NCBI GenBank assembly: GCA_963845755.1
Contig: CAWJTV010000028.1
Coordinates: 352,001 to 416,000 of the forward strand
Origin: an uncultured Planctomycetota bacterium
GTDB taxonomy: Bacteria > Planctomycetota > Planctomycetia > Isosphaerales > Isosphaeraceae
Reading direction: 5' to 3'
DNA length: 64,000 bases
Notes under the pieces: generated by a model
The model's database searches: none
Told to the model about the DNA's origin: nothing
Seen by the model: the letters and a program-made list of their open reading frames with translations, nothing else
Program-made: the position numbers and the translations under genes
Shown here: positions 1 through 64,000 of the stretch, piece by piece
Position numbering within the stretch: position 1 is the first letter of the stretch
Layout of the letters: the number at the start of each line of letters is the position of its first letter

Positions 1-642
1 CTCGGGGCAAACTTCGGCTCGACGATCACCGCCGCGCCCACGAATTACGTGGGCAGTCAGGGCGACATGCAGAACAACACGATCTTCGACTACCTCTGCG
101 TCGACCCCGCCCAGATCGCCTTCAAGGCGACCAACGGCTACGCGAGCAACGGCTGCACCCCCGGCGGCGACCCGAACTGGGTCGGGCCCTCGGCTCCCTT
201 CCGCGGGATCTTCGGCGATTGCTCCTGGGCGGCCTCCATCAAGATTGCCGGGATCACGGACGGGACCAGCAACACGATGATGATCGGCGAGAATTCGCCC
301 AACCTCAACAGCGGGTTGGCCTGGGTGTCGGGCAATGACATCTACGCGACGACCATCTTACCCATGAACTGGATGACCAACATCCGGGACAATCAGGTCA
401 ACCCGTCCACCGGCGAGATTTGTACGCCGGCCGCATGGAACCCGTCCCAACCGACGCAGTTCACCCACTGTTTCAACAACCAGTGGTACTACCAGGGTTT
501 CAAGAGTTTCCATCCCGGCGGATCCAACTTTGGCTTCTGCGACGGCTCGGTCAAGTTCCTCAAGCAGTCGATCAACGTCCGGACCTACATGGCACTGAGT
601 ACGCGGGCCGGTGGTGAAATTGTCTCCTCTGACTCCTATTGA
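1..642 (+). CDS. DUF1559 (prepilin-type, H-X9-DG) protein, C-terminal part; starts upstream of window
   Basis: [13 protein letters not shown] and HPGGSNFGFCDGSVKF...LSTRAGGEIVSSDSY motifs typical of DUF1559 C-termini. Confidence 0.93.
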   Translation, partial: LGANFGSTITAAPTNYVGSQGDMQNNTIFDYLCVDPAQIAFKATNGYASNGCTPGGDPNWVGPSAPFRGIFGDCSWAASIKIAGITDGTSNTMMIGENSPNLNSGLAWVSGNDIYATTILPMNWMTNIRDNQVNPSTGEICTPAAWNPSQPTQFTHCFNNQWYYQGFKSFHPGGSNFGFCDGSVKFLKQSINVRTYMALSTRAGGEIVSSDSY

Positions 643-664
643 CCGTGGCACAGGAGATCTATTC

Positions 665-1240
665 ATGCAGACGCGAACCTGGATTTGCATGGCCTGCGCC
701 TTCGCGATCGCGGGGTGCGGGGCTGACAACGGCCTGACGATGGGACGGGTCTCCGGACTCGTGACCTACAACGGCGAGCCGGTCGAGCTCGGCGAGGTGC
801 TGTTCTTGCCCGACTCCGAGAAAGGCAATAGCGGCGTCCCCTCGATGGGCGCGATCGGGAAGGACGGCCGGTACACAATGTCGACCCAGGATGCGGGAGA
901 CGGCGTGATCGCAGGCCACCACAAGGTCGGGATTCGTGCCCTCGATCCCGAGCCGGTGAGCAAGGATTCCGCTTCCCCGACCGTTGCCGAGGACCCCGGG
1001 AAATCCGACCTGATGGCAGCAAAGCTCAAGCAAAGGCGAAGCCTGGCCGTGAGCAAGAGAAAGAACCGGGCCAAACAAGGTGCCCCCACGGTCAGCTTCG
1101 GCGCGACGGTCCATCGGTTCCTGGCCCCCGAAAAGCTGGCCAATCCCGAGACTTCGGGGATTCGCGTACAGATTCCCCGGGGATCCAACCGAGTGAACTT
1201 CGCCATCCAGGAGGATGGGACCGTCAAGGTCGAGCAATAA
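665..1240 (+). CDS. Planctomycete lipoprotein, carboxypeptidase-regulatory-like domain (usual DUF1559 partner)
   Basis: SD caggag before ATG 665; lipobox IAGC; VSGLVTYNGEP...F.P...G.I..DGRY...G.H.V pattern. Confidence 0.8.
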   Translation: MQTRTWICMACAFAIAGCGADNGLTMGRVSGLVTYNGEPVELGEVLFLPDSEKGNSGVPSMGAIGKDGRYTMSTQDAGDGVIAGHHKVGIRALDPEPVSKDSASPTVAEDPGKSDLMAAKLKQRRSLAVSKRKNRAKQGAPTVSFGATVHRFLAPEKLANPETSGIRVQIPRGSNRVNFAIQEDGTVKVEQ

Positions 1241-1643
1241 ACTGATCGATCGAGTCACGGGCCGGGTTACTACGCCGGAGCTAACGTCGTGCGACCCGGT
1301 CCGCTGATCGAGTTCATGCCGAGCGGGGGTATGACGGCAACGACTTACTTCCGACAAGAGCGGTTCACGATGGAGTCGGGCGCGCGCCACACGAGCCGGA
1401 CGCGCCAGCGAGGACTTCTAGGCCGATTCCTCGATGTCTCGTCGGGTAAGTTGGGTGATCCGGATTGCGACGGTATGCGCAACCCATTCGAGAAGCGCTC
1501 TACCCTCAAGCTGGGAGCGGCTTTTTAGTACCGGCTCAAACCAGAATCGAGATCACCCTGAAAGCGTGGCGGACAGGATCGTGTGTCTGCATCGATGTCC
1601 CGGCAGCTCTCTCGAGGATCCGGTAGATCATCGCGCCTCGGTC

Positions 1644-4271
1644 CTACCGCTGTCCGTCATCAACATCAACCAACCCGACGTCCACGCCCTGACCGCCGCC
1701 GGTCTGATGGCAGTGTACGGCCAGCAGGACCTTCCCTCCGGGCTTGAGCCACTCTCGGGCCGCAGCACGAATCTCCGCCGTCTGGTAACTCGTCAGGTAG
1801 CCCGACTCCTTGGCCGCGAGGATGCCGTTGATGAAGACCTCGATACCTTCGTCGTGGTAGGTGAGGAGCTGGATGCGGGAAGGGTCCGACCCGCCTGGCA
1901 GCGTCACCTCCCGGCGCAGCCAGATGTCGGGGGTATTCCAGGTCGTGCCGATGACCGCGCCGGGCGTTCCCCGAGTGCCGAAACCGCCGGGGCCCTCCTT
2001 CCATCCGCGGTCATCGAAATCAGGCCTCGACCAGTTGTCGTCGGGCCTCTGGAACGTGAACCGCCATGCGACCGGCTGCCGTCGAGATGTCGCAACCAGC
2101 TCGGTCAGCTTCGGCGGAGTCGGCGCGGGGGCGTACTCACCGATCGCGGCTCGATCGTCGCCGGCCCACTTCTTCCACATCGCCGGGTCCTCGAGCATCT
2201 TGATGAACACACCCCCGATGACCGGTCGGGCACGCATGCCATCGCTCCGGGGATTGTCGGTGTAATACGAGTGGACGAACGGCAATCGTGCGGTCGTTGC
2301 ATTCAGGTAGTCGTAGATCGGTGAGACGATCGCTTCGAAGTCGGTTCGATTACCAGCCATCGTCGCGCTCCAGAAGCACCAGTCCGCCTTCGTGAGCCTG
2401 GTGCGGGAATCCAGCGGCACCCCGTAGCGCTGAATTCTCGTCTTGTAGTAGGCGACCTCCTGCTGGGCGACCTCCGGCGGGAAGACGTTGAGGTCCAGGA
2501 GCTTGTCCCAGACGAGGTTGTACTTCTGACTCCAGGTCTTCGGCTTGTCGAACGCGATTCGGTAATGGTCGCCGTCAGCGGCCATCTTCATCCAGTGGCG
2601 CGCGTACTCTCGGGCTAGAGACGAAAACTTCGCGCTCGCCGCATCATCACCGCGCATCCGGCAGAGCTCGCCGTAGGCGGCGATGGCCAGGATGGCCTTG
2701 ACCGATAGGTTAGCGTTGTGGGCCAGGTGGCCCATGAAATCGTCGGTACAGAGTTGGTTCTCGGGGTCCTCGCCGTATTTCTCGAGGTAGGCTTCCCATC
2801 TGGTTAATTGTGTCCACCACTTCGAAGCGAAGCCAGCATTTCCCTCCATCTTCGCAATCGCGGCGCAGAGCAAGATCAGGTTGGCGCTCTCCTCGACCGG
2901 CATCATGTCGGCCTCGTTCTTCGACTCCTCGCCACCGCCGTAGACCTGTCCGTTGGCCTGGGGATAGGTGCCGATGTCGTGGGGCGCGAACGGGAACTTC
3001 CAGCGCGGGGACGTGCTGTAAACCAGGGCCGGGGCGACCAGGGCCTTCACGTACGTCGGGCCCATCAGGAGAAACTGAGGCGCGGCAGGGTAGATCACAT
3101 CGACCGTGGCGATGCAGCCGTTGCTGCTGTTCTCCTTGGCGAAGAACATCGGCTGCTTGTTGGCGTCGGCCGCGAGGCCGCAACCGGCCAGCGCCTGGCG
3201 GTAGGCCAATGCGGCCATCTGGGCATACCGCTCGCCTCCCGCCTTGGTCAGGTCGTTCATGAGTGCTGTGTCGAACATGTCGCAGTGCGACATCAGGCGA
3301 AGGTAATCTTGCTCGGCATCCCGAATCAGATCGGTAATGTTGGCTCCGTTTCGACGCCAGTACGGCCGCAGCTTCTGTCCCAGGAACTTGATGGAATAGA
3401 TCTCGTCGTAGGCGATCATCAGGTGACGCGAGACCGGTTCGACGACGACACGGCCGAGATCGAAGACGAATGCCAGGCAAGGCTGCCGATCGTTGGCGGC
3501 GCGGGGCATCTGGATGTCGTCGTGCTCCACGATCGTGCCGTGCTCGACGAATTCCTTGAGCAATTCCGAGCTCGCCCCGATCGTCGCCTTGACCTGATCC
3601 GATGGTGCCGCGGCATAGGCATAGCCCCAATCGATCCGGGTCTCGTCGCCGGCCGGCTGGAGGAGCGTCTGGTCAACCGTCCCGACCCGCAGCGCCGTCA
3701 ATCCGCGGACAGGGATGCGTGCCCACTCAACCTCTTGTTCCGGCGAATTCACGGCCAGGAGCGCACTGGTGCTGTCGTAAATCGAGACGGTGTGGCTGGC
3801 GCCGTCAACCGATCGGACGTCCCATGTGAGATACGTCAGTGGGCGCGCGAGTACGTCGAGCTTTCCCGGCAAGGCTGGCGTCAGGAATGTGAGCGTGACG
3901 TGGACATGACCGTCGTCGAAGTCATACACGCTTCGGGTCGGATAGACTTTCACGCCAACCTGCTTCATGGCGGGGACGTCCTTGGGATCGGTCCCCATCA
4001 GCCGGTACGACCTGCCGTCGATGCGGATCAAGCTGATGAGGGGATGTTCCCTTCGCGTCCAGTGCCGCGTATTGGCGTCGGTCAGGCGATCGGCACACGA
4101 CCAGATGCTCAGATACGGATTGCTCACGACCACCGGCACGGCCGGCGGCCGGAATGGATGATCCCGACCCGGCGGCTCAGCGCGAACCGTGGTGATGAGC
4201 GCGGCCAGGAACACACCCGCGATGCTCCCGGCACGGGTAGCACATTCGATCGATCTTGGGAAATGAAGCAT
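1644..4271 (-). CDS. Glutaminase A-like (DUF4965/DUF5127/DUF1793) protein with C-terminal galactose-binding-like domain
   Basis: 875 aa; signal peptide; RPPAVPVVVSNPYLSIWS, KENSSNGCIATVDV, PVEESAN, NQLCTDDFMG, WSQKYNLVWD motifs; C-terminal PDFDDRGWKEGPGGFG...DIWLRR. Confidence 0.85.
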   Translation of the reverse strand: MLHFPRSIECATRAGSIAGVFLAALITTVRAEPPGRDHPFRPPAVPVVVSNPYLSIWSCADRLTDANTRHWTRREHPLISLIRIDGRSYRLMGTDPKDVPAMKQVGVKVYPTRSVYDFDDGHVHVTLTFLTPALPGKLDVLARPLTYLTWDVRSVDGASHTVSIYDSTSALLAVNSPEQEVEWARIPVRGLTALRVGTVDQTLLQPAGDETRIDWGYAYAAAPSDQVKATIGASSELLKEFVEHGTIVEHDDIQMPRAANDRQPCLAFVFDLGRVVVEPVSRHLMIAYDEIYSIKFLGQKLRPYWRRNGANITDLIRDAEQDYLRLMSHCDMFDTALMNDLTKAGGERYAQMAALAYRQALAGCGLAADANKQPMFFAKENSSNGCIATVDVIYPAAPQFLLMGPTYVKALVAPALVYSTSPRWKFPFAPHDIGTYPQANGQVYGGGEESKNEADMMPVEESANLILLCAAIAKMEGNAGFASKWWTQLTRWEAYLEKYGEDPENQLCTDDFMGHLAHNANLSVKAILAIAAYGELCRMRGDDAASAKFSSLAREYARHWMKMAADGDHYRIAFDKPKTWSQKYNLVWDKLLDLNVFPPEVAQQEVAYYKTRIQRYGVPLDSRTRLTKADWCFWSATMAGNRTDFEAIVSPIYDYLNATTARLPFVHSYYTDNPRSDGMRARPVIGGVFIKMLEDPAMWKKWAGDDRAAIGEYAPAPTPPKLTELVATSRRQPVAWRFTFQRPDDNWSRPDFDDRGWKEGPGGFGTRGTPGAVIGTTWNTPDIWLRREVTLPGGSDPSRIQLLTYHDEGIEVFINGILAAKESGYLTSYQTAEIRAAAREWLKPGGKVLLAVHCHQTGGGQGVDVGLVDVDDGQR

Positions 4272-4994
4272 ACCGATCCCCCTCGAGGCTGGTCGTGTGC
4301 GGCGGTGTCATCGGCTCAAAGATACTCTCCTCCGAACGGGCCTTCAATCGAATCGCCATCTCGCGAACGCCTTACGGGCTGGGTGCGATCTCTTCAACCG
4401 CCGCATCCGGACCGGTACGGGCTGGTTGCAGGCCAGTCGCTTTGCTCCAGCCGGTCCCCTCCGGCATCGTCGCACGCCCGCGCGGAAGAATGAGGATCGT
4501 CGAATATCACTCGAATTCGTGAACCCGAATCTCCTTGACGGCAACGCCCTTCGATCGATAGGATTCCTTGACACCACAAACGGGGTATCCCCGATCCGAG
4601 GTTCTTATGCTCAGTCTCCGATACGTCAACTCTCATTCTGAGCACGACCTCTTCATTCGCCTCTTCCTCACTGGTGGCGGCGGCTGGTGATTCTCCGACC
4701 CTGCGGCGCACCCTTCTCGGCATCGCGTCTGCTCCGTCGCCGCTGAGTTCGAGCGATCCCCCTTGCGATTTGCAAGGGCGGTCGTGCGTTCAGCACGGCT
4801 TGCCGAGCAAAGCCGCGATCCGCGAGGACCGTCCGATTCGACGCAAGGCGTTCTAGCACAATCACATCTGGAATTCACGCGAGTTTTGGCACACCGAATG
4901 CATTTCGACGAGGTGCAGTCGTCGATGGCAGTTGATGGCGCCGAGACGGCCACCGAGGCGAGTCAGGGTCGGGTCTGGAAAGGAGATCAGGCAC

Positions 4995-5465
4995 ATGCTC
5001 AAGCGATCGGTTCTTGTGGTGGTTGCGGCAATGTCGGCCGCGTCTTTTGCCGGATGCGGCAACGCATCGGGCCGATTCCCCGTGTCGGGCAAGGTACTGT
5101 ACCACGGCGAGCCGGCGACGGGGGCTGTCGTTTACTTCCACCGCCAGATGGAGCCCGGCTCGCCGAGCGAGTCGATCCCTTACGGCATCGTGGAAGACAA
5201 CGGCAGCTTCCAGCTTTCGTCCGACGGCACCGGCAACGGTGCGCGTCCTGGGTCTTATCACGTCCTCGTCGAGTGGCGGGACGGCTCCGGAGACCGCGTC
5301 GACGCGCCGACGCGCCAGGGCAGGCCCAAGCAGGTCAAGCGCGTTCGCTTCCGATCGGGCACCGATCGACTCAAGGGCCGCTATTTCGACATCAACAAGC
5401 CTTTGCTCCGCACCGAGGTCAAGGCGGAGCCCAATCGGCTCGATCCTTTTGAGCTGACCGACTGA
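4995..5465 (+). CDS. Planctomycete lipoprotein, carboxypeptidase-regulatory-like domain
   Basis: SD aaggag; lipobox FAGC; PVSGKVLYHGEPATGAVVYFH...GARPGSY.V. Confidence 0.8.
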   Translation: MLKRSVLVVVAAMSAASFAGCGNASGRFPVSGKVLYHGEPATGAVVYFHRQMEPGSPSESIPYGIVEDNGSFQLSSDGTGNGARPGSYHVLVEWRDGSGDRVDAPTRQGRPKQVKRVRFRSGTDRLKGRYFDINKPLLRTEVKAEPNRLDPFELTD

Positions 5466-5555
5466 ATCACAACGAGAATGTCCGACTTGTCTTCGGGTTA
5501 CATGAACCCCGCGGAAATGACAAAGATTCCTGGTTACTGGCTTGGAGAACCTCCG

Positions 5556-6698
5556 ATGAAACGAGTTCGCGCCGTGAGAGGCCGTACTTCCGGCTTCACT
5601 TTGATCGAGCTCCTGGTGGTGATCGCGATCATCTCCGTACTGATCGCACTGCTCTTACCCGCCGTCCAGGCTGCGCGCGAGGCCGCCCGGCGAGCGCAGT
5701 GCATCAACAACCTCAAACAGATTGGGTTGGCGACTTTGAACTTCGAGAGCACCTACGGCACTCTGCCGGCCAAAGGTTTGCGGCTTGCCGTGGCGGATCC
5801 CAACGCGGACGCCCAGGCGGCGATCCCGACGGTCGCGGCGTCCTACCTGACCCAGATCCTGCCCTACATGGATCAATCGGTCATCTACAATCAGATCAAC
5901 CTGTATCAGGCGTCGTCCGATACAGCCAACATTCCGCCATCCACGGGCTTGCATTCGGGTCTGAACTCGGTGTACTCCGTGGCGATCAACACGTTCATCT
6001 GCCCATCCTCCCCGGGACCGGCGACGATGAATTACTACAACGCGTTTTGGGGACCGTATGGCGATGGTGGCGGTGACGTCTGCACGCCGGGCGCTCCGGG
6101 CCCAGGTGGTGGCGTAACCAACCTAAATCCGCCTCCGATGCAGATCTGGGGCCGAACCGATTACTTCCCGATTCCCGGCTTGCACAACACGGCGCTCCAG
6201 GCCGCGGGCATGAGCCCAGCGTACATCGCCATCGTCGGCGAGGGCAGGGACTCGGGGACCATCACCGATCCGCTGATCACGGGCACGATCCGGCTGGCCT
6301 CGATCACGGATGGGACCTCGAACACGCTGTACGTCTCGGAATGCGGATCCAAGCCGATCGGCTACAACGGATTCCGCCAGATCTACCGGTCCGAGGTGGA
6401 TGGCCTGCCGGTCAACGGGGTCATCGAGCCCGTGAGCTCGGGCGGCGGTGCCTGGGCCGACCACTTCACCTACTCGAGCCTGGCCGGTGCCCAGGGCCGT
6501 CAGAACGGCATTCGCGGCGGCACGTGCATGGTCAACTGCACGAGCAACAACGAGATCTACGCGTTCCACCCCGGCGGGGCAAATGCCCTGTTCGTAGACG
6601 GCTCCGTCCATTTCATCAAGGACGTCGCGTCGGTCCAGTTGGTCGCCGCGCTGGTCACTCGGGCCGGCGGTGAGATCATCAGTTCCGACCAATATTAA
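5556..6698 (+). CDS. DUF1559 domain protein (prepilin-type N-terminal cleavage/methylation, H-X9-DG)
   Basis: [14 protein letters not shown]...[43 protein letters not shown]. Confidence 0.95.
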   Translation: MKRVRAVRGRTSGFTLIELLVVIAIISVLIALLLPAVQAAREAARRAQCINNLKQIGLATLNFESTYGTLPAKGLRLAVADPNADAQAAIPTVAASYLTQILPYMDQSVIYNQINLYQASSDTANIPPSTGLHSGLNSVYSVAINTFICPSSPGPATMNYYNAFWGPYGDGGGDVCTPGAPGPGGGVTNLNPPPMQIWGRTDYFPIPGLHNTALQAAGMSPAYIAIVGEGRDSGTITDPLITGTIRLASITDGTSNTLYVSECGSKPIGYNGFRQIYRSEVDGLPVNGVIEPVSSGGGAWADHFTYSSLAGAQGRQNGIRGGTCMVNCTSNNEIYAFHPGGANALFVDGSVHFIKDVASVQLVAALVTRAGGEIISSDQY

Positions 6699-6706
6699 TA
6701 GTAAAC

Positions 6707-8775
6707 ATGTATACTATGTGGCTCAAACTGATCGGCACATTCCTCATTCTGGCGTTCACGATCGGCTGCCATCGAGTCGAACCCGGCCCGGCCGCAACCG
6801 GCGCGGGCCGGGTTCCCGATTCGATCGCGGCTCCTGGACCTCTCGTCGGCAAGACATCCACGGACTTCGACGACCCACCTCGGCGGCCTACGCCAGTGTA
6901 TTCGAAGGAGGTCGCGCCGATAATCGAACAGTATTGCCTGAGGTGTCACGACGAGGCGGCCTCTGAAGGGAGAATCGTCCTGGATCGTTTCCACGACGAG
7001 GTTCCCGATCCGAAACAGAGATCACTCCTGTTGCGCGTGGCCGACGCCCTGCGCTCGGAGAGAATGCCGCCGGAGGGTGAGCCGCGCATCGAGCCCGAGG
7101 CACGCGAAACCCTCGACGCCTGGCTCGATGCTATTCTGGAACCAGACGACCCTGCCCGCGGGCACGTCACACTCCGCCGCCTCAACCGCGCCGAGTACAA
7201 CAACACGATCCGCGACCTGATCGGCCTCGACCTGCGTCCGGCCGATGAATTCCCGGCCGATGATCTCGGTTATGGGTTCGACAACATCGGCGATGTGCTC
7301 GCAACCCCGCCGATTCTGGTCGAGATGTACCTGGCTTCCGCGGAGACCGTAATCGCCGCCGCGTTCCGATCGCCCGAGGTCTTCGCGCGAATCATGAACC
7401 CGTCTGCCAATGCCATCCCCCTGGCTTTCCGGCGATACCGGCCGCCGGTCCGCTCACCACGGGACGATAAAGTCCTCCGAATTGCGAAAGCCGACCCGGA
7501 CCCGGACCTGACCCGACAGCAACGGATCTACGACATCCTACGCGGGTTCGCCGATCGGGCATTCCGTCGGCCCGCCACGCACGATGAGTTGATGCGTCTT
7601 CTGGGGATCGTTCTCTCGGCCGAGTCGGATGGCGACAGCGCGGAATCGGCCATCCGGCGCGGCCTTGAGGCGGTGCTCGTGTCGCCTCATTTTCTCTTCC
7701 GCGTCGAGCTGGAACGCGAGGGACACTCATCAGGCGCACGCCTGCCCGAGAACGATTTCGATCTCGCCTCCCGACTCTCTTACTTCTTGTGGAGCAGCAT
7801 GCCCGATGAAGAGCTGCTTCGTCTGGCGGCTCAGGGATTGCTCCGTCGTCGAGGGAACCTTCAAGCGCAGGTTGGGCGAATGCTTCGCGATCCCCGCGCG
7901 ACACTGCGCTGGCCGAGAACTTCGGCGGTCAGTGGCTCCAGACTCGCAAGTTGAAGGAGTGTGCGCCTGACCCGGTGCTCTTCCCCGATTTCGACGAATC
8001 GCTCAGATCGGCAATGATCGAGGAAACGCGGCTCTTCTGCGTGTCGATCCAGGACGAGGACCGCAGCGTGCTCGATTTCCTCGATGCCGATTACTCGTTC
8101 GTCAACGAGCGACTCGCGCGGCACTACGGGATCTCCGGTGTGCGCGGCGAAGGATTTCGACGAGTGACGTTCACCGACACGCCACGGGGCGGCGTTTTGA
8201 CCCAGGCGAGTATTCTGACGGCGACGTCCAACCCAACCCGGACATCCCCCGTGAAACGCGGGAAGTGGATCCTGGAGAACATTCTGGGCACAGCGCCGGC
8301 GCCACCGCCCTCGGGCGTGGAGGCCCTCAAGGACGCCGCGGGTTCGGGGTCACCGGGCACGCTCCGCGCGCGGATGGAGCGACACCGGACCGATCGGGCC
8401 TGCGCGTCCTGCCACCAGCGCATGGACCCACTCGGCTTCGGCCTCGAGAATTTCGACGCCATCGGCACCTGGCGGACTCACGATGGAGGCCAGTCGGTCG
8501 ATCCGTCCGGGAAGCTCCCCGGAGGGACTGAGTTCCGAGGACCGGTCGAACTCCGGGCCTCCCTGCGGTCGCTCCGTGATGCGTTCGCCCGGTGTCTCGC
8601 CGAGAAGATGCTCACCTACGCCCTAGGTCGCGGCCTCGACCGGGACGACCGTCGCGCCGTCGACCGGATCGTCGCGAGGCTCGCCCGCGACGGATACCGA
8701 TACTCGGCCCTCGTGATCGCCATCGTCGAGAGCAAGCCGTTTCGATCACCCCATACGACGGGAGCGAATCCATGA
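6707..8775 (+). CDS. Planctomycete cytochrome c / DUF1587-1592-1588-1585 (PSD) protein; frameshift near 7903
   Basis: CLRCH and CASCH heme motifs; LRRLNRAEYNNTIRDL, LASRLSYFLWSSMPD, TSPVKRGKWIL; ORFs 6707-7954 and 7951-8775 join via DPRA|ALAENFGGQWL. Confidence 0.88.
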
Positions 8776-10113
8776 GGAGTTCCTCGAGAATCACGAGGCG
8801 CACCGCCTTGAGGGGTCTGGGCGTGTCGTTGGCCTTGCCGCTCCTCGAAGCGATGGATTCCCCGCGCTTGCACGCGGAACTGACTGATCGGGAAGATCCG
8901 CCGCTCCGATTGGCGTTCGTCTACGTCCCTAACGGCGTCCACATGCCCGACTGGACGCCGAACTCGGTCGGCGCGCGCTGGGAGCTGCCGCCGATCCTAG
9001 AACCGCTGCGCGCGGTTAAGGACGACATCCTCGTCCTCAGTGGGTTGACCCTGAACCCGGCGCGCTGCGCTCGGCGACGGCGGCGGCGACCACGCCCGTG
9101 CGATGGCCAGCTTCCTGACGGGAAGACATCCACGGAAGACAGATGGTGTCGACATCCGCGCCGGGGTCTCCGTGGACCAGTTGGCGGCGCAATCGATCGG
9201 GCGTGCCACTCGATTCCCTTCACTGGAGCTGGGCTGCGAAGGGGGCAAGAATGCCGGCGAGTGCGACCACGGCTATAGCTGTGCCTACCAGTCCAACCTC
9301 TCCTGGCAAGGGGAATCGACGCCCGTTGCCAAGCAGATCAATCCCCGGCTCGTCTTCGACCGCCTCTTCGACCGCCCAAGCGGAACCGATGCCGCGCAGG
9401 CCGACCGCCGGCGCAAGAGCATCCTCGACTTCGTCACGGAGGACTCGCGACAGCTCCATCAAGTACTCGGCGCCCCCGATCGTCGCAAGCTGGATGAATA
9501 CCTCAATGGCGTCCGGGAGATCGAGCAACGGATCACTCGCGCCCGGCCCGCAGTTGATCTGGGCGGAATGACCTATCCGCGACCGCTCGGCATCCCGGCC
9601 GATTACCAGGAGCACCTCCGGCTGATGGCCGACCTGCTCGCGCTGGCGTTCCAGGCGGACCTCGTGCGGATTGCGACCTTCGTCTTCGCCAACGACGGCA
9701 GCAATCGCAGTTATCGAAACATCGGTGTCTCCGATGGCCACCACGACCTCTCGCACCACGGCGGCGACGTGGACAAACAGCATCGAATCCGAAAAATCAA
9801 TCAATTTCACGTCGCGCAGTTGGCCTACCTCCTGCAGAAGCTGAAGTCGATCCCTGAGGGATCCGGAACCCTGCTGGACCACAGCCTCATCGTCTACGGC
9901 AGCGGCATCAGCGACGGCAACACACACGCTCACGACGACCTGCCGATCCTCGTGGCCGGCCGGGGCAATAGGACCATCAAGACCGGCCGGCACATCCGCT
10001 TCCCCAAGGAGACGCCCTTGACCAATCTCTACGTCTCGATGCTCGACCGCGCGGGCGTCAACGTCCCGAGTATTGGCGACAGCACCGGCCCGCTCCCGAG
10101 ACTGCGAGGATAA
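8772..10113 (+). CDS. DUF1552 (HXXSHH) protein; frameshift near 9066
   Basis: ATGA overlap with upstream gene; TRRTALRGLGVSLALPLLEAM, FVYVPNGV, HHDLSHH, LLDHSLIVYGSGISDGNTH. Confidence 0.9.
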
Positions 10114-10133
10114 GTTCGGATGCCGAGATTTGG

Positions 10134-12707
10134 TCACATCCGGTGTTCCTTCATCGCCTCGCGACCCGATCCCCAGGTGTGGGTGTGGACGCTCTCGGTC
10201 CATCGGGATTGGAGGGTGATCTGTCGGCTGGAACCGCGCGTCAAGACCGAAGCGAGCACGACCACTCCCAGTGTCAGGAACCACGCCCTCCGCCACCACG
10301 ATGGCCAGCCCAAGATGAGATGGTCGGACGAGAGGACGATCATCCACGGCGGGAAGAACCAGAGGATCAGTCCCAGAAAGATCCCGAATCCGGTCAGGCC
10401 GAGGCCACGCACGAAGCCCGCCGGGCGGTAGGTGAAGACGATCTTGTGATTCCCCGCCGGCAGATAGACCGCCCGAAAGGCGATGTAGGCCGGCCAGATC
10501 GGTACGGACTGGCCGTCGACGGTCGCCGACCAACCGGGGTCGAACGTGTCGGCCAGGACGAGATAAGCCGGCATCGCCGCCTCGGTCTCGGCAACGACCT
10601 GCTCGGGAAGATCCTCGATGATCCGGGCAGTGCCCGAGACCGTGGCGCCGGTCGGAAGAGGACGCGAGGGGTCTTCCACGACCACGTGATCGCGGAGTCG
10701 GGCTCCCAGGCGGATCGTCGCGATGGCCGCCTGCTGGAGGTCATCCGCATAAGCCGGGTTCCCGACCAATCGCGCCCGCGGCAGGGCACGGGCATTACGA
10801 TGAATGAACGCGGTTCCGACTTGCACCGCCGGCAGATGGCGGTATTTCATCCGCAACTCGGGGTTACGACCGGTGACGATGTGTGAGGTACTCTCGAGAT
10901 CGTGCCGCCAGGGATAATCCTGGGTGATTTGTTCGAACACATGCAATCGCTGAGAACGCATCGGCGTGTTCCCCTTCGAAGCCAGCACGTGCCAGACCGA
11001 CGGGAGACTCCAATCCAGGGGATCTCGGACCGGGAGGAAGTTCACCCGTTCGGAGGCGTAGCCTGGCTCGCCGGCGGACTTGTCGCCGATCCCGAAGACG
11101 CGGATCAAGCTCTGGTCGGACTTCAAGCGTTGCACGGACTCGGGGGCTGCGGTCCAGTACCGCGGCTCGGCTGTGGGGACATCGAACCAGTGGGCACCCA
11201 GCAGATCGGCCATGACCAGGAGCGGAAGCAACGCCGCCCATCGTGCGCGGCGAGACGAAGCGGTCGACCGCGTCGCACTCCACGCGATCCACCATCCCAG
11301 CGCGACCACGATGCCGGTCCGGATCGTCGAACGGAACAACTCGCGGCCCAGCCAGCGATAGCGGTCGAGGTGATACGGGAGGGTCCATCGTTTCGGGTCT
11401 GTCCAGACCGGGTGATAGATATAAATCATGATTGGGATCGATACGCTGACCAGCACGCCGGCCAGAATCATCGCGCCGCGGAGCGACACCGCGCCGGGCC
11501 GCCCGAGCCGTTCGACGCCGACGGCCGCCAATGCGGCCACCCCCAGAGAGACCCAGAGGCTGAACCGCACCGGCTCGCGCGAGCTGCCCAACACGGGGAT
11601 CAGGTTCGCCTGGTCGAAGAGGAAGGTGAACTTTCCCAGCATCAGGATCGCGCCGAGGCCCACCAGAAATACCCAGAAACTCGCCCAGCGATCGCGCGTA
11701 GCCACCCCTCCGGCACCGACGACCGCCAGGGCCATCGCGATCAGGCCGAGGTAGGTATCCATCTCGTGGTAGGGATAGAAACCGTCGAGCCAGTCGGTGT
11801 CGCGTGCGCGGGTGCCGTATGCCTCTCGGACGACCAGGGTCGGGATCAACTCGGGGTGCCACGAGCCAAAGACCAGGTCCCTCCAGGAGAGGCCCCCGGC
11901 ACGGGGCGAGCGATCGAGCAGCTCCTTCGACGGGACCCACTGCACCGCGGAGATGAGCACGCCCTCCCCGACGAGCACCAATGCCATGGTCAGGACGACC
12001 AATCGAGCCTTCAGGCCCCGCTCGGTCGCCGCTCGATAGAGGCCATAGAGGACGACCAGCACGACGGTGAAGAGGGCGTCCTGGAGGTGGCCTGCGAACA
12101 CCTGGCAGGCCAGGGCCACCCCCCCGAGCACCGATCCGCGCAACCGCCTCGACTCCCACGACCACTCCAGTCCCCAGATGACGAAGGGAAGGCTCGCCAG
12201 AGAATTGATCATGCTCGTGTGGACCAGATGAGCCCAGGTGAACCCCCCGACAGCCAGGATCGCGGCGCCAGACAGGGCTCCCGCGGGACCCACATGCCGG
12301 CGCAGCCAGCCATAAGCCCCCACGCCGGTCAGCCAGATCGAGAGCACGGTATCGAGGTTCAGCGCCTGCCAGGTCGCCAGCCAGGGATAGAGCAGATACT
12401 TGAGCGGATGGAGATATCCCGCCTGGCTCTCGCTGTAGAGCGGCAAGCCGCAGTAGAGGCCCGGGAACCATCGCGAGAACCGTCCCGCCCGCAGTTCCTC
12501 GGCGAAGAAGGCTCGGTAAGGATAATTGATCTCGGTGATGTCGAAATAGAACAGGGCGCGCCTCAGGCCGACGACGTCCCAGAAGAACGCGGCGATCGCC
12601 AGGGTCCAGACGACGAGCGCCAGCACGTCGCCCCGGCCCCAGGTGCGCCGCTGGAATAGCGCGTTCAGACGCTCGCTCGATCCGGACTCGGATTCTCCTC
12701 TGGACAC
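10134..12707 (-). CDS. YfhO-family membrane protein (GT-C-like)
   Basis: Multi-TM; GLPLYSESQAGYLHP, LVLADTFDPGWSATVDG...AFRAVYLPAGNH.I.F.YRP; probable GTG start 12707 just after the upstream gene's TAA. Confidence 0.82.
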   Translation of the reverse strand: MSRGESESGSSERLNALFQRRTWGRGDVLALVVWTLAIAAFFWDVVGLRRALFYFDITEINYPYRAFFAEELRAGRFSRWFPGLYCGLPLYSESQAGYLHPLKYLLYPWLATWQALNLDTVLSIWLTGVGAYGWLRRHVGPAGALSGAAILAVGGFTWAHLVHTSMINSLASLPFVIWGLEWSWESRRLRGSVLGGVALACQVFAGHLQDALFTVVLVVLYGLYRAATERGLKARLVVLTMALVLVGEGVLISAVQWVPSKELLDRSPRAGGLSWRDLVFGSWHPELIPTLVVREAYGTRARDTDWLDGFYPYHEMDTYLGLIAMALAVVGAGGVATRDRWASFWVFLVGLGAILMLGKFTFLFDQANLIPVLGSSREPVRFSLWVSLGVAALAAVGVERLGRPGAVSLRGAMILAGVLVSVSIPIMIYIYHPVWTDPKRWTLPYHLDRYRWLGRELFRSTIRTGIVVALGWWIAWSATRSTASSRRARWAALLPLLVMADLLGAHWFDVPTAEPRYWTAAPESVQRLKSDQSLIRVFGIGDKSAGEPGYASERVNFLPVRDPLDWSLPSVWHVLASKGNTPMRSQRLHVFEQITQDYPWRHDLESTSHIVTGRNPELRMKYRHLPAVQVGTAFIHRNARALPRARLVGNPAYADDLQQAAIATIRLGARLRDHVVVEDPSRPLPTGATVSGTARIIEDLPEQVVAETEAAMPAYLVLADTFDPGWSATVDGQSVPIWPAYIAFRAVYLPAGNHKIVFTYRPAGFVRGLGLTGFGIFLGLILWFFPPWMIVLSSDHLILGWPSWWRRAWFLTLGVVVLASVLTRGSSRQITLQSRWTESVHTHTWGSGREAMKEHRM

Positions 12708-12729
12708 GTTCGCGCCTTGTGCAATGGAG

Positions 12730-14493
12730 TTACGGTACGACGACCTGAAGATGCTCGATCTCCGCAGGATCACGACCGTCCGCTTTCCAGACCGTCGCGA
12801 AGGCCGGCCGCCAGTCGATTCGCTTCGCCGAGCGGATGAGGCGGGATCGCACGCCTGGCGTCTCGGCAGCCGGCCGCGCCCGGAATTCGAATCGTCATTC
12901 GGACGAACGATCAACAGCTTACCACGATCCGGGCCGAGCCCCTCAGACCAACCGGGGAACCGATTGGGATACATGGGAAACGGTATGCCCACGACCCGCC
13001 TCCCGGACACGAAGGCCATCCGGTAGACGTCCCAGTAGCCGCCGAAGACGTGAGTGACGTCGGAGGGAACCTCGAAGCGCATCGTGCGGTCGAACGGCGG
13101 CATCACCGGGCCTGATGGCTTTCCCTTCGGTGCGGGCGTCCGGAGACTCAGGTCCGTCCACGGCGACGGTTGGATCCGGACGACGACGCCTCGGTCGTCG
13201 AGATAATGGCGCGTGTCGCGGTACCAGGTGAATGTCCGCTCGCTCATGATCAGGGCGAGAAGTCCGGCGGCGATGTACGCGGCCAGGCGACCGGGAATCC
13301 CCCGGTGAGCCAGGCGATGCATCACCAGCCCGAATCCCAATGACCAGGGAATCAAGAGAAAGATCAAGTAACGATAATTATCGGAATTGAAGATATTCCG
13401 ATTGATCAGGAATGCGGCCACGATCAAGAGCGCCGAGAAGGATGTGCCCCGGGCGACAGCTTGTCGGGCCGGACCGCCGGCTCTGGCGGAGTCGACGAGG
13501 AGCCGGACGACGGCGACTCCGAAGCCGGCGAGGATCAGCACGGATGCCCATTCCCCCGCGCGCGGCAACCGCCAGCTCGTCCTGGCCCCCGACAAGAACC
13601 TGAGGAATTCACCGACCGACGAGTCGGATTCCGAAAAAGGATCGCCGGAAGTCGCTGAGTTCGGGGCCTGCGATGAGTCGAGGGAGACAGTTGAGGAACA
13701 TCAGCCGGGCGTGCTCCCGGATCGCCGCGGATTCGAACGTCGTGGCGAATTGCGAAGGATAGGCATCGTACGGGTCGACCCATCGACCGACCTCTCGAGG
13801 CAAAAGGCCGACTGCCAGCCCAGCCAGGAACACCGCGGCACGGATGATTCCCGACCTGGATCTTCCATCCTTAATCCAGACTAACACGGCCGAAGGCACA
13901 AGTCCGGCCAGCGTGAAGAGGAACATGGCATCGACGTATAGGCCCAACCCACACCAGACCCCCAGGGCTCCCGCGCGTTTCCATCCGCCGCGCGTCAGGC
14001 AGCCGTAGAGACCGGCGAACGCCACGGTATGCCATACGAGCGCCAGCAGATGTCCTCCGGTGATCCGTCCCGAAAGCCAGATCGTCCCCAGCGACGAGAA
14101 GACCAGCGGCACGATTGACCAGCCCGCAACTTCCGGACCGAACGTCTTCCAGGCCAGCCAGAAGGTCGAGATGACAATGAGCACCCAGATTATCGTCCCG
14201 CCGCTGACGAGGGCGATCGGGTTGGCACCCCAAAACAGGGCCTGGAGATACGAGGAGAACATGGGCAGGATGCCCATGTACGGTGTCCCCGGATAATGCC
14301 AATGCCATCGGCCATGTACTGCGTCGAGGAGCGTCAGGCCATCGACGGCCAGGTCGCTGTCGAGGTGATCCGCGGCGTTGAGGATCAGCGGGATTCGAAT
14401 CAGAACAGTCCAGACCAGTCCCAGGCCCAGCATCACCCAGGGCCACCAGAGACGCCGATCGGTCGTGGTCGCGGGCGGAGACGAGGTGCTCAT
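12730..14493 (-). CDS. Membrane glycosyltransferase-like protein (ArnT/GT39-like, GT-C fold); frameshifts near 13635 and 12873
   Basis: HLDSDLAVDGL acidic loop after TM1, many TMs, GGYWDVYRMAF; alternative frame ends ...IEHLQVVVP-TAA at 12730. Confidence 0.62.
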
Positions 14494-14522
14494 GGAACGC
14501 GGAACGGGCCCTCCACCCAGCC

Positions 14523-15080
14523 TCAGACGAATAGATCCGAAACGGGACAACGGAAACCCGGTAGCTCGGCAAAGTTTTCCAGGAAATCGTCCTCCTCGAG
14601 GATGATCGGCTCCTCCTCATCGGGGCGATAGACCGCCACTCGACGCTTCTTCGGATAAACGACCCAGACCAGCGAAACGCCGGCCTCCAGGTATTCGACA
14701 ACCTTCCTGAGAATTCCTGCCGAGCGGTCCCTGGGTGAGACGACCTCGACGGCCAGATCCGGCGGCACGGGGGGCAGGCCGTCGCCGATCTCGGACTCCG
14801 GCCAGCGGGCGTGGCTATAAAAGCAGACATCCGGGCCGCGAACGGTATCGGGCCCGCGCTCCGTCGCCACGGCCGACCCCAAGAGGCTATAACCGTAACC
14901 AGTTTGCCGGCCGAACCACTCCAGGGCAAACCCGATCTTGCTACAAACACGCCCGTGTTTCGGCATCGTTGGCGGCACTTCGATAACCTCCCCTCGGACC
15001 AGCTCGAAGTTCCCCGCTCCGAGGTCGGCCGCCATGAACTCCTCGGCGGTCAACAGCTTCGTCTTGACGGCGGTCGCCAT
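14523..15080 (-). CDS. Uma2 family (DUF820) endonuclease-like protein
   Basis: FELVRGEVIE...HGR, RGPDVCF, PPDLAVEVVSP, YLEAGVSLVWVVYP. Confidence 0.92.
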   Translation of the reverse strand: MATAVKTKLLTAEEFMAADLGAGNFELVRGEVIEVPPTMPKHGRVCSKIGFALEWFGRQTGYGYSLLGSAVATERGPDTVRGPDVCFYSHARWPESEIGDGLPPVPPDLAVEVVSPRDRSAGILRKVVEYLEAGVSLVWVVYPKKRRVAVYRPDEEEPIILEEDDFLENFAELPGFRCPVSDLFV

Positions 15081-15123
15081 GAGTCACCCCTCGAACCTTC
15101 GCGTGGATCTCGAACCCCAAGCG

Positions 15124-16917
15124 TCACACCACTCCGGCCATGGTCTCGAGCTGCACGAGCGACCGGTTCTGTTCCTTGGCGAGATAGTCGCGGCCATACT
15201 TGATCCGGATATGATCCCAGGGGAGGACTTCCTCGATGGGCCGCTCGCGGTGGCTGTAGAACGGGACGTCGATCCCCAGCTCGGCGAAGGTCTCCCACCA
15301 GAGCCGGGGGTTGAAGTGCTCGGACCAGGCATCGAGCCGGGCCCCGCGGCGCCAGGCGGCTTCTAGCGCGGTCGCCACACGGCGGTCGCCTCGCGTGAGG
15401 ATCCCTTCCAGCATGCTCCGCTCGATATCGTGACACTTGACCGTCACCGATCGAAGCTTGACTTTGGATTTGAGGTACCTGTGCGCCCAGTGCAAGTATT
15501 CGCGCGTCTTGATCCCGTTCCACTGGTAGGGCGTGTGCGGCTTGGGGATGAAGTTGGACACACTGGCCGTGACTTCGGCATAGCGGCCGGTCACGTCCTT
15601 GCCGATCCGGGCGATGGTCTCGGCCATCGCAACGATGCCGTCGAGATCGGCGGTGCGCTCGCCCGGCAGGCCGCACATGAAATACAGCTTGACCTTCCTC
15701 CAGCCGCGGCGGAACGCCTCGGCGCAGCCGTCGTAGAGGTCCTGGTTGTCGATCGGCTTGCGGATCTGCTCGCGCATGTCATCGCGCGCGACCTCGGGGG
15801 CAAGGGTGAGGCCGCTCCGCCGTCCTTCGGCCAGCAGAGCGGGGATCTTCTTCAAGGTTTCGGTGATTCGCAGGCTGGGGAGCGAGATCTTCACTCCCAG
15901 CGGCGTGAAGACCTCGCTCATGCGGGTCACCAGCTCCTCGAAGTTCGGATAATCGCTGGTCGAGAGAGAGAGAAGACTGATCTCGTCGTAGCCGGTGTTG
16001 TTGTAGCTCTCGAGTGCGGCCTGGACGATCGTCTCGACCGTGCGATACCGAAGAGGCCGCTTGATCACCGTGCTCTGGCAAAACCGGCACTGCCAGGGAC
16101 ATCCGCGCATGATCTCGATGGCGATCCGATCGTGGGTCGTCTCGACGAATGGGAGGACTGGACGGGTCGGTAGCGGGATCGCATCCAGGTCGCGGATGAC
16201 GCAGGGTTTGATCTCCTCGGGCACGTCATCGCGAGTGGGTCGGATCTCGAGGATCGTGCCGTCTTCGCGATAGATCGGCCGGTAGAACCGCGGGACATAC
16301 GCCCACTCCACCAGTCCGGCGATCCGTGCAAGCTTGTCGGCCCGCGACAGATCCGAGCCCTGCATGCCCTTCCACAGCTCGGTGACGACAGGCAGGCTCG
16401 GCTCACCGTCGCCGATGACGAACAGGTCGATATAAGGGGCGAGCAGCTCGGGATTCTGTGCGCCTGGGCCGCCGGCAATGACCAGCGTGTCGTCCGGGCC
16501 GCGGTCCTCGGCGTGGAGCGAGATGCCTCCCAGGTCGAGCATCGTCAGGACGTTCGTATAGCAGATCTCGTACTGGAGGGAGAAGCCCACGACGTCGAAC
16601 CGATTCAACGGCGTGAACGTCTCCAGGCTGTACATCGGGAGACCGTGACGTCGCAGTGCATCCTCGAAATCGATCAAGGGCGTAAACGCCCGCTCGCATG
16701 CCCAACCCTGATCGTTCATCAAACTATAGAGCACCTGGAGCCCGTGGTGGCTCATTCCCAGTGCATAGGTGTCGGGGAAGGCCAGGCAAACGGTCCCGCG
16801 TACGGTCCCGTGGTCCTTGACCACGCTGTTCAACTCGCCGCCCGTGTACTGCCCGGGAGTCCGAACATTAGGCAAGATCCGAGAAACGACATGGTCTTTC
16901 AATTCCTGGTTCAACAT
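15124..16917 (-). CDS. TIGR03960-family B12-binding radical SAM protein
   Basis: PGQYTGGELNS, FPDTYALGMSHHG, CxxxCxxC (RGCPWQCRFCQ), FIPKPHTPYQW. Confidence 0.9.
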   Translation of the reverse strand: MLNQELKDHVVSRILPNVRTPGQYTGGELNSVVKDHGTVRGTVCLAFPDTYALGMSHHGLQVLYSLMNDQGWACERAFTPLIDFEDALRRHGLPMYSLETFTPLNRFDVVGFSLQYEICYTNVLTMLDLGGISLHAEDRGPDDTLVIAGGPGAQNPELLAPYIDLFVIGDGEPSLPVVTELWKGMQGSDLSRADKLARIAGLVEWAYVPRFYRPIYREDGTILEIRPTRDDVPEEIKPCVIRDLDAIPLPTRPVLPFVETTHDRIAIEIMRGCPWQCRFCQSTVIKRPLRYRTVETIVQAALESYNNTGYDEISLLSLSTSDYPNFEELVTRMSEVFTPLGVKISLPSLRITETLKKIPALLAEGRRSGLTLAPEVARDDMREQIRKPIDNQDLYDGCAEAFRRGWRKVKLYFMCGLPGERTADLDGIVAMAETIARIGKDVTGRYAEVTASVSNFIPKPHTPYQWNGIKTREYLHWAHRYLKSKVKLRSVTVKCHDIERSMLEGILTRGDRRVATALEAAWRRGARLDAWSEHFNPRLWWETFAELGIDVPFYSHRERPIEEVLPWDHIRIKYGRDYLAKEQNRSLVQLETMAGVV

Positions 16918-17259
16918 GGCGATCCGACTTTCGAGGCGAGGGGCAACCATCCCGATCCCGCCGCATGTTGCGCCGGGCGATAACGAGGTCGGGCATTCGG
17001 GGCGGTCAGAGCGACCGTGGGATATCCCCTGCATCTTAACCGGACAGGCGGATTGTGACCAGTTGGTCAACGATTGAAGCGGTCGGACGTGACGCGGGCC
17101 GTCGAAAGCTCAATCCGCGCGTTCGAGGAGCATGCCAATGTCCTGAGACTCGATGGTCCAGCCCGAACTGAGGCATGCCATGGCGACAGGGCCGCTGATC
17201 TCAATGGACGCCAGGGATCGCATGAATCTCGCCTCGTCGCTTCCGCGGTCCTGCCGCTC

Positions 17260-18483
17260 TCACGGCGAGCTCCCGTCCCGCCGGTGGAGCTTCCCCGCCA
17301 GGGTCTTCAGGTCACCTTCGACAAGGTTGCCTTCGGGGTCGATCAACAGGACGATGGAGACGCCGCTGCCTTCGAGACCGAATCGCTCGTACGTCTGGAA
17401 CGTGTTGTCCAGCAGGACGGGGAACGGCAGGTCTTTACCACCCCAGACGGATTTCTTGACCGCCGCGATGTGTTTCTCGAGCGCCGGGATGCTCTTGAGC
17501 GTCTCGCTGAAGTCACAGCAGAACGCCAGGATCTCAAACCGGTCCTGCTGTCCTTTGTGGGCTTCATAGAACGCCATCAGTTCCGGCAGCTCCTTGCCCA
17601 GACACGGAGCACAGTCGGGCCCCCAGAAATAGAGAACGACCCACTTGCCTCGGAAGTCGGAGAGCTTGGCGTTCTTCGCAACCCCTTTCGCGTCGGTGAG
17701 GTGCCAGGCAGGAGGCTTCTTGCCGAAGTTCTCCTTGTAGTTGGCCCATGTCCCGCGCACCTTGGAACGAGCGATGAGGTCGGATACTCCGAGGTGAGGT
17801 CGCAGCACCAACGCTCCAAGATCGACCTCCTTCTGACCGACCGCAACGGTGATCGTCCGATCCTCGATGGTGGTGGCCGGCGGCTCATCGCTGGATGCGC
17901 GGATTTCCCAGGCACCCGGCGGAACGAGGAATGAGAAGCGGTTCTGGTAACTGCCGCAAATCGCCATGCGCTGGGAGAGCAGGGGGGCATTCTCGTTATA
18001 TGGCGTGTTGAGATACACGCAAGACCACTTAATCGGACCTTCCGCACCCGAGAGTCGCGTTGTGCCAATGACTCGGACGAGCGGCTGCAAGCGAACCTCG
18101 ACGGGCGCCTCAGGGCGCTTGGGGTCGAATACGATCCGTGCGCCGTGGCGGCGCTCGCGGTCGTAAACCAGCAGCGAGTTCTTGCGCTCGGGTGCGGGAA
18201 TCGAGAACCGGCCGTCGGCGTCGGTCACTACGCGGGTCCCGCTCCATGGCTCCATCTTTCCCTCGTTCTGCCAGAGCCTCTCTGGTTCAGCGCCGCGCGA
18301 GGCGACGACCTGATCCCAGTCCATCCCGTTCGCTCCCCAGAACGCGGAGACGCTGGCCCCGGCCACCGGACGACCCGCTTCATCCAGCACACGCCCATTG
18401 ACCCGATTGGCCGCGTCTTCGGCCGAAACACCCGAGGTGGCCAACAAGACCAGAACAACGCTGGCTCGGTTTTGAGGGACCAT
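17260..18483 (-). CDS. Secreted carboxypeptidase-regulatory-like + TlpA/redoxin domain protein
   Basis: Signal peptide; GRVLDEAGRPVAGA; C-terminal GKWVVLYFWGPDCAPC thioredoxin-like motif. Confidence 0.82.
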   Translation of the reverse strand: MVPQNRASVVLVLLATSGVSAEDAANRVNGRVLDEAGRPVAGASVSAFWGANGMDWDQVVASRGAEPERLWQNEGKMEPWSGTRVVTDADGRFSIPAPERKNSLLVYDRERRHGARIVFDPKRPEAPVEVRLQPLVRVIGTTRLSGAEGPIKWSCVYLNTPYNENAPLLSQRMAICGSYQNRFSFLVPPGAWEIRASSDEPPATTIEDRTITVAVGQKEVDLGALVLRPHLGVSDLIARSKVRGTWANYKENFGKKPPAWHLTDAKGVAKNAKLSDFRGKWVVLYFWGPDCAPCLGKELPELMAFYEAHKGQQDRFEILAFCCDFSETLKSIPALEKHIAAVKKSVWGGKDLPFPVLLDNTFQTYERFGLEGSGVSIVLLIDPEGNLVEGDLKTLAGKLHRRDGSSP

Positions 18484-18689
18484 GATCCTTTTCCTCGCTC
18501 CATGACACTTGTGGCAGACCTTCATCTTACAAGTGTCCCGTTACGCTATCAAGCTTTCGTACTCGCTGGCAACCTTGGGCGCGGTCGAGGCGTGCTGGCC
18601 GGTATCCCTTGACTCCTATAGAATGGAATGCGAGCCCGACTGATTCCGGCCGCCCGAATCGCGACTGCTGACAAAAGGAGGATCCGGAT

Positions 18690-18950
18690 AAGTCTCTCGA
18701 TTACCGAAGCTCTGGAACAGGTCGACTTGGAGCCAGGACAGATCTACAGTTGTCAGGTCAAGGGACACTGGATTGAGCTACGAGTATTGCCGCCGGATTT
18801 GAACCGAACTCGTATCAGATCGACGAATCCGACATCATGCTGGATTCGTGGGTGGAGCAACCTCGGCCGAGATGAAGGATCTGCGTGCGAGCGAGGCGAG
18901 GCACTCTGCCACTGCCGAATGCCCCTGAAATCCCCTCGGACAATCACTGA
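18690..18950 (+). pseudogene. Degraded small hypothetical gene
   Basis: SLSITEALEQVDLEPGQIYSCQVKGHWIELRVL continues in another frame as IDESDIMLDSWVEQPRP followed by an in-frame TGA. Confidence 0.35.
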
Positions 18951-18959
18951 CGAATCTCC

Positions 18960-20055
18960 ATGAATAATCGAATGAATCGCCCCCTGCTGGCCTTGACGAT
19001 GGGCGACGTGGCCGGCATCGGTCCCGAGGTGATCGCGCGCGGATGGCTTGACCCTCGACTTCATGCCCTGGCCAAGATGATCGTGATCGGCGATCCCGGC
19101 GTGATGAGTCGCGCGATCAACCTCGTCGCTCCCGATCGCACGATCCGGACTCAAGTGATCGCTGCGCCCGAGGAAGCCGACCCATCAACGCGGACCATCC
19201 CTTGTCTCTCACCCTTCGGCGATCGAACGGATCTTGCCGGCATCGAGCCGGGACTGGCCGATGCGCGCGCCGGCCGCGCCGCGTTTGACTTCCTGACCAC
19301 GGCCATCGACCTCGCCCGGGAAGACCGCCTCGACGCAATCACGACGCTTCCATTGAACAAGAAAGCCTTGCACGAAGCCGGAATTCCTCATCCCGGCCAC
19401 ACCGAGATCCTGGCCGAGCGCTGCGGAGTCCCCGATCACGCGATGATGCTCTATATCGAGACCGATTCGGGCGGATCGGAAACGGCGTCCGGACGGGCCA
19501 CCTCGGGTCTGGGCGTCGTTCACGTGACGTTGCACGTCGCGCTGCGGCGGCGTTTTCGACCTTCTGAGCCAGCAATCGATCCTGTCGAAGATCCGTCTCG
19601 CCGATCGGGCCATGCGCCCCCTAACCGGAGGCCGGCAGACGCGGATCGCCGTGACGTCGCTCAACCCTCATGCCGGCGAGGAGGGTCTCTTCGGCGACGA
19701 GGAGCAGACACTCATTCGACCCGCCGTTGAGGCCGCGCAACTCGAGGGTCTCGACGCCACCGGACCGCACCCGAATGACACCCTGTTTTACCACGCTCTC
19801 AACGGCGCGTACGACGCCGTCGTGGCGATGTACCACGATCAGGGGCACATCGCGCTCAAGACCGTCGGCTTCCAGCGAGCCGTCAACGTGACCCTCGGCC
19901 TTCCGATCGTTCGCACCAGCGTGGCGCACGGCACCGCCTTCGATATCGCGTGGAAGGGCCGGGCCGATGCATCGAGCCTGATCGCCGCGGTGAGGGTCGC
20001 GGCCCGAATTGTCGCGGGGAAAAAATCAGCACCACCGATAGAACCGCTGGTATGA
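18960..20055 (+). CDS. pdxA: 4-hydroxythreonine-4-phosphate dehydrogenase (PdxA family); frameshift near 19548
   Basis: TMGDVAGIGPE, GHTEILA, HVTLHVAL | LNPHAGEEGLFGDEE, AMYHDQGHI, VNVTLGLPIVRTSVAHGTAFDIA. Confidence 0.93.
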
Positions 20056-20597
20056 GGAAGGCCCCTTGAAGGGGCCGTTGGGTCGAATCGACGATCGCCT
20101 GACCTTGGTCTTCAGCCTGCGAGAGCTTTTCGCCTTCCAGTTACGCCAGCAGAGGAGCTTCTGATCCAGCCGGACAGCGCCGCCGCAATATCCAGAATCG
20201 CAGGAGCTTCGACCGATCCACATCCTTTTCAGCGGCGAGAGCACTTGGTAGCTCGAACACACGCCGGGAACGGCAGAGCCTTTAAGAGTCTCACCGCCAG
20301 AGGCGGTGGATTTGTTCTTGATTAAATGTCCATGACCGGTTCAAGTTGATCGTCAACGGAAGCTCGACACACGCCGTCGCTGGTATCGCGCGTCAAGCAC
20401 TGGACGGTGGCAAGACCGGCAACACGGGCAGTGATTACGCCGGGATGATCGACTGGACCGCGATCAACGGACCGTCGCTCCATGGTGAGAAGTTCGCGAG
20501 ATCCTGGATGAATTGGCTGCGACATCATTGAAGTCAATATGTGAGCTAATGGGCGACTCGATCCTCGACGTCGCCGCTCATGCGACACGAGAATAAT

Positions 20598-21882
20598 CTA
20601 CCGTCGCACGATCTCGGCCTCAACCCAGTTCGTCGCCATTTCCCCGGGCCAAACGGAGCGGACGTCGGGATCGGCCCAGCCGAGCTCGGGGTCGGCCACG
20701 AGCCGGAGGCGCATCCGCCGGACCCCCGGTCGTTCGATCACCTCAGAAGGTAACGGCGGGACGGGTCCGAGATCGAAGCGGCGGTCGATCGACTCGACAA
20801 CAGCCGGGTCGCGTTGGAGGAGGCCCTGACCGCTCAGGATGAGCGAGCCCGCGGGGAAGTGGCCCGGCGTCCCGTCGAATTCGATCGACAAGGCATGAGC
20901 CAGGTCGCAGGGGAGGGGGGTCGTCACGGAGAGGCGCGGCGGATTGCGGAGGACCCACTCTCCGCCGAGCGGAAGATGAACGGCCGGGGCATCGTGCGCG
21001 ACCGCGACCGGCTCGAGATGGATCGCGCGTGCGATCGTCTCGTCCCGGTTCGCGTCCAGGAGGGTCAGGATGGCATCCAGGCGGAGGATCGGGTCGAACT
21101 CGAACGTGAACGGGACGTGCGGGAGCTCGAGCTCCCAGGAGCTGGAAAGACCGACCGGCCGGACTCGTGTCTGGAGCACCAGGCGATGCGGGCCGTTGGT
21201 CGGAAAGTCGTCGGGAATGATCGAGAACCTGAGGTGGCCGCGCCCCGCAGTCCACGGCGAGAACTCTTCCAGCGCCTGCGCGGCGGGCGCCCAACACGCG
21301 GTGCGACCACTCCAGGTCGTTCGGGCCGACATGGCGCCCGTCGTCGGGGAGGAAGGGGACCTCATAAACCACGGAGATGGGAATCCCCGCATGAAGCGCA
21401 CGTGGGTAACGCCGGCGCGCCCTCCAGGTCACGGAATAACCGCGCCGGAGCACCGCCTGCTCCTCTTCGGCCACGAGCTGATCATCCCGCCAGAGACGCG
21501 CCAGGGCCCGCCCCGACGCAAGCCGGCGCGGCTCGGATTCACCCGAGCTGAAGATGCGGAGCAACTCCCAGGCTCCGGCGCGGCCGAACTCGGCGACCGC
21601 CTCGAACTGCTCCGGGGTGGCGCCGGGTTCTCCGAGTCGGGCGACGGCCTTGCGAGCCCGCCACGCCCAGCGGAGCCGGCGTCCACCGCCGATGAGCACG
21701 ACCGCGGCCAGGACCACCCAGACCGCTGACTTGGGCTCGCCGAACCAGGTTCGTAGACGCCTTGGCCCGGATCCTCTGCCACGTTCCCCCGGGCGCCCTG
21801 GCGAATCGCCGATCCGGGCCACTTCGGAAGTCCCCGCGGCTTGCGCCAGGACCGGCTTCGCCTTGCTCCATCGCTGCATCAT
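20598..21882 (-). CDS. Hypothetical membrane-anchored protein; frameshift near 21277
   Basis: ORF 20743-22119 frame (TM AVWVVLAAVVLIGG) joins ORF 20598-21401 frame (ALEEFSPW...WVEAEIVRR); GC3-rich codons. Confidence 0.6.
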
Positions 21883-21907
21883 GATCTCGGAAATCGTCGT
21901 GATGACG

Positions 21908-22723
21908 TCAGAGGGCTCGCGCCGCACCGCCCAGCGGGACGCGCGCCGGGGCCGAACGCGGCGCGGGTGCAGGCGTTTGGGCTCCGTTCGGCTTCCTCGT
22001 GGGATTCCGGGGCTGCTCGCGCGCATCCTCGGCCTGGGGCGGATCGTTCTCGGGCATCTCCTCGATGATGGTCGGTTTGCGTACGCGCGGCCCCTCACCA
22101 TTGACACCGGCGAGGACATCGGTCATCTCGTCGACGGCGTCCTGGACGTCATGAAGGTCCCGATGGAGCGCGTGAAGCTCGCTCCAGACACGGTCCAGGG
22201 GATCCTCCGAACCGTCTCGATCGGTGATGACCAGCAGGTTATCGTCCGTGACGACGTGATAGGTCAGGCCAAGCTGATCGAGGAGAAGCTTGAGACCCGT
22301 CTTGAGCCGGACGCCATCGAGCTCGAGCTGGACGGTATCCTCGGGTTTCACGTCCTGGCGGCCCAGCGCCGCGAGGTCCAGGACGACGGGCACCTTGAGC
22401 GTCTCCTTGAGGTGGGCGCAGACGCGCGCGATCGACGTCGGGCGGGAGAACGGGAACGGATAGGGACGCACCAGCACGTCATGGACGGTCGGAACGGTCG
22501 ACGCGCTCCCGGCTCCGGGCCGATCCGTCGAGCGATTGTCGGCCCCTGAGGAGTGGGGCGGGCGCGTCAGTTCCTCATGGATCCCTCGATCAGGAGACTG
22601 GACCGGATCGGATCGTTCACCTACAGGCCGGTTCTGCGCCCGAAGTGTCATCCGATCCGAGATGACCAGCCCGATCGAGACGCCGGCCAGAAGCATCAGC
22701 CAGGGAGACAATTTGCGGATCAT
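21908..22723 (-). CDS. Secreted hypothetical protein with secretin/TonB N-terminal (STN)-like domain
   Basis: Signal peptide; VPVVLDLAAL...V.LELDGVRLKTGLKLLLDQLGLTY.V...LLVIT pattern; coiled coil afterwards. Confidence 0.6.
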   Translation of the reverse strand: MIRKLSPWLMLLAGVSIGLVISDRMTLRAQNRPVGERSDPVQSPDRGIHEELTRPPHSSGADNRSTDRPGAGSASTVPTVHDVLVRPYPFPFSRPTSIARVCAHLKETLKVPVVLDLAALGRQDVKPEDTVQLELDGVRLKTGLKLLLDQLGLTYHVVTDDNLLVITDRDGSEDPLDRVWSELHALHRDLHDVQDAVDEMTDVLAGVNGEGPRVRKPTIIEEMPENDPPQAEDAREQPRNPTRKPNGAQTPAPAPRSAPARVPLGGAARAL

Positions 22724-23211
22724 GCCCCGTTCCTCTGGGGTCACCACACGAGCCCGCCGGAACCAGACCCGGTTTCGGACGAACACCGACCGACCGGCCT
22801 GTCCGGACCCTCGTGGCCCGCGATATTGTAACGGAGCGAGCCCCGGGTCACCAGCGAGACCGTCCGGCGCTCGTGCAACATGCTCGTTTGGGATCTCGAC
22901 GACCGACGATTGTCAAGGTTCGAGACTCGCCCGACGCCAGAGCCCGCCACATGCCCTCTCCGCGGGAGAACCGATCCCTCAGCACGGATGCATGCCGACT
23001 GTCTCCGCCAATTCAGGTGGCACGGGCACAAGTCCGCGCGACTCGGGGAGGTGGGGGGCGTGGGCCGGCAATGTCCGGTCGATGAGCTCGCTGGCCATCA
23101 GAGTCGCTCCGGATCCGAAGTGTTTGCGCTCACGCTCCTTGATTCGCTCGGTTCCACCGATTTGCTGCAACATCCGTGGCGGCCGAATTCCCGGGTGGAT
23201 ATGGGGACGCC

Positions 23212-24324
23212 TCAACCAACGAGCCCGGCGCGGAGGGCCGCGTCGATTTCCTCGGCACTGGCAAAACCGAACTCAAGGCGATCGAGCATCAGAGCAGCAG
23301 CGACCGAAGCCCGCTCGGCGGCTGTCCGGATCAAACTCTCCCCCACAACGATCTCGGCGCCGTTCCAGCCGTGGTTGAGCAGCGTGTCGAGGAGCGTCGA
23401 TGCGAACGCTTCGCCGGCCCGGTTGGTATCGCGGGGTGGATGATCGCGGCGGAAGGCGGGAATGTGAATGTTTCGCGACTCGTGGCCGGGCGTGGTAAAC
23501 CACACCGTACTCCCCGAGGGCCCGTCGGTCACGACAAGGATCGAGACGAGCCGGGCGACCTCCGACGAAGACTCCAGCGCCTCCCATTCCCGGCGATTGC
23601 AACTCAGGACATCGATCGCGGAGGCGAAGCTCAGGACATGGCAATCCGTGTCGATCATGTTCCGCATCGCCGGCGCGAAGAACCGGGTCTTGGCAAAGGG
23701 TGCGCGGATCAACGGCACCGCCAGGTGATTCGGTAGCGACGCGACGACTCGCAAATCGCACGTCTCCTCGGCGAACGGAGCGAGCGACTGCCGGGTCAGT
23801 CGCTCGTGACAGCCTCGGAAACCGATCGGCAGCTTGTCGCCATACGGGCCGCTGGTGACCAGCAAGGTCCAATCCGCCGGCGCGTCGAGAACGCGGATCG
23901 GATGATGATCCACGTCGTACCCAACCAGTTTCCGGGCGACCGTCTGACTGCCCGGATCGGTTTCCGGACCCAGGGCGCTATAAAGCCGGCCACCCAGTGC
24001 GGCGGCATAACCGGCTCCCATCCCGCCCAGATCATCGCTCCAGCTAAGGCCGCGGACATACCTCGGGCCACGCAGATCCTTGCAAATCGGCCGTTTCCAG
24101 CGGATCACGCCCGTTGGGCCGGGCCATCCAGCCGGGAGGTCGATGGCGATGGTGTATCCCGAGGGATCGCAGAGGTCGAGCACGGGATCCGAGCCGAACT
24201 TCCAGGCCCCCTCAACGCTCTGATCGAGTGGAGGACTCAGTTCGGGATCGACGAGAGGACGGTCAACGCGAAGCACCTGGTCCAGGTACGCCGGTCCGAA
24301 TACCACTACGCGCCTATGAGTCAC
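23212..24324 (-). CDS. PfkB family carbohydrate kinase
   Basis: VVVFGPAYLD, GGMGAGYAAA, CNRREW, VVTDGPSG, RDTNRAGEAF (variant of DTxGAGD). Confidence 0.78.
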   Translation of the reverse strand: MTHRRVVVFGPAYLDQVLRVDRPLVDPELSPPLDQSVEGAWKFGSDPVLDLCDPSGYTIAIDLPAGWPGPTGVIRWKRPICKDLRGPRYVRGLSWSDDLGGMGAGYAAALGGRLYSALGPETDPGSQTVARKLVGYDVDHHPIRVLDAPADWTLLVTSGPYGDKLPIGFRGCHERLTRQSLAPFAEETCDLRVVASLPNHLAVPLIRAPFAKTRFFAPAMRNMIDTDCHVLSFASAIDVLSCNRREWEALESSSEVARLVSILVVTDGPSGSTVWFTTPGHESRNIHIPAFRRDHPPRDTNRAGEAFASTLLDTLLNHGWNGAEIVVGESLIRTAAERASVAAALMLDRLEFGFASAEEIDAALRAGLVG

Positions 24325-24472
24325 GGGTCGATGGCCTCCCATCCGGGATCGATGCGCCAACGCAGAAAAGCGATCCGTGCGTGGTTCTATCCGCGATGAC
24401 GACTGGATTATACTCGACCCGGGAAAGCTGTCATGGCGCGGGCCAAGAGGAATGTCGCAGAGGAGTTGACTG

Positions 24473-25354
24473 GTGACGTCGGAAATGGAATCGTCGGTAG
24501 AATCACTCGATCACCCGGTGGACAATGCGCCGGTCCGTACGTTGCAACACAAGGCTCTCACGATCGAAGGATACTCGAGAGCCGCGGTACAATCGTACTG
24601 GCGAATCCCGGAGCTGAAGCTGGGCTTCGACCTGGGGGCTCAACCCTGGTCGTTCATGACCACGCCCACCTGGTTCGTGACCCATACGCACCTGGACCAC
24701 GTCGCGGCCTTGCCGGTACTGGTCGCTCGTCGTCGGATGATGAAGATGGAGCCGCCCACCATCTACTTGCCGGCCGAAGCGGTCAACGGCGTCGAGGCCC
24801 TCCTGCGCACCTTTCAACGGCTCGATCGAGGCCGGATGCCCGCACACCTGATCGGGCTCAAGCCCGACGACGAGATCGAGCTCTCCCGCGAGCTGGTCGT
24901 CAAGGCGTTCGCCACCAGGCATACGATCCCGTCCCTGGGCTATCTCGTCTGGGAGCGGCGGAAGAAGCTCAAGCCGGAGTATCAAGACCTGACCGGCGAC
25001 CAGATCCGTGACTTGCGACTCTCGGGAGTCGAGGTCGCGGCCGAACTGCGATTGCCCAAGGTCGCCTATCTGGGAGATACCGCGCCGCCGGGCATCGATG
25101 CGTTCCCCGAAGTCTACAAGGCGCAGGTGTTGATCCTCGAGATGACCTTCGTCGCACCGAACGAGCGCGCGTCGGTGATCCACAAGTTCGGCCACACCCA
25201 TCTCGAGGACCTACTTGAGCGGGCGGACCGGTTCGAGAACGAGGTCATCATCGCCTCCCACTTCAGCACGAGGCTGCATCCGGACCAGATCCTTCGCATT
25301 GTCGAGAAACGGCTCCCGGACACGCTCAAAGGCCGTCTCAAGATCTGGCTCTGA
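24473..25354 (+). CDS. MBL-fold metallo-hydrolase (RNase Z-like)
   Basis: [35 protein letters not shown] motifs. Confidence 0.88.
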
Positions 25355-25404
25355 GTCGCCAGGATTCAACAGGGTGAGCCTGGCGGGAGGACCGTCCTCG
25401 ACTT

Positions 25405-27198
25405 TCAGGATGACCGCTTGCCCGGCTTGTGGAGATTCGGGAGAGCGGTCAACTTGATGGTCGAAAGATCGGCCCGAATCGTCTCGATCAGGACCGCCGA
25501 TGTGCTGGGCGTCAACTCCTGGTTCCCGCGATAAACCGCCTGGATCACATTGCGCCCGATCGGCAGCGTCTCGGTGATGAACCTGGCCTTCCCTCGACGA
25601 AGGGGCAGCGTTCCCAGAAGGGTCGTGCCCTCCTCGAACGTGACAGATCCCGTGGGAGTCCCCCGTATCTTGCCGACGATCTCCACGCTGGCGGTCAGAG
25701 TGACTCGGTGACCGAATCTCGCGTTTCGAGAACTCGTGGTCAGGACTGTCTTCGTGCCGTAAGTTCCCAGAGCCGGTGCCGTTGCGGCAGGAGGTGTGGG
25801 TGGGCGTGACGGTGTGGGTGTCGGTGCCGGTGTCGGTGTGGGCGTCGGGGTCGGTGAGGTGGGTGTCGGTGTCGGGCTCGGCGTGGGCGTCGGGCTTGGA
25901 CTAGGCGTGGGCGTGGGTGTCGGGCTTGGACTAGGCGTGGGCGTCGGTGAGGGTGTCGGAGTAGGCGTGGGCGTCGGTGTCGGGCTCGGAGAGGGCGTGG
26001 GCGTTGGGCTTGGCGTCGGCGTCGGTATTGGCGTGGGCGTGGGCGTCGAGGATGTGATGGTTAGAACATCGACGCTATAACTGCTCTGATCCAGGAACCA
26101 GATGTTGCCGTCTGGTCCTGTAGTCATCGAGTTTATAAGGTGTAGCCCAGGGTCGTTGACGAGCGGAAGCGTGTTCGGGATCGGGTACGCAGTAATCGTG
26201 CCATCTACCGTAATCTCTCCGATGTCGTTGCCACTTGCGAAGTACAGATTTTGATCCGAGCCGACGGTGATGCCGCCTAATCCAATTCCATTACCTTGGT
26301 CAACCAGCGGGACGGCGTAGGTATGAAGGACCTGTCCCGAGGTGGACATCACGCCGATGTCGTCCGCGGACTCCTCGGTGAACCAGAGATTCCCGTCTGG
26401 TCCGGCGACGATACCAAGCGGACCATTGTCCCCGGGAACCGTGTACTCGGTGATCACACCTGCGGGAGTGATTTTTCCGATCTGGGAAGCCTCTGTTTCA
26501 ACGAACCAGATGTTTCCGTCAGGTCCGAGAGTGAGTTGATCACCGACACCGATTTCGATGTCGCCGTTTATGCTATTTGCGTTCGGGGTTGGTATCGCAT
26601 AGGAATGGAAAGCACCCGCGGCCGTGAGCTCGCCGATGACGTTATTGGAAGGATCGATCCACCATACCGATCCATCCGGCCCCGTCGTCATGTCGATCGG
26701 CACCGGGGTCGATTCGCCGCTTGCGGTGGGAATCGGAACCATACTGACCTGGCCGCTGGTTGTGATCGTCCCGATGTTGGGGGAATCGCCGTCGCGGTCG
26801 AATGCAAGCGTTCCGTTCGGTCGTTCTGTTATACCGTAGCTCCATTCGTCCCGGACAGGATTCGACAACAAATTGGTCGAGAACGCTGTGACCACCCCGC
26901 TCGGTGTGACCTGATCGATCGCGTAATCAGCGCCGTCGGTGAACCAGACGTTGCCATCTGGTCCCGCGGTGATCTGCCTCAGCGAGCCGTCGGTGGCCAA
27001 GAAGTTCGAAACCCCGGGGCCATGAGGAATCGGGAACTCCGAGATCGATGAGAGGAGCGCCCTTTCCTCGAGTCCTTCCGGCCCCGGCCGAAACCGATGG
27101 CGGTTCGACCAGCCTCCTGGTCTCGAGCCCGCATATCTCCGCGAAAACCGCGCACGAACCCCCTGGATTCGATGGAGGAACATGGATCGATGCTCCAT
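25405..27198 (-). CDS. Extracellular protein: LExRxLLS motif, Vgb-lyase-like beta-propeller repeats, Pro/Thr linker, Ig-like domain
   Basis: GLEERALLS; repeated (I/L)TxGPDGN(I/V/L)WF; (PT/PS)n linker; PTGSVTF...A.Y.G Ig-like C-terminus. Confidence 0.85.
25790..26046 (-). repeat. Coding low-complexity Pro-Thr/Pro-Ser repeat linker
   Basis: ggcgtgggcgtc-type hexamer tandem repeats encoding [10 protein letters not shown]... Confidence 0.9.
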
Positions 27199-27225
27199 GA
27201 CGGGGAATCAGAGGCTGCCTGATGA

Positions 27226-27810
27226 ATGGACGAGTCCGCTGGTTCATGCCGATATAGGCGGAATCTGAATTCAGAGTTTACTTCCGTTAACTCTCTCTGT
27301 CATGGGTGTGATCGAAGATTTTCTGAGTCGAGGCTCAAGATCCCCGATCGGGATCATTTCGCTCATCGGGGTCTTGACGTGGCACGGCTGGAGATCCACC
27401 CGGAGGGTTGGTCGTCGATGTGGGCGCTGGGCAAGATCTACCAGCTCCTCGGTGACCCGGACATGGCGTTCGTGTGGTTCGCCAAGGCCAATACAGAGAG
27501 GCCCAATCACCCGGACCTGGTGCGGGACGCCGGTAGGGCTGCAATGGAGATCGGGCGCGCCGAGGAGGCGCTGGCGCTGTGTCGGGCGGCGGTGGCGTTC
27601 GGGCCAGATGATCCCGTGCTGGTCCGCAACCTGGCGCTCGCCCACTGCCTGGCGGGCGAGGACATGGAGGCCGGGCGGTGTGAGGCACAGACGGTCCAGC
27701 TCGACCGGGACGACATCGACTCGGCCATGGTTCTGGACCTCGTCCGGGACGTGGTGGCGGGCCGACGGCGGCGGCCCAGGACCCTCAAGGAGGTGTTCCG
27801 ATGCGAGTAG
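27226..27810 (+). CDS. Tetratricopeptide-repeat protein (possibly 5'-truncated)
   Basis: WALGKIYQLLGD...A, GRAEEALALCRAAV, NLALAHCLAG TPR-like helices; N-terminal ~50 codons look non-coding. Confidence 0.55.
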   Translation: MDESAGSCRYRRNLNSEFTSVNSLCHGCDRRFSESRLKIPDRDHFAHRGLDVARLEIHPEGWSSMWALGKIYQLLGDPDMAFVWFAKANTERPNHPDLVRDAGRAAMEIGRAEEALALCRAAVAFGPDDPVLVRNLALAHCLAGEDMEAGRCEAQTVQLDRDDIDSAMVLDLVRDVVAGRRRRPRTLKEVFRCE

Positions 27811-28000
27811 CGGTCCAGCCGAGCCAGTCGTCACAGCGGATCCGGCTGGTCGATTAAGCCGTAAACGATGAACCTTAGTTGGCGCGGACATCCGGGCGCG
27901 GGACGATGGCGGGACGTGTCACGGGTGATCCAGAGTCCAGCGTTTCCAGTCGAGCCCGGGGAGAGATGCCTTGGGATCATACTTGCCTCCTTTGCATGAC

Positions 28001-28876
28001 ATGGACATCGACGGGCTGGCAAAACAGCCGACCAGGAGGCTTCCCGCCGCGAGTACAACCCGGCTGGTCGCCATGGTCGCCCTTATCGGCATGGTGGGGG
28101 TCGCCTTGTCGATCTACTGGTCCCTCCGGGCGGGAGGAGCCGCCCGCTCTATTCCTGTTCTATCCGCTCAGAGTCTGTCTCGGAAGGTGTTTGTAGGGTG
28201 CTCTGTGAGCACCGAGACGGTGTACTTTTCCGAATTCGGTGCTCACAGAGCACCCTACAAGACGGCCGATGAGGCTTCCGGGACAGACTCTCAGAGGGCG
28301 AGGCCGTCCGTTGGTAGGCCGTTGTTCGCCGACGCCCTCACTTCAGACCTAAAGCAGAGCCTACCAAAGTCTCAACTCAGCCTCGCCGCCGATATCAGGA
28401 CAGCCGAAGAACGGGGCAGAGACGCATTATGGGAATCCCACGAGGCACTTGGCATCCACCCGAGCGCCTCGCAGAAATCCGCCTCCGAGAGCCTGGGGCT
28501 ACACATTGCGCCCGGCCGAGCGATCGATGGCTGGTTGATGCGTGTGCATTGGTCGATCCTACGCGATCGAGGTGGCAGCTCCAAGTACGATTACACCGCT
28601 GTCCCGCCAATCTACGAATTGACATTTTGTTTCCCCGACAAGTTGGCCGGTTACGAGGTCTGGCTCTGGGGACACAACTATGACTTCCGATCCAGGGGAT
28701 TCACGTGCCTCAACAGAAAGTTCGAGGCCATCAAAGAAGGGGATTGGGTGAAGGTGTTCGGAGTCGTGCGGCCGGGCTCTCGGATGGAGTGGGAGGGGAC
28801 CAAATCGGACGATTTTCTCTCCCTGGGCGAGGTGACGATCTCCGACATAGAAAGGGTGGAGGAGGTTCGAGAGTAG
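28001..28876 (+). CDS. Hypothetical protein with N-terminal TM
   Basis: Long ORF; TM LVAMVALIGMVGVALSIYWSL; lower GC than neighbours. Confidence 0.55.
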   Translation: MDIDGLAKQPTRRLPAASTTRLVAMVALIGMVGVALSIYWSLRAGGAARSIPVLSAQSLSRKVFVGCSVSTETVYFSEFGAHRAPYKTADEASGTDSQRARPSVGRPLFADALTSDLKQSLPKSQLSLAADIRTAEERGRDALWESHEALGIHPSASQKSASESLGLHIAPGRAIDGWLMRVHWSILRDRGGSSKYDYTAVPPIYELTFCFPDKLAGYEVWLWGHNYDFRSRGFTCLNRKFEAIKEGDWVKVFGVVRPGSRMEWEGTKSDDFLSLGEVTISDIERVEEVRE

Positions 28877-28952
28877 GGCGATAAACGTGATACTGGCGTT
28901 TAAAGTATGAACTATAGTTGACCCGAATATTCGTCCTGACGGAGCCTCAGCC

Positions 28953-29219
28953 ATGCGACTGCGCCGGATGACGACGCAGCGGTGGATGGTCGCGGTGCTG
29001 GTCGCCTCCCTGGGGCTCGGGGCCGTCGTGACCGTGCGGGGGTCGGCCCACTACATGCGGCTCGCCGCGTTCCACGCGCAATTAGCCCATCACCTGCATT
29101 CCAAGACCGGCCCTTCGGGGGACCCGAAGCTTGCCGACCATCACGAGAGGCTGGCGCCTCGGTACGAGCGGGCGGCGGCCCGGCCCTGGTTGAGCGTCGA
29201 TCCGGAGACGTCGGAGTGA
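28953..29219 (+). CDS. Small membrane protein (MTTxRWM ... YERAAARPW family)
   Basis: SD ggag; MRLRRMTTQRWMVAVLV TM; C-terminal RYERAAARPWLSVDP. Confidence 0.7.
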   Translation: MRLRRMTTQRWMVAVLVASLGLGAVVTVRGSAHYMRLAAFHAQLAHHLHSKTGPSGDPKLADHHERLAPRYERAAARPWLSVDPETSE

Positions 29220-29224
29220 ACCCC

Positions 29225-29619
29225 ATGCCGCGGATACCCCGGATGACGACGCGGCGGTGGATGATCGTGGTGGCGGTCGTCGGCGTTATCCTGACCGCAG
29301 CCCGACTGGTCTATCTCTGGCGGCATTACCAGGCACTCGCGGCGATGCACGCCAGCGAAGAAGTCGCCTACATCCGACAGGCGAGGGATACGAGCGCAAA
29401 CAGGACTGGTGCGCCCAGCAAGCCACCACCGCCCATCTCCAGTCCGCATCCGTCCGGAGCAGTACGTGGGAACGGCTGGCGACTTCAAGCGGTGCCATCG
29501 CACATGACCTGCGGCAGCTCGCTGCCTACAAGTCTCGATTAAAGAGCAAGTACGAGCGCACCGCCGCCCGCCCCTGGTTCCCCGTTGAGGCCGACCCGCC
29601 GGGGCCGCTGGAGCCGTAA
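29225..29619 (+). CDS. Paralogue of preceding small membrane protein; frameshift near 29385
   Basis: MPRIPRMTTRRWMIVVAVV...; other frame ends KYERTAARPWFPVEADPPGPLEP. Confidence 0.68.
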
Positions 29620-29724
29620 GCGGTGATCCATAGTTGGCGCGGACGGTCGGGGGTGGGACGATGTCGGGACGTGGAACGGGTGATCCACAAACGAGGTTTA
29701 CCACTTCATCTCGGAGCACGCATC

Positions 29725-30144
29725 ATGTTAAACCGAGCGCGAAGAGTCGGCTTGCTCCTGGGAATTTGCGCGGTGGCAGCGGCGCTGGCCCCGGCCGCAT
29801 CACAGGCTCCGGACCCCAAGAAGTCTCTGGCTCAAGAGCAACTCGGGCTGGCTCGAGACGCCCTCAAAGTGCTTAACCAGATGTACAAGAACGGGCAAGT
29901 GTCGCTCGATGATCCCAGGATTGCTGTCTGGGAGCACCGCCAGGTCGAGGCCGTCCGCGACGCCGGAGCCGGCCGGGCCGAATTCATCGCCGCCCTCGAA
30001 GGCTACGTTACGCACAAGAGGGATTGGCAGCGGATCGCGGAGGAGCGTCATCGGGCGGCGCGAGTCGCCGAGGTGGACGTCCTTGACGCGAAATACCGCG
30101 TCCTAGATGCCGAGATGTGGCTGAACCAAGAGAAGGCCCGCTGA
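29725..30144 (+). CDS. Secreted helical hypothetical protein
   Basis: SD ggag; signal peptide; helical domain ending DAKYRVLDAEMWL. Confidence 0.65.
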   Translation: MLNRARRVGLLLGICAVAAALAPAASQAPDPKKSLAQEQLGLARDALKVLNQMYKNGQVSLDDPRIAVWEHRQVEAVRDAGAGRAEFIAALEGYVTHKRDWQRIAEERHRAARVAEVDVLDAKYRVLDAEMWLNQEKAR

Positions 30145-30277
30145 GGGGCTGGCGAACTCCCGCGCGCAACGCCTCGACTCTGGTCGAGACGTGACACGCG
30201 GTCCTTGGCGCGGCAGGAATGCGTAAAAGGTGATCCGGTATCGAGAGCTGACAGTCAAGCTCGCCGAGGGTCAGACC

Positions 30278-30997
30278 ATGCAAATGCACCGGCCTCGCTT
30301 CAGAATACGTTCTCTGCTACTCATCACGGCCTTGATCGGGGGTGTACTGGCTATCTACATACATCGCGTCCAGCGCCAGCGACAGACCGTCTCCTGGGTC
30401 TCGGACCTGGGAGGATCTGTCAAGTACGACTATCAGAAGGATTCGATTGACCACGCAAACGTTTTCAATCCCAGGGCGACTGAGCCAGGGCCGGGGTGGC
30501 TTCGGCAGGCGGTCGGCAAAGAGTTCTTTCAGGACGTTGTGATGATCGACCTGGCCGGGAAGCCGGTCACCGACACGGACCTGGAGGAGTTGAAGAAACT
30601 GCCGAAGCTCGAGAATCTGAATCTGAGCAACACGCGAGTTACCAGCGCCGGTCTGGTCCACCTCGCGGAGCTGAAGAACCTCAAGTGGTTATCCCTCTGG
30701 AACACGCAGGTGGATGACGACGGCCTACAGCATCTCGCGAGGTTGACCAAGCTCCAGTCGCTTCTTCTCGATGGGACCAAGGTGACCGATTCGGGCCTTA
30801 AGCATCTCGAAGGGTTGAAGGAACTTGATGAGTGGCTTGGACTTGTCGGCACCGGGGTGACCGATTGGGGTCTGGTGCACCTGAGGGGGTTGACCAAACT
30901 GCGACAAGTGAACGTTCGTCAGACCAAGGTTACGGCTGCCGGAGCGAAGGATTTAAAAAAGTATCTTCCAGATGCAATGATATCTTATGGCGAATAA
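30278..30997 (+). CDS. Membrane-anchored leucine-rich-repeat protein
   Basis: RPRFRIRSLLL N-terminus + TM; LxxLxLxxTxVTDxGLxHL repeats. Confidence 0.9.
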   Translation: MQMHRPRFRIRSLLLITALIGGVLAIYIHRVQRQRQTVSWVSDLGGSVKYDYQKDSIDHANVFNPRATEPGPGWLRQAVGKEFFQDVVMIDLAGKPVTDTDLEELKKLPKLENLNLSNTRVTSAGLVHLAELKNLKWLSLWNTQVDDDGLQHLARLTKLQSLLLDGTKVTDSGLKHLEGLKELDEWLGLVGTGVTDWGLVHLRGLTKLRQVNVRQTKVTAAGAKDLKKYLPDAMISYGE

Positions 30998-31168
30998 GCG
31001 AGCCGTCACAGCAAGCATTTGATGAACACGTCGATCACACCGACGCGCGTAACACGTAACCATTCCGATCCGCCTTGAACCTACCAATCGTTCATACCCG
31101 TCCTGAACGATTGGGCGCCCTATCTTGATGCCTCCGTCCCAGAGAGCTTAGCCATTTCAGGATTGATG

Positions 31169-31205
31169 CCACGAGATTTCGTGTGCGTCCATGAAATCTC
31201 GTTGG
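31169..31205. promoter_or_regulatory. Paired palindromic boxes (CCACGAnATnTCGT-like), candidate enhancer for the FhlA-like activator
   Basis: ccacgagatttcgtg at 31169 and ccatgaaatctcgttgg at 31189, 20-bp period; same motif pair recurs at 34030/34050. Confidence 0.55.
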
Positions 31206-31314
31206 CGCGGATCTAAAGGTGATTCATGACAGTCCTGGGACTGACACCAGAGACATGCTCCAAAATACGTTGAAGTGAGACGTTGCGGCCGCGCACCGGA
31301 AACGACGCGAGGAA

Positions 31315-31330
31315 CGGCATGGCCTTCGCT
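31315..31330 (+). promoter_or_regulatory. Sigma-54 -24/-12 promoter candidate upstream of STAS gene
   Basis: CGGCATGGCCTTCGCT: GG at 31316-17, GC at 31328-29 (GG-N10-GC). Confidence 0.55.
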
Positions 31331-31369
31331 TGTACCTTTGCAGTCAAGAACCAATGAACTGGGTTACCG

Positions 31370-31642
31370 ATGCTGAGAATTTCGGTTTCCGAACAGGCCC
31401 CGTCGTGCCGCATCATCAAACTCGAAGGCAAGCTGCTCCAAGCGTGGATTGATGAGGTGCGCCGCCTTTGCGTCGAGACCGAGGAAGGTTCATTTCCCAG
31501 CCTTGATTTGTCAAGTCTTAGTTTTGTAGACCGTGCCGGCGCCGAAATGTTGCAGCAGCTTCTGCGGCAAGGTGTTCGGATTCACTCCTGGTCTCCGTTC
31601 GTGGCGGAGTTGCTGCATTTGGACCGCGAAGCAAATCCCTAA
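31370..31642 (+). CDS. STAS-domain (anti-sigma antagonist-like) protein
   Basis: MLRIS...LEGKL...LDLSSLSFVDRAG...SPFVAELL. Confidence 0.8.
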   Translation: MLRISVSEQAPSCRIIKLEGKLLQAWIDEVRRLCVETEEGSFPSLDLSSLSFVDRAGAEMLQQLLRQGVRIHSWSPFVAELLHLDREANP

Positions 31643-31667
31643 CGCGACCTTCGGCCGCAACCCCATC

Positions 31668-31750
31668 GGGATTCCCGATTCGCGATTCCGGATTCCCGAA
31701 GGGGAATGATCCGGGAATCGGGAATCTCGAATCCGGAATTCGGAATTCCC
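31668..31750. repeat. Inverted array of short heptamer repeats (gattccc/gattcgc vs ggaatcg/ggaattc)
   Basis: About 4 gattc-type units followed by about 5 gaat(c/t)-type units in inverted orientation between convergent genes. Confidence 0.65.
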
Positions 31751-31817
31751 AGATGCGCGCACGCCGCAGGGAGCCTTCGGTGGAAGACTCTAAACTCATG
31801 ATCGAATGACCTCCCGG

Positions 31818-33838
31818 TTAGCCTTCATAGGGCGCTCGGGCGATGCCGAGCTTTTTCATTCGGCTGCGGAGCGTGTTGGGATGGAGGGCGAGGATCTTCG
31901 CCGCGCCGTGGGGGCCGTCAATGATCCAACTCGACTGCTCAAGGGCAGCCAGAATGTGGTTTCGTGTGTTGGCTTCCAGGCTTTCGAGCGGCGTAGTCTG
32001 TCGCACGCCAGGTACAGCCAGACCCTCGTTTTCTGAACCTGGCGGCCTTGGCGGATTAGCGCTCAGAGGGCGATCTGCCGGTGCTGAGGCGAACACTTCT
32101 GGATCGATCTCGAGCGTCGGGCCGTTCGACAGAATGACCGCCCGTTCCAGAACGTTCTCCAGTTCGCGAATGTTTCCCGGCCAGGAATAGCGGCTTAGTC
32201 GCTCCAGGGTCGCCTTTCCGACCGACTCGATCCGCACGCCGACGCGGGCCGCGAACCGGGTCACCAGGAAATGCACCAACAGCCGCACGTCCCCCTCCCG
32301 GTCGCGCAGCGAAGGAAGCGCGATCGGAAAGACGTTCAGGCGGTAAAACAAGTCCTCGCGGAACTTCCCCTCGCGGATTAACTTCACGAGGTCCCGGTTT
32401 GTTGCCGCAATGACGCGGACATCGACCTTGATCGGCTCGGCTCCTCCAACACGCTCGAACTCTCGTTCCTGAAGCACGCGGAGAAGTTTGACCTGAACCT
32501 CGATCGGAACTTCGCCGATCTCATCCAGGAAAATCGTCCCCCCGTGGGCCAATTCGAAAGCGCCCCACGCGGCGGCTGATCGCTCCCGAAAACGCACCTT
32601 TTTCGTGGCCGAACAATTCGGACTCGACCAAGCCGCTGGGCAGAGCCGCACAGTTCAGCTTGATGAGCGGTTTATCGTGCCTGCGACTGGCGGAGTGGAT
32701 GGCGCGGGCGATCAGTTCCTTGCCGGTTCCCGTCTCCCCGGTGATGAGAACAGACGCGTCGGTTTTGGCGACACGATTGACCTTGTCGAGCGCCTCCAGC
32801 AGGGCCGGGCTTTGGCCGACGATCTCGTCGAAGTTGTGAACGGATTTGATTTCTTCCTGAAGGTAGACGTTTTCGGCAGCGAGGCGGGCCTTTTCCTGTT
32901 CCATCAAGACAAGGTCGGTGATGTCCACGAACATCGAGCGTGTGTATTTGCCGCCGGGTTCCGGCTTCGACCACCACTGCACCCAGACGGGTTTGCCGTT
33001 GTCTTTGCGGCGATACTCCAACACGGCGCCACGAGTGTCCGTGCCGCGGCCGACCGACGCGAACGCCTCTTGGACGCGGCGCTGGGCGTCGGGCGTGTCA
33101 GAGACGAGCGATATCCCCACCAGGCCGGGCACCTCTTCCGGCTTGATCCCCAGAATGCGCTGTGCGGCACGGTTGGCGCTGATAAACCGCGATTGGAGGT
33201 CTTCTTTGACGTAAGCGATCGGGGCTTCTTCATACAAGTCCCGCAGACGCTCCTCGCTGGCGCGAAGCTCCCACTCCAGGTGAAGGCGTGCCAGCTCCGC
33301 AGCCGCGCCGCCGCGAAGATGCGAAAAATGAGCAGCTTGCGCGGCTCCTCCGGCATCGAACGGTCGTCGAAGACGGCGAGATGGCCGAGAACCTTGCCTT
33401 CCGGATCGCACAGCGGCACTCCCAGGTAACTTTCGATTCCCCACTCGACCAGGAGTCTGTCTTCTGGAAAATTTTGCCGTACCCCCGAGGGATGGTGGCA
33501 CAGTTTGCCGTGGACCACGTCTTCACAGGGCGTGCCCGCGAGCGTCCACTCGATATTCTCAGCAATACCGTCTCTGGACCAAAAGGCGATGGTGCGGGCC
33601 CGGGTACGGGTTTCGGGCGAGGTGAACTCGGCGACGAAGGCGTAGTGCGCACCGACTGCCTGTGCCAGGTGACGGACGAGGGTTTGAAGAAACTCCCGCC
33701 GGTGCAATGAGCGGTCCCCTCGACGATCACACGGAGTGCGGCGAGTTCTTCAACGACCCCGCGGAGCAAGTCGTCGGAGTCGTTAGGGGTAGTTCGCTTC
33801 TCTGCCGCTTTTGTCGAAGTTGTGCGCGTCTCGGCCAT
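31818..33838 (-). CDS. Sigma-54-dependent activator, FhlA-like (GAF-PAS-AAA+-HTH); frameshifts near 33710, 33305, 32563
   Basis: [78 protein letters not shown]. Confidence 0.9.
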
Positions 33839-34029
33839 AGACACCTGCCTGACGACGAAGGCCCCAGTCAGTCATCCCCCCGAATGATCGAATCGGCGCA
33901 CGGTTTCGCGGGACGGTCGGCTGGTCATCATTTTACCTATTGTCAGCAAGAAACCGTAGCCGTCGCGCGCGACATTCCCGCCCTTTGTTCGCTGACAAGG
34001 TTACCGGTCGCCGAACGCGCGTGTTGATC

Positions 34030-34064
34030 CCACGAAATGCCGTACGCTTCCACGAAATATCGCG
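34030..34064. promoter_or_regulatory. Second pair of CCACGAAAT boxes (candidate enhancer)
   Basis: ccacgaaatgccgt at 34030 and ccacgaaatatcgcg at 34050, 20-bp period. Confidence 0.55.
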
Positions 34065-34175
34065 ACGGTGGAGGTCCGGGTAGTACAGGACCAGCTCATA
34101 CTTTCCGCCGTGGATCTGACCAAAACTTGCTGTACGCAACAAGTTACGACCGCGCTCGGGTAACGCTCCAGGAGA

Positions 34176-34191
34176 TGGCATAGCGTTCGCG
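34176..34191 (+). promoter_or_regulatory. Sigma-54 -24/-12 promoter candidate with no downstream gene
   Basis: TGGCATAGCGTTCGCG: GG 34177-78, GC 34189-90; 147 bp from first box, identical to the 31.2-kb module. Confidence 0.55.
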
Positions 34192-34234
34192 TTGTACGCG
34201 TTCACACCTCGGTCAACAATTGTCCGAGATTATC

Positions 34235-34538
34235 ACTCGTTCCCACGCTCGGCGTGGGAATGCCGTCTGCGACGCTCCGCGTCGTCTTCGTCTTGGATTT
34301 CCAGCGACCCGTCGGTTGTCACCGAAACCCAGGACTCCGTCTCGGCAGGGTTGCGGGCGTCGGAGGATCTCCCAGGCGTCGGATCGAAGGGGAGCCCCGC
34401 TCCACCGGCTTCTCGGAGATGTCGCTCAACTTCTGGCTCATCATCGCGTCGGTCCCAAGGATTCTCGGAGGCCTGACTTCGAAGAGGACGACGCCGAGCG
34501 TCGCAGACGGCATTCCCACGCCGAGCGTGGGAACGAGT
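34235..34538. repeat. REP/REPIN- or MITE-like element with ~55-bp terminal inverted repeats
   Basis: actcgttcccacgctcggcgtgggaatgccgtctgcgacgctc.gcgtcgtc at left and its reverse complement at right; each arm holds an internal ttcccacg...cgtgggaa hairpin. Confidence 0.8.
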
Positions 34539-34679
34539 CATCGCGTTCCGACGGGGTAATCGGCGGTTTCGATGCCGAATGTCACATAGGTTGGCATTGA
34601 TATTTCCTGATGCCTGAGAACCAGGCATCTTACAACTGTCGATCAGGGTGTGAACGGGTACGAAAATTTTGGTGTGCGA

Positions 34680-34896
34680 TCAACTTGATGGCTGACCGAT
34701 CGGCCCGAGTCGTCTCGATCAAAGCTGCCGATGTGCTGGGCGTCAACTCCTGGCTCCCGCGATAGACAGCCTGGATTGCATTGCGCCCGATCGGCAGTCT
34801 CTCAGTGATGAACTCGGCCTTCCCTCGGCGAAGGGGCACGATTCCCAGAATGGTCGCGCCCTCCTCGAATGTGACAGATCCCGTGGGAGTCCCCCG
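34680..34896 (-). pseudogene. Duplicated remnant of the Ig-like C-terminal domain of the 25405-27198 gene
   Basis: 217-bp ungapped near-copy of 25449-25665 ([13 protein letters not shown]...[19 protein letters not shown]). Confidence 0.8.
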
Positions 34897-35212
34897 GACA
34901 GCGCGATAATCGCGGTCGAACACCATGGATTGATGGAAGCATGATGGGCCGAGACTCCACAACGAGAATTCCGAGTTTGCATGATCGGAGCCGGCATTGG
35001 CTGGAACTTGCCGATCTGTGCATAATCTGGATCTAGAGTCTATGCCCTTCGTCTCTCCTCATCATGGGTGCATCCTAAAATTCCTCGATCCAAGCTTCAA
35101 GTTGCCCTGTCACGATGATTCCGGAGTTCGAAATCTTGAAGCCCGAATCTCGAATCCCAGCGTAATTACGTCGAAGCTGTCCCATTGAAGGGTTTTGCAG
35201 CGAGCTTCGCCG

Positions 35213-36451
35213 TCAATTCCGGGACGGCGATCCGAACCCACGCGCCGGCGTGCGTTTCGATTCCGCCGGTTCGGGTACCCAATCGCTCTCCAGCCGGTCG
35301 GATCGACGCAGGGCGATGCGATAGCCCCCACCGACCACGAGCGCGGCGCCGAGAAGCGTCGGGAGGGCGGAATCGCGATCGTCTGAAGGTCTGTGGAGCT
35401 GCGAGGAATCGAGGTCATCGAGCGCCACATCGATCAACTCCATGTCGGCAGCGATGGGGAGCGGACCGAGTTCCGGCGCGGAAGGAGTCCGGAAGACACC
35501 CGGGCCGCTCGTGGACCCACCCGAGGAGTCAGTCGGTTTCCGACTGCCCGGCGAGGATGCCGGGCCTTGCCCTTGCTGCGAGGATGCGGGATTCTGAGGC
35601 GAGGATTGCCCATAGGGCTTCTGTCCGGCCGCCCCACCGATCGACTGTCCGGCCGCCCCGCCGATCTCTTGAGCGGTCGGACCATTCGGCTGCTGTCCGG
35701 CTGCGCCAGCCGGCGGAGTCTGAGCGCCGGACTGGGTCTGCGCCGGCTGTCCGGTCGGCGGCTGTTCGGTTGCAGGCGGTTGAGTCGGCTCGACCTGATC
35801 GATGGTTTTCGGAGGCTCAGGACCAACCGGGCTGACGGGCTGGTCAAGCGAACTGGGACTCGGATTGGCACTGCCTTGCCCAAATTGGTTCACCACCAAC
35901 GGCACTTCCTGGAAGGTTGGGACCTGGACCATGCTATTCGAGACCGGGGGCGCGATCATCGTGGACAGTTGAAAGTGGTTCGTTGTCAGCGGAGGAGGCG
36001 TGATCCAAACCGTTCCGGTGAGCAACGTCCCGTTGTTCAGAGGCGTCTCGGTTGCGGAAAGCAAGGGCGGGATTAACGGCGTGATCGGCAAGGACAACAG
36101 GCCCGATGATACCGTCAACGGGCCCGCCGAGGTGACCACGTTGGCGGAACCGATGCTCAGGTTGTCAAGCAGACCGGTGACCGGAAGTGCGGATTGAAGG
36201 AACTGGACCCCGCCTGTACCGGTCGTTTGAACGCTCACACCCGAGCCCAAACTTTCGAACATCCCCGCCGCATTCCCGGGTTGCCTACTCGCGCCAATGG
36301 CGACCGGCTCCGAGGCCGGTTCGGGGACGATGGGCGGCCCGGCCGACAAAAGGTGGTGCGCCTCCAGCTCCTCATGGATCAAGGGAAAACGGCTGGAACG
36401 CCGTGATTCCATGCGCTCGCTCGCCGGACGAATCAAGTCCAAGCTCCTCAT
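35213..36451 (-). CDS. Pro/Gln/Gly-rich surface protein with degenerate LExRxLLS motif and C-terminal hydrophobic anchor
   Basis: SD gaggtg; EELEAHHLLSA; low-complexity body; LPTLLGAALVVGGGYRIALRRS. Confidence 0.65.
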   Translation of the reverse strand: MRSLDLIRPASERMESRRSSRFPLIHEELEAHHLLSAGPPIVPEPASEPVAIGASRQPGNAAGMFESLGSGVSVQTTGTGGVQFLQSALPVTGLLDNLSIGSANVVTSAGPLTVSSGLLSLPITPLIPPLLSATETPLNNGTLLTGTVWITPPPLTTNHFQLSTMIAPPVSNSMVQVPTFQEVPLVVNQFGQGSANPSPSSLDQPVSPVGPEPPKTIDQVEPTQPPATEQPPTGQPAQTQSGAQTPPAGAAGQQPNGPTAQEIGGAAGQSIGGAAGQKPYGQSSPQNPASSQQGQGPASSPGSRKPTDSSGGSTSGPGVFRTPSAPELGPLPIAADMELIDVALDDLDSSQLHRPSDDRDSALPTLLGAALVVGGGYRIALRRSDRLESDWVPEPAESKRTPARGFGSPSRN

Positions 36452-37152
36452 GACTCACCTCATTGATGTTGCGCATGCCATGGGTCAAGTGATCGCACGA
36501 CCGGCCGAGGTCCGGTCGCGTTTCGATCGCGGGATTGCCGTCCCACCTATCGGCGGGATCGGCCGGCCGAACCCGCGACTCCGACCATTCACCCTCGGTC
36601 CCAGTCGAACCTGACATGACGACTATTTTACATCCTTGAACATGATAATCTGGCTCGAACGAGAATCGGACTGGCGGCCAGTCATCAAATCAAAGGGACC
36701 TCTTGGGGGTACTCCTCACCAAGCTTCAGCGGGCACCCAGGCGGGTGGAGACCGTGGATGATCCCACCATTCGCACTGCTGGTAATCTTGCGTCCGTGAG
36801 TCCATTATTCGATCGATCCATCAGCAAGTCTACGTAACTTTACGAGCATTCCTCATGCCAGAACCAACCAGACGTCCGTGAGGTTGGTTATGGCGGAGAG
36901 TCCGCGTCGGCGGGAATCCGGTTCGCGTCCGGATCGATCCTCTCGAAGCGGGAGCCGAACACTCGATCAACGACTGGGTTATGGAGCTTTTTTCATCCCG
37001 GCGATCAGAATGGTTGGGCAGGAAATCGGCAATTCCCAAGAGGCTCCGTGGTGACTCCGGCATTTTTCGGGAACGCCGCGGGATTGGTCCGGGCTTCTGG
37101 CTGCATTTTACTGTAAGACGTCTGGCACGTGCTGGAGTGAGAGGACAACCGG

Positions 37153-38523
37153 ATGAGGGGGCTGAAACGAGTTCAGGGCACGCCAAATCTCGAGCTTCTC
37201 CTTCGAGATGGCGTGGCGACCGGCCTGACCGACCAGGAGTTGCTGGAGCGGTTCGCGGAAAACCGCGACTCGTCCGGGGAACTTGCCTTCACAACCCTGG
37301 TCGCGCGGCACGGACCCATGGTCCTGAGCGTTTGCCGGCGGATCCTTCCGAATCCGGCTGACGTTGACGACGCCTTCCAGGCCACGTTCCTGGTTCTCGT
37401 CCGCCGCGCCGGTTCGGTTCGCTTCAGAACCTCTTTAGGACCATGGCTTTACGGCGTGAGCATTCGCGTGGCGCGGCGGATCCGGGACGTGGGACTGCGA
37501 CGATCTGGTGCCGGAACGGATGGCGAGACCCTGGAAGCGATTCCCGATCCCAGGGCCGGCATTCTTTCGAACGTTGACCTACGACTTGCCATCGACGAGG
37601 GACTGGACCATCTCCCGGATGGATATCGATCGGCGGTCGTGCTGTGCCATCTCGAGGGGTTGACCCACGAGGAGGCCGCGGACCGGCTCGAGTGTCCCGT
37701 GGGCACGGTCCGTAGCCGGTTGGCCCGGGGCCGAGCCTTGCTCCGAGGCCACCTCGAGCGGCTGGGACTCGGTCCTCCCACCGGAATCTCCAAACCCGTC
37801 CCGCGAGCCAATCGCGATGGCGCGCTGCCCATCGTCGCGGCTCACTTGATCGAGACCACGGCCCAGGCCGCGGCGCGACTCGCGGCGGGCCAGCCGCTGG
37901 CCGAGACGCTCTCGACCCGGCTCGCTGGGATAGTCGCAGGAGTTACCCGATCCATGATGATTTCCAAGATCACGCTTAGCCTATCGTTGTTCGCCGTGAC
38001 GATCCTGGCCGCCTGGGGCGTCTCCGTCGGGCTGGCCGCCCCTCAAACGCCCGCACCGGGAACATTCGTCGAACCCGCCCCATCGACAGGGTCGCTCTTG
38101 CTCGCCGCGGCACAGGACCCATCCGACCGGGCCAAGAAAGCAAGCCGTCCGGCTCCAGAGGACAAGGCCAAGGTCGATCCGGCGTGACTCGCCGAGATCC
38201 CCGCCGTCGTCGTTCGCGTCGAACCGCCACTCGGCGCCACCGGCGTCGATCCGGAACTCCGCGAGATCCGCGTCACGTTCAGCAAACGGATGAAAGACGG
38301 GAACTGGTCCTGGGTCACTTACGATCCGGACAGGTTCCCCAAGGTCGAAGGTAAGATTCATTACGATAAAGATCGTCTCACCTGCGTTTTGCCGGTGAAA
38401 CTCGAGCCTGGCAAGACCTATTTGATCGGAATCAATGCGGAGCGGTTCCGCAATTTCAAAGACCTGAACGGCCAACCGGCACTGCCGTACATCGTAGCCT
38501 TTCGCACTCGCGCAGCCCGTTGA
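37153..38523 (+). CDS. ECF sigma factor with C-terminal TM and Ig-like (Big_5-like) extension; in-frame TGA at 38185-38187
   Basis: LTDQELLERF, RHGPMVLSVCRRIL...DDAFQATFLVL, LEGLTHEEAA.RL.CPVGTVRSRLARGR; same frame continues after TGA as VVVRVEPPLGATGVDP...VTFSKRM...VKLEPGKTY. Confidence 0.85.
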
Positions 38524-38957
38524 GTTGATCGACCACTTCAATCGCCATATCATGCGTGGGGCTCGGTGGCGAACCGTTCACGCAGTCGCTTGGAGCACCC
38601 ACCTGGCCAGGGAGGGCCGTCCGCTGCGTGATTCTCCACTCTGGTCCAAGACTCCACATTCCTGTCGGGCATTCGCGTCCGGAATCAAATCGTTTCGACA
38701 GGTCACGCGATTTGATCGCGTCGTCCTCTACTCCGACGGCTCTCGGCTCCGGCATCCTACAGTTTTCGACGAACGCGAGTGACATCGGAATCCTGATCAC
38801 CCGCGTCCGCCTCCTTCCCGTCCCTCGCCAGGCCGACGGCCCCGCGCAATCCACAGCCCTATTTTTCTTGAAAAAAATTTTATCTCCAACTCCTGTTGAG
38901 GGTTCGGGAACGAAAAATCGTAATTATGGGCATAGGTGCATTAACGGTTTTCTAAAG

Positions 38958-38988
38958 TTGCGGCATCCTCTATAGTAGAGGGCCGCAA
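38958..38988. terminator. Hairpin in AT-rich spacer between convergent genes, possible terminator
   Basis: ttgcggc(at)cctcta-tag-tagagg-gccgcaa with A/T runs nearby. Confidence 0.35.
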
Positions 38989-39241
38989 AATCACTTCCCC
39001 GCAGCCTCCGAGCCACCATCAAGCGATGTCAGAGGATACCGGAACCCGTCACCGTGGGCCGATGGCTGGCCGCACGTCACGTGCGTACCGACTTGGCAGG
39101 CGGTCGTCCCGAACTCGCTTCCGGCCAACGAGATCGGGGATGGGGACCTTCCCCATTTGTTACTTAGTGGGCCACTTTGTGCCACGATTCGCGCCGCAGG
39201 CCGGCAGTCCCACCACCCGGACGTCGTGGGGATCGCCGATC

Positions 39242-42200
39242 TCAACGTGCCGCGCTGTTGGCCCCGCCGCTCAGCCGCGCTCCGTTGATCCAGTCAAGCA
39301 GCGTCTGATACTCGCGAGAATTCGGCTCGAAACGAACGCCGCCGGCATGGGCTTTCTTGGTGGGGTCATTCTGGGCCTCGGCCTCTTCGGCGGCTTCCCA
39401 GGTTGGCTTGCCGAGGATGAGGCTGTCCGACGGTCGTGCGAGGTTCACAACATGCAGGGCCGCCCGATAATTGGCCCGGACGGCTTCCGGCGCCCGAGCG
39501 CCGTCCTTGCTCGGCTGGACCATCTTCAAGATGGTGTGCGAGCGATGGCAGCCCATGCAGTTCTGGCCGTCCTCGCCCATCCGGTTGAAGATCGGCAGGA
39601 CCTTGGCCTGGAAGAAGGCGAGGTCCAGTCGGTCCGCGGTGCCGTCGCCCGCACTGGAACGACCACGAGAGGTGAGCAACGCCCGAGCGATCTCCCGATG
39701 CCGCTGACCGGCGGTCTCGGCGCGAGCCAGCTCGCGCAGCGTATTCTCGATCGCCGCGTTCGCCAGCAACGCCGGGTTCTTCTGGATGAGCTGGAGTGCT
39801 TTCTCCCGGACTCCGCCGTGCTCGGCCACCAGGGCATCGCTCACGACGCCGAGCAACCGCAAGTCGCCGCGGAGTTTGGCCTCGGTTCCGATCCGATCCA
39901 GGAGGGCGATGCGCGCCGGCGGTTCGTTGTCGTCGAGGGCCCGGCGCAACGCGGATTCGGCGACTTTCGACCTCGGCTCCAGTGCCAGTCGGATCGAAGC
40001 GACCCGGACCTGGGCATCCCTGTCGCGCAGGCCGCGCTCGATCGACTCGCGGACCGGTCGTTCAGTCCAGAGGACCGGGAACGCCCGCAGTGCGGTCAGG
40101 GCTGCGGCGCGGACGGTCGCCGCCTCGCTCCCGAGATGAGAACGAACTTTCGTCGCGGGGTCGGTCTCAGAGGCAACCTCGGCGACCGGTCCGATCTGGC
40201 CGAGGATACCCAGGGCCGCAGCTCGCGGGTCGGCACCCGGTTGCGCCAGCAAGTCGTTGACCAGGGTGAGCGTCGCGGTATCGAGCTCGCCCGCGGCGAC
40301 TTTCAGAGGAAACTCTCGGCTCATGGTCGTTCCCCAGGCGCGGACCTCGGCGTCCGTATCGCCCAGACGACGCAGGATCGAACGGGCCAGGTTAGCCGAG
40401 CGGTCGCCTCGAATCGTCACCAGGGACTGAATGCCAGACGCCGGATCGTCGGGTCGGGATCGGACATCGCGGCGGTCAAAGATTCTTCGATCGCGGTAAG
40501 CGTGTCGCCGTGGAAGACCATCGGCTCGAGGTCGTTGCCAATCCGCCCTCCCAGCACCGGCCGTTCGAAGAATTCCGACATCGCGCGAAGCACGCCCTCG
40601 CGCTGGAGCCGGTTGCCATGCTCGAGTACTCTCACGTACTTGGATCCCAATCGATTGACCGTCGCGTGCTGGGACTCGGTCGCTCGGCGCCGATCTTCCT
40701 GGCGGGAAAGCGACGGGATCCAGTTGTTGTCGAGGTAGCGGATGTTCTCGTCACCGATGATATAGAGGGCCTCGATCAGGTTGCGCCGGACCCACGGATG
40801 GCGTGGTTCGGTCAGAGCGTCGATGAGGCGGTCCTCGATCCGGTTCCGCAGGCTGAGATCGCCCCTCCAGTACCAATACCGCCACAACCCCTTGATGGCC
40901 TGCATGGCGACAACCGAATCGGAGTCGTCCAGTCGTCCGAGCAAGGCTTCGGCCAGGTCCGGCTCCTGCGAGAGGTCGCGGAAATGGGCGGCGAACACCC
41001 GCGTCGCGCCGCGACGAGTCCGGTCGTCCGACGAGCCCAGCGCCGCGCGGACCGATTCGACCAGGAGCCGCTGAGCCTCGGTCTGGCCCGGCCGGACGGA
41101 GGCGTTCACCCGGTTTCCGATCATCCGCACGGCCTCGGCGGCGGCCCTGCGCACCACCTTGCTCTCGTCGCCAAGGCATTTCGTCAATCCGTTCATCGCC
41201 GACTCATCTCCGATCCGGCCCAGGGTGCGGCAGGCGGCGTAGCGTACGATCGGCGCCTCATGCGCAAGTTGGGTGACAATTTCCTGTCGGAGGGGAGCGC
41301 TGGGGACGTCCCAGATACGCTCCAGGTCGCGGATCAACGTGGCCGGCGAGCCCACGCGGAGCGTTCCAGGCTGAGGGCCGAGGGGACCATTCCAACCGTT
41401 CGGACGAGCTTGGGGACTGGGGAAAAGCGCCGACAAAGCCATCAGAGCCCACTGGGTCTCCCGGAACGGCGTGCGGAACTGCTCATACGGGTTGATGTCG
41501 AACCAGCCGCCGAAAGCCTGCTGGCGGGTCAGCAGGGCCACGATCCCCCGCCGCATGGCGGGATCATCCGGCTTTCGGCCGGCGAGAACCAGGGCATAGA
41601 GGCTCTCGCCGGTCTGCATCTCGGTCAATGGGTAATTGAGGTCAAATCTGACCGACCAGTGACCGTTGGGTGCGCTGGAGCGAAAGCAGCCATCCGACGT
41701 TCGATGCGATCGGCCCGGCGAGTTTCTCCTGTCTCGCGTCAAGCTGGCAGAGGCCGATCGTCTGCGCCGCCAGATCGCGGGTATTTGCCGGCTTTCCCGT
41801 GGGGAGAAGCCTCGCGACAAGATCGCGAGTCGCAGCAAATCGGGGGTCGCTCGTTCGGTGCGCGATCTCGTCGAGCTGTCGCCAGCTATCCGCGGCAACC
41901 TTATACCGGCTCACCGGGTTGTTGCCATTGGTCTCGTCGGGCGGCAGGGCGGTCCGACCATCATAGTAGAGCTTGAGGAACTCGGCGACGCCGCGATGAA
42001 GGTTGTCGTGGTGGTCGCCGGCGATCCGATCTTCGTAATCCATGACCATGGTCGAGAGCCGGCCCAGGACGTTCGCCGGCGCCGGAATCATCCGCGCCCA
42101 GAGGGCTTCTTCGTGGCCATGGAAGGGAACGGGGTTGTTCGCCAACCGCTCGGTAAGGAACCGGAGCGCAAAGGGCTGCTCGACATCATACCCCGACTTG

Positions 42201-43369
42201 ACGGCGGCCAGGACCGACTGCGTGGTAAAGTGGGTCGCGTGGCAGGCGATGCAAGTGGAGGTCTCGTGGTGGAAGTTGGCCACGCGATCGAGGGGATTTC
42301 CCTTGCGTGGCGTGTTGGCATGCCAGCTATCGCCGGCCAGGAGTTGGAAGTCCATTGCGGTGCGGATCGCCTTCCGCGCAGCCGCCGCAATTGTCTCGGG
42401 CGAGGCCTTAGCGACCTCCTTGGACTCGAGATACGGCGGCAGATCGAACACCTTAGTGCGAAGTTGATACTCCGGTTGGCAGGCATCGACCCGTACGAAA
42501 TAGGTCCCCCGAGCGATCACGCGGGTGGTGAACTTGTTGGCGCCGAGGCGCGGCGGCCGCTCGCGCTGGAGGCTCTGAGGGTCGATCCCCTGGGTGAATT
42601 CAACCAGACGGCCATCCTGCTTCTGGTAGATTCGCACGTCGGGCGGAACATCCCGGTTGACGAAGTCGAGAGCGAAGAAGACGAGTTGCGGATGATCCGA
42701 ATCGTGGGTGAACCTGAACCAGTTGACCCCCGGACCGGCTTCCGGGTCGGCCGGCTGGTCCCCGGTCGGGAGATAAGGCCGGTCATCGGCCAGACCGTAG
42801 ACCGTTCGTCCCAGCGTTAGGGGATTGGCCGACTCGGGCGTGTCGTTCGGTTCGGTTTCGAAAGCGACGCTGTCGTCGTTGACACGCTCTGCTTTGCGGA
42901 CCGTGGACGTTTCCGGCGAAGTACCCAGATCCGCGACCCTTACGGCCACATTCAACGTCGAACCGGCGGTCCTCGATCTCGCAACGGGCGGACTGGTAAC
43001 CGTAACCCGAACGGCTTCGCCTTTCGCCTGCTGGACGATCCAGTCCACGTCCGGATCACCAAGATGTAGGGGCTTCGTCAGGGTCGAGGCGGCATTCCCT
43101 CTCGTGTTCGTCGGCTCGAGGTGCGCGGTGATCGTCAAGCCTGGCTCGATTCGGCCTGGAGCTTGAAATGAGACCAGTACCGATCGCAGTCGGGCTTCGG
43201 CCGGGGCCGGCACTTCCAGGATCAGCGATGCGCCCGGGACCAACGGGCTGACGACACTGGGAAGCTCGGAGACCGGCTCAGCTCCCCGGAGAGTGCACGC
43301 GACCGGAATCCCGGATCCGAAAACCGTGGCCAGGATGGCCGTAAGGTGCGTGGTCCGCCCCAGGCTCAT
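39242..43369 (-). CDS. Large secreted protein (~1375 aa): PPC-like domain, CxxCH, prenyltransferase/squalene-cyclase-like repeats, HEAT repeats, C-terminal planctomycete cytochrome c; frameshifts near 41670 and 40425
   Basis: ETEPNDTPESANPL; CIACH; LLSLQR.NGHW / LLTRQQAFGGW; VR.AA..AL HEAT units; FFQAKVLPIF...CMGCH...SLILGKP...HAGG...LLDWING. Confidence 0.72.
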
Positions 43370-43853
43370 TGCTCGTCCCTCCGCCACTCCCATTGGGATT
43401 TCCATCGCAAACGCCCGCGCTATGTTAACACATAGTCGGAGAGTCGTTGTAGCAGGTGCTCTCCACCCAGGCTGACATCGCCCGAAACCTGAAGATCGCC
43501 ATTCCTGACCTGAGACGAGGCATCAGGAAATTCCCTATGTCTTAATAAGGATATTCGGGGTTTGAAAACGCCAATCTATTCGTGGTAGCATAGGCAGCGC
43601 GAGAGAGGCAAAGAGGCGTAATGAGACGCTGGACGTCTGGTTAGGCGATTCGCCAAGTAAGAGCGACGTTGAACGCCGAGTTGGCCTCCGCACCATCGCG
43701 AAGACAGCGGCACCAATGAGGGATCAGTACTCGGAGCGATGGGCCGAGGGCACCCGGGAGCCCTGTCGCGATCCGGTGGCGCTCTTGTGATCCCGTTAGT
43801 CGTGGTCGGCAAGGCAGCCGGACGGAATGCAATCGGACGGTAGCTAACATCCC

Positions 43854-44903
43854 ATGGGAGCTGACTCCATGATTCCTGCCATGCATCCCTCTCCATTCAC
43901 ATCACCGCCCACATCCGAATGCCTTGAAGAAGGGAAGCGATATCGAGGCCTTCCACGCGACGAGGTGGAACGGTTGGCCGCCCGGATCGCCGATGGTGAT
44001 CGCGAGGCTCGAAACCTCTTGGTCAAAGCGAATCTTGGTTTGGTGAGGCAGGTCGCACGCCGATATGTCGGCCGGGGCCTGGCGATCGATGATCTGGTGG
44101 GTGAAGGGAACCTCGGACTGATCCGTGCGGCCGAGGAGTTTGATCCGGGGGTTGGGGCGTCGTTCAGTACTTATGCCACCTACTGGATCAAGCAATCAAT
44201 CCTTTCGGCCGTGATGAATACGGCCGATACCATCCGTGTCCCAGCGCATGTCTTCCGCCTCCTGACGCGATGGAGGCGGACGGAGCAATCGCTGGGTCTC
44301 GCGAACGGCCGGCCGCCGAGCTACGAGGAGGTCGCATCCGAAATGGGATTGAACGACCATCAGAAGCTCCTCGTGATCAAGGCCCTCCACGCCAGGGATT
44401 TGCGATCGGAGAGCGTCCTGCCGGGCAACTCACGTCCCTGGTCGGCCGGGATGACGAGAGAGGGCCATGAGGGACCAGAAGACCTGCTCGAGGCCGATGA
44501 AGAACGGAATGGTCTGCACCAGCGGCTGCGCCGGCTCGACAGCCACGAACGCGCCGTGTTGATCCTGCGCTACGGCCTGGGCGACGATCGGCCGATGAAG
44601 CTCCACGAGGTCGGCCTTCGACTGGGACTGTCGAGGGAGTGGACGCGCAAGGTTGCCGACCAGGCACTCCGTAAGCTTATCGACAGCTTTGCCGCGAATC
44701 ACAACGGGATCGTCGGGGACGCGCAGAAACCCACCCGACGGCGGGGATCGAAAACCCTCAAGCGTCTGAAGGCCGCTCCCCGATCGGTGGCCGGCCACGA
44801 GACCACGGTCGAACCGACTTCTTCTGAAGGCAACCTGGGTCGCCTTTGTCCCGAGGCCCCTCCTACGGTCCAGGACAGCGCCGGCCTGGGACTCTGCGGC
44901 TGA
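43854..44903 (+). CDS. Sigma-70 family RNA polymerase sigma factor (RpoD/RpoS-like alternative)
   Basis: LVKANLGLVRQVARRY, DLVGEGNLGLIRAAEEFDP, FSTYATYWIKQSI, LRYGL...LHEVG..LGLSRE. Confidence 0.9.
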   Translation: MGADSMIPAMHPSPFTSPPTSECLEEGKRYRGLPRDEVERLAARIADGDREARNLLVKANLGLVRQVARRYVGRGLAIDDLVGEGNLGLIRAAEEFDPGVGASFSTYATYWIKQSILSAVMNTADTIRVPAHVFRLLTRWRRTEQSLGLANGRPPSYEEVASEMGLNDHQKLLVIKALHARDLRSESVLPGNSRPWSAGMTREGHEGPEDLLEADEERNGLHQRLRRLDSHERAVLILRYGLGDDRPMKLHEVGLRLGLSREWTRKVADQALRKLIDSFAANHNGIVGDAQKPTRRRGSKTLKRLKAAPRSVAGHETTVEPTSSEGNLGRLCPEAPPTVQDSAGLGLCG

Positions 44904-45535
44904 TCGCCGCTTCCCGCTGTCATCGCCCGTGAGAACAGCGCACGCCCTCTCGATGACACGACGGGGACCCGCGTCCGAATTCCATCCCTACGACTCGCAA
45001 AAACGTGATTAGCCTACCGAGGCCCTGAGTCATCTTGTTCCTCCATCACTGCCGATCGATCCTCCTTCCCCATAGCTCGATCTCGGCGACAAACCTACCT
45101 ACCGTCTTCCGTGGTCTCCGGGACATCCGGAAGTTGCTTGAACCTCCATCCTGGAGGCTCGAGCGGTTTTCGGAGCAGTTTCTGAATTTCTCGGCTCATG
45201 AGCCAAATTGAGTAACGACACGCGCCCGCAGATCCGTACAGTGGGTAAAAATCACGAGCCGGTCTGCGTTTATGGTGGGTTGAGCCCGGCTAGGACCAGA
45301 TGGTCATGCCTAATTTTGGACCATGAGCCAAACCTTGCCGTCGAGCCCAAGCGTCATATATTCTTTGGGTCAATGTTGAAGTCGGGCATGAATTAGGATT
45401 CGAGCCTCGATCACGGGCACGACTTGCGAAACCCGGAATAGTGGCTCTTTTCAACGAGCAGCGGTCCTCTCTGATCTTGCTATTGATTGCCGATTGGTTT
45501 AGCCTTTGTTTGAACACAAGCTGGATTGACTTTTT

Positions 45536-45799
45536 TCACTTACGAATCATTGCAATGGAGAGTGCAAGCACACTAGTAAACTCGAATGCAATCGACGCGA
45601 TTGGGGTGGATTCGTGTAGGTCCAAGTCCATCTGGAGAGCGTCCCCTTGTTTGGTGTTCGCGGTGTACGGCCTGTCCTGGAAGGAGGTTCTGAACCAACA
45701 CCACGATGTGGAGCGGTCTTTTGAACCCCCGAACGGGAGCCCACGTCGTGATCTTCCCAGTGAACCCGTGAAATCGTTTGTGTGCCGCTTCGCCTGCAT
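45536..45799 (-). CDS. Possible small hypothetical protein
   Basis: Strong SD gggagg upstream of ATG; hydrophobic C-terminus; no recognisable domain. Confidence 0.25.
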   Translation of the reverse strand: MQAKRHTNDFTGSLGRSRRGLPFGGSKDRSTSWCWFRTSFQDRPYTANTKQGDALQMDLDLHESTPIASIAFEFTSVLALSIAMIRK

Positions 45800-46248
45800 G
45801 TAATCGCCTCCCTGTCATTCTGACAGTATGGATCGAAGCAGGGCGGGAAACAACATACCGCTATATATAGCAAGATATAGTTAACATTCGGACAGCTCGG
45901 CCCATTCTGTGTCGAGACTGGAAACAGATCCTCCCCGGACAGCAATCATCCTTCGTATTCAACTCGTGAAACGAGGCCGTTGTGACCGTCACGCGCAGTG
46001 AATGGGGAGGCGTCCCGTCGCGGAGTTCAAACGGTGCGACCAAGGGCTCGGAGGCACTTACCAGGGATGACAATACGGCAGTGACCGAGTCCACGTGAGC
46101 TATCGATTGGGAGGTTCAAGCGTGCCTGTAGTCAAGAGTTTCGGAAACGATACGAGTGGAGGCATGGATTCCATCAGTCATTCTTCCAAATCCCAGAATA
46201 AAATAAGTGACATCAAGACCTGCTTGGGAGAGCGAGGTCGAAATCATC

Positions 46249-48461
46249 ATGGCGACGATTCTGGTTGTTGACGACCGGCCGGAGAATCGCGAATTACTCG
46301 TCGAGATCCTTGGCTTGTCGGGTTACGAGTTGCGCGAGGCGGCCGACTGCGCCGAGGCCCTGATGATCACGCGGCGCGACCGCCCCGACCTGGTGATCGC
46401 AGATATCCTCACACCGAGGATGGACGGCTACGATTTCGTGCGCGAGGTGAGAGCCGACCGCACGGTTGCCTCTACCCCTGTGATCTTCTACACGGCCATC
46501 TATCGCCAAAGCGAGGCACGACTCTTGTGCAGAAATGCGGAGTGACCCACTTGCTGGCGAAGCCGGTGGTTCTGGAGGAGGTCCTGCGGACGGTAGCCGA
46601 GGTTCTGGGCACGACCCGAAATGAGGAGACAGCCCCGACCGCCGGTGAGATCGAACGCGATCATGTGCGACTGCTCAACAACGCAATGTTGGAGAAGGTC
46701 CGTGAATTGGAGATGGCCAACCATCGCCTGACACGGCTCATCGATCTCGGGAGATCACTGGCCCTGGAGGGTGATCTTTGTCGGCTGCTGGACCGATATT
46801 GTCGGTCCGGGTGCGACATGATCGGAGCGCGCTATGCCGTTCTGGGTGTGCTGGAGGAAAATGGGGAGGGGTTTGACGACCTCATGACCCACGGATTCGA
46901 CTCCGAGTCGGCCATCCGGCTGGACGGCCCATCGCCCGGCGAAGGTCTGCTGCGCCGCGTCGTGGTCGGAGGAGTGCCCTTGCGTGCCGGCGTCGGTGTC
47001 CAGGACCGTGTGCCGTACTTCTTCCCGGGTCATCCCCTGGCCGGAGCCTTCCTCGGAGTGCCCGTGGCCACGCCAGGGCATCGATACGGGGTGCTCGCAT
47101 TCATCGATAAACTGGGCAACGACGAATTCGACGCCGACGATGAAGCGTTGGCCGTAAGTCTGGCGGCGCAGCTTGCCGTCGCGTACGAAGGCACGCGCCG
47201 TCAGACCGAACTCGCGCGGGGTGCCGCCCGCCTCGAACGTTATGAAGAACAGTTGGCCATCCTGCGACGGATCGATCAGGCGATCCTTTCGGCAAATCAG
47301 CCCCGAGAGCTCGCTTCCGCCGTGGTGCGCAATCTCCGCCAGCTCCTCGGCTGCTGGTCTGTCGGAGTCTGGGTCTTCGACTGGGAGACCCGGACGGCCG
47401 AGCGCCTGGCCTCGGAGGGTGCGACCGAGCTATTGCTGCCCCCGGGTACGAAGGTGCCCCTGGACGCACTCGATGTCCGAGACCTCGAGGCCCTCAGCGC
47501 GGGACAGGACCGGATTATCGAGGACGTCTCGCTCTTGCCCGAACCGGCTCAGACGATTCGGATGCTCCAGACGGCTGGGCTCCGGTCGTACACCCGGATT
47601 CCGCTAGCCCTCGAGAGCCAGGTGATCGGCACGCTCGTGCTGAGCTCGGACCAACCCGGTTCCCTCGATGCGGAACAGCTCGGGATCGCCCACCAGGTTG
47701 CCGATCACCTGGCGATCGCCATGCGCCACGCGCTGCTATTTCACCAGGTGCGTACGGGAGGCGAGCGGCTGCGCACCCTCTCGCACCAGTTGCTCAAGGC
47801 CCAGGAGGAGGAGCGCCGCCGCATCGCCCGCGAGTTGCACGACGAGATTGGACAGTCACTGACGGCCGTGAAGATCAACCTGCAAGGGGCGACGGGCGGC
47901 AAATCGGCAAGGTCATCCTCGAGCTATCTCCGCGAGAGTGTTGGGCTGATCGACGTGGTCCTGCGGCAGGTGCGCAACCTCTCGCTCGACCTGCGGCCTT
48001 CGGTGCTGGACGATCTGGGGTTGGCGGCCTCGGTGCGATCGCACCTGGACCGTACCTCGAGGCGCGCGGGATTCGTCGGGTCATTCGCGGCCGACCCTCC
48101 GGAGATCCGCCTGTTGCCCGAGATCGAGACCGAGTGCTTCCGCGTCGTCCAGGAAGCCCTGACGAACGTGGTGCGTCATGCCGGGGCACGACGGGTGGAA
48201 GTCACCTTGTTCCGGCGCGGCGACCTCCTGGAGCTGGTCGTCCAGGACGACGGGGCGGGATTCGACGTCGCCGCGGCACGGCGGCGCGCCGCCCGCGGCG
48301 GCAGCCTCGGGCTCCTCGGCATGCAGGAGCGGGCCGCCCTGCTCGGCGGCGCGATCACCATCGAAGCCGTCCCCGGCCGCGGCACCAAGGTCCACCTGCG
48401 CATCCCCCTGGCCGACCCGGGATCGTCGAGAGGCCCTGAAGGCGAAGAGGAACCCCGATGA
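46249..48461 (+). CDS. Hybrid sensor kinase: REC + 2 GAF + HisKA_3/HATPase (NarX/UhpB type); frameshift near 46530
   Basis: ILVVDD...DLVIADI; EEERRRIARELHDEIGQSLT; FRVVQEALTNVVRHA, DDGAGF, GLLGMQERA. Confidence 0.9.
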
Positions 48462-49111
48462 CCGCCATTCGCATCCTAATCGCCGACGACCATACGCTTC
48501 TCCGCGCCGGCCTTCGAGCCCTGCTCGAAAACATGCCCGGCGTCGAGGTCGTCGCGGAAGCCGGGAACGGCCGGGAAGCTCTGGCTGCGGTCGAGGCCCA
48601 TCGGCCAAGCGTCGTGCTGACCGACATCGCGATGGCCGAGATCAACGGCCTGGAGCTGGCCGAGCGGCTGGGCCGCGACTTCCCCGAGATCAAGACGATC
48701 ATCCTTTCCATGCACAACCAAGAGGAGTATGTCTGCCGCGCCATCCAGGCCGGCGCGGTCGGATACCTCGTGAAAGACTCCGGCACGGTCGAGTTGGGCC
48801 TGGCGATCCAGGCGGTCGCCCGCGGCGAATCCTATCTGAGCCCGTCGGTCTCCAAACACGTCATCGCCGACTACCTCCGCCGCACCGGCAGCGACCCGCA
48901 CGGCCATGGCCTCCTGACACCCCGCCAACGCGAGATCCTCCGGTTCATCGCCCTCGGTCAGAGCACCAAGGCCATCGCCCGAACCCTGGGCATCAGTGTC
49001 AAAACTGTCGAAACCCATCGCGCGCAGATCATGGATCGCCTCGACATCTACGACATCCCCGGGCTGGTCCGGTACGCCATCCGCAACGGCATGGCCGACC
49101 TCAACGCTTAG
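48458..49111 (+). CDS. NarL/FixJ (LuxR-HTH) response regulator
   Basis: ILIADDH, LTDIAM, LTPRQREIL...ISVKTVETHRAQIM; ATGA overlap with kinase. Confidence 0.95.
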   Translation: MTAIRILIADDHTLLRAGLRALLENMPGVEVVAEAGNGREALAAVEAHRPSVVLTDIAMAEINGLELAERLGRDFPEIKTIILSMHNQEEYVCRAIQAGAVGYLVKDSGTVELGLAIQAVARGESYLSPSVSKHVIADYLRRTGSDPHGHGLLTPRQREILRFIALGQSTKAIARTLGISVKTVETHRAQIMDRLDIYDIPGLVRYAIRNGMADLNA

Positions 49112-49143
49112 AGGAAAGCCGGCTCGAGATCGGGGATTTTCTG

Positions 49144-49711
49144 ATGCGTCCCTCAGAAAGCTCCCGAAGGACAGTCGCTGTTCAATTGGCGACAATCCTT
49201 CGTGGGCAAGAGCGACGAATCGACCGAATCATGCAGCGACTCGACCAGGGGCACCCGATGCTCGCCCGCGTGCCCTCACTCGGTCAAGATGAGCGGAAGA
49301 CTTCCCTCGGCGACGGAGTCGAAGGCATCGATGAAGAAATCCAACTCGCAACGCATGCGTACTGGCGGGAGCCCGTCTTCCCGTCGATGGTCTGAGTCGG
49401 CTGGCCGCGGGTTCTCGCGACCCGCGCCCTCCGGAAAGACGTCCGCCTGGCCCGGGCGCGGCACTAGAGGAGGGCTCGAACCGTTTGAAGACGAACCGGA
49501 CTGGATTCGCCGAGAGCTCCGTGCCCTGACTCTTGACTGCGATCGGGCAAGTTCCTATCTCGCGAAGCCCGGCTGCAACGTCGTGTTGGGGATGGCTCAG
49601 TTGGCGCGGACCATGTTCAAGCGCTCCTGGATTCTCCGTTTCCTCCGAGATGACCGATCTCCCTGCGATGGTCGTGCCAACCTGTCCGCCGAACTCCGCC
49701 GGCCGATCTGA
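49144..49711 (+). CDS. Hypothetical protein(s), probably one frameshifted gene
   Basis: Two consecutive coding-like segments in different frames (MRPSESS...ERRIDRIMQRL; ...DRASSYLAKPGCNVVLG...). Confidence 0.35.
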
Positions 49712-49842
49712 TCGTAAGGGAGGAAGCCGTGATCGCCCGAACCGAACCCCGGGCAACGACCAGCGAGGGTCCGCCCCTCGCCGCCGACAAGGACGTCGCA
49801 TGTCCCCATGGGTCATCGGCGACCTTCCCCCGAGGAGGGCTC

Positions 49843-50214
49843 ATGCGACCTTGTCGAATTCTCCTGGTCGATGAGCATCACTTACTCCTGGAAGTCCTCA
49901 ACCGGTTCCTCGCGGAGGTTCCCGGAATCGAGGTCGTCGCGTGCGCCAGCGACGGCCTCGAGGCGATGTCGTTAGCGGTCGCGCACCAGCCCGACCTCGT
50001 TGTCACCAACCTGGCCCTTCCCGGTCTCGGCGGCCTGGAGTTGACCCGCTCCCTGGCCGCGGGGCCACGTGCACCTCGCATCGTCCTGATGTCGTTCCAC
50101 GACGAGTCCGAATACCGCCTCGCGGCCGACGCAGCAGGTGCCGACGGATTCATCCTCAAGCAGGAACTGGGCACGAAGCTCGTACCGATGATCCAGTCAT
50201 TCATGGAAGAATGA
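49843..50214 (+). CDS. Stand-alone receiver-domain protein (phosphoacceptor Asp replaced by Asn)
   Basis: SD gaggag; ILLVDEHH...PDLVVTNLALPGLGGLE...GADGFILK. Confidence 0.82.
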   Translation: MRPCRILLVDEHHLLLEVLNRFLAEVPGIEVVACASDGLEAMSLAVAHQPDLVVTNLALPGLGGLELTRSLAAGPRAPRIVLMSFHDESEYRLAADAAGADGFILKQELGTKLVPMIQSFMEE

Positions 50215-50367
50215 AACGACTTGCAAGACCCAACGAATTCGCCATCCACGCCGGCGCGGGATGCGGGCTGCATGGCGAGCAATCGGCGGCGATCCCTCCT
50301 CCTGGGGTCGGCTCGGCCACTCTGGGAGTCCAACCCCTGCGGTCCACAGACCCGAGAGGAGGTGACG

Positions 50368-50796
50368 ATGTTAAGAAGCCAACGGAAGGAACAGCTCGGG
50401 ATCACGCCAACTCCTCCGATCACCGCCGAGGACGACAGTCCCGACCGTCGAACTCTGCTCTACCTGCTGAGTTTCGTGCTGGCGGGCGTCGAGGGGATCC
50501 GTTCGACGCAAATGACTCCCACGCCGACGCCGACTGAATGGCTCGAGCGCTGGGACGATGACGAATACACCTATCTTGAGGCGCGGATCCCCGGCGACGA
50601 TTCGGAACTGGAACTCGACCTGAACGTCGATAACGGAGTCATCTTCGCCCGAATTCGCCGTTCGACGCGCGGACTCGGTTGTCGAGGCCGGCCCAATCCA
50701 CCCCGAGCGCCCGGGGCGGGCGGGCGAGGTGCGTGCGTGACTTGGAGACTGGGGCCCGGAGCCGGGAGGCTGGCCGATTGCGTCGGCAGGGCATGA
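50368..50796 (+). CDS. Hypothetical protein with partial Hsp20/alpha-crystallin-like segment
   Basis: SD gaggaggtg; WDDDEYTYLEARIPG..SELELDLNVDNGVIFAR. Confidence 0.5.
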   Translation: MLRSQRKEQLGITPTPPITAEDDSPDRRTLLYLLSFVLAGVEGIRSTQMTPTPTPTEWLERWDDDEYTYLEARIPGDDSELELDLNVDNGVIFARIRRSTRGLGCRGRPNPPRAPGAGGRGACVTWRLGPGAGRLADCVGRA

Positions 50797-50847
50797 GCTT
50801 GGCCGCGGGGGCAAGGAAGCTCCCAGGCCGCCTCATCGCCCCCGGGC

Positions 50848-51357
50848 CTATTTCGCTGCAGTTACCCCGCCGGGCGCGCCCACCGAATCGTCCATCGGGT
50901 GTTCCCAGCGACAGATCATGTCGTAGTCTTCCAGGCGGAAGAACCAGACCGGGTTGCGGCCGAGAAGCGTGTAGCGGACCAGCGCGGGCGACTCCGCAGG
51001 CTCAAGATGCAAGCGAACTGTGAACTGGCGCGTGTTTTCGACATCCGACTGACCGAGAATCGCGAACGAGTTGAGCCGCTGATCGGGCCGCCGCTGTTTG
51101 TCCAGGAACTTCACCGAGCTTGAATCGAAGGAAGCCGGCAACGGCGACGGGGCGTCGCGCCGTGCTCGGGGCCGATTCCAACGCCTGACGCGCCTCGGTC
51201 CAACCTGGCAGGTATCCCGGCGGAGCCGGAGGTTTGTTCCACGCGTTGCAAGCGGACGTGCTGATGGCCCCCATCGCATAGAACGCCGGGTTGCCAAGCC
51301 CGCGAATCGGCATGAGGAACATCGAGGATTCGACGTCGGCGTCGTGAGGTTCTTCAT
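50848..51357 (-). CDS. Uncharacterised lipoprotein, paralogue 1 (divergent from Cu operon); two compensating frameshifts near 51280 and 51165
   Basis: Rebuilt ...ISTSAC...EARQALESA..WRDA...FLDKQRRPDQRLNSFAILG...RQFTVRLHLEP...YTLLGRNPVWFFRLEDYDMIC. Confidence 0.65.
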   Translation of the reverse strand: MKNLTTPTSNPRCSSCRFAGLATRRSMRWGPSARPLATRGTNLRLRRDTCQVGPRRVRRWNRPRARRDAPSPLPASFDSSSVKFLDKQRRPDQRLNSFAILGQSDVENTRQFTVRLHLEPAESPALVRYTLLGRNPVWFFRLEDYDMICRWEHPMDDSVGAPGGVTAAK

Positions 51358-51556
51358 GGCGAGGAGATCCGGTCATGCGTTGCCGAGATCGGGTCTCGGA
51401 GATTTTCCGCAAGGCTCCTTGCGATTCTGACCGAACTGGGCTAGATTTGGAAGATTGAGTGCTCCAAGTGGTTCCCAATCCAAGTCTGTATCGACTCCCT
51501 TTTCGCCGGTTGGATCCGGGACTCCACGTCCCGGATCGTTGGGACGATCCATCGCA

Positions 51557-51998
51557 ATGTTGCGCTTTCACGCTCGTCGATGGTCAGGCACCGCCGCCGC
51601 GGCATGTTTGATGCTCGCGACCCTGGCCGCGCTGTTACCAGCGGAAGCGCGCGGGCTGCGATCATCCATGGGTTAAGCGTACGGTCCTATCCGATACACT
51701 GAATGACCTGAGCGTCCTCGCGCCGGTCCGTCAAGGGTCAAGTTCCGATTCCGGTTTCCCCGACGAGCCCCGGCGCCGATCTCCATGCGCGGGGGGAATG
51801 TGTTCCCGATCGCCGGACATGCCGATGACCTCCCCGGACTCCACTCCGGACCGTGTCGAGCTATGGGGCAACCTGCCTGACAGTTTCCAGCCGAAGGCCC
51901 CTGCATTGACTGCGGCATGCCCCTTTCTGGATCGCCCGCGTCCGGCTAGGACGCTTCGACCTATCGAACGTCCTCCGCGCATGATCCCCCCCTTTTGA
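51557..51998 (+). CDS. Putative secreted leader/uORF (CutF/CruR-like): signal peptide, Cys motifs, C-terminal ERPPR; frameshift near 51650
   Basis: MLRFHARRW...LAALLPAEAR(A)G|CDHPW...PCAGGMCSRSP...PIERPPRMIPPF; joining needs one indel in a (gc)n run. Confidence 0.62.
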
Positions 51999-52334
51999 TT
52001 CCTCTCATCTCGTGGACTCAGCTGGTCGGATGACCAAGGGTCGGATTCTTGACTCGCGAGGAATGACACCCTCGACGAGTCGAAAGGCCCGGCGTGTCCA
52101 TGTCGCAACATTCCTGACGTCTTTATTCGACCGAATTCTCGGGGCGTGATGCGTCCACGGATCGACGATCGGTCGGTCCCCGACCGTGCCGACGCGCACG
52201 GATCCCGCCCTTGTACCCCGGACTGGTGAGTACGTTTCGTTTGTGATTCATCTCGTATCCCTGCGAGCTGGGGGATGAGCCCGGTCTGGTCATCATCGTT
52301 TTTTTCGATTCTTCGTGCTTGAAGAGGTGCATAA

Positions 52335-53370
52335 ATGAAAAAGTTTCGAAGCGGTTTCACGTTGATCGAACTACTCGTGGTCATCGCCATCATCGCCGTC
52401 CTGATCGCCCTCTTGTTGCCCGCGGTCCAGGCGGCTCGCGAGGCCGCGCGCGGGCGCAATGCAACAACAACCTCAAGCAGATCGGGCTGGCCTGCCACAA
52501 CTACTTGAGCTCTTTCCAGTGCCTGCCCTTCGGCAAGGGTGCGAGCTACACCAATGGGGCGCAATACTACGCTCGCTGGTCCACCCACAGTCAGCTCTTG
52601 ATGTACATCGAGCAAGGGACTCTCTTCAACAGCATCAACTTCAGCCTTGCGCCATCAACGCCGGGCATGGCCGGTGATGTCGCGTTCATGCCCCCGTACA
52701 CGCAGCCGGAGAACCTGACCAGTTCATTGACCCAGGTGTCCGCGTTCCTCTGCCCGACGGACGCGACCGCGCCGACTCCCGGCTGGCCGGGCTGCAATAA
52801 CTACCTCGGCAACATGCAGACCTGGGCCTGCGATCTGGGAGATAATAACCCCTCTCAGGTTTCCCCGGGCGATGCGCCCATGGGATCTTCTACTTCTGGA
52901 GCTCGGTGGGTCTCGCCAAGATCACGGATGGCACGAGCAACACGGCCTTCTTCAGCGAAAAACTGCGAGGCAACGGGACGCGAGACGGCGACGCCCGCTC
53001 CGACTCGCTGATCACGGCGGCGCCGACTAGCCTGAATGCTACCTTCCAGACGTGCACGAGCACGCCGCTGACCGCCTTGCGGCTCACTCACGCCCAGGGC
53101 GCAAGTTGGGTCATGGGCGAAATGTGCTGCACCCAGTATAACCACGTTTCCACTCCGAACACCAAGACCTGCGCCGGGCTGGGTTTTCTCAACAGCAACA
53201 TGGCCAACATGCCGATGCAGGTTCCCCCTTCGAGCAACCATCCGGGAGGCGTGAACGTCCTCTTTGGCGACGGAGGCGCACGCTTCGTCAAGACCAGCGT
53301 TTCGCTCGTGACCTGGCGCGCCTTGGGCACGCGGGACGGGAACGAGACCATTTCCTCAGATTCGTATTGA
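52335..53370 (+). CDS. DUF1559 protein, Met/Cys-rich; frameshifts near 52450 and 52885
   Basis: [51 protein letters not shown]...|ITDGTSNT...[12 protein letters not shown]. Confidence 0.9.
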
Positions 53371-53381
53371 CGGGGGCTACC

Positions 53382-53846
53382 ATGCGAATTCTCTGGAACG
53401 AGCCTCGGCCGGCGATTCTTGCGGCTCTGTCACTGCTCCTCCTCCTGGGAACGGGGGGATGCGGGACCGGCAAGAGCGAGGGTTTACCCTCGGACGATGT
53501 AGGACGCCGGGCGCTCGAGGCGGCGCTAAACGTCTGGCGCGAGGGCGGAAAGACCGGGCCCGTGGCGGGCATGGAGCCTCCAGTCGAGGTCCACGACACG
53601 CCCTGGAGCCTGGGCGACCGCCTGTCCTCGTACGAGATCGTTGGCGAGACTAAGAGCGCCGCGGAGATGAGGTTCACCGTCCGGCTCTCGCTCGCCAAAC
53701 CGGAGCGGGTGCAGGAGGTGCAGTATTACGTACTCGGCCGCGATCCGGTGATGGTCTTTCGCGATGAAGACTACCAGCGGAATATCAACATGGTAAACGG
53801 GCCGTCGGTCACCAAACCCGCGAAGTCGGGGAAGAGACGACGATAG
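53382..53846 (+). CDS. Uncharacterised lipoprotein, paralogue 2
   Basis: Lipobox TGGC; RRALEAALNVWR...GDRLSSYEIVG...RFTVRLSLAKPE...YYVLGRDPVMVFRDEDY. Confidence 0.75.
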   Translation: MRILWNEPRPAILAALSLLLLLGTGGCGTGKSEGLPSDDVGRRALEAALNVWREGGKTGPVAGMEPPVEVHDTPWSLGDRLSSYEIVGETKSAAEMRFTVRLSLAKPERVQEVQYYVLGRDPVMVFRDEDYQRNINMVNGPSVTKPAKSGKRRR

Positions 53847-54022
53847 CGCCCCCAGAGGGATCCGCACTCCTGGCACAGCCAGGGTCTTGTCCGCGTGGGG
53901 TGCGAAACCGCCGGACTAGCCACAGGCCGGGACAACTCTGTCACGCGCGATGCGATCGACCGGCGTGACACCACCGCTCGGCGCATCCGGAATGGCGACC
54001 CGGTTATCGAAGGGGACAACCC

Positions 54023-54551
54023 GTGAGACGGCATCCACCGACACCGCCAAGCACGAGCCTGATCATCGCAGCATTCGCGGCGATGATATGTCCGTCATGC
54101 GGCACGGTGGCTGCGCGAGAAGCCGCCGAGTTTGCTGCCCGACCCGCGGGTGGCCCGGCAAGCGGTCGAGAACGCCCTGGAGGAGTGGCGGGCCTCTCCC
54201 GATGTCGATACCACGGCCGCCGACCGATCCCTGATCTTCGTGGATCGTCAACGACGACCGGGTCAACGCTTACGGGAATTCGCAGTCCTGGGGGACTCGG
54301 TGGTCGACAACCTCCGGCGTTTCGTAGTGAGGCTGTCCCTCGCGGAACCTGAGGAATCGACGCTCGCCGCTTACTACGTTTTCGGCCGTGTGGGCAACGA
54401 CCCGATCTGGGTGTATCGTGCCGAGGAATTCGATATGATGATGAATATGGACATGGCGCCCGATGATCCGGCCCCGCCCGCGAACCCATCCAGGCCCCAG
54501 GGGTCGTCGAAACCCGAGGCGGGGCGCCACCATGAGAAGAAGGCATACTGA
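54023..54551 (+). CDS. Uncharacterised lipoprotein, paralogue 3, Met/His-rich tail; frameshift near 54103
   Basis: GTG with SD gaagggga; hydrophobic stretch + CPSC; ARQAVENALEEWR...RRPGQRLREFAVLG...RFVVRLSLAEPE...DPIWVYRAEEFDMMMNMDM...HHEKKAY. Confidence 0.72.
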
Positions 54552-54609
54552 CCGTGACGCGACGGGCGGTGGTCACCTTTCCGCACTTGCAACACGCCTG
54601 GGAAGGGGA

Positions 54610-56144
54610 ATGGTGAGGATAAGGTCGATGGCGGGCGGCTCCGTCGGACACTGGATCTGGTCGGCCTTGCGATTAGCCGAGGTCCGACTGCGCGTTCCGA
54701 TCGTGCTGGTCGTGGCCGCGGTGGTGATCGGCCGATGGGAGGTTATCCGCAACTACTGGGACCGTTTCACGCGATCCTCGACGGCCCAGAACACCTTCAA
54801 GCTCCCGATCTCGAGCGACACGGAATACTTCTGCCCGATGGATCCCGGGGTCGTGTCGCACGGTCCCGCGCGTTGCGGCGTTTGCAACATGGCGTTGGTC
54901 CGCCGCAAGCGCGGTGATGCGGTAATGCTGCCCGATGGGGTCGTCGCCCGGATGCAGCTATCGCCGTACCGGATCCAGCTCGCCGGCATCCAGACTGCTC
55001 CGTTGGGCTATCTCCCCCTGAACCGGGAGTGGTCCGCCGCGGGGTTGGTCACCCGCGAGGCCGATGACTCGGTAACCATCACGATGGATGTGCCCGGTCG
55101 TCAGGCGCCTTGGGTCGAGGAAGGTCAACGGGTCGACATCGCGTGTGCCGACCTCCCCGGCCAATGGCCGCTCACGGGCAGGATCCGATCGCTGCCGCGC
55201 CGCGTGGTTCAAGGGCGGGAATTTGCTCGTGTGACCGTCGCGATCGAGAAACCGCCGCAAACGCTCCGGGGCGGCATGATCGCGGTCGTGACATTCCGGA
55301 TCGCCATGGCCGCGCTGGATCCGTTCCGCACGATGCCGAGCGGCCCGCCCGCCCGGAAGCGCGGGGAGCCGGGCGCATCTACCTCTGTCACGATCACCCG
55401 GAGACGATCGCCCTCGAGGCGGGACGCTGCCCGATCGACGGCAAGAACCGCATGCCGCAGACGTTGGGTGAACTGGAGCGGGTGCAATGGTGGTGTCCGA
55501 TGCATCCGGAGGTCACCGCCGAGAATGCAGGCGCCGTTTGCGAACCATGCGGCGGGATGGTCTTGAAACCCAAGGTGGTCTTCTTCGCACCCAAGGGCCA
55601 GGTGCTGGCCCTGCAACAGTCGGCGGTAGTCGACACCGGCGTGCGGAAAGTGGTCTTCGTCGAGACGATGCCCGGTATGTTTGACGCAGTGGAGGTGGTC
55701 CTAGGACCGCGTTGCGGCGACTTCTACCCGGTCGTGCGTGGCATCGAGCCGGGCCAAGAGGTCGCGGTCGCCGGCGCCTTCCTGCTCGACGCCGAGACCC
55801 GGCTGAATCCTAGCTTGGCCGCCGGCTACTTCGGTGCAGGCCGTGGCGATCGTGCGGCCCACGGGGCGGCACCGGCGACCACTACGAGGCGATCTTCCCC
55901 CGCTGACGGCCCATCCAACGCATCCGGCGATCCCTTCTGGGGACTGGATCCTGCGGATCGTACCCTGGCCCAAGGTCAGTCAAACTGCCCCGTCACGGGT
56001 CGGCCGCTGGGCTCGATGGGCACTCCCAAACGTTACGTCGTTTCCGGCCGGGTGGTATTCCTTTGCTGTGCGGGGTGCGAATCCCGGCTCCTTCGGGAGC
56101 CGGCGAAATACCTGGCAAAGCTGCCCGCCCCGGGTCGCCCATGA
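54610..56144 (+). CDS. CusB-like RND periplasmic adaptor with three heavy-metal-binding modules and C-terminal YHS-like domain; frameshift near 55372
   Basis: YFCPMDP..CGVCNM; LSPYRIQLAGIQTAP; YLCHDHP..CPIDG; WWCPMHP..CEPCGGM; SAVVDTG.RKVVFV...GAFLLDAETRL; CPVTG.PLGSMG...FLCCAGC. Confidence 0.85.
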
Positions 56145-59100
56145 TTGACGCGGTCATCACGTTCTCGATCCGGCATCGGGCGGCTGTCATCGCAGCCAGC
56201 CTGCTCCTGGCCGCGCTGGGCGGCTGGGCCGTGTGGGATACTCCGGTGGACGCGATCCCGGATCTCTCGGAGAACCAGGTGATCGTCTTCACGGAGTGGA
56301 ACGGGCATGGTCCGCGCGAGATCGAGGACCAGGTGACGTATCCGCTGACTCTCGGCCTGCGCGGGATCCGGGGCGTCCGGGTCGTCCGGTCGTCGAGCGA
56401 CGTCGGCTTCTCGACGATCAGCGTCATCTTCGAAGACGCGATCCCGGTCGCCGAGGCGCGACGGCGGGTAACCGAGCGATTGGCACAGGTCCAGGGGAAG
56501 TTGCCGGCCGGGATTCTATCCGAGATCGCACCGGACTCTCCTGCAACCGGCCAGATCTTCTGGTACACGGTGGAGGGGGGCAAGCTCGACCTGGGCCGGC
56601 TTCGCGCGATCCAGGATTGGTATGTCCGCCCGCAGCTCGGCTCCGTGCCCGGCGTGGCGGACGTATCCAGCGTGGGTGGTTTCCCGATCGAGTATGAAGT
56701 GGCGCCGGACCCCGACCGGCTCCGGCTCTTCGGCGTGACGCTCCAGGAAGTCCTCGACGCCGTGTCCTCGTCGAACGCCGCGACGGGCGGCCAGGTGGTC
56801 AACAAGGGGAATGCGGAGTACGTGGTGCGCGGTGTCGGCTGGCTGGGGGCCTCTCCCAATCCCGGCGACGATTCGTTCGACCCTCGGCGGCGCGATCCGC
56901 GACCTGGAAAACGTCGTCCTCCGCGCACCGGGCGGAGGAACGATCCGGCTGGCGGACGTCGCGACGGTGGCGATCGTCCCCGGCTTCCGTCGCGGTGCCC
57001 TGGAGAAAGACGGCAGCGAGGCCGTCGGCGGCGTGATCCTGATGGCGCACGGCGAGAACCCGCTCGAGGTCACGCGCCGGATCAAGACGAAGATCCGCGA
57101 GCTCCAGATCGGCCTGCCGCGCGATGTCCGGATCGTGCCCTTCTACGACCGCACCCCGCTGATCGAAGGGGCCATCAGCACCGTCAGCGGCACCGTGCTG
57201 GAAGCAATGGTCTCGGCCTCGTTGTGCGTCCTGGTGATCTTGCTCCATGTGCGCACCTCGCTCGTCATCGTCGGCACGCTGCCACTGGCCGCGCTGTCGT
57301 CGTTCCTGATCATGGGCGTCTTGCGACGGTCGGGCGTCGTGGACATCGCGGCCAACGCCATGTCGCTGGCGGGGATCGCGATCTCGATCGGCGTGCTGGT
57401 CGACTCGTCGGTCGTGATGGCCGAGAACGTCATGCACCGGCTCAAGGAGCGCTTCGGCCCGGAACCGGTGCGCGGCGACGTTCGCGAAGTGGTCTTGCCG
57501 GCCTGCCTGGCCGTCGGTCAACCCATCGTCTTCTCGGTGGCGATCATGGTGCTGTCGTTCCTCCCCGTCTTCGCACTGGGAGGTATTGAAGGCAAGATGT
57601 TCCATCCCCTGGCCTATACCAAGACATTCGCGCTGGCATCGGTCGCGGTGCTCGCGGTGACCCTGGTCCCGGCTCTGTGTACGCTCTTCATCCGAGGCCG
57701 ACTGCGGTCGGAGCGGGAGAATCCGCTGGTCCGCGGCGTGATCGAGGTCTATCGCCCGGTCCTCTCTTTCTTGATGGATCGCCCGGCGGTGCTGGCCGGG
57801 ATTCTGGGGATAACCTTCCTCCTGGGATTCGCCCCATTGGGCAGCCGAACGATCTTCCTCGGTACGCTCGTCGTGGCGATGGTGGCGATGGCGGTCTGCG
57901 CGTCGAGCCGTTGGGGTGCGGTCCTGGGTCCCGCGTTTCTGGTACTGGTCGCACTGCTGATCGAACCAAGGATCACGCCTCTGATACGCGAATTCATGAC
58001 GCCGCTCGACGAGGGAATGGTGATGGACATGCCCATCACGGTCCCGCGGGCCTCGGTATCGGAGTCGGTCGACGACCTGAAGGCGCGCGACATGGTCTTG
58101 TGCCGGTTCCCGGAGGTGGACATGGTCGTGGGCAAGGCGGGGCGGGCCGAGACGCCGACCGACCCCGCGCCGATGGACATGATCGAGACCATGGTGAATC
58201 TCCGGCCGCGCGAGTTCTGGCCGCGCCGTAAGCTCCGCGCATCCGATGCCTCCGCCCATTGCCTTGCGGTGCTCGATGCCTTGATCGCACGCCAGGTCGT
58301 CGCGCCGCCGGTTGACGCGCAGGCGCGCCGATCCCTCATCGAAGAGGCCGTCGCGCCGGCCTTGACGCAGTTCGACGCGATGTGCCGGGAGTATGCCTAT
58401 CACCGCAATCAGGAATTGGTGCGCGAGTCGAGCGGCCTCTCTCCGACCTCGACGCACCCCTCGGATCCCGCCGAGCAGCGGCTGGTCGATCCCTGGCGCC
58501 GGCATGTGGAGAAACTCGATGACGAACTGCTAATGCGCGCCGCCCCGCTCTTCACGCGGCTGGTGATGGACCAACTCCTGGAGCGTGCGACGATCATCGA
58601 CCCGGCCGTGGCGGCGCATCACGCAAACGCGGTCCGCCTCCGTGCGGCGTCGGTCGAGGCCGCCATCTCGGCCATGACGAGGCGTCCATCCGCCATCGCT
58701 GGGCACCACCACCATTCCGGCGGATATGCCTCGATCCCCCTGCTGGAGCCGCAGCCACAACTCGACGTCGTCCAGGAGGAGCTCTCCCGCCAGTTCAGCC
58801 GATGGTTGCTCTTGTGGCAGGTGGATCGGGACGAGTTGACGCGGTTCGGCGGCGAGCTGGACAATGCCGTCCCGATGCCGGGCTGGACGAACGTCTGGAC
58901 GATGCCGATCCAGAACCGAGTCAACATGCTGACAACCGGCGTGAATTCGCCGATTGGCATCCGGGTCCTCGGACGCAACCTCGAAGACGTCGTCCGCGGC
59001 TCGGAGGAGGTTGCGCGGGTCGTGAAGGGCATTCCTGGGGCCGTTGACGTCGTGGCCGACCCGATCCGCGGCAAGCCTTACATCGAAATCCGGCTCGACC

Positions 59101-60146
59101 GCGAGCGGGCCGCCCGAGTCGGCGTTCGAGCCGGAGAGGTCAACGCGCTGATCGAGATCGCCCTGGCCGGCAAGGTCGTGGCGACGACCGTCGAAGGACG
59201 CGAACGACACTCGGTCGTCGTCCGCTATCCCCGTGCTCGTCGCGAAGACGAGGACTCGGTGCGGAACCTGCTCGTGACCGCCTACGGTGTTTCCCGCGGG
59301 CCAGCCTCGGGTTCGACCTCGACGCCTCCCGATCCGCCTTCGAGCCAGATCCCTCTCTCGGAAGTGGCCGAGATCCGCGTGGTCGAGGGGCCAGCAACAA
59401 TCAAGGGTGAAAATGGGCTGTTGCGCAATTATGTGAGGCTCAGTGCCCGCGGCCGAGATTTCGCCGACCTCGTCGAGGAGGCGCGCGCCGCCGTGGCTCG
59501 CGAGGCCCGTCTGCCCGACGGAGTTTATCTCGAGTGGACCGGACGGTTCGAGCACGAGCTCCGTGCCCGAAGGCGGCTAACCCTGGTCGTGCCCGTCGTG
59601 GTCGTCCTGATCTTCCTGATCCTCTACTGGACCTATCACGACGCGGCCGACGCCATGCTGATGATGCTGGCGGTGCCCGGCGCGATCGCAGGGGGGCTCC
59701 TCTTCCAATGGTTCCTGGGCTTGAAGCTCTCGGTGACGGTCTGGGTCGGCTACATCGCCTGCTTCGGCATGGCCACGTCGACCGGAATCATCATGCTCGT
59801 CTATCTGCGCGAGGCCGTCGAGCGCGCCGGCGGCCTGGAGCGGATCAGCCTGCAAGGGCTGCGCCAGGCGGTCCTGGATGGTGCCGTCCATCGGCTCCGG
59901 CCCAAGCTGTTGACCGAAGGCACGGTCGTCATCGGCCTGGCCCCGATGCTCTGGTCCAGCGGAGTGGCGTCCGAGATCATCCGGCCCATGGCCGCCCCCG
60001 TCCTCGGTGGCATCCTGGTCGCCGATGAAGTCATCGACCTGTTCTTGCCTATCTTGTTCTACTGGGTGCGCCGACGGCGGTGGTTGAGGCTGCATGCTCA
60101 CAGCCGGATGGTTGAACCCGACGCTCAACCCATTCCTGAGTCCTGA
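56141..60146 (+). CDS. cusA: CusA-type heavy-metal RND permease (Cu+/Ag+), with large insert; frameshift near 56884
   Basis: PVDAIPDLSENQVIVFTEW, EDQVTYPL, MSLAGIAISIGVLVD, EGKMFHPLAYTKT, KAGRAETPTDPAPMDMIET, RLRPKLLT; Met triad equivalents conserved. Confidence 0.92.
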
Positions 60147-60325
60147 GTTACGCACAGATACTGCACCCTTGCCCCGCGGGGGACCGGATCGGATCCGCCT
60201 CCTCAACCGCAATTGGCCTGAAGATTGCAGTGATATGTGATTGTTGGCTCGGCCGATTTCGGTTGTCTCGGCCGTGACAATCTCCGTTGCACAACGACAC
60301 CGATCTTCATGAGGGTTGAGATCCG

Positions 60326-60694
60326 ATGAGACGGTTTCTCCGCGTACTCCTCGTCGCCGGCCTGCTGGTCGGCGGCCTGATGTTCGGGACGAGCCCCGCC
60401 CAAGGCGGTCCCTTTCGCCGCGGCTGGGGCCCCTTTGGCGGGTTCGGGCGTTATCGCGTCTATCGACCGGCCTGGGGTTATGGGTATGGTGGCTATCGTC
60501 CCTACGGCTATCGTTACGGCTGGGGAGGATACGGGCTAGGGTATCCGGCCTATAGCTACGGTTATGGCTATCCCGGTTACTACAATCCCTACTTCGGCGG
60601 GATGGGAATGGGATATCCGGGCTACTACGGTACCTCGGTATCGATCGGCGGTCCCTATGGTGGCGGGCTGTATGTCGGCTCCTACCCGTACTGA
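60326..60694 (+). CDS. Small secreted Gly/Tyr-rich protein
   Basis: Signal peptide ending PAQG; GYGY/YPGY low-complexity body. Confidence 0.75.
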   Translation: MRRFLRVLLVAGLLVGGLMFGTSPAQGGPFRRGWGPFGGFGRYRVYRPAWGYGYGGYRPYGYRYGWGGYGLGYPAYSYGYGYPGYYNPYFGGMGMGYPGYYGTSVSIGGPYGGGLYVGSYPY

Positions 60695-60796
60695 GTTCAA
60701 CCCAAGGTCGGCCTGTACTCGCGTTATTTTCAAGAGGGCCAGGGTCGTCGGGTCAGCTCAGCCCGGACCTTGGCCCGCAAACGTCGAGTTGGAGGC

Positions 60797-63700
60797 TCAC
60801 GGCTCGTTGAGAGCCTTGGCAACCACCGTCGCGATCGTGTTGGCGTGGACATACACCGCTTCCAGCTTGCCAGCCGGACCGATCAGGAAGACCGAAGGGA
60901 TCACTTGAACGTGATAAGCATCCTGAGCGCCTCCCTCAGGCCAGTCACCCAGGAAACCTTGTGTCCATCGGAGTCCTTGCTCAGCGGCGACGTTGCGTGA
61001 TGCCTCCTTGTCGCCGTCGAGACTCAGGCTCACCATCGCGAATCGTTCGTCCGCGCCGAAGCGGTCATGAACGGCCTTGAGCTCGGGCAACTCAGCGATG
61101 CACGGCGCACACCAGCTCGCCCAGAAGATGAGCAACACGTGCTTGCCCCGATAATCCTGGAGCTTGATCCGACGACCATCGAGCGACGCGGCCTTAAACG
61201 GTGGTGCCAGCTCTCCGATCTTGAGCATCCGCCTCGGCCTGGGCCGCAGTATGCCGAGATCGAATGGCTGGCCACTCGCTGCGCCGGGGACCTCGGGAAT
61301 GCGGAACTGGCGGAACGCGTGGGCGGTTCGTTCGGGAGACCGGACGCGCATAGAGATCGGGTCAGTCGTGTAGGTCAGTGTCAATTGGTAGTCTCCGGGT
61401 GGAAGGTCCTCAACCCGAACGGTTCCGTCCGATTGGAGCGGAGCCCACTGAAGCTGGAACCAATCCCGGCGATATGCCCGTCCCTCGGGGGAGGCCCGCC
61501 ATTTTCTGGCCCACTCGATCATCGACCCATCGCGGCGGGCGAGGAGCTCTTGGGGATAGGGGATCATTGGTCGATCGCTCCCGATATTGAACGCGGAAAA
61601 CGACGTATAGTCGGCATTCGGATCGAAGCCGAGAGGCGGCGCGATCCTGGCCACCAAGGCGCGACCTGATCCACCCATCTTGACCTGGGCCACTTCTCCG
61701 GACTTGACCTCGACGAGCGTTCCGTTCGTTGATGCCTGAAGGCCTGACGCCCGCCTCTCGTATTGAAACGCAACCCGCACGTCTCCCGGGATGACGCGAT
61801 CGAAGATGAAGCGGCCTCGTGCATCGGCTTTCGTCCTGCCTGAAGCCAAGACATAGGGTATGTCGCGATTGGCGATGCGATCGGAACCATAGCGGATCTC
61901 GGCACCCGATGCCGGCTTGGCCCCCGTGCGGGCGAACCCTTCGAGACGACCCCACGGACCGGCGGTGATCGTAGAATTCTTCTCGAGGGCCGCTCGATCG
62001 ACCTCGGCATAGAACTCGGGATGGACGACGATCACGGCCCACGCTTTCCCGGCGGGGCCGGGCTCGCGGAGGCTCCGGAAGCGTCCCTGAGCATCGGTCT
62101 TCACAATGGCCTGGTCCTCCACGGGTCGAATCTGACCATCCTCGATATGAACCCTGGGCAGGGGGGATGGACCCGCAATCATCGGATAGGTCACGACGAC
62201 TTCCGCCCCTTCCAGGGGCGTGGCGTCGGGTCGGTGCACGATGCCCGTGACCAAGACGCCTTGCGGCTTCTCGGCCTTCGTCAGCTTGACGTCATATTCC
62301 ACCTGCCCCTCATCGCTCTGGAAGACGCGCGACTCGAACGGTTCGTACCCCTTCGCCTTGATCCGGAGCCGGAACTGGTTCGCCTTCTCGGTGTCGAGCG
62401 AGGCTTGCAGGTATCCCTGGTCCACAAAGCTGCGCGAATTAGCATTCCACGACACTTTGCCGGTATCGCCTTTCACGATGCCAACCTCGAGCTCAGCCTT
62501 ATCGATGGGATTGTCGGTAACGGCGTCGCGGACATGACCGCTGATCGACAGCTCGCGCCTGAGCGTCAGCACGATCTCACCGGAATCGGGCGTGGCCCTC
62601 TGCTGGAAGACATCCGAATAACCGGTGCGACTGGCATCGACGAGAACGGGATCCGCCGGAGCATCCTCCCACCGAAACCGGCCGTCGGACCTGGACTTGA
62701 GGAACACCCTCGGAAATCGGCGGCCGCGCCAGGTGTCGATGTGGACGAAAGCGTCGGGGATCGGTCGATTCTGCGTATCCACCACCCGGCCCGCGAGGAC
62801 ATGCGGAGGTCCCAGTGTCACGACGACCGGCTCGACCCGGTCCGTGGCTGCAACCGGCTTCATCTCCGGCGCGTGGCCCCGGGCCTTGACTCGAAGCATC
62901 ATCCGTTTCGGACGAACGTGCGGAAATCGGAACTGCCCCTGAGCATCGGTGATCGACAAGGGCGCATCGTCGTAGGGGCCCGGGTCGCTCGCTTCAAAGC
63001 AGATGACCTCGGCGCCCGCGATCGGCTTGCCCGCCTGGTCCGAGACTGTACCGGCGATCGCGACCCCCCGGATCATGACCTGGCGATCCGTGAAATCGCG
63101 CAACGCCTGCATCGGCTGTTCGTCCGGCTTGGGTGGATTCGATGGCCTCGGCTGGCCGTGCTTCCGCGGATAGGAGTCCCCATCCGCGACATAATCCGGG
63201 TGCGAGAGGAAGAGGTAGGCGAACGTCATGTTGCGGAAGGAGCGGCCACGCCACCGGCCTTGCTGGTCGGTCTGAGCGTCCACCATCCAGGCCAGCTCAT
63301 GTTTCTCCTTCTTCTCGCCGAGGTAGCCCGAGATCCGAACCTTCACTCCCGCCATCGGATGTCCCTGTTCATCAACGACCGTGCCACCCAGTGTTTGCTC
63401 GCTGGGCAATAACTCGACCGTGAACTCCCCGGGGATCTTCGCAAATCGCGGATTGTTCTGGGCAAATGAGTGGCGCTGCTGGACGTAGCCCTCGGCCCAG
63501 ACGTCGAGATTCAGCGTGTCCTGAAACGAGTCGTGGGACAGATTGATGCGGATCCGGCCGTCGCGGTCCGTTTTCCACTCCGGATGCACGAGATCCCGCG
63601 TGGAACGGACCGTCGCCGAGGCCAGCGGCTTGCCAGTGTCCTTGCCAACGACGATGACCTCGATCGCCCCTTGGGGTGCGTTGACCACGGTCTTCGCCTT

Positions 63701-64000
63701 CTCATCCGGCGTGGCCTGAGTTGTCTCCGGCGGCACAATGGCCTTCGTCGCCGCGCGGGCCAGCTCGATCGAGCCGAGCAACCCGGTGATGGCCAGGAGA
63801 ACCGCGGCGACCGCCAGTCTCTCCGGCCACGGCAGCAGGCATCGCGACGATCCCCGGCTCTCCTCGATCCACGCCAGCCGCCGGCCGAGCTTCGTGATGT
63901 GCGCCATTGCCAGTCCAAGACCCGGTTCGGGTCGCCGGACCAATCCCGAGGCGACCGCGATCAATGACGCTCGGTACGCAGAAGCCCCTCCCATTGCAAA
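60797..64000 (-). CDS. BlaR1/M56-type protein with carboxypeptidase-regulatory-like repeats and C-terminal TlpA redoxin; starts beyond window end
   Basis: AYRASLIAVA...LAMAH.TKLGRRLAWI (end of M56); repeated G.V.D..G.PIAGA.V...TDAQGRF; LLIFWASWCAPC. Confidence 0.82.
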   Translation of the reverse strand, partial: FAMGGASAYRASLIAVASGLVRRPEPGLGLAMAHITKLGRRLAWIEESRGSSRCLLPWPERLAVAAVLLAITGLLGSIELARAATKAIVPPETTQATPDEKAKTVVNAPQGAIEVIVVGKDTGKPLASATVRSTRDLVHPEWKTDRDGRIRINLSHDSFQDTLNLDVWAEGYVQQRHSFAQNNPRFAKIPGEFTVELLPSEQTLGGTVVDEQGHPMAGVKVRISGYLGEKKEKHELAWMVDAQTDQQGRWRGRSFRNMTFAYLFLSHPDYVADGDSYPRKHGQPRPSNPPKPDEQPMQALRDFTDRQVMIRGVAIAGTVSDQAGKPIAGAEVICFEASDPGPYDDAPLSITDAQGQFRFPHVRPKRMMLRVKARGHAPEMKPVAATDRVEPVVVTLGPPHVLAGRVVDTQNRPIPDAFVHIDTWRGRRFPRVFLKSRSDGRFRWEDAPADPVLVDASRTGYSDVFQQRATPDSGEIVLTLRRELSISGHVRDAVTDNPIDKAELEVGIVKGDTGKVSWNANSRSFVDQGYLQASLDTEKANQFRLRIKAKGYEPFESRVFQSDEGQVEYDVKLTKAEKPQGVLVTGIVHRPDATPLEGAEVVVTYPMIAGPSPLPRVHIEDGQIRPVEDQAIVKTDAQGRFRSLREPGPAGKAWAVIVVHPEFYAEVDRAALEKNSTITAGPWGRLEGFARTGAKPASGAEIRYGSDRIANRDIPYVLASGRTKADARGRFIFDRVIPGDVRVAFQYERRASGLQASTNGTLVEVKSGEVAQVKMGGSGRALVARIAPPLGFDPNADYTSFSAFNIGSDRPMIPYPQELLARRDGSMIEWARKWRASPEGRAYRRDWFQLQWAPLQSDGTVRVEDLPPGDYQLTLTYTTDPISMRVRSPERTAHAFRQFRIPEVPGAASGQPFDLGILRPRPRRMLKIGELAPPFKAASLDGRRIKLQDYRGKHVLLIFWASWCAPCIAELPELKAVHDRFGADERFAMVSLSLDGDKEASRNVAAEQGLRWTQGFLGDWPEGGAQDAYHVQVIPSVFLIGPAGKLEAVYVHANTIATVVAKALNEP

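Follow-up and report, generated by a model that had tools for sequence, protein, structure and literature searches.

The window, a 64,000-nucleotide stretch of planctomycete DNA, contains a cluster of seven genes (positions 50848-60146): a divergent lipoprotein gene (lipoC), then a gene for a small secreted protein (SPX), a DUF1559 gene, two further lipoprotein genes (lipoA and lipoB), a membrane-fusion adaptor and a CusA-type RND permease (Table 1). The genes are genuine, and the cluster is conserved. A preliminary description of this DNA had recognised most of them, and most of its calls were borne out. The DUF1559 gene is present with its pilin-like N-terminus and its C-terminal H-X9-DG motif; lipoC, on the minus strand, is paralogous to both lipoA and lipoB; and a CusB-like adaptor with HMBD domains is followed by a CusA/CzcA-type RND, the stop codon of the former overlapping the start codon of the latter. 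The supposed uORF or leader peptide at 51557-51676, in turn, is the signal peptide of SPX, which is frameshifted here and intact in relatives. A long ORF beginning at ATG 56811 is likewise no gene of its own but a fragment from within the RND gene.

Table 1. Features of the seven-gene cluster, in positions of the window.
Feature	Position	Strand	Evidence
lipoC	50848-51322 or to 51376 (two possible starts)	-	ORF/frames, two-frame ortholog-guided tblastn
SPX	51557-51998	+	intact orthologs, ortholog-guided tblastn, own HMM
DUF1559 pilin-like gene	52335-53370	+	PF07596, TIGR02532, TIGR04294
lipoA	53382-53846	+	ORF, unbroken; homologs; AF2 model
lipoB	54023-54551	+	ORF, paralogy, ortholog-guided tblastn
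Membrane-fusion adaptor (MFP)	~54610-56144	+	HMBD, HlyD_D23, TIGR00999, ortholog AF2 model, Foldseek
ATGA stop/start overlap, adaptor/RND	56141-56144	+	reading frames
CusA-type HME-RND permease	56141-60146	+	TIGR00914, PF00873, CusA match of intact ortholog
RND second-periplasmic-loop insertion, ~207 aa	58233-58853	+	TIGR00914 gap, CusA alignment

Ortholog-guided tblastn placed seven single-base frameshifts within 9.3 kb, affecting six of the seven genes: lipoC (~51156-51170), SPX (~51645), DUF1559 (~52451 and ~52850-52885), lipoB (~54106-54114), the adaptor (55370/55371) and the RND (~56881-56892). These look like assembly errors, since all seven sites are read through in relatives, further RND genes of the same genome are also split, and a same-genus genome has its breaks at different places and reads through the sites that are broken here. 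In addition, the adaptor break is mended by one extra G, within a G run, in contig X1, an otherwise identical 267-nt contig from a short-read soil metagenome. The density of the breaks, and the fact that X1 covers one of the seven sites only, would suit a decaying pseudogene cluster with real frameshifts, but coding similarity is undiminished on either side of each break, and against the mended site, the other split RND genes and the same-genus genome such decay is barely credible.

The two pieces of the DUF1559 protein match PF07596 with 74.9 and 49.7 bits, and the protein also matches TIGR02532 (prepilin N-terminal methylation, 35 bits) and TIGR04294 (C-terminal H-X9-DG, 31.8 bits); an intact ortholog reaches 168 bits for PF07596 and has the N_methyl match as well. 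Members of the cluster type carry Met-rich inserts of the PGMAG and GxMANMxM types, which were present in all 10 cluster-type sequences and in none of the 6 other paralogs of alignment A3. Among 64 long DUF1559 segments, MANM occurs in 33 and PGMAG in 50.

The three lipoproteins have no Pfam match at E<=10. lipoC belongs to an 'HWEHxM' subfamily and lipoA, with 105 homologs, to an 'INMxNGP plus basic tail' subfamily, while lipoB combines a C-terminal motif rich in Met with a tail that contains His. Both the C-terminal motifs and the His tails vary across relatives: an HW[EDQMN][HCMNQ]-type C-terminal motif is found in 42 of the 115 lipoproteins scored, and 37 have neither motif. Zn, Ni or Cu(II) would likewise be plausible ligands of the His-rich tails. 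The AF2 model of lipoA (pLDDT 85) is alpha+beta, and its top VIA rows are all NTF2-like proteins, with 3fka at Z 6.6 (under 8) and an rmsd of 3.4 over 87 residues; the best Foldseek E-value is 6e-3. We regard the lipoproteins as candidates for an NTF2-like fold on the basis of this model; they do not look CusF-like. SPX is a Cys/Pro-rich protein of ~146 aa with the motifs AGC[DN]HPW, SPCxxGxCS, RVELWG and [IL][ED]RPPR, and its orthologs are intact at four related loci (L013, L014, L016 and L017).

The adaptor begins with a TM helix, HMBD1 (54826-54900) and a beta-barrel, which are followed by HMBD2 (~55380-55439), HMBD3 (55488-55574), a membrane-proximal domain and a C-terminal Cys module (~55983-56081). 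Matches to HMBD (PF19335, cut-off 23.6 bits) score 31 and 26.9 bits here, and orthologous adaptors have up to three HMBD stretches; 22 adaptor sequences share, without exception, the Cys residues of all three HMBDs and those of the C-terminal module. The similarity to known adaptors lies towards the C-terminus: TIGR00999 matches at profile positions 199-271, HlyD_D23 (PF16576) at positions 143-214 of 214 only, and phmmer reaches CusB and SilB in the C-terminal domain only (SilB membrane-proximal domain, 1.1e-10). An AF2 model of an ortholog (pLDDT 77) retrieved ZneB (1.3e-7) and CusB (3.5e-7) with Foldseek and lacks a helical hairpin anywhere from residue 57 to residue 390. By profile and model, then, the adaptor keeps the beta-barrel and membrane-proximal domains, predicted to be seated on the pump, and is predicted to be without the lipoyl and alpha-helical domains, the parts that reach the outer-membrane factor (OMF). 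One ortholog (L015) is an exception and retains part of the lipoyl domain. A paralogous adaptor on contig C43, with an OEP gene adjoining, has both the lipoyl and the helical domain, matching HlyD_D23 at positions 2-214 and aligning unbroken with CusB residues 29-318.

The RND protein has 1300 aa. Against TIGR00914, the pieces on either side of its frameshift reach 225.5 and 633.5 bits, each below the curated cut-off of 701 bits and their sum above it, and both match PF00873 in the Pfam search. An intact ortholog (L020) has E. coli CusA as its best PDB match, over the whole length (E 2e-204; ZneA, 3e-129), and its methionines align with M573, M623 and M672, the Cu(I)/Ag(I) site of CusA (numbering checked by counting in the alignment). 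The same motifs are present in the translation of the RND here. Under a strict regular expression, the M672-type motif occurs in 62, the M623-type in 58 and the M573-type in 53 of the 72 RND-bearing loci, and 47 have all three. Judged by these alignments, the pump is a close CusA relative that keeps a predicted three-methionine metal site. The insertion in its second periplasmic loop falls between CusA residues 637 and 647 (TIGR00914 positions 641 and 651 flank the gap), contains a His run and matches no Pfam family in the Pfam search; the RND paralog on contig C43, which is OMF-linked, has the insertion too.

A gene-neighbourhood search of the kind proposed in the preliminary description recovered the association: DUF1559, lipoprotein and adaptor genes lie together at 63 of 79 related loci, and at 11 of 12 from the same family. 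A lipoprotein gene is present at 65 of the 79, DUF1559 with a lipoprotein at the same 63 and SPX (by HMM) at 30. Besides the DUF1559 gene, the adaptor and pump genes are accompanied by two or three genes for putative NTF2-like lipoproteins, with His, Met or Cys in their C-terminal motifs, and often by SPX. The cluster occurs in several genera and families and in three gene orders; among its carriers are the cultured Singulisphaera sp. PoT, Tundrisphaera lichenicola P12 and Paludisphaera soli. Four loci whose upstream DNA extends for 5 kb or more (L034, L043, L079 and L085) have neither partner set, and the DNA covered at seven of the 79 loci includes no RND; downstream of the L033 adaptor lie TPR and LarA genes. 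All 39 RNDs linked to DUF1559 and lipoprotein genes form one group (SH-aLRT 88), sister to an OEP-linked group (91) within a clade of support 100, in a quick, midpoint-rooted tree in which the key supports of 88 and 91 are below the 95 mark. The pumps of the OEP-linked sister group have a full-length adaptor, an adjacent OMF and none of the DUF1559, lipoprotein or SPX partners. The split between OEP and DUF1559 maps to a single branch and counts as one event in evolution rather than as 79 independent observations.

The preliminary description had noted that TolC/CusC-type and CusF genes are missing from the locus, and the wider search agrees: there is no OEP (PF02321) match on the whole 446-kb contig (C28), and the sole CusF match of the genome (PF11604) is on contig C33. 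None of five relatives has an OEP match on the contig that bears the cluster. A home-made OEP HMM, whose sensitivity is not established, found OEP genes at six of the 79 loci, at none of the 79 together with a DUF1559 or lipoprotein gene, and beside none of the pumps at the 65 lipoprotein- or DUF1559-bearing loci.

We give about even chances to the reading that the cluster encodes a planctomycete-specific, conserved variant of Cus-type Cu(I)/Ag(I) RND efflux, in which the DUF1559 protein and the lipoproteins would take over periplasmic metal handling. The assignment to Cu(I)/Ag(I), already made in the preliminary description, gains sequence-based support from the CusA three-methionine site, the HMBD modules and the Met-rich inserts exclusive to this DUF1559 subfamily. 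A proton-driven pump would export Cu(I)/Ag(I) from the cytoplasm and from the inner-membrane surface, and the adaptor with its many HMBD modules, the DUF1559 protein with its pilin-type anchor and the lipoproteins would form a chain of periplasmic metal carriers. This chain would replace the work done in E. coli by CusF, the adaptor hairpin and CusC, and the metal would then be either passed outward or held away from its targets. Linkage to a pump would give one branch of the large, uncharacterised DUF1559 family a testable job.

The cluster may instead encode a conventional tripartite pump of the Cus type that borrows its OMF from another locus, as AcrAB does with TolC, the hairpin-less adaptor letting the RND dock onto the OMF directly as proposed for BesABC; we consider this possible but rather unlikely. 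Candidates are at hand: the rest of the genome has 39 OEP domain matches, in roughly 20 genes, and five relatives have 18 to 43 matches each. The RND is similar to CusA over its full length, including the regions after the insertion. The DUF1559 protein, the lipoproteins and SPX would in such a pump be mere CusF-like feeders or a buffer. BesA, as described in a review (PMC4446572), is a hairpin-less adaptor that works in a pump with an OMF, so that loss of the hairpin is no proof of OMF independence. Weighing against a borrowed OMF, the adaptor here is predicted to lack the lipoyl as well as the helical domain, a greater loss than that described for BesA in that review, and under the home-made HMM an OMF gene adjoins sister-group pumps (6/79) and never those of the DUF1559 type (0/65). 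The earlier proposal of an OMF-independent module gains one argument, in that the adaptor appears to have shed domains that its OMF-linked sisters keep; the ~20 OMF genes elsewhere and the BesA precedent count against it.

The efflux reading also has to be set against a role in copper supply or sequestration (for example metallation of periplasmic cuproenzymes, or storage) rather than detoxification, with the DUF1559 protein and lipoprotein as a capture device. DUF1559-lipoprotein pairs with no RND, present at a second locus of this genome and in 5 of the 20 genomes from another family, would fit such a role; since it also occurs far from any RND, the pair is a general module and not a copper-specific one. 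CusA-type RND pumps are exporters, however, and the loci examined show neither a cuproenzyme gene nor an importer conserved next to the cluster, which makes a supply role improbable. The pairs without an RND might also indicate that the DUF1559-lipoA pair is a chance neighbour of the pump, DUF1559 genes being so numerous that one piece yields 149 tblastn HSPs in this genome. Yet it is an orthologous, Met-rich DUF1559 subfamily that adjoins the pump at the 63 loci, across the three gene orders and several families, and we hold chance to be highly improbable.

Several known systems resemble parts of the cluster. In CzcCBA of Cupriavidus metallidurans, the small periplasmic CzcI is encoded just upstream of the HME-RND operon, and SPX is likewise small, secreted and encoded upstream of HME-RND genes. 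Its nearest named ESM Atlas clusters are DUF2946/CzcI (0.90, with 89-95 shared features only), a weak lead; unlike CzcI, SPX has Cys and RPPR motifs of its own and no Pfam match at E<=10. At its N-terminus the DUF1559 protein resembles type IV pilins and the pseudopilins of type II secretion (PilA, GspG, Geobacter PilA-N): this end matches the prepilin cleavage/methylation domain and the N-terminal helix of solved pilins (9egp, 5.8e-10; GspG, 1e-5). The match is limited to the first ~65 residues, whereas the sequence of the ~280-aa globular part (PF07596) retrieves no protein of solved structure, and the locus contains no genes for pilus assembly.

The adaptor shares with BesABC of Borrelia burgdorferi the hairpin-less design, and the adaptor model retrieves BesA in Foldseek (2.2e-4). 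According to the review (PMC4446572), BesA lacks the hairpin only and works in a multidrug pump that includes an OMF, whereas the adaptor here also appears to lack the lipoyl domain, has no linked OMF gene and serves a predicted metal substrate. YbjP, a small lipoprotein that binds the OMF TolC as its partner in AcrAB and MacAB pumps (eLife 2026, PMC13082787), provides another case of a small lipoprotein in an efflux setting, although its partner is of a kind absent from this locus. The nearest named ESM Atlas cluster of lipoC is DUF3828, the family of YbjP (0.83), which is a lead only: the lipoproteins have no Pfam match to DUF3828 at E<=10, and their family profile has no PDB sequence match.

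E. coli CusCFBA differs from the cluster in having CusC and CusF, neither of which has a counterpart in the locus. The adaptor here is predicted to be without lipoyl and helical domains and has three HMBDs and a C-terminal Cys module, the RND has an insertion of ~200 aa, and the DUF1559 protein, the putative NTF2-like lipoproteins and SPX are added. What the two systems share is this: the RND has CusA as its best PDB match and equivalents of M573, M623 and M672, the adaptor has the beta-barrel and membrane-proximal domains of CusB, and the adaptor and pump genes overlap in an operon-like manner.

The window holds a gene cluster that is real and conserved, with eight features delimited between 50848 and 60146 from ORFs, profile matches, and ortholog-guided tblastn (see table). 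Named homologues of the cluster are found in Paludisphaera, Tautonia, Singulisphaera, and Tundrisphaera, all Isosphaeraceae. The preliminary description was mostly right: ORF and domain evidence bears out its gene list, its gene order, and the overlap of the adaptor and RND genes, but the uORF that it read as a leader peptide is the signal peptide of SPX, a small secreted Cys/Pro-rich protein. SPX is intact in four related loci (L013, L014, L016, and L017) and has conserved Cys and RPPR motifs.

Features of the cluster in the window and of the paralogous Cus-like locus L032 on contig C43 (locus positions). Gene starts such as lipoC 51322 and adaptor 54610 are approximate; coordinates come from tblastn and frame counting.
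Feature	Location	Position	Strand	Remarks
lipoC	window	50848-~51322	-	divergent lipoprotein
SPX, ~146-aa secreted protein	window	51557-51998	+	signal peptide 51557-51676, remainder in another frame
DUF1559 pilin-like protein	window	52335-53370	+	PF07596; prepilin N-terminus TIGR02532; H-X9-DG TIGR04294
lipoA	window	53382-53846	+	
lipoB	window	54023-54551	+	
Membrane-fusion adaptor	window	~54610-56144	+	HMBD domains (PF19335)
CusA/CzcA-type RND	window	56141-60146	+	
ATGA stop/start overlap	window	56141-56144	+	adaptor and RND genes
OEP gene	L032	4087-5010	-	divergent
Full-length HMBD adaptor	L032	6542-8155		
RND	L032	8671-12815		same kind of insertion

Seven single-base frameshifts, located by ortholog-guided tblastn, hit six of the seven protein genes. 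We read them as assembly errors because a G-run repair restores a frame, because paralogs are split in the same way, because a same-genus genome reads through, and because similarity continues on both sides. The repair comes from a 267-nt short-read soil-metagenome contig, otherwise identical and covering one of the seven sites, which has one extra G in the G run at 55371-55373 and thereby restores the adaptor frame exactly; the three soil DNA-contig runs all belong to one study, and two of them (X2 and X3) held relatives only. The same kind of split affects other RND genes of the source genome (G000), the same-genus genome G001 reads through the window's break sites and has breaks at other places, and ortholog similarity in tblastn runs on past each break. 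Many long genes of this assembly (14.3 Mb, 49 contigs, 64% GC, marker completeness 87.9%) are split into adjacent frames, e.g., at C43:78670-82670, C29:143415-146595, and C11:695923-698995. This genome-wide pattern is as expected of homopolymer indel errors in an assembly from long reads, and gene calls from the genome need frameshift-aware reading.

We assign no riboswitch to the long 5' region because an Rfam scan of 50700-60900 at E<=1 returned no match; promoter and terminator scans stayed at the level of shuffled sequences (1 vs 1.5 and 5 vs 4.8, respectively). Upstream of the cluster, at 46527-50537, lie a GAF-HisKA_3 histidine kinase gene (46527-48461), whose stop overlaps the start of a NarL-type response regulator gene (48458-49111), and, at 49729-50214, a second receiver domain. 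Kinase and regulators were considered as members of the system and left out because just 2 of 12 related loci have the kinase in synteny with the cluster. Convergent with the RND gene, 60797-63994 (minus strand) encodes a protein of 1065 aa that combines two carboxypeptidase-regulatory-like domains with an AhpC/TSA thioredoxin-like domain at the C-terminus, and its synteny is confined to the same-genus genome.

Pump and adaptor both belong to the Cus type. An intact RND ortholog of 1302 aa (L020) scores E 2e-204 against E. coli CusA and 3e-129 against ZneA, and, counted through the alignment, it has methionines at CusA M573, M623, and M672, which we take to be the residues of the CusA metal site. 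The three methionine motifs are also present in the translation of the window RND; by strict regular expressions, all three occur in 47 of the 72 related loci with an RND match, and the single motifs in 53, 58, and 62. The substrate is likely Cu(I)/Ag(I). Two insertions set in the CusA framework are one of ~200 aa between CusA 637 and 647 (window 58233-58853, where it holds a run of four His; L020:7948-8526), which matched no Pfam family, and one of a further ~45 aa between CusA 555 and 556. The longer insertion is common to the whole planctomycete CusA-like clade, OMF-linked or not.

Only positions 143-214 of 214 of the Pfam model for the CusB barrel-sandwich (HlyD_D23) are covered by the window adaptor, and phmmer reached CusB and SilB in the C-terminal membrane-proximal domain only. 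AlphaFold2 modeling of the ortholog from genome G015 (22-sequence alignment, pLDDT 77) predicted, in order, a transmembrane helix, HMBD1, a beta-barrel, HMBD2, HMBD3, the membrane-proximal domain, a linker, and a small C-terminal Cys domain, and neither a helical hairpin nor a lipoyl domain was seen in this model. Foldseek matched it to ZneB (1.3e-7), CusB (3.5e-7), and BesA (2.2e-4). Part of the lipoyl domain is retained in the adaptor of the ortholog L015. The source genome also has a paralogous Cus-like locus (L032, G000:C43:70000-89999). The adaptor encoded there covers HlyD_D23 positions 2-214 and aligns with CusB residues 29-318, unbroken through the lipoyl and helical parts.

The cluster has new, conserved Met/His-rich partners. 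Its three lipoproteins are paralogs from one unnamed family, which has 105 close homologs and 1627, 953, and 249 cluster representatives at E<=0.001, 1e-10, and 1e-30, respectively, and which gave no match to Pfam or NCBIfam. The AlphaFold2 model (pLDDT 85) is an alpha+beta cone whose best structural matches are all NTF2-like but of moderate strength (to 3fka, VIA Z 6.6 and rmsd 3.4 across 87 residues; best Foldseek E 6e-3). A CusF-like fold was rejected, the model being alpha+beta and without a PF11604 match. Weak leads from the ESM Atlas to DUF3828/YbjP for the lipoproteins (0.83, L016:3503-3997) and to CzcI/DUF2946 for SPX (0.90, few shared features, L016:4327-4770) were also set aside, as Pfam at E<=10 backed neither, nor did a PDB profile search back the former. 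Lipoproteins of subfamily 1 are encoded after DUF1559 and end in INMxNxP and a basic tail; those of subfamily 2 are encoded before the adaptor or divergently and have a C-terminal His/Trp/Met/Cys motif (HWEHxM, HWECPM, MMMHMDM), often with a His-rich tail. Among 115 segments scored, 42 had the subfamily-2 motif, 36 the subfamily-1 motif, and 37 neither.

The DUF1559 proteins of the cluster form an orthologous subfamily, set apart from other DUF1559 paralogs by Met-rich inserts (PGMAGx[13 protein letters not shown] and GxMANMxM): in alignment A3, the inserts occur in all 10 cluster-type rows and in none of the six other rows. In a wider set of long DUF1559 segments, PGMAG was found in 50 of 64 and MANM in 33 of 64. 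Complex prediction for the DUF1559 protein (28-347) and lipoA (18-137) of genome G002 scored 0.39 vs 0.41 for the control. Five of 20 genomes from another family, and a second locus of the source genome, have a lipoprotein gene directly 3' of a DUF1559 gene with no RND near. A tandem array of four DUF1559 genes and two lipoprotein paralogs in this genome (L031, G000:C41:606000-625999) is without an RND gene; its DUF1559 protein at 8188-9258 (minus strand) is of the Met-rich subfamily, and its Met run ahead of H-X9-DG is longer still.

The lipoprotein is present in 15 of 24 same-family genomes, and of 12 same-family loci examined, 11 have DUF1559, lipoprotein(s), and adaptor together and nine show an RND within the DNA covered. 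With the adaptor alignment as query, a search of 185,579 species genomes gave 520 relatives, from which 79 loci were kept and scanned with HMMs built in this analysis. An RND was found in 72 of these, a lipoprotein in 65, DUF1559 with a lipoprotein in 63, SPX in 30, and OEP (PF02321, the match for an OMF) in six, never together with DUF1559 or a lipoprotein (0/79), a split that counts as one evolutionary event, not many. Eight loci, including L034, L043, L079, and L085, have neither partner set; four of the eight are cut at the adaptor. The genes stand in one of three orders (colinear, divergent, or DUF1559-lipoprotein-adaptor-RND-lipoprotein), the last of which is seen in Schlesneria and in MAGs with a Pirellulales label. 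In L064 (10454-17589) and L068 (10428-17090), adaptor and RND are about 7 kb apart, with other genes between them, and in L033 no RND follows the adaptor within 9 kb (10516-19518), a stretch that encodes TPR proteins, LarA, and a 3-keto-disaccharide hydrolase. Against the hairpin-less profile, five of the six OEP-linked loci show 340-390 nt of extra sequence inserted in the adaptor. In a quick IQ-TREE analysis (first 560 residues of 50 RNDs and four own paralogs, midpoint root, leaving out 22 RND loci with split or cut matches), all 39 DUF1559/lipoprotein-linked pumps form one group (SH-aLRT 88), whose sister is a group of seven (SH-aLRT 91) that includes the C43 paralog and four of the five OEP-linked rows; a clade of support 100 encloses the two groups.

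We think that the adaptor HMBDs, the pilin-anchored DUF1559 protein, the lipoproteins, and SPX would form a periplasmic metal-handling chain around the CusA-type pump, and that this chain would have replaced the arrangement of hairpin, OMF, and CusF once in evolution. The preliminary description had proposed an OMF-independent Cu(I)/Ag(I) module, an interpretation that is partly supported; Cus-type membership and the lack of a linked OMF stand. No OEP/TolC match was found on the 446-kb contig that carries the cluster, nor any OEP on the cluster contigs of five relatives; the genome overall has 39 OEP domain matches, and its single CusF match is on contig C33. An OMF encoded elsewhere may still be used: about 20 OMF genes lie elsewhere in the genome, a single event underlies the split between OMF-linked and DUF1559-linked loci, and BesA is a hairpin-less adaptor within a pump that has an OMF (PMC4446572; see also PMC3807786).

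The ~200-aa insertion of the RND was rejected as an OMF substitute because the OMF-linked C43 paralog and OMF-linked loci elsewhere carry it at the same place. A further reading, which seems to us rather improbable, is that DUF1559 and the NTF2-like lipoproteins are an alternative outer part of the pump that replaced adaptor hairpin and TolC-type channel once; if so, DUF1559/lipoprotein pairs would be a general planctomycete means of linking transporters of the inner membrane with the outer envelope, serving export in this cluster and uptake elsewhere.

DUF1559 is the largest planctomycete paralogous family; Planctopirus limnophila has 68 copies, of which two are essential (PMC10632474). No published function for it was found in a full-text literature search, which included PMC5352709 and PMC10632474, and searches on planctomycete or Isosphaeraceae copper efflux, HMBD adaptors, and H-X9-DG returned nothing on the cluster. 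Through the cluster, a single orthologous subfamily of Met-rich DUF1559 proteins and a lipoprotein family without a name become linked to a pump with a predictable substrate; binding and knockout tests are therefore straightforward in cultured carriers, among them Singulisphaera sp. PoT (L072), Tundrisphaera lichenicola P12 (L052), and Paludisphaera soli JC670 (L065), and the interpretation is now testable in cultured strains.

The lipoproteins resemble YbjP, a lipoprotein partner of TolC (PMC13082787), by analogy only. The sister clades amount to a natural experiment, in which the same pump has either a full adaptor and an OMF or the pump-proximal half of an adaptor and new partners, and their contrast bears on how RND substrates pass across the periplasm. 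Unlike CusCFBA, the cluster has no linked OMF, and its adaptor is without the lipoyl and helical domains.

Follow-up and report, generated by a model that had tools for sequence, protein, structure and literature searches.

To our knowledge, CutF and CruR are the only metal-sensing upstream open reading frames (uORFs) to have been studied. CutF of Rhodobacter capsulatus is described as a small Sec-exported ORF at the head of a copper-detoxification operon, with an additional Cys near the mature N-terminus and a CxxxC motif at a fixed distance before a C-terminal PPP motif (PMC9973294; bioRxiv 10.1101/2025.02.05.636593); this Pro motif is reported not to be a strong staller on its own (PMC9973294). 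CruR (Bp2923) of Bordetella pertussis, a DUF2946 (PF11162) protein of ~145 residues, stands first in an operon of copper uptake genes, ahead of a long intergenic region, and its stall is relieved by copper (PMC9426467). According to the same paper, the spacing between Cys and PP in the CruR family is fixed at ~45 residues, the addition of five residues impairs regulation, and the Rho site maps to a C>G stretch within the ORF itself. Arrest by CruR has been shown (PMC12992588), and RAPP peptides have been reported to insert their Arg into the peptidyl-transferase pocket (PMC10951233). The source data of PMC12992588 also hold 112 cases of RAPP uORFs before DUF1559 genes, a 6.5-fold enrichment, and the link between uORFs and DUF1559 is therefore already in print as a bioinformatic entry.

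The window, by which we mean the whole 64,000-nt stretch of planctomycete DNA analysed here, carries a leader ORF ahead of a DUF1559 gene and a copper-type efflux system (Table 1). We conclude that this leader is a real gene and that its family is a new, large, lineage-restricted variant of exported Cys/Pro-Pro regulatory leaders. A sequence-only reading of the locus had proposed a CutF/CruR-like sensor with a different Cys spacing. The fixed distance from Cys to PP, as in CruR, supports that proposal in part, but the leader does not belong to DUF2946 and a RAPP-type motif occurs in none of the 167 members that reach the C-terminal motif.

Table 1. Features of the leader locus, with positions counted from the first nucleotide of the window.
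Feature	Position	Strand	Remarks
Divergent gene, paralogue of the operon's two small lipoprotein-like genes	50848..51357	-	Start probably frameshifted; tblastn similarity to the ORFs at 53367 and 54132
Predicted housekeeping sigma70-type promoter, TTGCGA-N17-TAGATT	51419..51447	+	~110 nt before the leader ATG; conserved in G001
Leader ORF	51557..51998	+	147 codons in intact relatives; split here by a 2-nt gap
Predicted Sec/SPI signal peptide	51557..51653	+	Basic n-region, hydrophobic core, AxA site
Frame break in GC dinucleotide run	51645..51653	+	Likely assembly error; 2-nt gap relative to G001
Invariant Cys, position +2 after the predicted cleavage site	51657..51665	+	His two residues later in 90/149
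Invariant C-x4-C pair	51786..51803	+	Family consensus PCxGxxCS
C>G stretch, candidate Rho-loading region (weak)	51832..52026	+	Over the 3' end of the ORF; 78-nt windows, C 29-31 against G 16-21
Conserved Trp	51864..51866	+	37 residues before the last Pro in 116/136 members with Trp there
Candidate arrest motif ERPPR	51966..51980	+	Five residues before the stop
Intergenic region	51999..52334	+	336 nt; no promoter-like site, intrinsic terminator or unusual structure (z = -0.5)
DUF1559 prepilin-like gene	52335..53370	+	First behind the leader; Pfam PF07596; two frameshifts here
Small lipoprotein-like gene	53382..53846	+	Constant companion of DUF1559 genes linked to a leader; no known family
Second paralogous small gene	54132..54551	+	N-terminus probably frameshifted
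CusB-like periplasmic adaptor with heavy-metal-binding domains	54463..56144	+	Pfam HMBD, HlyD_D23; TIGR00999; frameshifted
CusA-type RND pump	56063..60146	+	Three Met of the Cu(I)/Ag(I) site kept; frameshifted

With CutF the leader shares its predicted export route, its place at the head of a copper-detoxification operon, the fixed distance between Cys and Pro motifs and the extra Cys near the mature N-terminus. It differs in having C-x4-C instead of CxxxC and xRPPR or xHPPR instead of PPP; its Cys pair is separated from the four-residue motif by 54 residues rather than the ~45 quoted for CutF (PMC9973294). It also occurs in many copies per genome and its first target is DUF1559. The generic filters given for CutF-like genes would admit it, with 147 residues (≤150), an AxA signal, PP five residues before the stop (≤15) and a 336-nt gap (≤1000), whereas the CxxxC seed rule would pass over its C-x4-C pair (PMC9973294). 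Most CutF-like genes are followed by a gap of <100 nt; the 336-nt gap here shows no sign of a stem-loop over the downstream ribosome-binding site (z -0.5; mean z +0.35 around the start in 45 of 97 leader-DUF1559 gaps). The main text of PMC9973294 mentions neither planctomycetes nor DUF1559; its File S1 lists could include members.

CruR is matched in length, in first place within the operon, in the long intergenic region, in the invariant Cys-to-PP spacing, in a C>G stretch that covers the ORF's 3' end, and in having little predicted structure (PMC9426467). Unlike CruR, the leader has neither CxxC nor RAPP and its spacer is nine residues longer (54 against 45); moreover, as CruR heads uptake genes and the leader an efflux pump, the predicted sign of regulation is opposite. 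PF11162 matched none of 15 members at E<=1, none of 88 at E<=10 and nothing anywhere in the source genome, and a profile-profile comparison with nine planctomycete DUF2946 members (a small template) gave a probability of 0.7%. Among 61 genomes of the bacterial family to which the window belongs, 10 carry true DUF2946 leaders with RAPP or RGPP as separate genes, and five of the nine examined precede DUF1559 genes. The uORF catalogue of PMC12992588 likewise holds small exported ORFs ending in Pro-Pro before DUF1559 genes; it was, however, built on RAPP and RGPP and would not have collected this family. Nor does the motif fall within the RAPP-like (RQH) class as given in PMC10987492 (R/Q/H-[AG]-P-P or RAGP-type). 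By language-model features the nearest named Atlas clusters were DUF2946, then CzcI (PF28244; 0.89) and DUF6660 (PF20365; 0.88), values which, being all <0.9 and based on few shared features, are a lead only. DUF6660 matched none of 88 members in the Pfam scan, and PF28244 may postdate the Pfam version scanned. CzcI also lies upstream of an RND metal pump but, as described in PMC9973294, lacks a C-terminal Pro motif.

A profile of 15 members (A1) had matches in 89 of the 121 genomes searched from the window's own bacterial family, which is most likely Isosphaeraceae, with 349 matches in total and up to 13 in one genome; the leader is thus far commoner in these hosts than DUF2946. With a deeper profile of 88 rows (A2), 68 of the 151 genomes searched from the class gave a match, several other families included. 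In a sample of 201 genomes across the phylum, six had a match, all from the window's class, and none was found outside that class. A 50%-identity protein library yielded 2,325 matches at E<=0.001. Named members of the family are 'hypothetical protein' entries of Singulisphaera and Isosphaeraceae, which is the basis for the assignment of the hosts to Isosphaeraceae. No family in Pfam or NCBIfam scans matched the leader, and a word-index protein search returned one fragment only. The published literature searched contains no description of the family, although supplementary lists of the CutF and EMBO J surveys could contain members. The source genome holds six copies by the A1 profile, four of them in one island on C41, and a probable distant extra copy on C5. 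For counting, 182 loci were drawn from 30 genomes, 24 of them chosen for many copies; 178 are distinct, 167 reach the C-terminal motif and 154 are full length. Owing to the relatedness of these genomes and the selection for high copy number, counts and p-values are overstated.

Two small ORFs joined by one indel in a GC run had been proposed to give a product of ~147 residues, and relatives confirm this reconstruction. The frame from the ATG at 51557 encodes a signal-peptide-like N-terminus, is then thrown out of register and reaches a stop at 51676; the frame at 51558 supplies GCDHPW (51654), CAGGMC and ERPPR before the stop at 51998. A single intact ORF of 147 residues is encoded in the same-genus genome G001 (L002) and in G015 (L003). 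The G001 leader is 64-65% identical to that of the window over the mature part. In the DNA alignment of the two, the window lacks two nucleotides within the GC run near 51650, and this is the sole indel of the ORF. Values of dN/dS against G001 of 0.59 and 0.32 for the two pieces of the leader indicate purifying selection on both. Automated annotation, which had been expected to miss the leader, does miss it in the window's assembly, but intact relatives have it annotated as 'hypothetical protein'.

Judged by comparison, and not by reads, the break near 51650 is likely an assembly error. All 104 loci from fragmented or >=95% complete assemblies carry an intact copy, against 43 intact and 22 broken among the 65 from long-contig assemblies (<=100 contigs and <95% completeness), the group to which the window's assembly belongs; one weak match, L154, was excluded. 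The short-read contigs available for this strain extend over 51483-51633 and 51701-51851 and none spans the break; four soil read runs contain small shares of the window region. The DUF1559, cusB and cusA genes of the window are also frameshifted, with DUF1559 aligning to G001 in three frames, and across the assembly 6 of 95 DUF1559 starts lose frame near a similar GC run (manual reading of nine flagged cases). Five of the six scored leader copies in the source genome are broken, three of them near the signal-cleavage site. Programmed frameshifting was considered for this reason, and was rejected because all 104 loci from the better assemblies are intact.

In the A2 alignment a Cys after an AxA-type site, the C-x4-C pair and one Pro are invariant, with the Trp and PPR nearly so; this conservation of the Cys motifs and PPR supports the sequence-only reading. 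An AxA-type cleavage site is present in 87 of 88 aligned members and a lipobox in five, and a lipoprotein signal was rejected on this count. Of 152 members, 149 have the last Pro 57-61 residues after the last Cys; the distance is 58 or 59 for 132 of these and 58 for the window leader. A profile search favours members with the spacing of its seed; the distance from first to second Cys, which varies from 30 to 54 in the same 152 members, provides an internal control. The motif was found in 140 of the best 150 library matches with the same Cys-Pro spacing (58 or 59 in 125), and members from other families of the class show 57-62. The gap fraction is 0.002 in the Cys-to-Pro segment and 0.048 upstream, while sequence conservation is equally low in both. 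Extra Cys beyond the trio occur in 82 of 152 members. The mature chain is Pro/Ser-rich and has no confident fold: the AlphaFold model (mean pLDDT 69, pTM 0.29) contains the signal helix and one three-residue helix only.

At the C-terminus, the 167 members carry FHPP (89), ERPP (36), DRPP (19) or rarer variants, with Arg next in 138 and PP within 16 residues of the stop in 164. Neither RAPP, RGPP nor an Arg two residues before Pro-Pro occurs in any of them; the basic residue of the motif directly precedes PP. All 16 codon pairs are used to write PP, and the constraint therefore acts on the peptide. CCT makes up 27% of the motif Pro codons, against 12% of other leader Pro codons and 11% in genomic PP pairs, a weak signal inflated by kinship; CCU and CCC have been reported as slow Pro codons (PMC12856214). 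Observed/expected ratios in the proteome are 0.4 for RAPP and RGPP, 1.13 for DRPP, 1.09 for FHPP, 1.74 for xRPPR and 0.62 for ERPP. With DRPP, FHPP and xRPPR undepleted and ERPP mildly so, the short motif alone is therefore not an avoided strong staller. The missing RAPP-type Arg and the proteome ratios tell against strong intrinsic arrest; a conditional pause at the motif is possible, since the Pro motif of CutF is likewise not a strong staller alone. A bare search of the source genome for the C-terminal motif is noisy (31 matches against 12-27 for control motifs). On the plus strand of C43 (G000, ~114.6-115.2 kb), a different Cys-rich exported ORF, frameshifted and not matching the family, ends in LDRPPR before a DUF1559 gene, which suggests that the motif is modular.

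Of 152 leaders, 97 are preceded at a narrowly defined distance by a sigma70-like promoter pattern, whereas shuffled sequence gave 12.6 and the reverse strand 16. This count was made in the set from which the pattern was derived; in 44 further loci, independent apart from two overlaps, it was found in 20 against 5.1 expected. A stricter promoter scan of the window missed the predicted site. The gap between leader and DUF1559 gene ranges from 169 to 765 nt in 97 cases (median 336) and contains a promoter-like site in seven of them, where 7.9 would arise by chance. With a promoter-like site before the leader and none in the gap, leader and target therefore likely share one transcript. Around the downstream start the mean z was +0.35 (45 of 97 gaps), giving no sign of a stem-loop over the ribosome-binding site, and an intrinsic terminator or riboswitch-like structure in the gap found no support, the z-scores being from the same 45. 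The C>G excess peaks around the PP codons, with a synonymous C/G odds ratio of 1.6 relative to DUF1559 coding sequence and 1.4 relative to the 5' part of the leader; this modest signal is partly due to Pro/Ser codons and is also kin-inflated. Rho is encoded in the source genome.

The leader had been placed directly upstream of a copper operon. It does head the unit, but the adjacent gene, 336 nt away, is DUF1559, with cusB and cusA following after it and two small lipoprotein-like genes. The three small lipoprotein-like paralogues of the locus match no Pfam family, and the divergent one holds the same divergent position in relatives. No gene for an outer-membrane factor (CusC) was seen in the operon; the small lipoprotein-like genes or DUF1559 may stand in for it. 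Elsewhere in the window, a GAF/HisKA_3 kinase and a LuxR-type regulator lie upstream of the leader (46527-49111), and a large carboxypeptidase-like-repeat/redoxin gene lies downstream on the opposite strand (60797-63994).

Across the family the next same-strand gene is DUF1559 behind 98 of 167 leaders (base rate 0.36%), and it comes from a small recurring set in 157, a set built from these same neighbours, so that an outside base rate exists for the DUF1559 count only. The other first targets are FG-GAP/UnbV (22), CMD/AhpD-like (18), deiodinase-like redoxin (6), APC permease (4), small lipoprotein (3), ECF sigma (3), SsuA-like (2), multiheme cytochrome (1) and others (10). The idea that the family precedes most DUF1559 genes was discarded, the motif being upstream of just 4 of 113 in the source genome. 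On the leader tree there are 41 changes of target class against 57 +/- 1.4 when shuffled; as neighbours co-duplicate anyway, we draw no support from this figure.

The link to copper begins with the pump, whose best solved-structure match is CusA (E 2e-151), followed by ZneA at 2e-93. The Met residues at chain positions 580, 630 and 679 of 3ne5_A, which we take to be the M573/M623/M672 triad, are conserved in it. Closest to CusA and with the three-Met site kept, the predicted product has the marks of a CusA/SilA-type Cu(I)/Ag(I) RND pump. Six relatives keep the order leader-DUF1559-lipoprotein-cusB, and cusA is visible in five. A cusB query, itself taken from a leader-linked operon, gave 76 matches or 71 loci after merging. 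Scoring of the upstream DNA of 60 loci placed a leader on the same strand in 20 and in divergent orientation in 18; 16 had none and six were too short. Four of ten 'none' loci inspected by eye hold a degenerate divergent member. Over all 71 the figures are 29 same-strand, 22 divergent, 13 none and seven uninformative, and a family member thus lies within ~5.5 kb upstream in 51 of 64 informative loci. The second cusBA of the source genome, on C43, has no such leader. In the 22 divergent cases the leader cannot control the pump in cis, and in 13 there is no leader; the divergent cases therefore point to the DUF1559-lipoprotein unit, not the pump, as the constant target.

In other families, two members head YtkA-like genes, one of them together with a Cys-rich ferredoxin-like membrane protein; we presume copper-delivery roles for these genes. 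Most members, however, head genes with no known copper role. Many targets are thiol or selenol redox proteins (CxxC or Cys/Sec), which makes copper less sure as the signal, and we rate the chances that it is so as even. PF02583 found no CsoR-type repressor in the source genome, which is 88% complete, and this negative carries no weight. The original proposal, a copper arrest peptide controlling a DUF1559/RND operon, is supported in part by comparison: the single ORF, the conserved motifs, the fixed Cys-PP spacing, the first place in a unit ending in a Met-triad CusA and the conserved linkage to cusBA. Against it, the leader points away from cusBA in 22 of the 51 linked cases.

The leader ORF, its family, motifs, fixed spacing and gene order are directly established. 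From these we consider it likely that the leader is a cis-acting, export-coupled ribosome-stalling device that gates read-through. The nascent chain would probably be exported through Sec while the ribosome pauses at Pro-Pro. The 58 residues from last Cys to last Pro would then span the exit tunnel and translocon and bring the Cys pair just into the periplasm; ~30 tunnel and 17 membrane residues are quoted for CutF (PMC9973294), and by analogy we infer that the pair sits just outside the translocon when the ribosome is at Pro-Pro. Given such a pause, Cu(I) or Ag(I) bound to the Cys trio, plus His, would with rather better than even likelihood block disulfide formation or folding. The chain would then not be pulled free and the pause would lengthen, as proposed for CutF. 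It is similarly somewhat favoured that the stalled ribosome would cover the C-rich stretch and keep Rho from ending the transcript, as in CruR; we prefer such a CruR-like output to melting of a ribosome-binding-site hairpin because 336 nt separate the leader from the next start codon, which lacks a promoter of its own. In this device a CutF-like input would thus be joined to a CruR-like output, with sensor sequence and arrest motif both new. That it serves as a sensor letting transcription run into DUF1559-lipoprotein-cusBA when copper is present seems to us an evenly balanced proposition.

The same cis stalling leader might instead respond to the oxidation state of the periplasm (disulfide formation, peroxide or other thiol-reactive stress) or to export capacity, the copper pump being one appended member of a thiol-stress regulon. 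We regard this as a less likely but real possibility. Its frequent targets include exported CxxC AhpD/CMD-like and deiodinase-like thioredoxin-fold proteins; one of the latter, from a genome that encodes tRNA-Sec, carries an in-frame TGA where the Cys would be; islands of up to eight leaders in 27 kb head such redox genes, cusBA is often divergent or unlinked, and the CutF model itself couples copper to disulfide formation (bioRxiv 2025.02.05.636593). An odd number of invariant Cys, three and often near His, would nevertheless suit a metal site better than paired disulfides, and the tight linkage to the Cu/Ag-type pump and to YtkA-like genes would require a separate explanation.

Were the leader instead a small secreted protein acting in trans, as a metal or thiol buffer or a partner of DUF1559 and the lipoprotein, PPR would serve as a signal in sorting or proteolysis and the first place in the unit would reflect co-expression only. 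The cleavable signal peptide with conserved Cys, the undepleted motif tetrapeptides and the gap without structure or terminator would all fit. We nonetheless judge it improbable: each unit has its own copy, even where several lie within one island, the poorly conserved linker has a fixed length, a confident fold is absent, a long promoter-free gap follows the ORF and synonymous codons near the motif are biased. Least probable is a functional family in which the break at 51650 is genuine and this copy, or the whole operon, a recent pseudogene. The broken copies elsewhere in the source genome, the frameshifted DUF1559, cusB and cusA genes and the lack of a spanning read would agree with decay; yet breaks are confined to the long-contig, <95% complete assemblies, similar GC-run breaks affect unrelated DUF1559 genes across the assembly, and all motifs and the promoter are intact here.

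The large surveys took RAPP/RGPP or DUF2946 as their basis, and the present family, though far commoner in its hosts, has neither. If the leader stalls, it would represent a new arrest motif and the use of one nascent-peptide sensor as a multi-copy regulon device. Tentatively, with somewhat less than even confidence, we suggest that Planctomycetia possess a whole periplasmic copper/thiol-stress regulon in which each unit has a private export-coupled arrest-peptide copy, up to a dozen per genome, with an undescribed xHPPR/xRPPR motif usable by other Cys-rich leaders. Its members, put forward just as guardedly, would be DUF1559 with its lipoprotein, the AhpD- and deiodinase-like Cys/Sec enzymes, UnbV/UnbU-like proteins, the multiheme cytochrome and the Cu/Ag pump. 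Were this true, one branch of the large DUF1559 family would for the first time have an assigned signal and function. Through the leaders, the inducer of one branch of planctomycete DUF1559 genes can be tested directly, and copper- or thiol-stress roles are predicted for several unnamed proteins.

Several arrangements of leader-headed units were also noted. Islands of tandem units occur on C41 (G000, ~612-631 kb; L035, L036) and at L260-L261, L262-L267 and L279, with eight leaders within 27 kb in G015; their genes encode DUF1559, small lipoprotein, long AhpD/CMD-like, deiodinase-like, FG-GAP/UnbV, APC permease and SsuA-type ABC proteins. In an EF-hand/deiodinase-like gene of such a unit (L036:972-2282, minus strand; G000 C41 ~618-619 kb), and also in L152, an in-frame TGA stands where a paralogue has the active Cys. 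The genome with the TGA-bearing gene has tRNA-Sec, and the product is a probable selenoprotein. At L037:9520-14108 (G000 C14), L265, L277 and L278, a leader-headed UnbV/ASPIC gene is followed by an unassigned gene, which we have labelled UnbU-like on our own assumption, and by a short gene of CMD-like type; the unit in L037 showed no large polyketide synthase beside it. At L274 and L275, leaders without a typical target lie ~1.6-1.8 kb before a ribonucleotide reductase gene, the target possibly having been lost. Outside the window's own family but within the class, the gene behind the leader often encodes a protein of ~1000 residues and is followed by an FG-GAP gene (L276, L282, L292, L294-L296, L298, L307, L309 and G000 C5 ~593-596 kb); the copy scanned contains a multiheme cytochrome c554 domain.

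Follow-up and report, generated by a model that had tools for sequence, protein, structure and literature searches.

Background

The adaptors of RND systems have four core domains, and in the available sections of the sources consulted BesA, from which only the alpha-hairpin is missing, is the known exception (PMC8277102, PMC4446572, PMC3807786). According to the accessible parts of two of these sources, the lipoyl domains stand off the transporter and the beta-barrel domain and the membrane-proximal one contact it (PMC8277102, PMC4446572). BesA of Borrelia has no hairpin, yet its pump works with an OMF whose gene, besC, belongs to the same operon; the lipoyl domain is kept and was proposed by the authors to contact the OMF (PMC3807786, sections available). 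For E. coli CusA, the available text states that mutation of D405, E939 or K984 abolishes transport and that the protein is able to take metal from the cytosol (PMC8092243).

Two leader peptides are also relevant here. CruR heads copper-repressed import operons, in which a long intergenic region follows it. A fixed spacing from the cysteines to the arrest motif is its hallmark (CxxC, 45 residues, RAPP); copper relieves the stalling and the operon is shut off (PMC9426467, parts available). In CutF, by the accessible portion of its description, copper induces stalling and switches the detoxifying gene cutO on (bioRxiv 10.1101/2025.02.05.636593). Planctomycetes, as described in the available extracts of PMC8567305, have an invaginated inner membrane and an enlarged periplasm that a tripartite bridge often could not span, and their DUF1559 family is heavily expanded, with 41 or more genes per genome.

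The window analysed here is a stretch of 64,000 nucleotides on contig C28 of a planctomycete genome of 14.3 Mb and 64% GC. It holds a cassette with a short CusB-like adaptor and a CusA-type transporter (Table 1). Compared with the HME4 RND pumps CusCFBA of E. coli and SilCBA of Cupriavidus, the Met triad, D405 and K984 are common to all, and the membrane-proximal and barrel domains of the adaptor match those of CusB, SilB and ZneB. Unlike in these pumps, the adaptor has no lipoyl and hairpin domains and no OMF gene lies nearby, and the cassette CusA is without E939 and K678, has its transmembrane Met pairs replaced, and carries a longer TM7 region and a 200-aa insertion. The short CusBA resembles a CusBA subcomplex without CusC; it has no four-domain adaptor, no tripartite locus and no canonical CusA proton triad. 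The metal site of CusB is a Met site, and the cassette adaptor has Cys/His HMBD modules instead. With BesA of Borrelia burgdorferi BesABC it shares the absence of the alpha-hairpin, whereas BesA keeps its lipoyl domain, has a co-transcribed OMF and works in drug efflux, and the cassette adaptor has lost the lipoyl domain, carries metal modules and has no adjacent OMF. In the literature covered, outside which most subscription papers fall, we found no description of this short-adaptor system.

Table 1 Features of the cassette in the window. Columns Start and End denote positions in the window. A single position locates one residue. CusA residues were mapped to E. coli numbering.
Feature	Start	End	Strand	Remarks
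Third predicted lipoprotein, type B, divergent	50848	51319	-	WEHPM tail; frameshift near 51160; approximate start
CruR/CutF-like leader ORF	51557	51998	+	Frameshift near 51650; signal-like N-terminus, AxC, PCxxxxC, C-terminal ERPPR at fixed spacing
DUF1559 prepilin-type protein	52335	53370	+	Met-rich orthologous group; two frameshifts; approximate start
Small predicted lipoprotein, type A	53382	53846	+	After DUF1559; NM tail
Small predicted lipoprotein, type B	54011	54551	+	Met-rich tail; frameshift near 54110; approximate start
Short CusB-like adaptor	54610	56144	+	About 510 aa, read through a one-base assembly frameshift near 55370
Predicted inner-membrane anchor	54691	54738	+	Hydrophobic N-terminal helix, from sequence; helix 22-52 of model
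HMBD 1 (PF19335)	54823	54900	+	Present in the long paralogue and in every short-form protein read
Junction of barrel strand 1 and strand 2 via a short turn	55024	55095	+	Alignment, model, spanning short-read contig
HMBD 2 and 3 (CxxH...C; CPMH...CxxC)	55380	55559	+	Between barrel and second half of membrane-proximal domain
Membrane-proximal domain, C-terminal half	55602	55811	+	Matches SilB 5a4g (E 4.8e-13), ZneB, CusB
C-terminal Cys module CPVTG...CCxGC	55986	56120	+	Conserved; YHS-like by eye only
CusA-type RND transporter	56144	60146	+	Frameshift near 56880
CusA D405	57402		+	Kept
CusA Met triad	58029, 58179, 58926		+
CusA insertion between M623 and M672	58224	58845	+	About 200 aa
CusA Asn replacing K678	58944		+
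CusA Ser replacing E939	59778		+
CusA K984	59904		+	Kept
CusA extra Glu at position 988	59916		+

Results and discussion

Domain structure of the short adaptor

From its N-terminus the adaptor consists of a membrane anchor, an HMBD, the membrane-proximal domain, the beta-barrel, two further HMBDs and the CPVT/CCxGC module. The first-pass annotation had proposed that the lipoyl and alpha-hairpin domains are absent, with the motif REWSAAG running into TITMDVP and then LTGRI. The motifs are where it had placed them (RMQLSPYR 54949-54972, REWSAAG 55024-55044, TITMDVP 55075-55095, LTGRI 55171-55185), barrel strand 2 (55075) being reached not more than about 10 residues past barrel strand 1 (55024), and the absence of both domains was borne out by profile, alignment and model. 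The Pfam profile HlyD_D23 matches the adaptor at positions 143-214 of 214 only and leaves 1-142 unmatched; in two intact homologues 147-214 are matched, and in the full-length paralogue of the same genome, on contig C43, 2-214. Pairwise alignment with this paralogue gives a single gap of 141 residues at the junction, and about 141-145 of the paralogue's residues, comprising lipoyl and hairpin domains, are absent from the short adaptor.

The search for relatives was limited to a protein length of 448-2000 residues and gave 578 of them at E 0.001. Of the 578, the best 120 span 81-99% of the query at a length of 454-534 aa, bar one fusion of 916 aa. The short junction was common to all 12 homologues that we aligned by eye. 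We used AlphaFold2 on one homologue, P0003 (75% identical), with 119 rows from which the 916-aa fusion was excluded (pLDDT 81.7, pTM 0.59). In residues 66-411 the model has no helix of at least 4 residues; it contains no lipoyl domain and no alpha-hairpin, and strand 149-160 turns straight into strand 166-173. Residues 148-243 form a six-stranded beta-barrel that superposes on EmrA with Z 12.2 (rmsd 2.3, 90 aligned) and on ZneB with Z 11.2 (rmsd 2.7, 92 aligned), and the superposition skips the lipoyl and hairpin parts of EmrA and ZneB. Barrel and membrane-proximal domain together match BesA with Z 12.5 (rmsd 5.0, 176 aligned) and CusB with Z 10.9; BesA, tied with EmrA, is the top structural match of the model. 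That the membrane-proximal domain is present is also seen from the profile of positions 342-413, the matches of which are given in Table 1. The membrane-proximal domain and the barrel are exactly what the adaptor retains, in addition to its Cys/His metal modules, which are predicted to face the periplasm.

Extra metal-binding modules had also been pointed out in the first-pass annotation, and three HMBDs are indeed found in P0003. As marks of the short form they fare less well. The N-terminal HMBD and the CPVT/CC module are present in the full-length paralogue too, and the two internal HMBDs are absent from several short-form members of other families, so the HMBDs do not define the short form. 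No YHS match was returned by the Pfam scan for the C-terminal module. When the adaptor was predicted in complex with the type B lipoprotein, the score was 0.01, which counts neither for nor against contact.

An assembly artefact as the cause of the domain loss was considered and ruled out. The short-read checks of the adaptor are single contigs of run X1 at a depth of about 2.5-2.7. One of them, of 302 bases, spans the junction (54914-55215) with no gap and 2 other letters; given this contig and the short junction shared by the aligned homologues, the deletion is real. The other (one contig, depth 2.7) has one extra base behind 55370, and the adaptor frameshift is therefore an assembly error, which disposes of a pseudogene as well. 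At least 7 apparent single-base frameshifts lie in six adjoining genes (window 51500-57000). The X1 contigs cover the adaptor frameshift only, and those in the leader, DUF1559, lipoprotein and cusA genes were assumed to be errors since the relatives are intact. A promoter and terminator scan gave results at chance level only.

The partner CusA

For an intact partner taken from a relative, the match to E. coli CusA has E 2e-199, and the CusA partner passes TIGR00914 with 865 bits against a cut-off of 701. The Cu(I)/Ag(I) triad is kept wherever covered in the own family (M573 40/40, M623 40/40, M672 38/38), and so is E625 (40/40); R83, E567, D617, R669, D405 and K984 are present in every covered own-family locus, and K482 and T987 are likewise kept in short-form CusAs. 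By automatic mapping, other residues occupy triad positions in 2 of the 13 covered other-family loci. Both docking subdomains, DN and DC, are intact.

The comparison of the two forms took in 66 loci of the short and 23 of the long form, after six loci from an additional set had been dropped as duplicate, partial or poorly aligned. All 61 covered short forms have Ser, Ala or Gly at position 939 and none has Glu, compared to Glu in 23 of 23 long forms. The proton relay D405-E939-K984 is incomplete in short-form CusAs, in which D405 and K984 are kept and E939 is gone. Position 678 is Asn in 58 of 62 short forms and Arg in 21 of 23 long forms; K678 is reportedly required in CusA, being so named in the title of Su et al. 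2012. Both short and long planctomycete CusAs have the extra Glu988, one turn from K984, and Asp/Glu residues in TM12. With these acidic residues found in both forms, the missing E939 may be made up for, its loss tells little on direction or coupling, and the proton path may have been rewired and not lost.

The Met pairs in the transmembrane part of E. coli CusA are largely replaced in short and long forms alike, at 403 (Leu in 63/64 covered loci), 501 (Cys in 57/64), 1009 (Val in 61/61) and mostly 486; M391 and M410 are mostly kept in planctomycete CusAs. This speaks against metal being taken from the cytosol along the E. coli route. The TM7 region (57774-57969) is about 45 residues longer than in E. 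coli CusA and reads as three hydrophobic helices. As for the insertion of about 200 aa, a replacement hairpin acquired along with the loss is out of the question, since an insertion is found at this site in long-form CusAs too; an ESM Atlas search with the insertion gave scores under 0.9 only. At E345, a second glutamate of TM2, Ala or Gly is found in 65 of 65 short forms, and Glu is kept in 22 of 23 long forms. We gave this change no weight because, judged by motif only, the position is seemingly not the E346 site of AcrB (PMC4359379, accessible part).

OMF genes and the conserved cassette

In order to count neighbours, we used profiles built here, the OMF profile being derived from 34 of the 39 OEP matches of this genome, none of which lies on the contig of the window. 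The own-family set consists of 41 short-form loci, namely the window gene and 40 others picked from the listed matches for their long contigs, with a stretch of about 20 kb read for each. The other-family set has 14 short-form loci (up to 19 kb read, some contigs being short), and 21 loci of long-form paralogues were used as control. An OEP match was found within about 10 kb in 1 of the 41 own-family and none of the 14 other-family loci (1/55), compared to 16 of the 21 long-form loci. In the sole short-form case (L081) the OMF gene precedes and belongs to a second RND operon. The deletion shared by the homologues is thus accompanied by the absence of a neighbouring OMF gene, and the match between the two that the first-pass annotation had drawn holds at the level of these loci.

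Other genes recur. DUF1559 is nearby in 38/41 own-family and 10/14 other-family loci (48/55) and in 5/21 long-form loci, with 3 own-family loci having none in the stretch read. The lipoprotein (38/41 and 14/14, or 52/55) and the leader (29/41 and 5/14, or 34/55) are each found at 0/21 long-form loci. A CusA match occurs in 40 of the 41 own-family and all 14 other-family loci; in two of the 41, the relatives L065 and L093, it is some 7 kb downstream of the short adaptor, and for L089 the DNA read contains no cusA. As a rule the leader comes first and is followed by DUF1559, lipoprotein A, adaptor and cusA; lipoprotein B is placed upstream, divergently or behind cusA. Some genera have DUF1559 and lipoprotein A in divergent orientation, with lipoprotein B still in front of the adaptor.

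Further genes of the window flank the cassette. Upstream (43854-50800) there are a sigma-factor-like ORF and a GAF histidine kinase, along with two response regulators and two small ORFs; only about five close relatives have kept these genes. Directly behind cusA a small secreted Gly/Tyr-rich protein is encoded (60326-60694), and the minus strand at 60797-64000 encodes a large protein in which five carboxypeptidase-regulatory-like repeats are combined with an AhpC/TSA redoxin domain at the C-terminus.

Leader, DUF1559 protein and lipoproteins

The leader resembles CruR and CutF (DUF2946) in being the first gene and in having a signal-like N-terminus, a semi-conserved Cys, a Cys pair whose distance from the C-terminal Arg-Pro-Pro motif is fixed, and a long intergenic region behind it. 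It differs from CruR in having CxxxxC rather than CxxC, about 55 rather than 45 residues, RPPR rather than RAPP, and no Pfam DUF2946 match: at E 0.5, none of 4 leaders matched any Pfam family, PF11162/DUF2946 included. CxxxxC is found in all 67 rows fitting the pattern, and the distance to the terminal (R/H)PPR is 53-56 residues in 65 of these 67; 5 more rows are off pattern, and many rows are duplicates from one and the same locus. The leader stop lies at a median of 354 nt ahead of the first DUF1559 profile position. In the next 100 nt after the leader, C exceeds G in 23 of 34 leaders, compared to about half in three control sets, a weak bias among related loci.

The DUF1559 protein has a prepilin cleavage motif and an H-X9-DG end. 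Its Met content has a median of 4.1% in operon members (39 proteins) and 2.0% in the 73 other DUF1559 proteins of the genome. The lipoproteins belong to no Pfam or NCBIfam family, and type B tails carry His/Met motifs such as HWEHKM. An AlphaFold model of the lipoprotein (pLDDT 87.8) gave NTF2/cystatin-like matches at Z 7.0 or less, and Foldseek found no match to the fold at E 0.001. We dropped the attempt to derive a function from this fold, the NTF2/cystatin-like matches being the only ones, at low Z, and the arrangement being common. The commonest source of look-alikes in the ESM Atlas was Planctomycetota.

In this genome 6 ORFs match the leader profile, and four of the 6 lie on contig C41, where leader-DUF1559-lipoprotein modules occur without any RND gene. 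At about 609000-631000 of C41 (L231, L232) there are several leaders, four DUF1559 genes (one with 7.6% Met) and lipoproteins of the same family, together with genes that by eye resemble AhpD-type and EF-hand/redoxin genes. This cluster is possibly a second metal-regulated module.

Distribution and descent

A second CusBA copy is carried by many planctomycetes; its adaptor is without lipoyl and hairpin, and a channel gene almost never adjoins this copy. A junction profile of 129 positions matched in one piece in 43 of 73 own-family genomes, with a 44th genome matched in two pieces, and in 14 of 327 other-family genomes of the class sample. Named relatives of the short adaptor gene belong to Isosphaeraceae, Pirellulales, Gemmataceae and Planctomycetaceae, which suggests that the host, too, is a planctomycete, probably of the Isosphaeraceae. 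Aquisphaera insulae, Paludisphaera soli and Tundrisphaera lichenicola are cultured relatives with the cassette. Among the 150 matches listed from a phylum-wide search of 401 genomes, the window's own alone covers the profile at comparable length. A search of representatives with the junction profile gave 1765 hits, listed without taxonomy.

We used IQ-TREE on the partner CusAs, with 28 rows picked from 76. The partners of short adaptors form one clade (SH-aLRT 99) and the long-form paralogues adjoin it (96), with a long-branch warning for the outgroups. FastTree on all 76 CusA rows gave the same split, with a support of 0.65 for the short clade. The domain loss looks like one old event following duplication, judged from these trees. 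Because all short forms are one clade and one evolutionary event, the locus counts are not independent tests.

The long-form CusBA on C43 represents this sister clade. It shares with the short form the anchor, the HMBD, the CPVT/CC module, the CusA insertion site, Glu988 and the acidic TM12. Long forms differ in that they keep lipoyl and hairpin domains in 21 of 21 loci, E939, a basic residue or Gln at 678 and mostly a nearby OMF, and have no lipoprotein or leader alongside. In this genome the full-length system (C43 74089-82811, L001) consists of a divergent OMF gene, an adaptor with lipoyl and hairpin domains, and cusA; the CPVT/CC module of its adaptor lies between the barrel and the membrane-proximal domain and not at the end.

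Interpretation

The cassette is probably an OMF-independent periplasmic Cu(I) relay at the inner membrane rather than a pump expelling metal, and we hold this reading with moderate confidence. The adaptor would still sit on CusA, since the domains retained are those that contact CusA in known pumps. Periplasmic Cu(I) would be picked up by the tethered modules of the adaptor, both HMBD and C-terminal Cys, and loaded onto the triad of CusA. At the uncapped funnel of CusA the ion would be passed to the type B lipoprotein with its His/Met tail, from which it may pass to the pair of DUF1559 protein and type A lipoprotein, and the leader would tie expression to copper via ribosome stalling. This is the simplest reading because it accounts for the domains retained and lost, the missing OMF gene, the altered exit and proton residues, the sister pump, the Met/His-rich partners and the copper-type leader. 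Ordinary efflux is already covered, since a complete long-form system with an OMF is encoded in the same genome. The leader-DUF1559-lipoprotein module may be merely co-regulated with CusBA, because the modules on C41 lack an RND gene. The first-pass annotation had suggested that the adaptor cannot form a tripartite pump and may act as a tethered metal relay. The second part is also the best reading here, and it gains support from the changes in the partner CusA and the conserved cassette of Met/His-rich periplasmic proteins. The first part can only be inferred, and it is weakened by the precedent of BesA (PMC3807786, as far as available) and by the 39 OEP matches elsewhere in the genome. These matches, together with the intact DN and DC docking subdomains, also speak against the relay itself.

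Of the two directions that a relay may take, we moderately favour the forward one, towards the lipoproteins and DUF1559 protein, over the reverse. The reverse, copper acquisition, we consider unlikely, and it takes its share from within our confidence in the relay as a whole. Here the leader would turn the cassette on when copper is scarce, the DUF1559 protein and lipoproteins would scavenge Cu(I), and CusA would pass it through the adaptor modules to cuproproteins. CruR, which in the accessible part of PMC9426467 heads copper-repressed import operons with a long intergenic region behind it, the median of 354 nt between the leader stop and the first DUF1559 profile position, the excess of C over G in the 100 nt after the leader, and the change of two residues needed for export in CusA all point this way. 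Set against them, the bias towards C is weak and comes from loci that are related; CutF, which belongs to this same family of leaders, turns a detoxifying gene on in copper (bioRxiv 10.1101/2025.02.05.636593, portion available); the transmembrane Met pairs are mostly replaced in both forms, which makes cytoplasmic entry by the E. coli route unlikely; and no TonB-dependent receptor family is among the recurring neighbours.

Outside the relay, a Cu/Ag efflux pump that is still tripartite, its OMF being borrowed from elsewhere in the genome and docked directly on the CusA funnel as proposed for BesABC, is rather unlikely. In its favour, DN/DC, the Met triad, D405, K482, T987 and K984 are kept, and the genome has its 39 OEP matches. 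The hairpin-less BesA pump works, and BesA is the top structural match, tied with EmrA; the same source, as far as available, has BesA keeping its lipoyl domain and besC its place in the operon, and the short form has neither (PMC3807786). Moreover, the sister long form kept hairpin, lipoyl domain, E939 and mostly an adjacent OMF, all of which the short clade lost, and the CusA insertion is no replacement hairpin gained with the loss. A two-component pump by which Cu(I) is simply shifted out of the cytoplasm or membrane to the enlarged periplasm, where the neighbours would buffer it with no specific hand-over, appears improbable. It would suit a periplasm that a tripartite bridge is often too short to span (PMC8567305, in extract) and the ability of E. 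coli CusA to draw metal from the cytosol (PMC8092243, in part), but the Met pairs of that cytosolic route are replaced and the metal modules of the adaptor are predicted to be periplasmic. We give still less credence to a non-transporting copper sensor or scaffold, in which the triad would bind Cu(I) and the adaptor or the pilin-like protein would read the conformational change. The clade-wide change of two E. coli export residues with the binding triad kept would fit a sensor; however, D405, K482, T987, K984, R83, E567, D617, E625 and R669 are kept too, and no signalling gene recurs across loci, the response regulators being found in about 5 close relatives only.

Conclusions

A more specific form of the relay, which we put forward tentatively and think less probable than the relay in general, is an RND metal pump repurposed as a copper-loading station, in which the short adaptor and a rewired CusA would send Cu(I) via dedicated lipoproteins to a Met-rich DUF1559 pilin-like protein under the control of a new type of copper-sensing arrest peptide. 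If true, the acceptor of this RND system would be a protein of the periplasm and not an outer-membrane channel, and the finding would give a first concrete function to one of the many DUF1559 proteins of planctomycetes. An adaptor cut to its two transporter-binding domains, found across several planctomycete families beside a full-length sister, tests the role of the adaptor apart from OMF bridging, and with a CusA that has neither E939 nor K678 the proton and metal paths now accepted are put to the test. In addition, the cassette offers a testable handle on the DUF1559 family and on what may be a new class of metal-sensing leader peptide.
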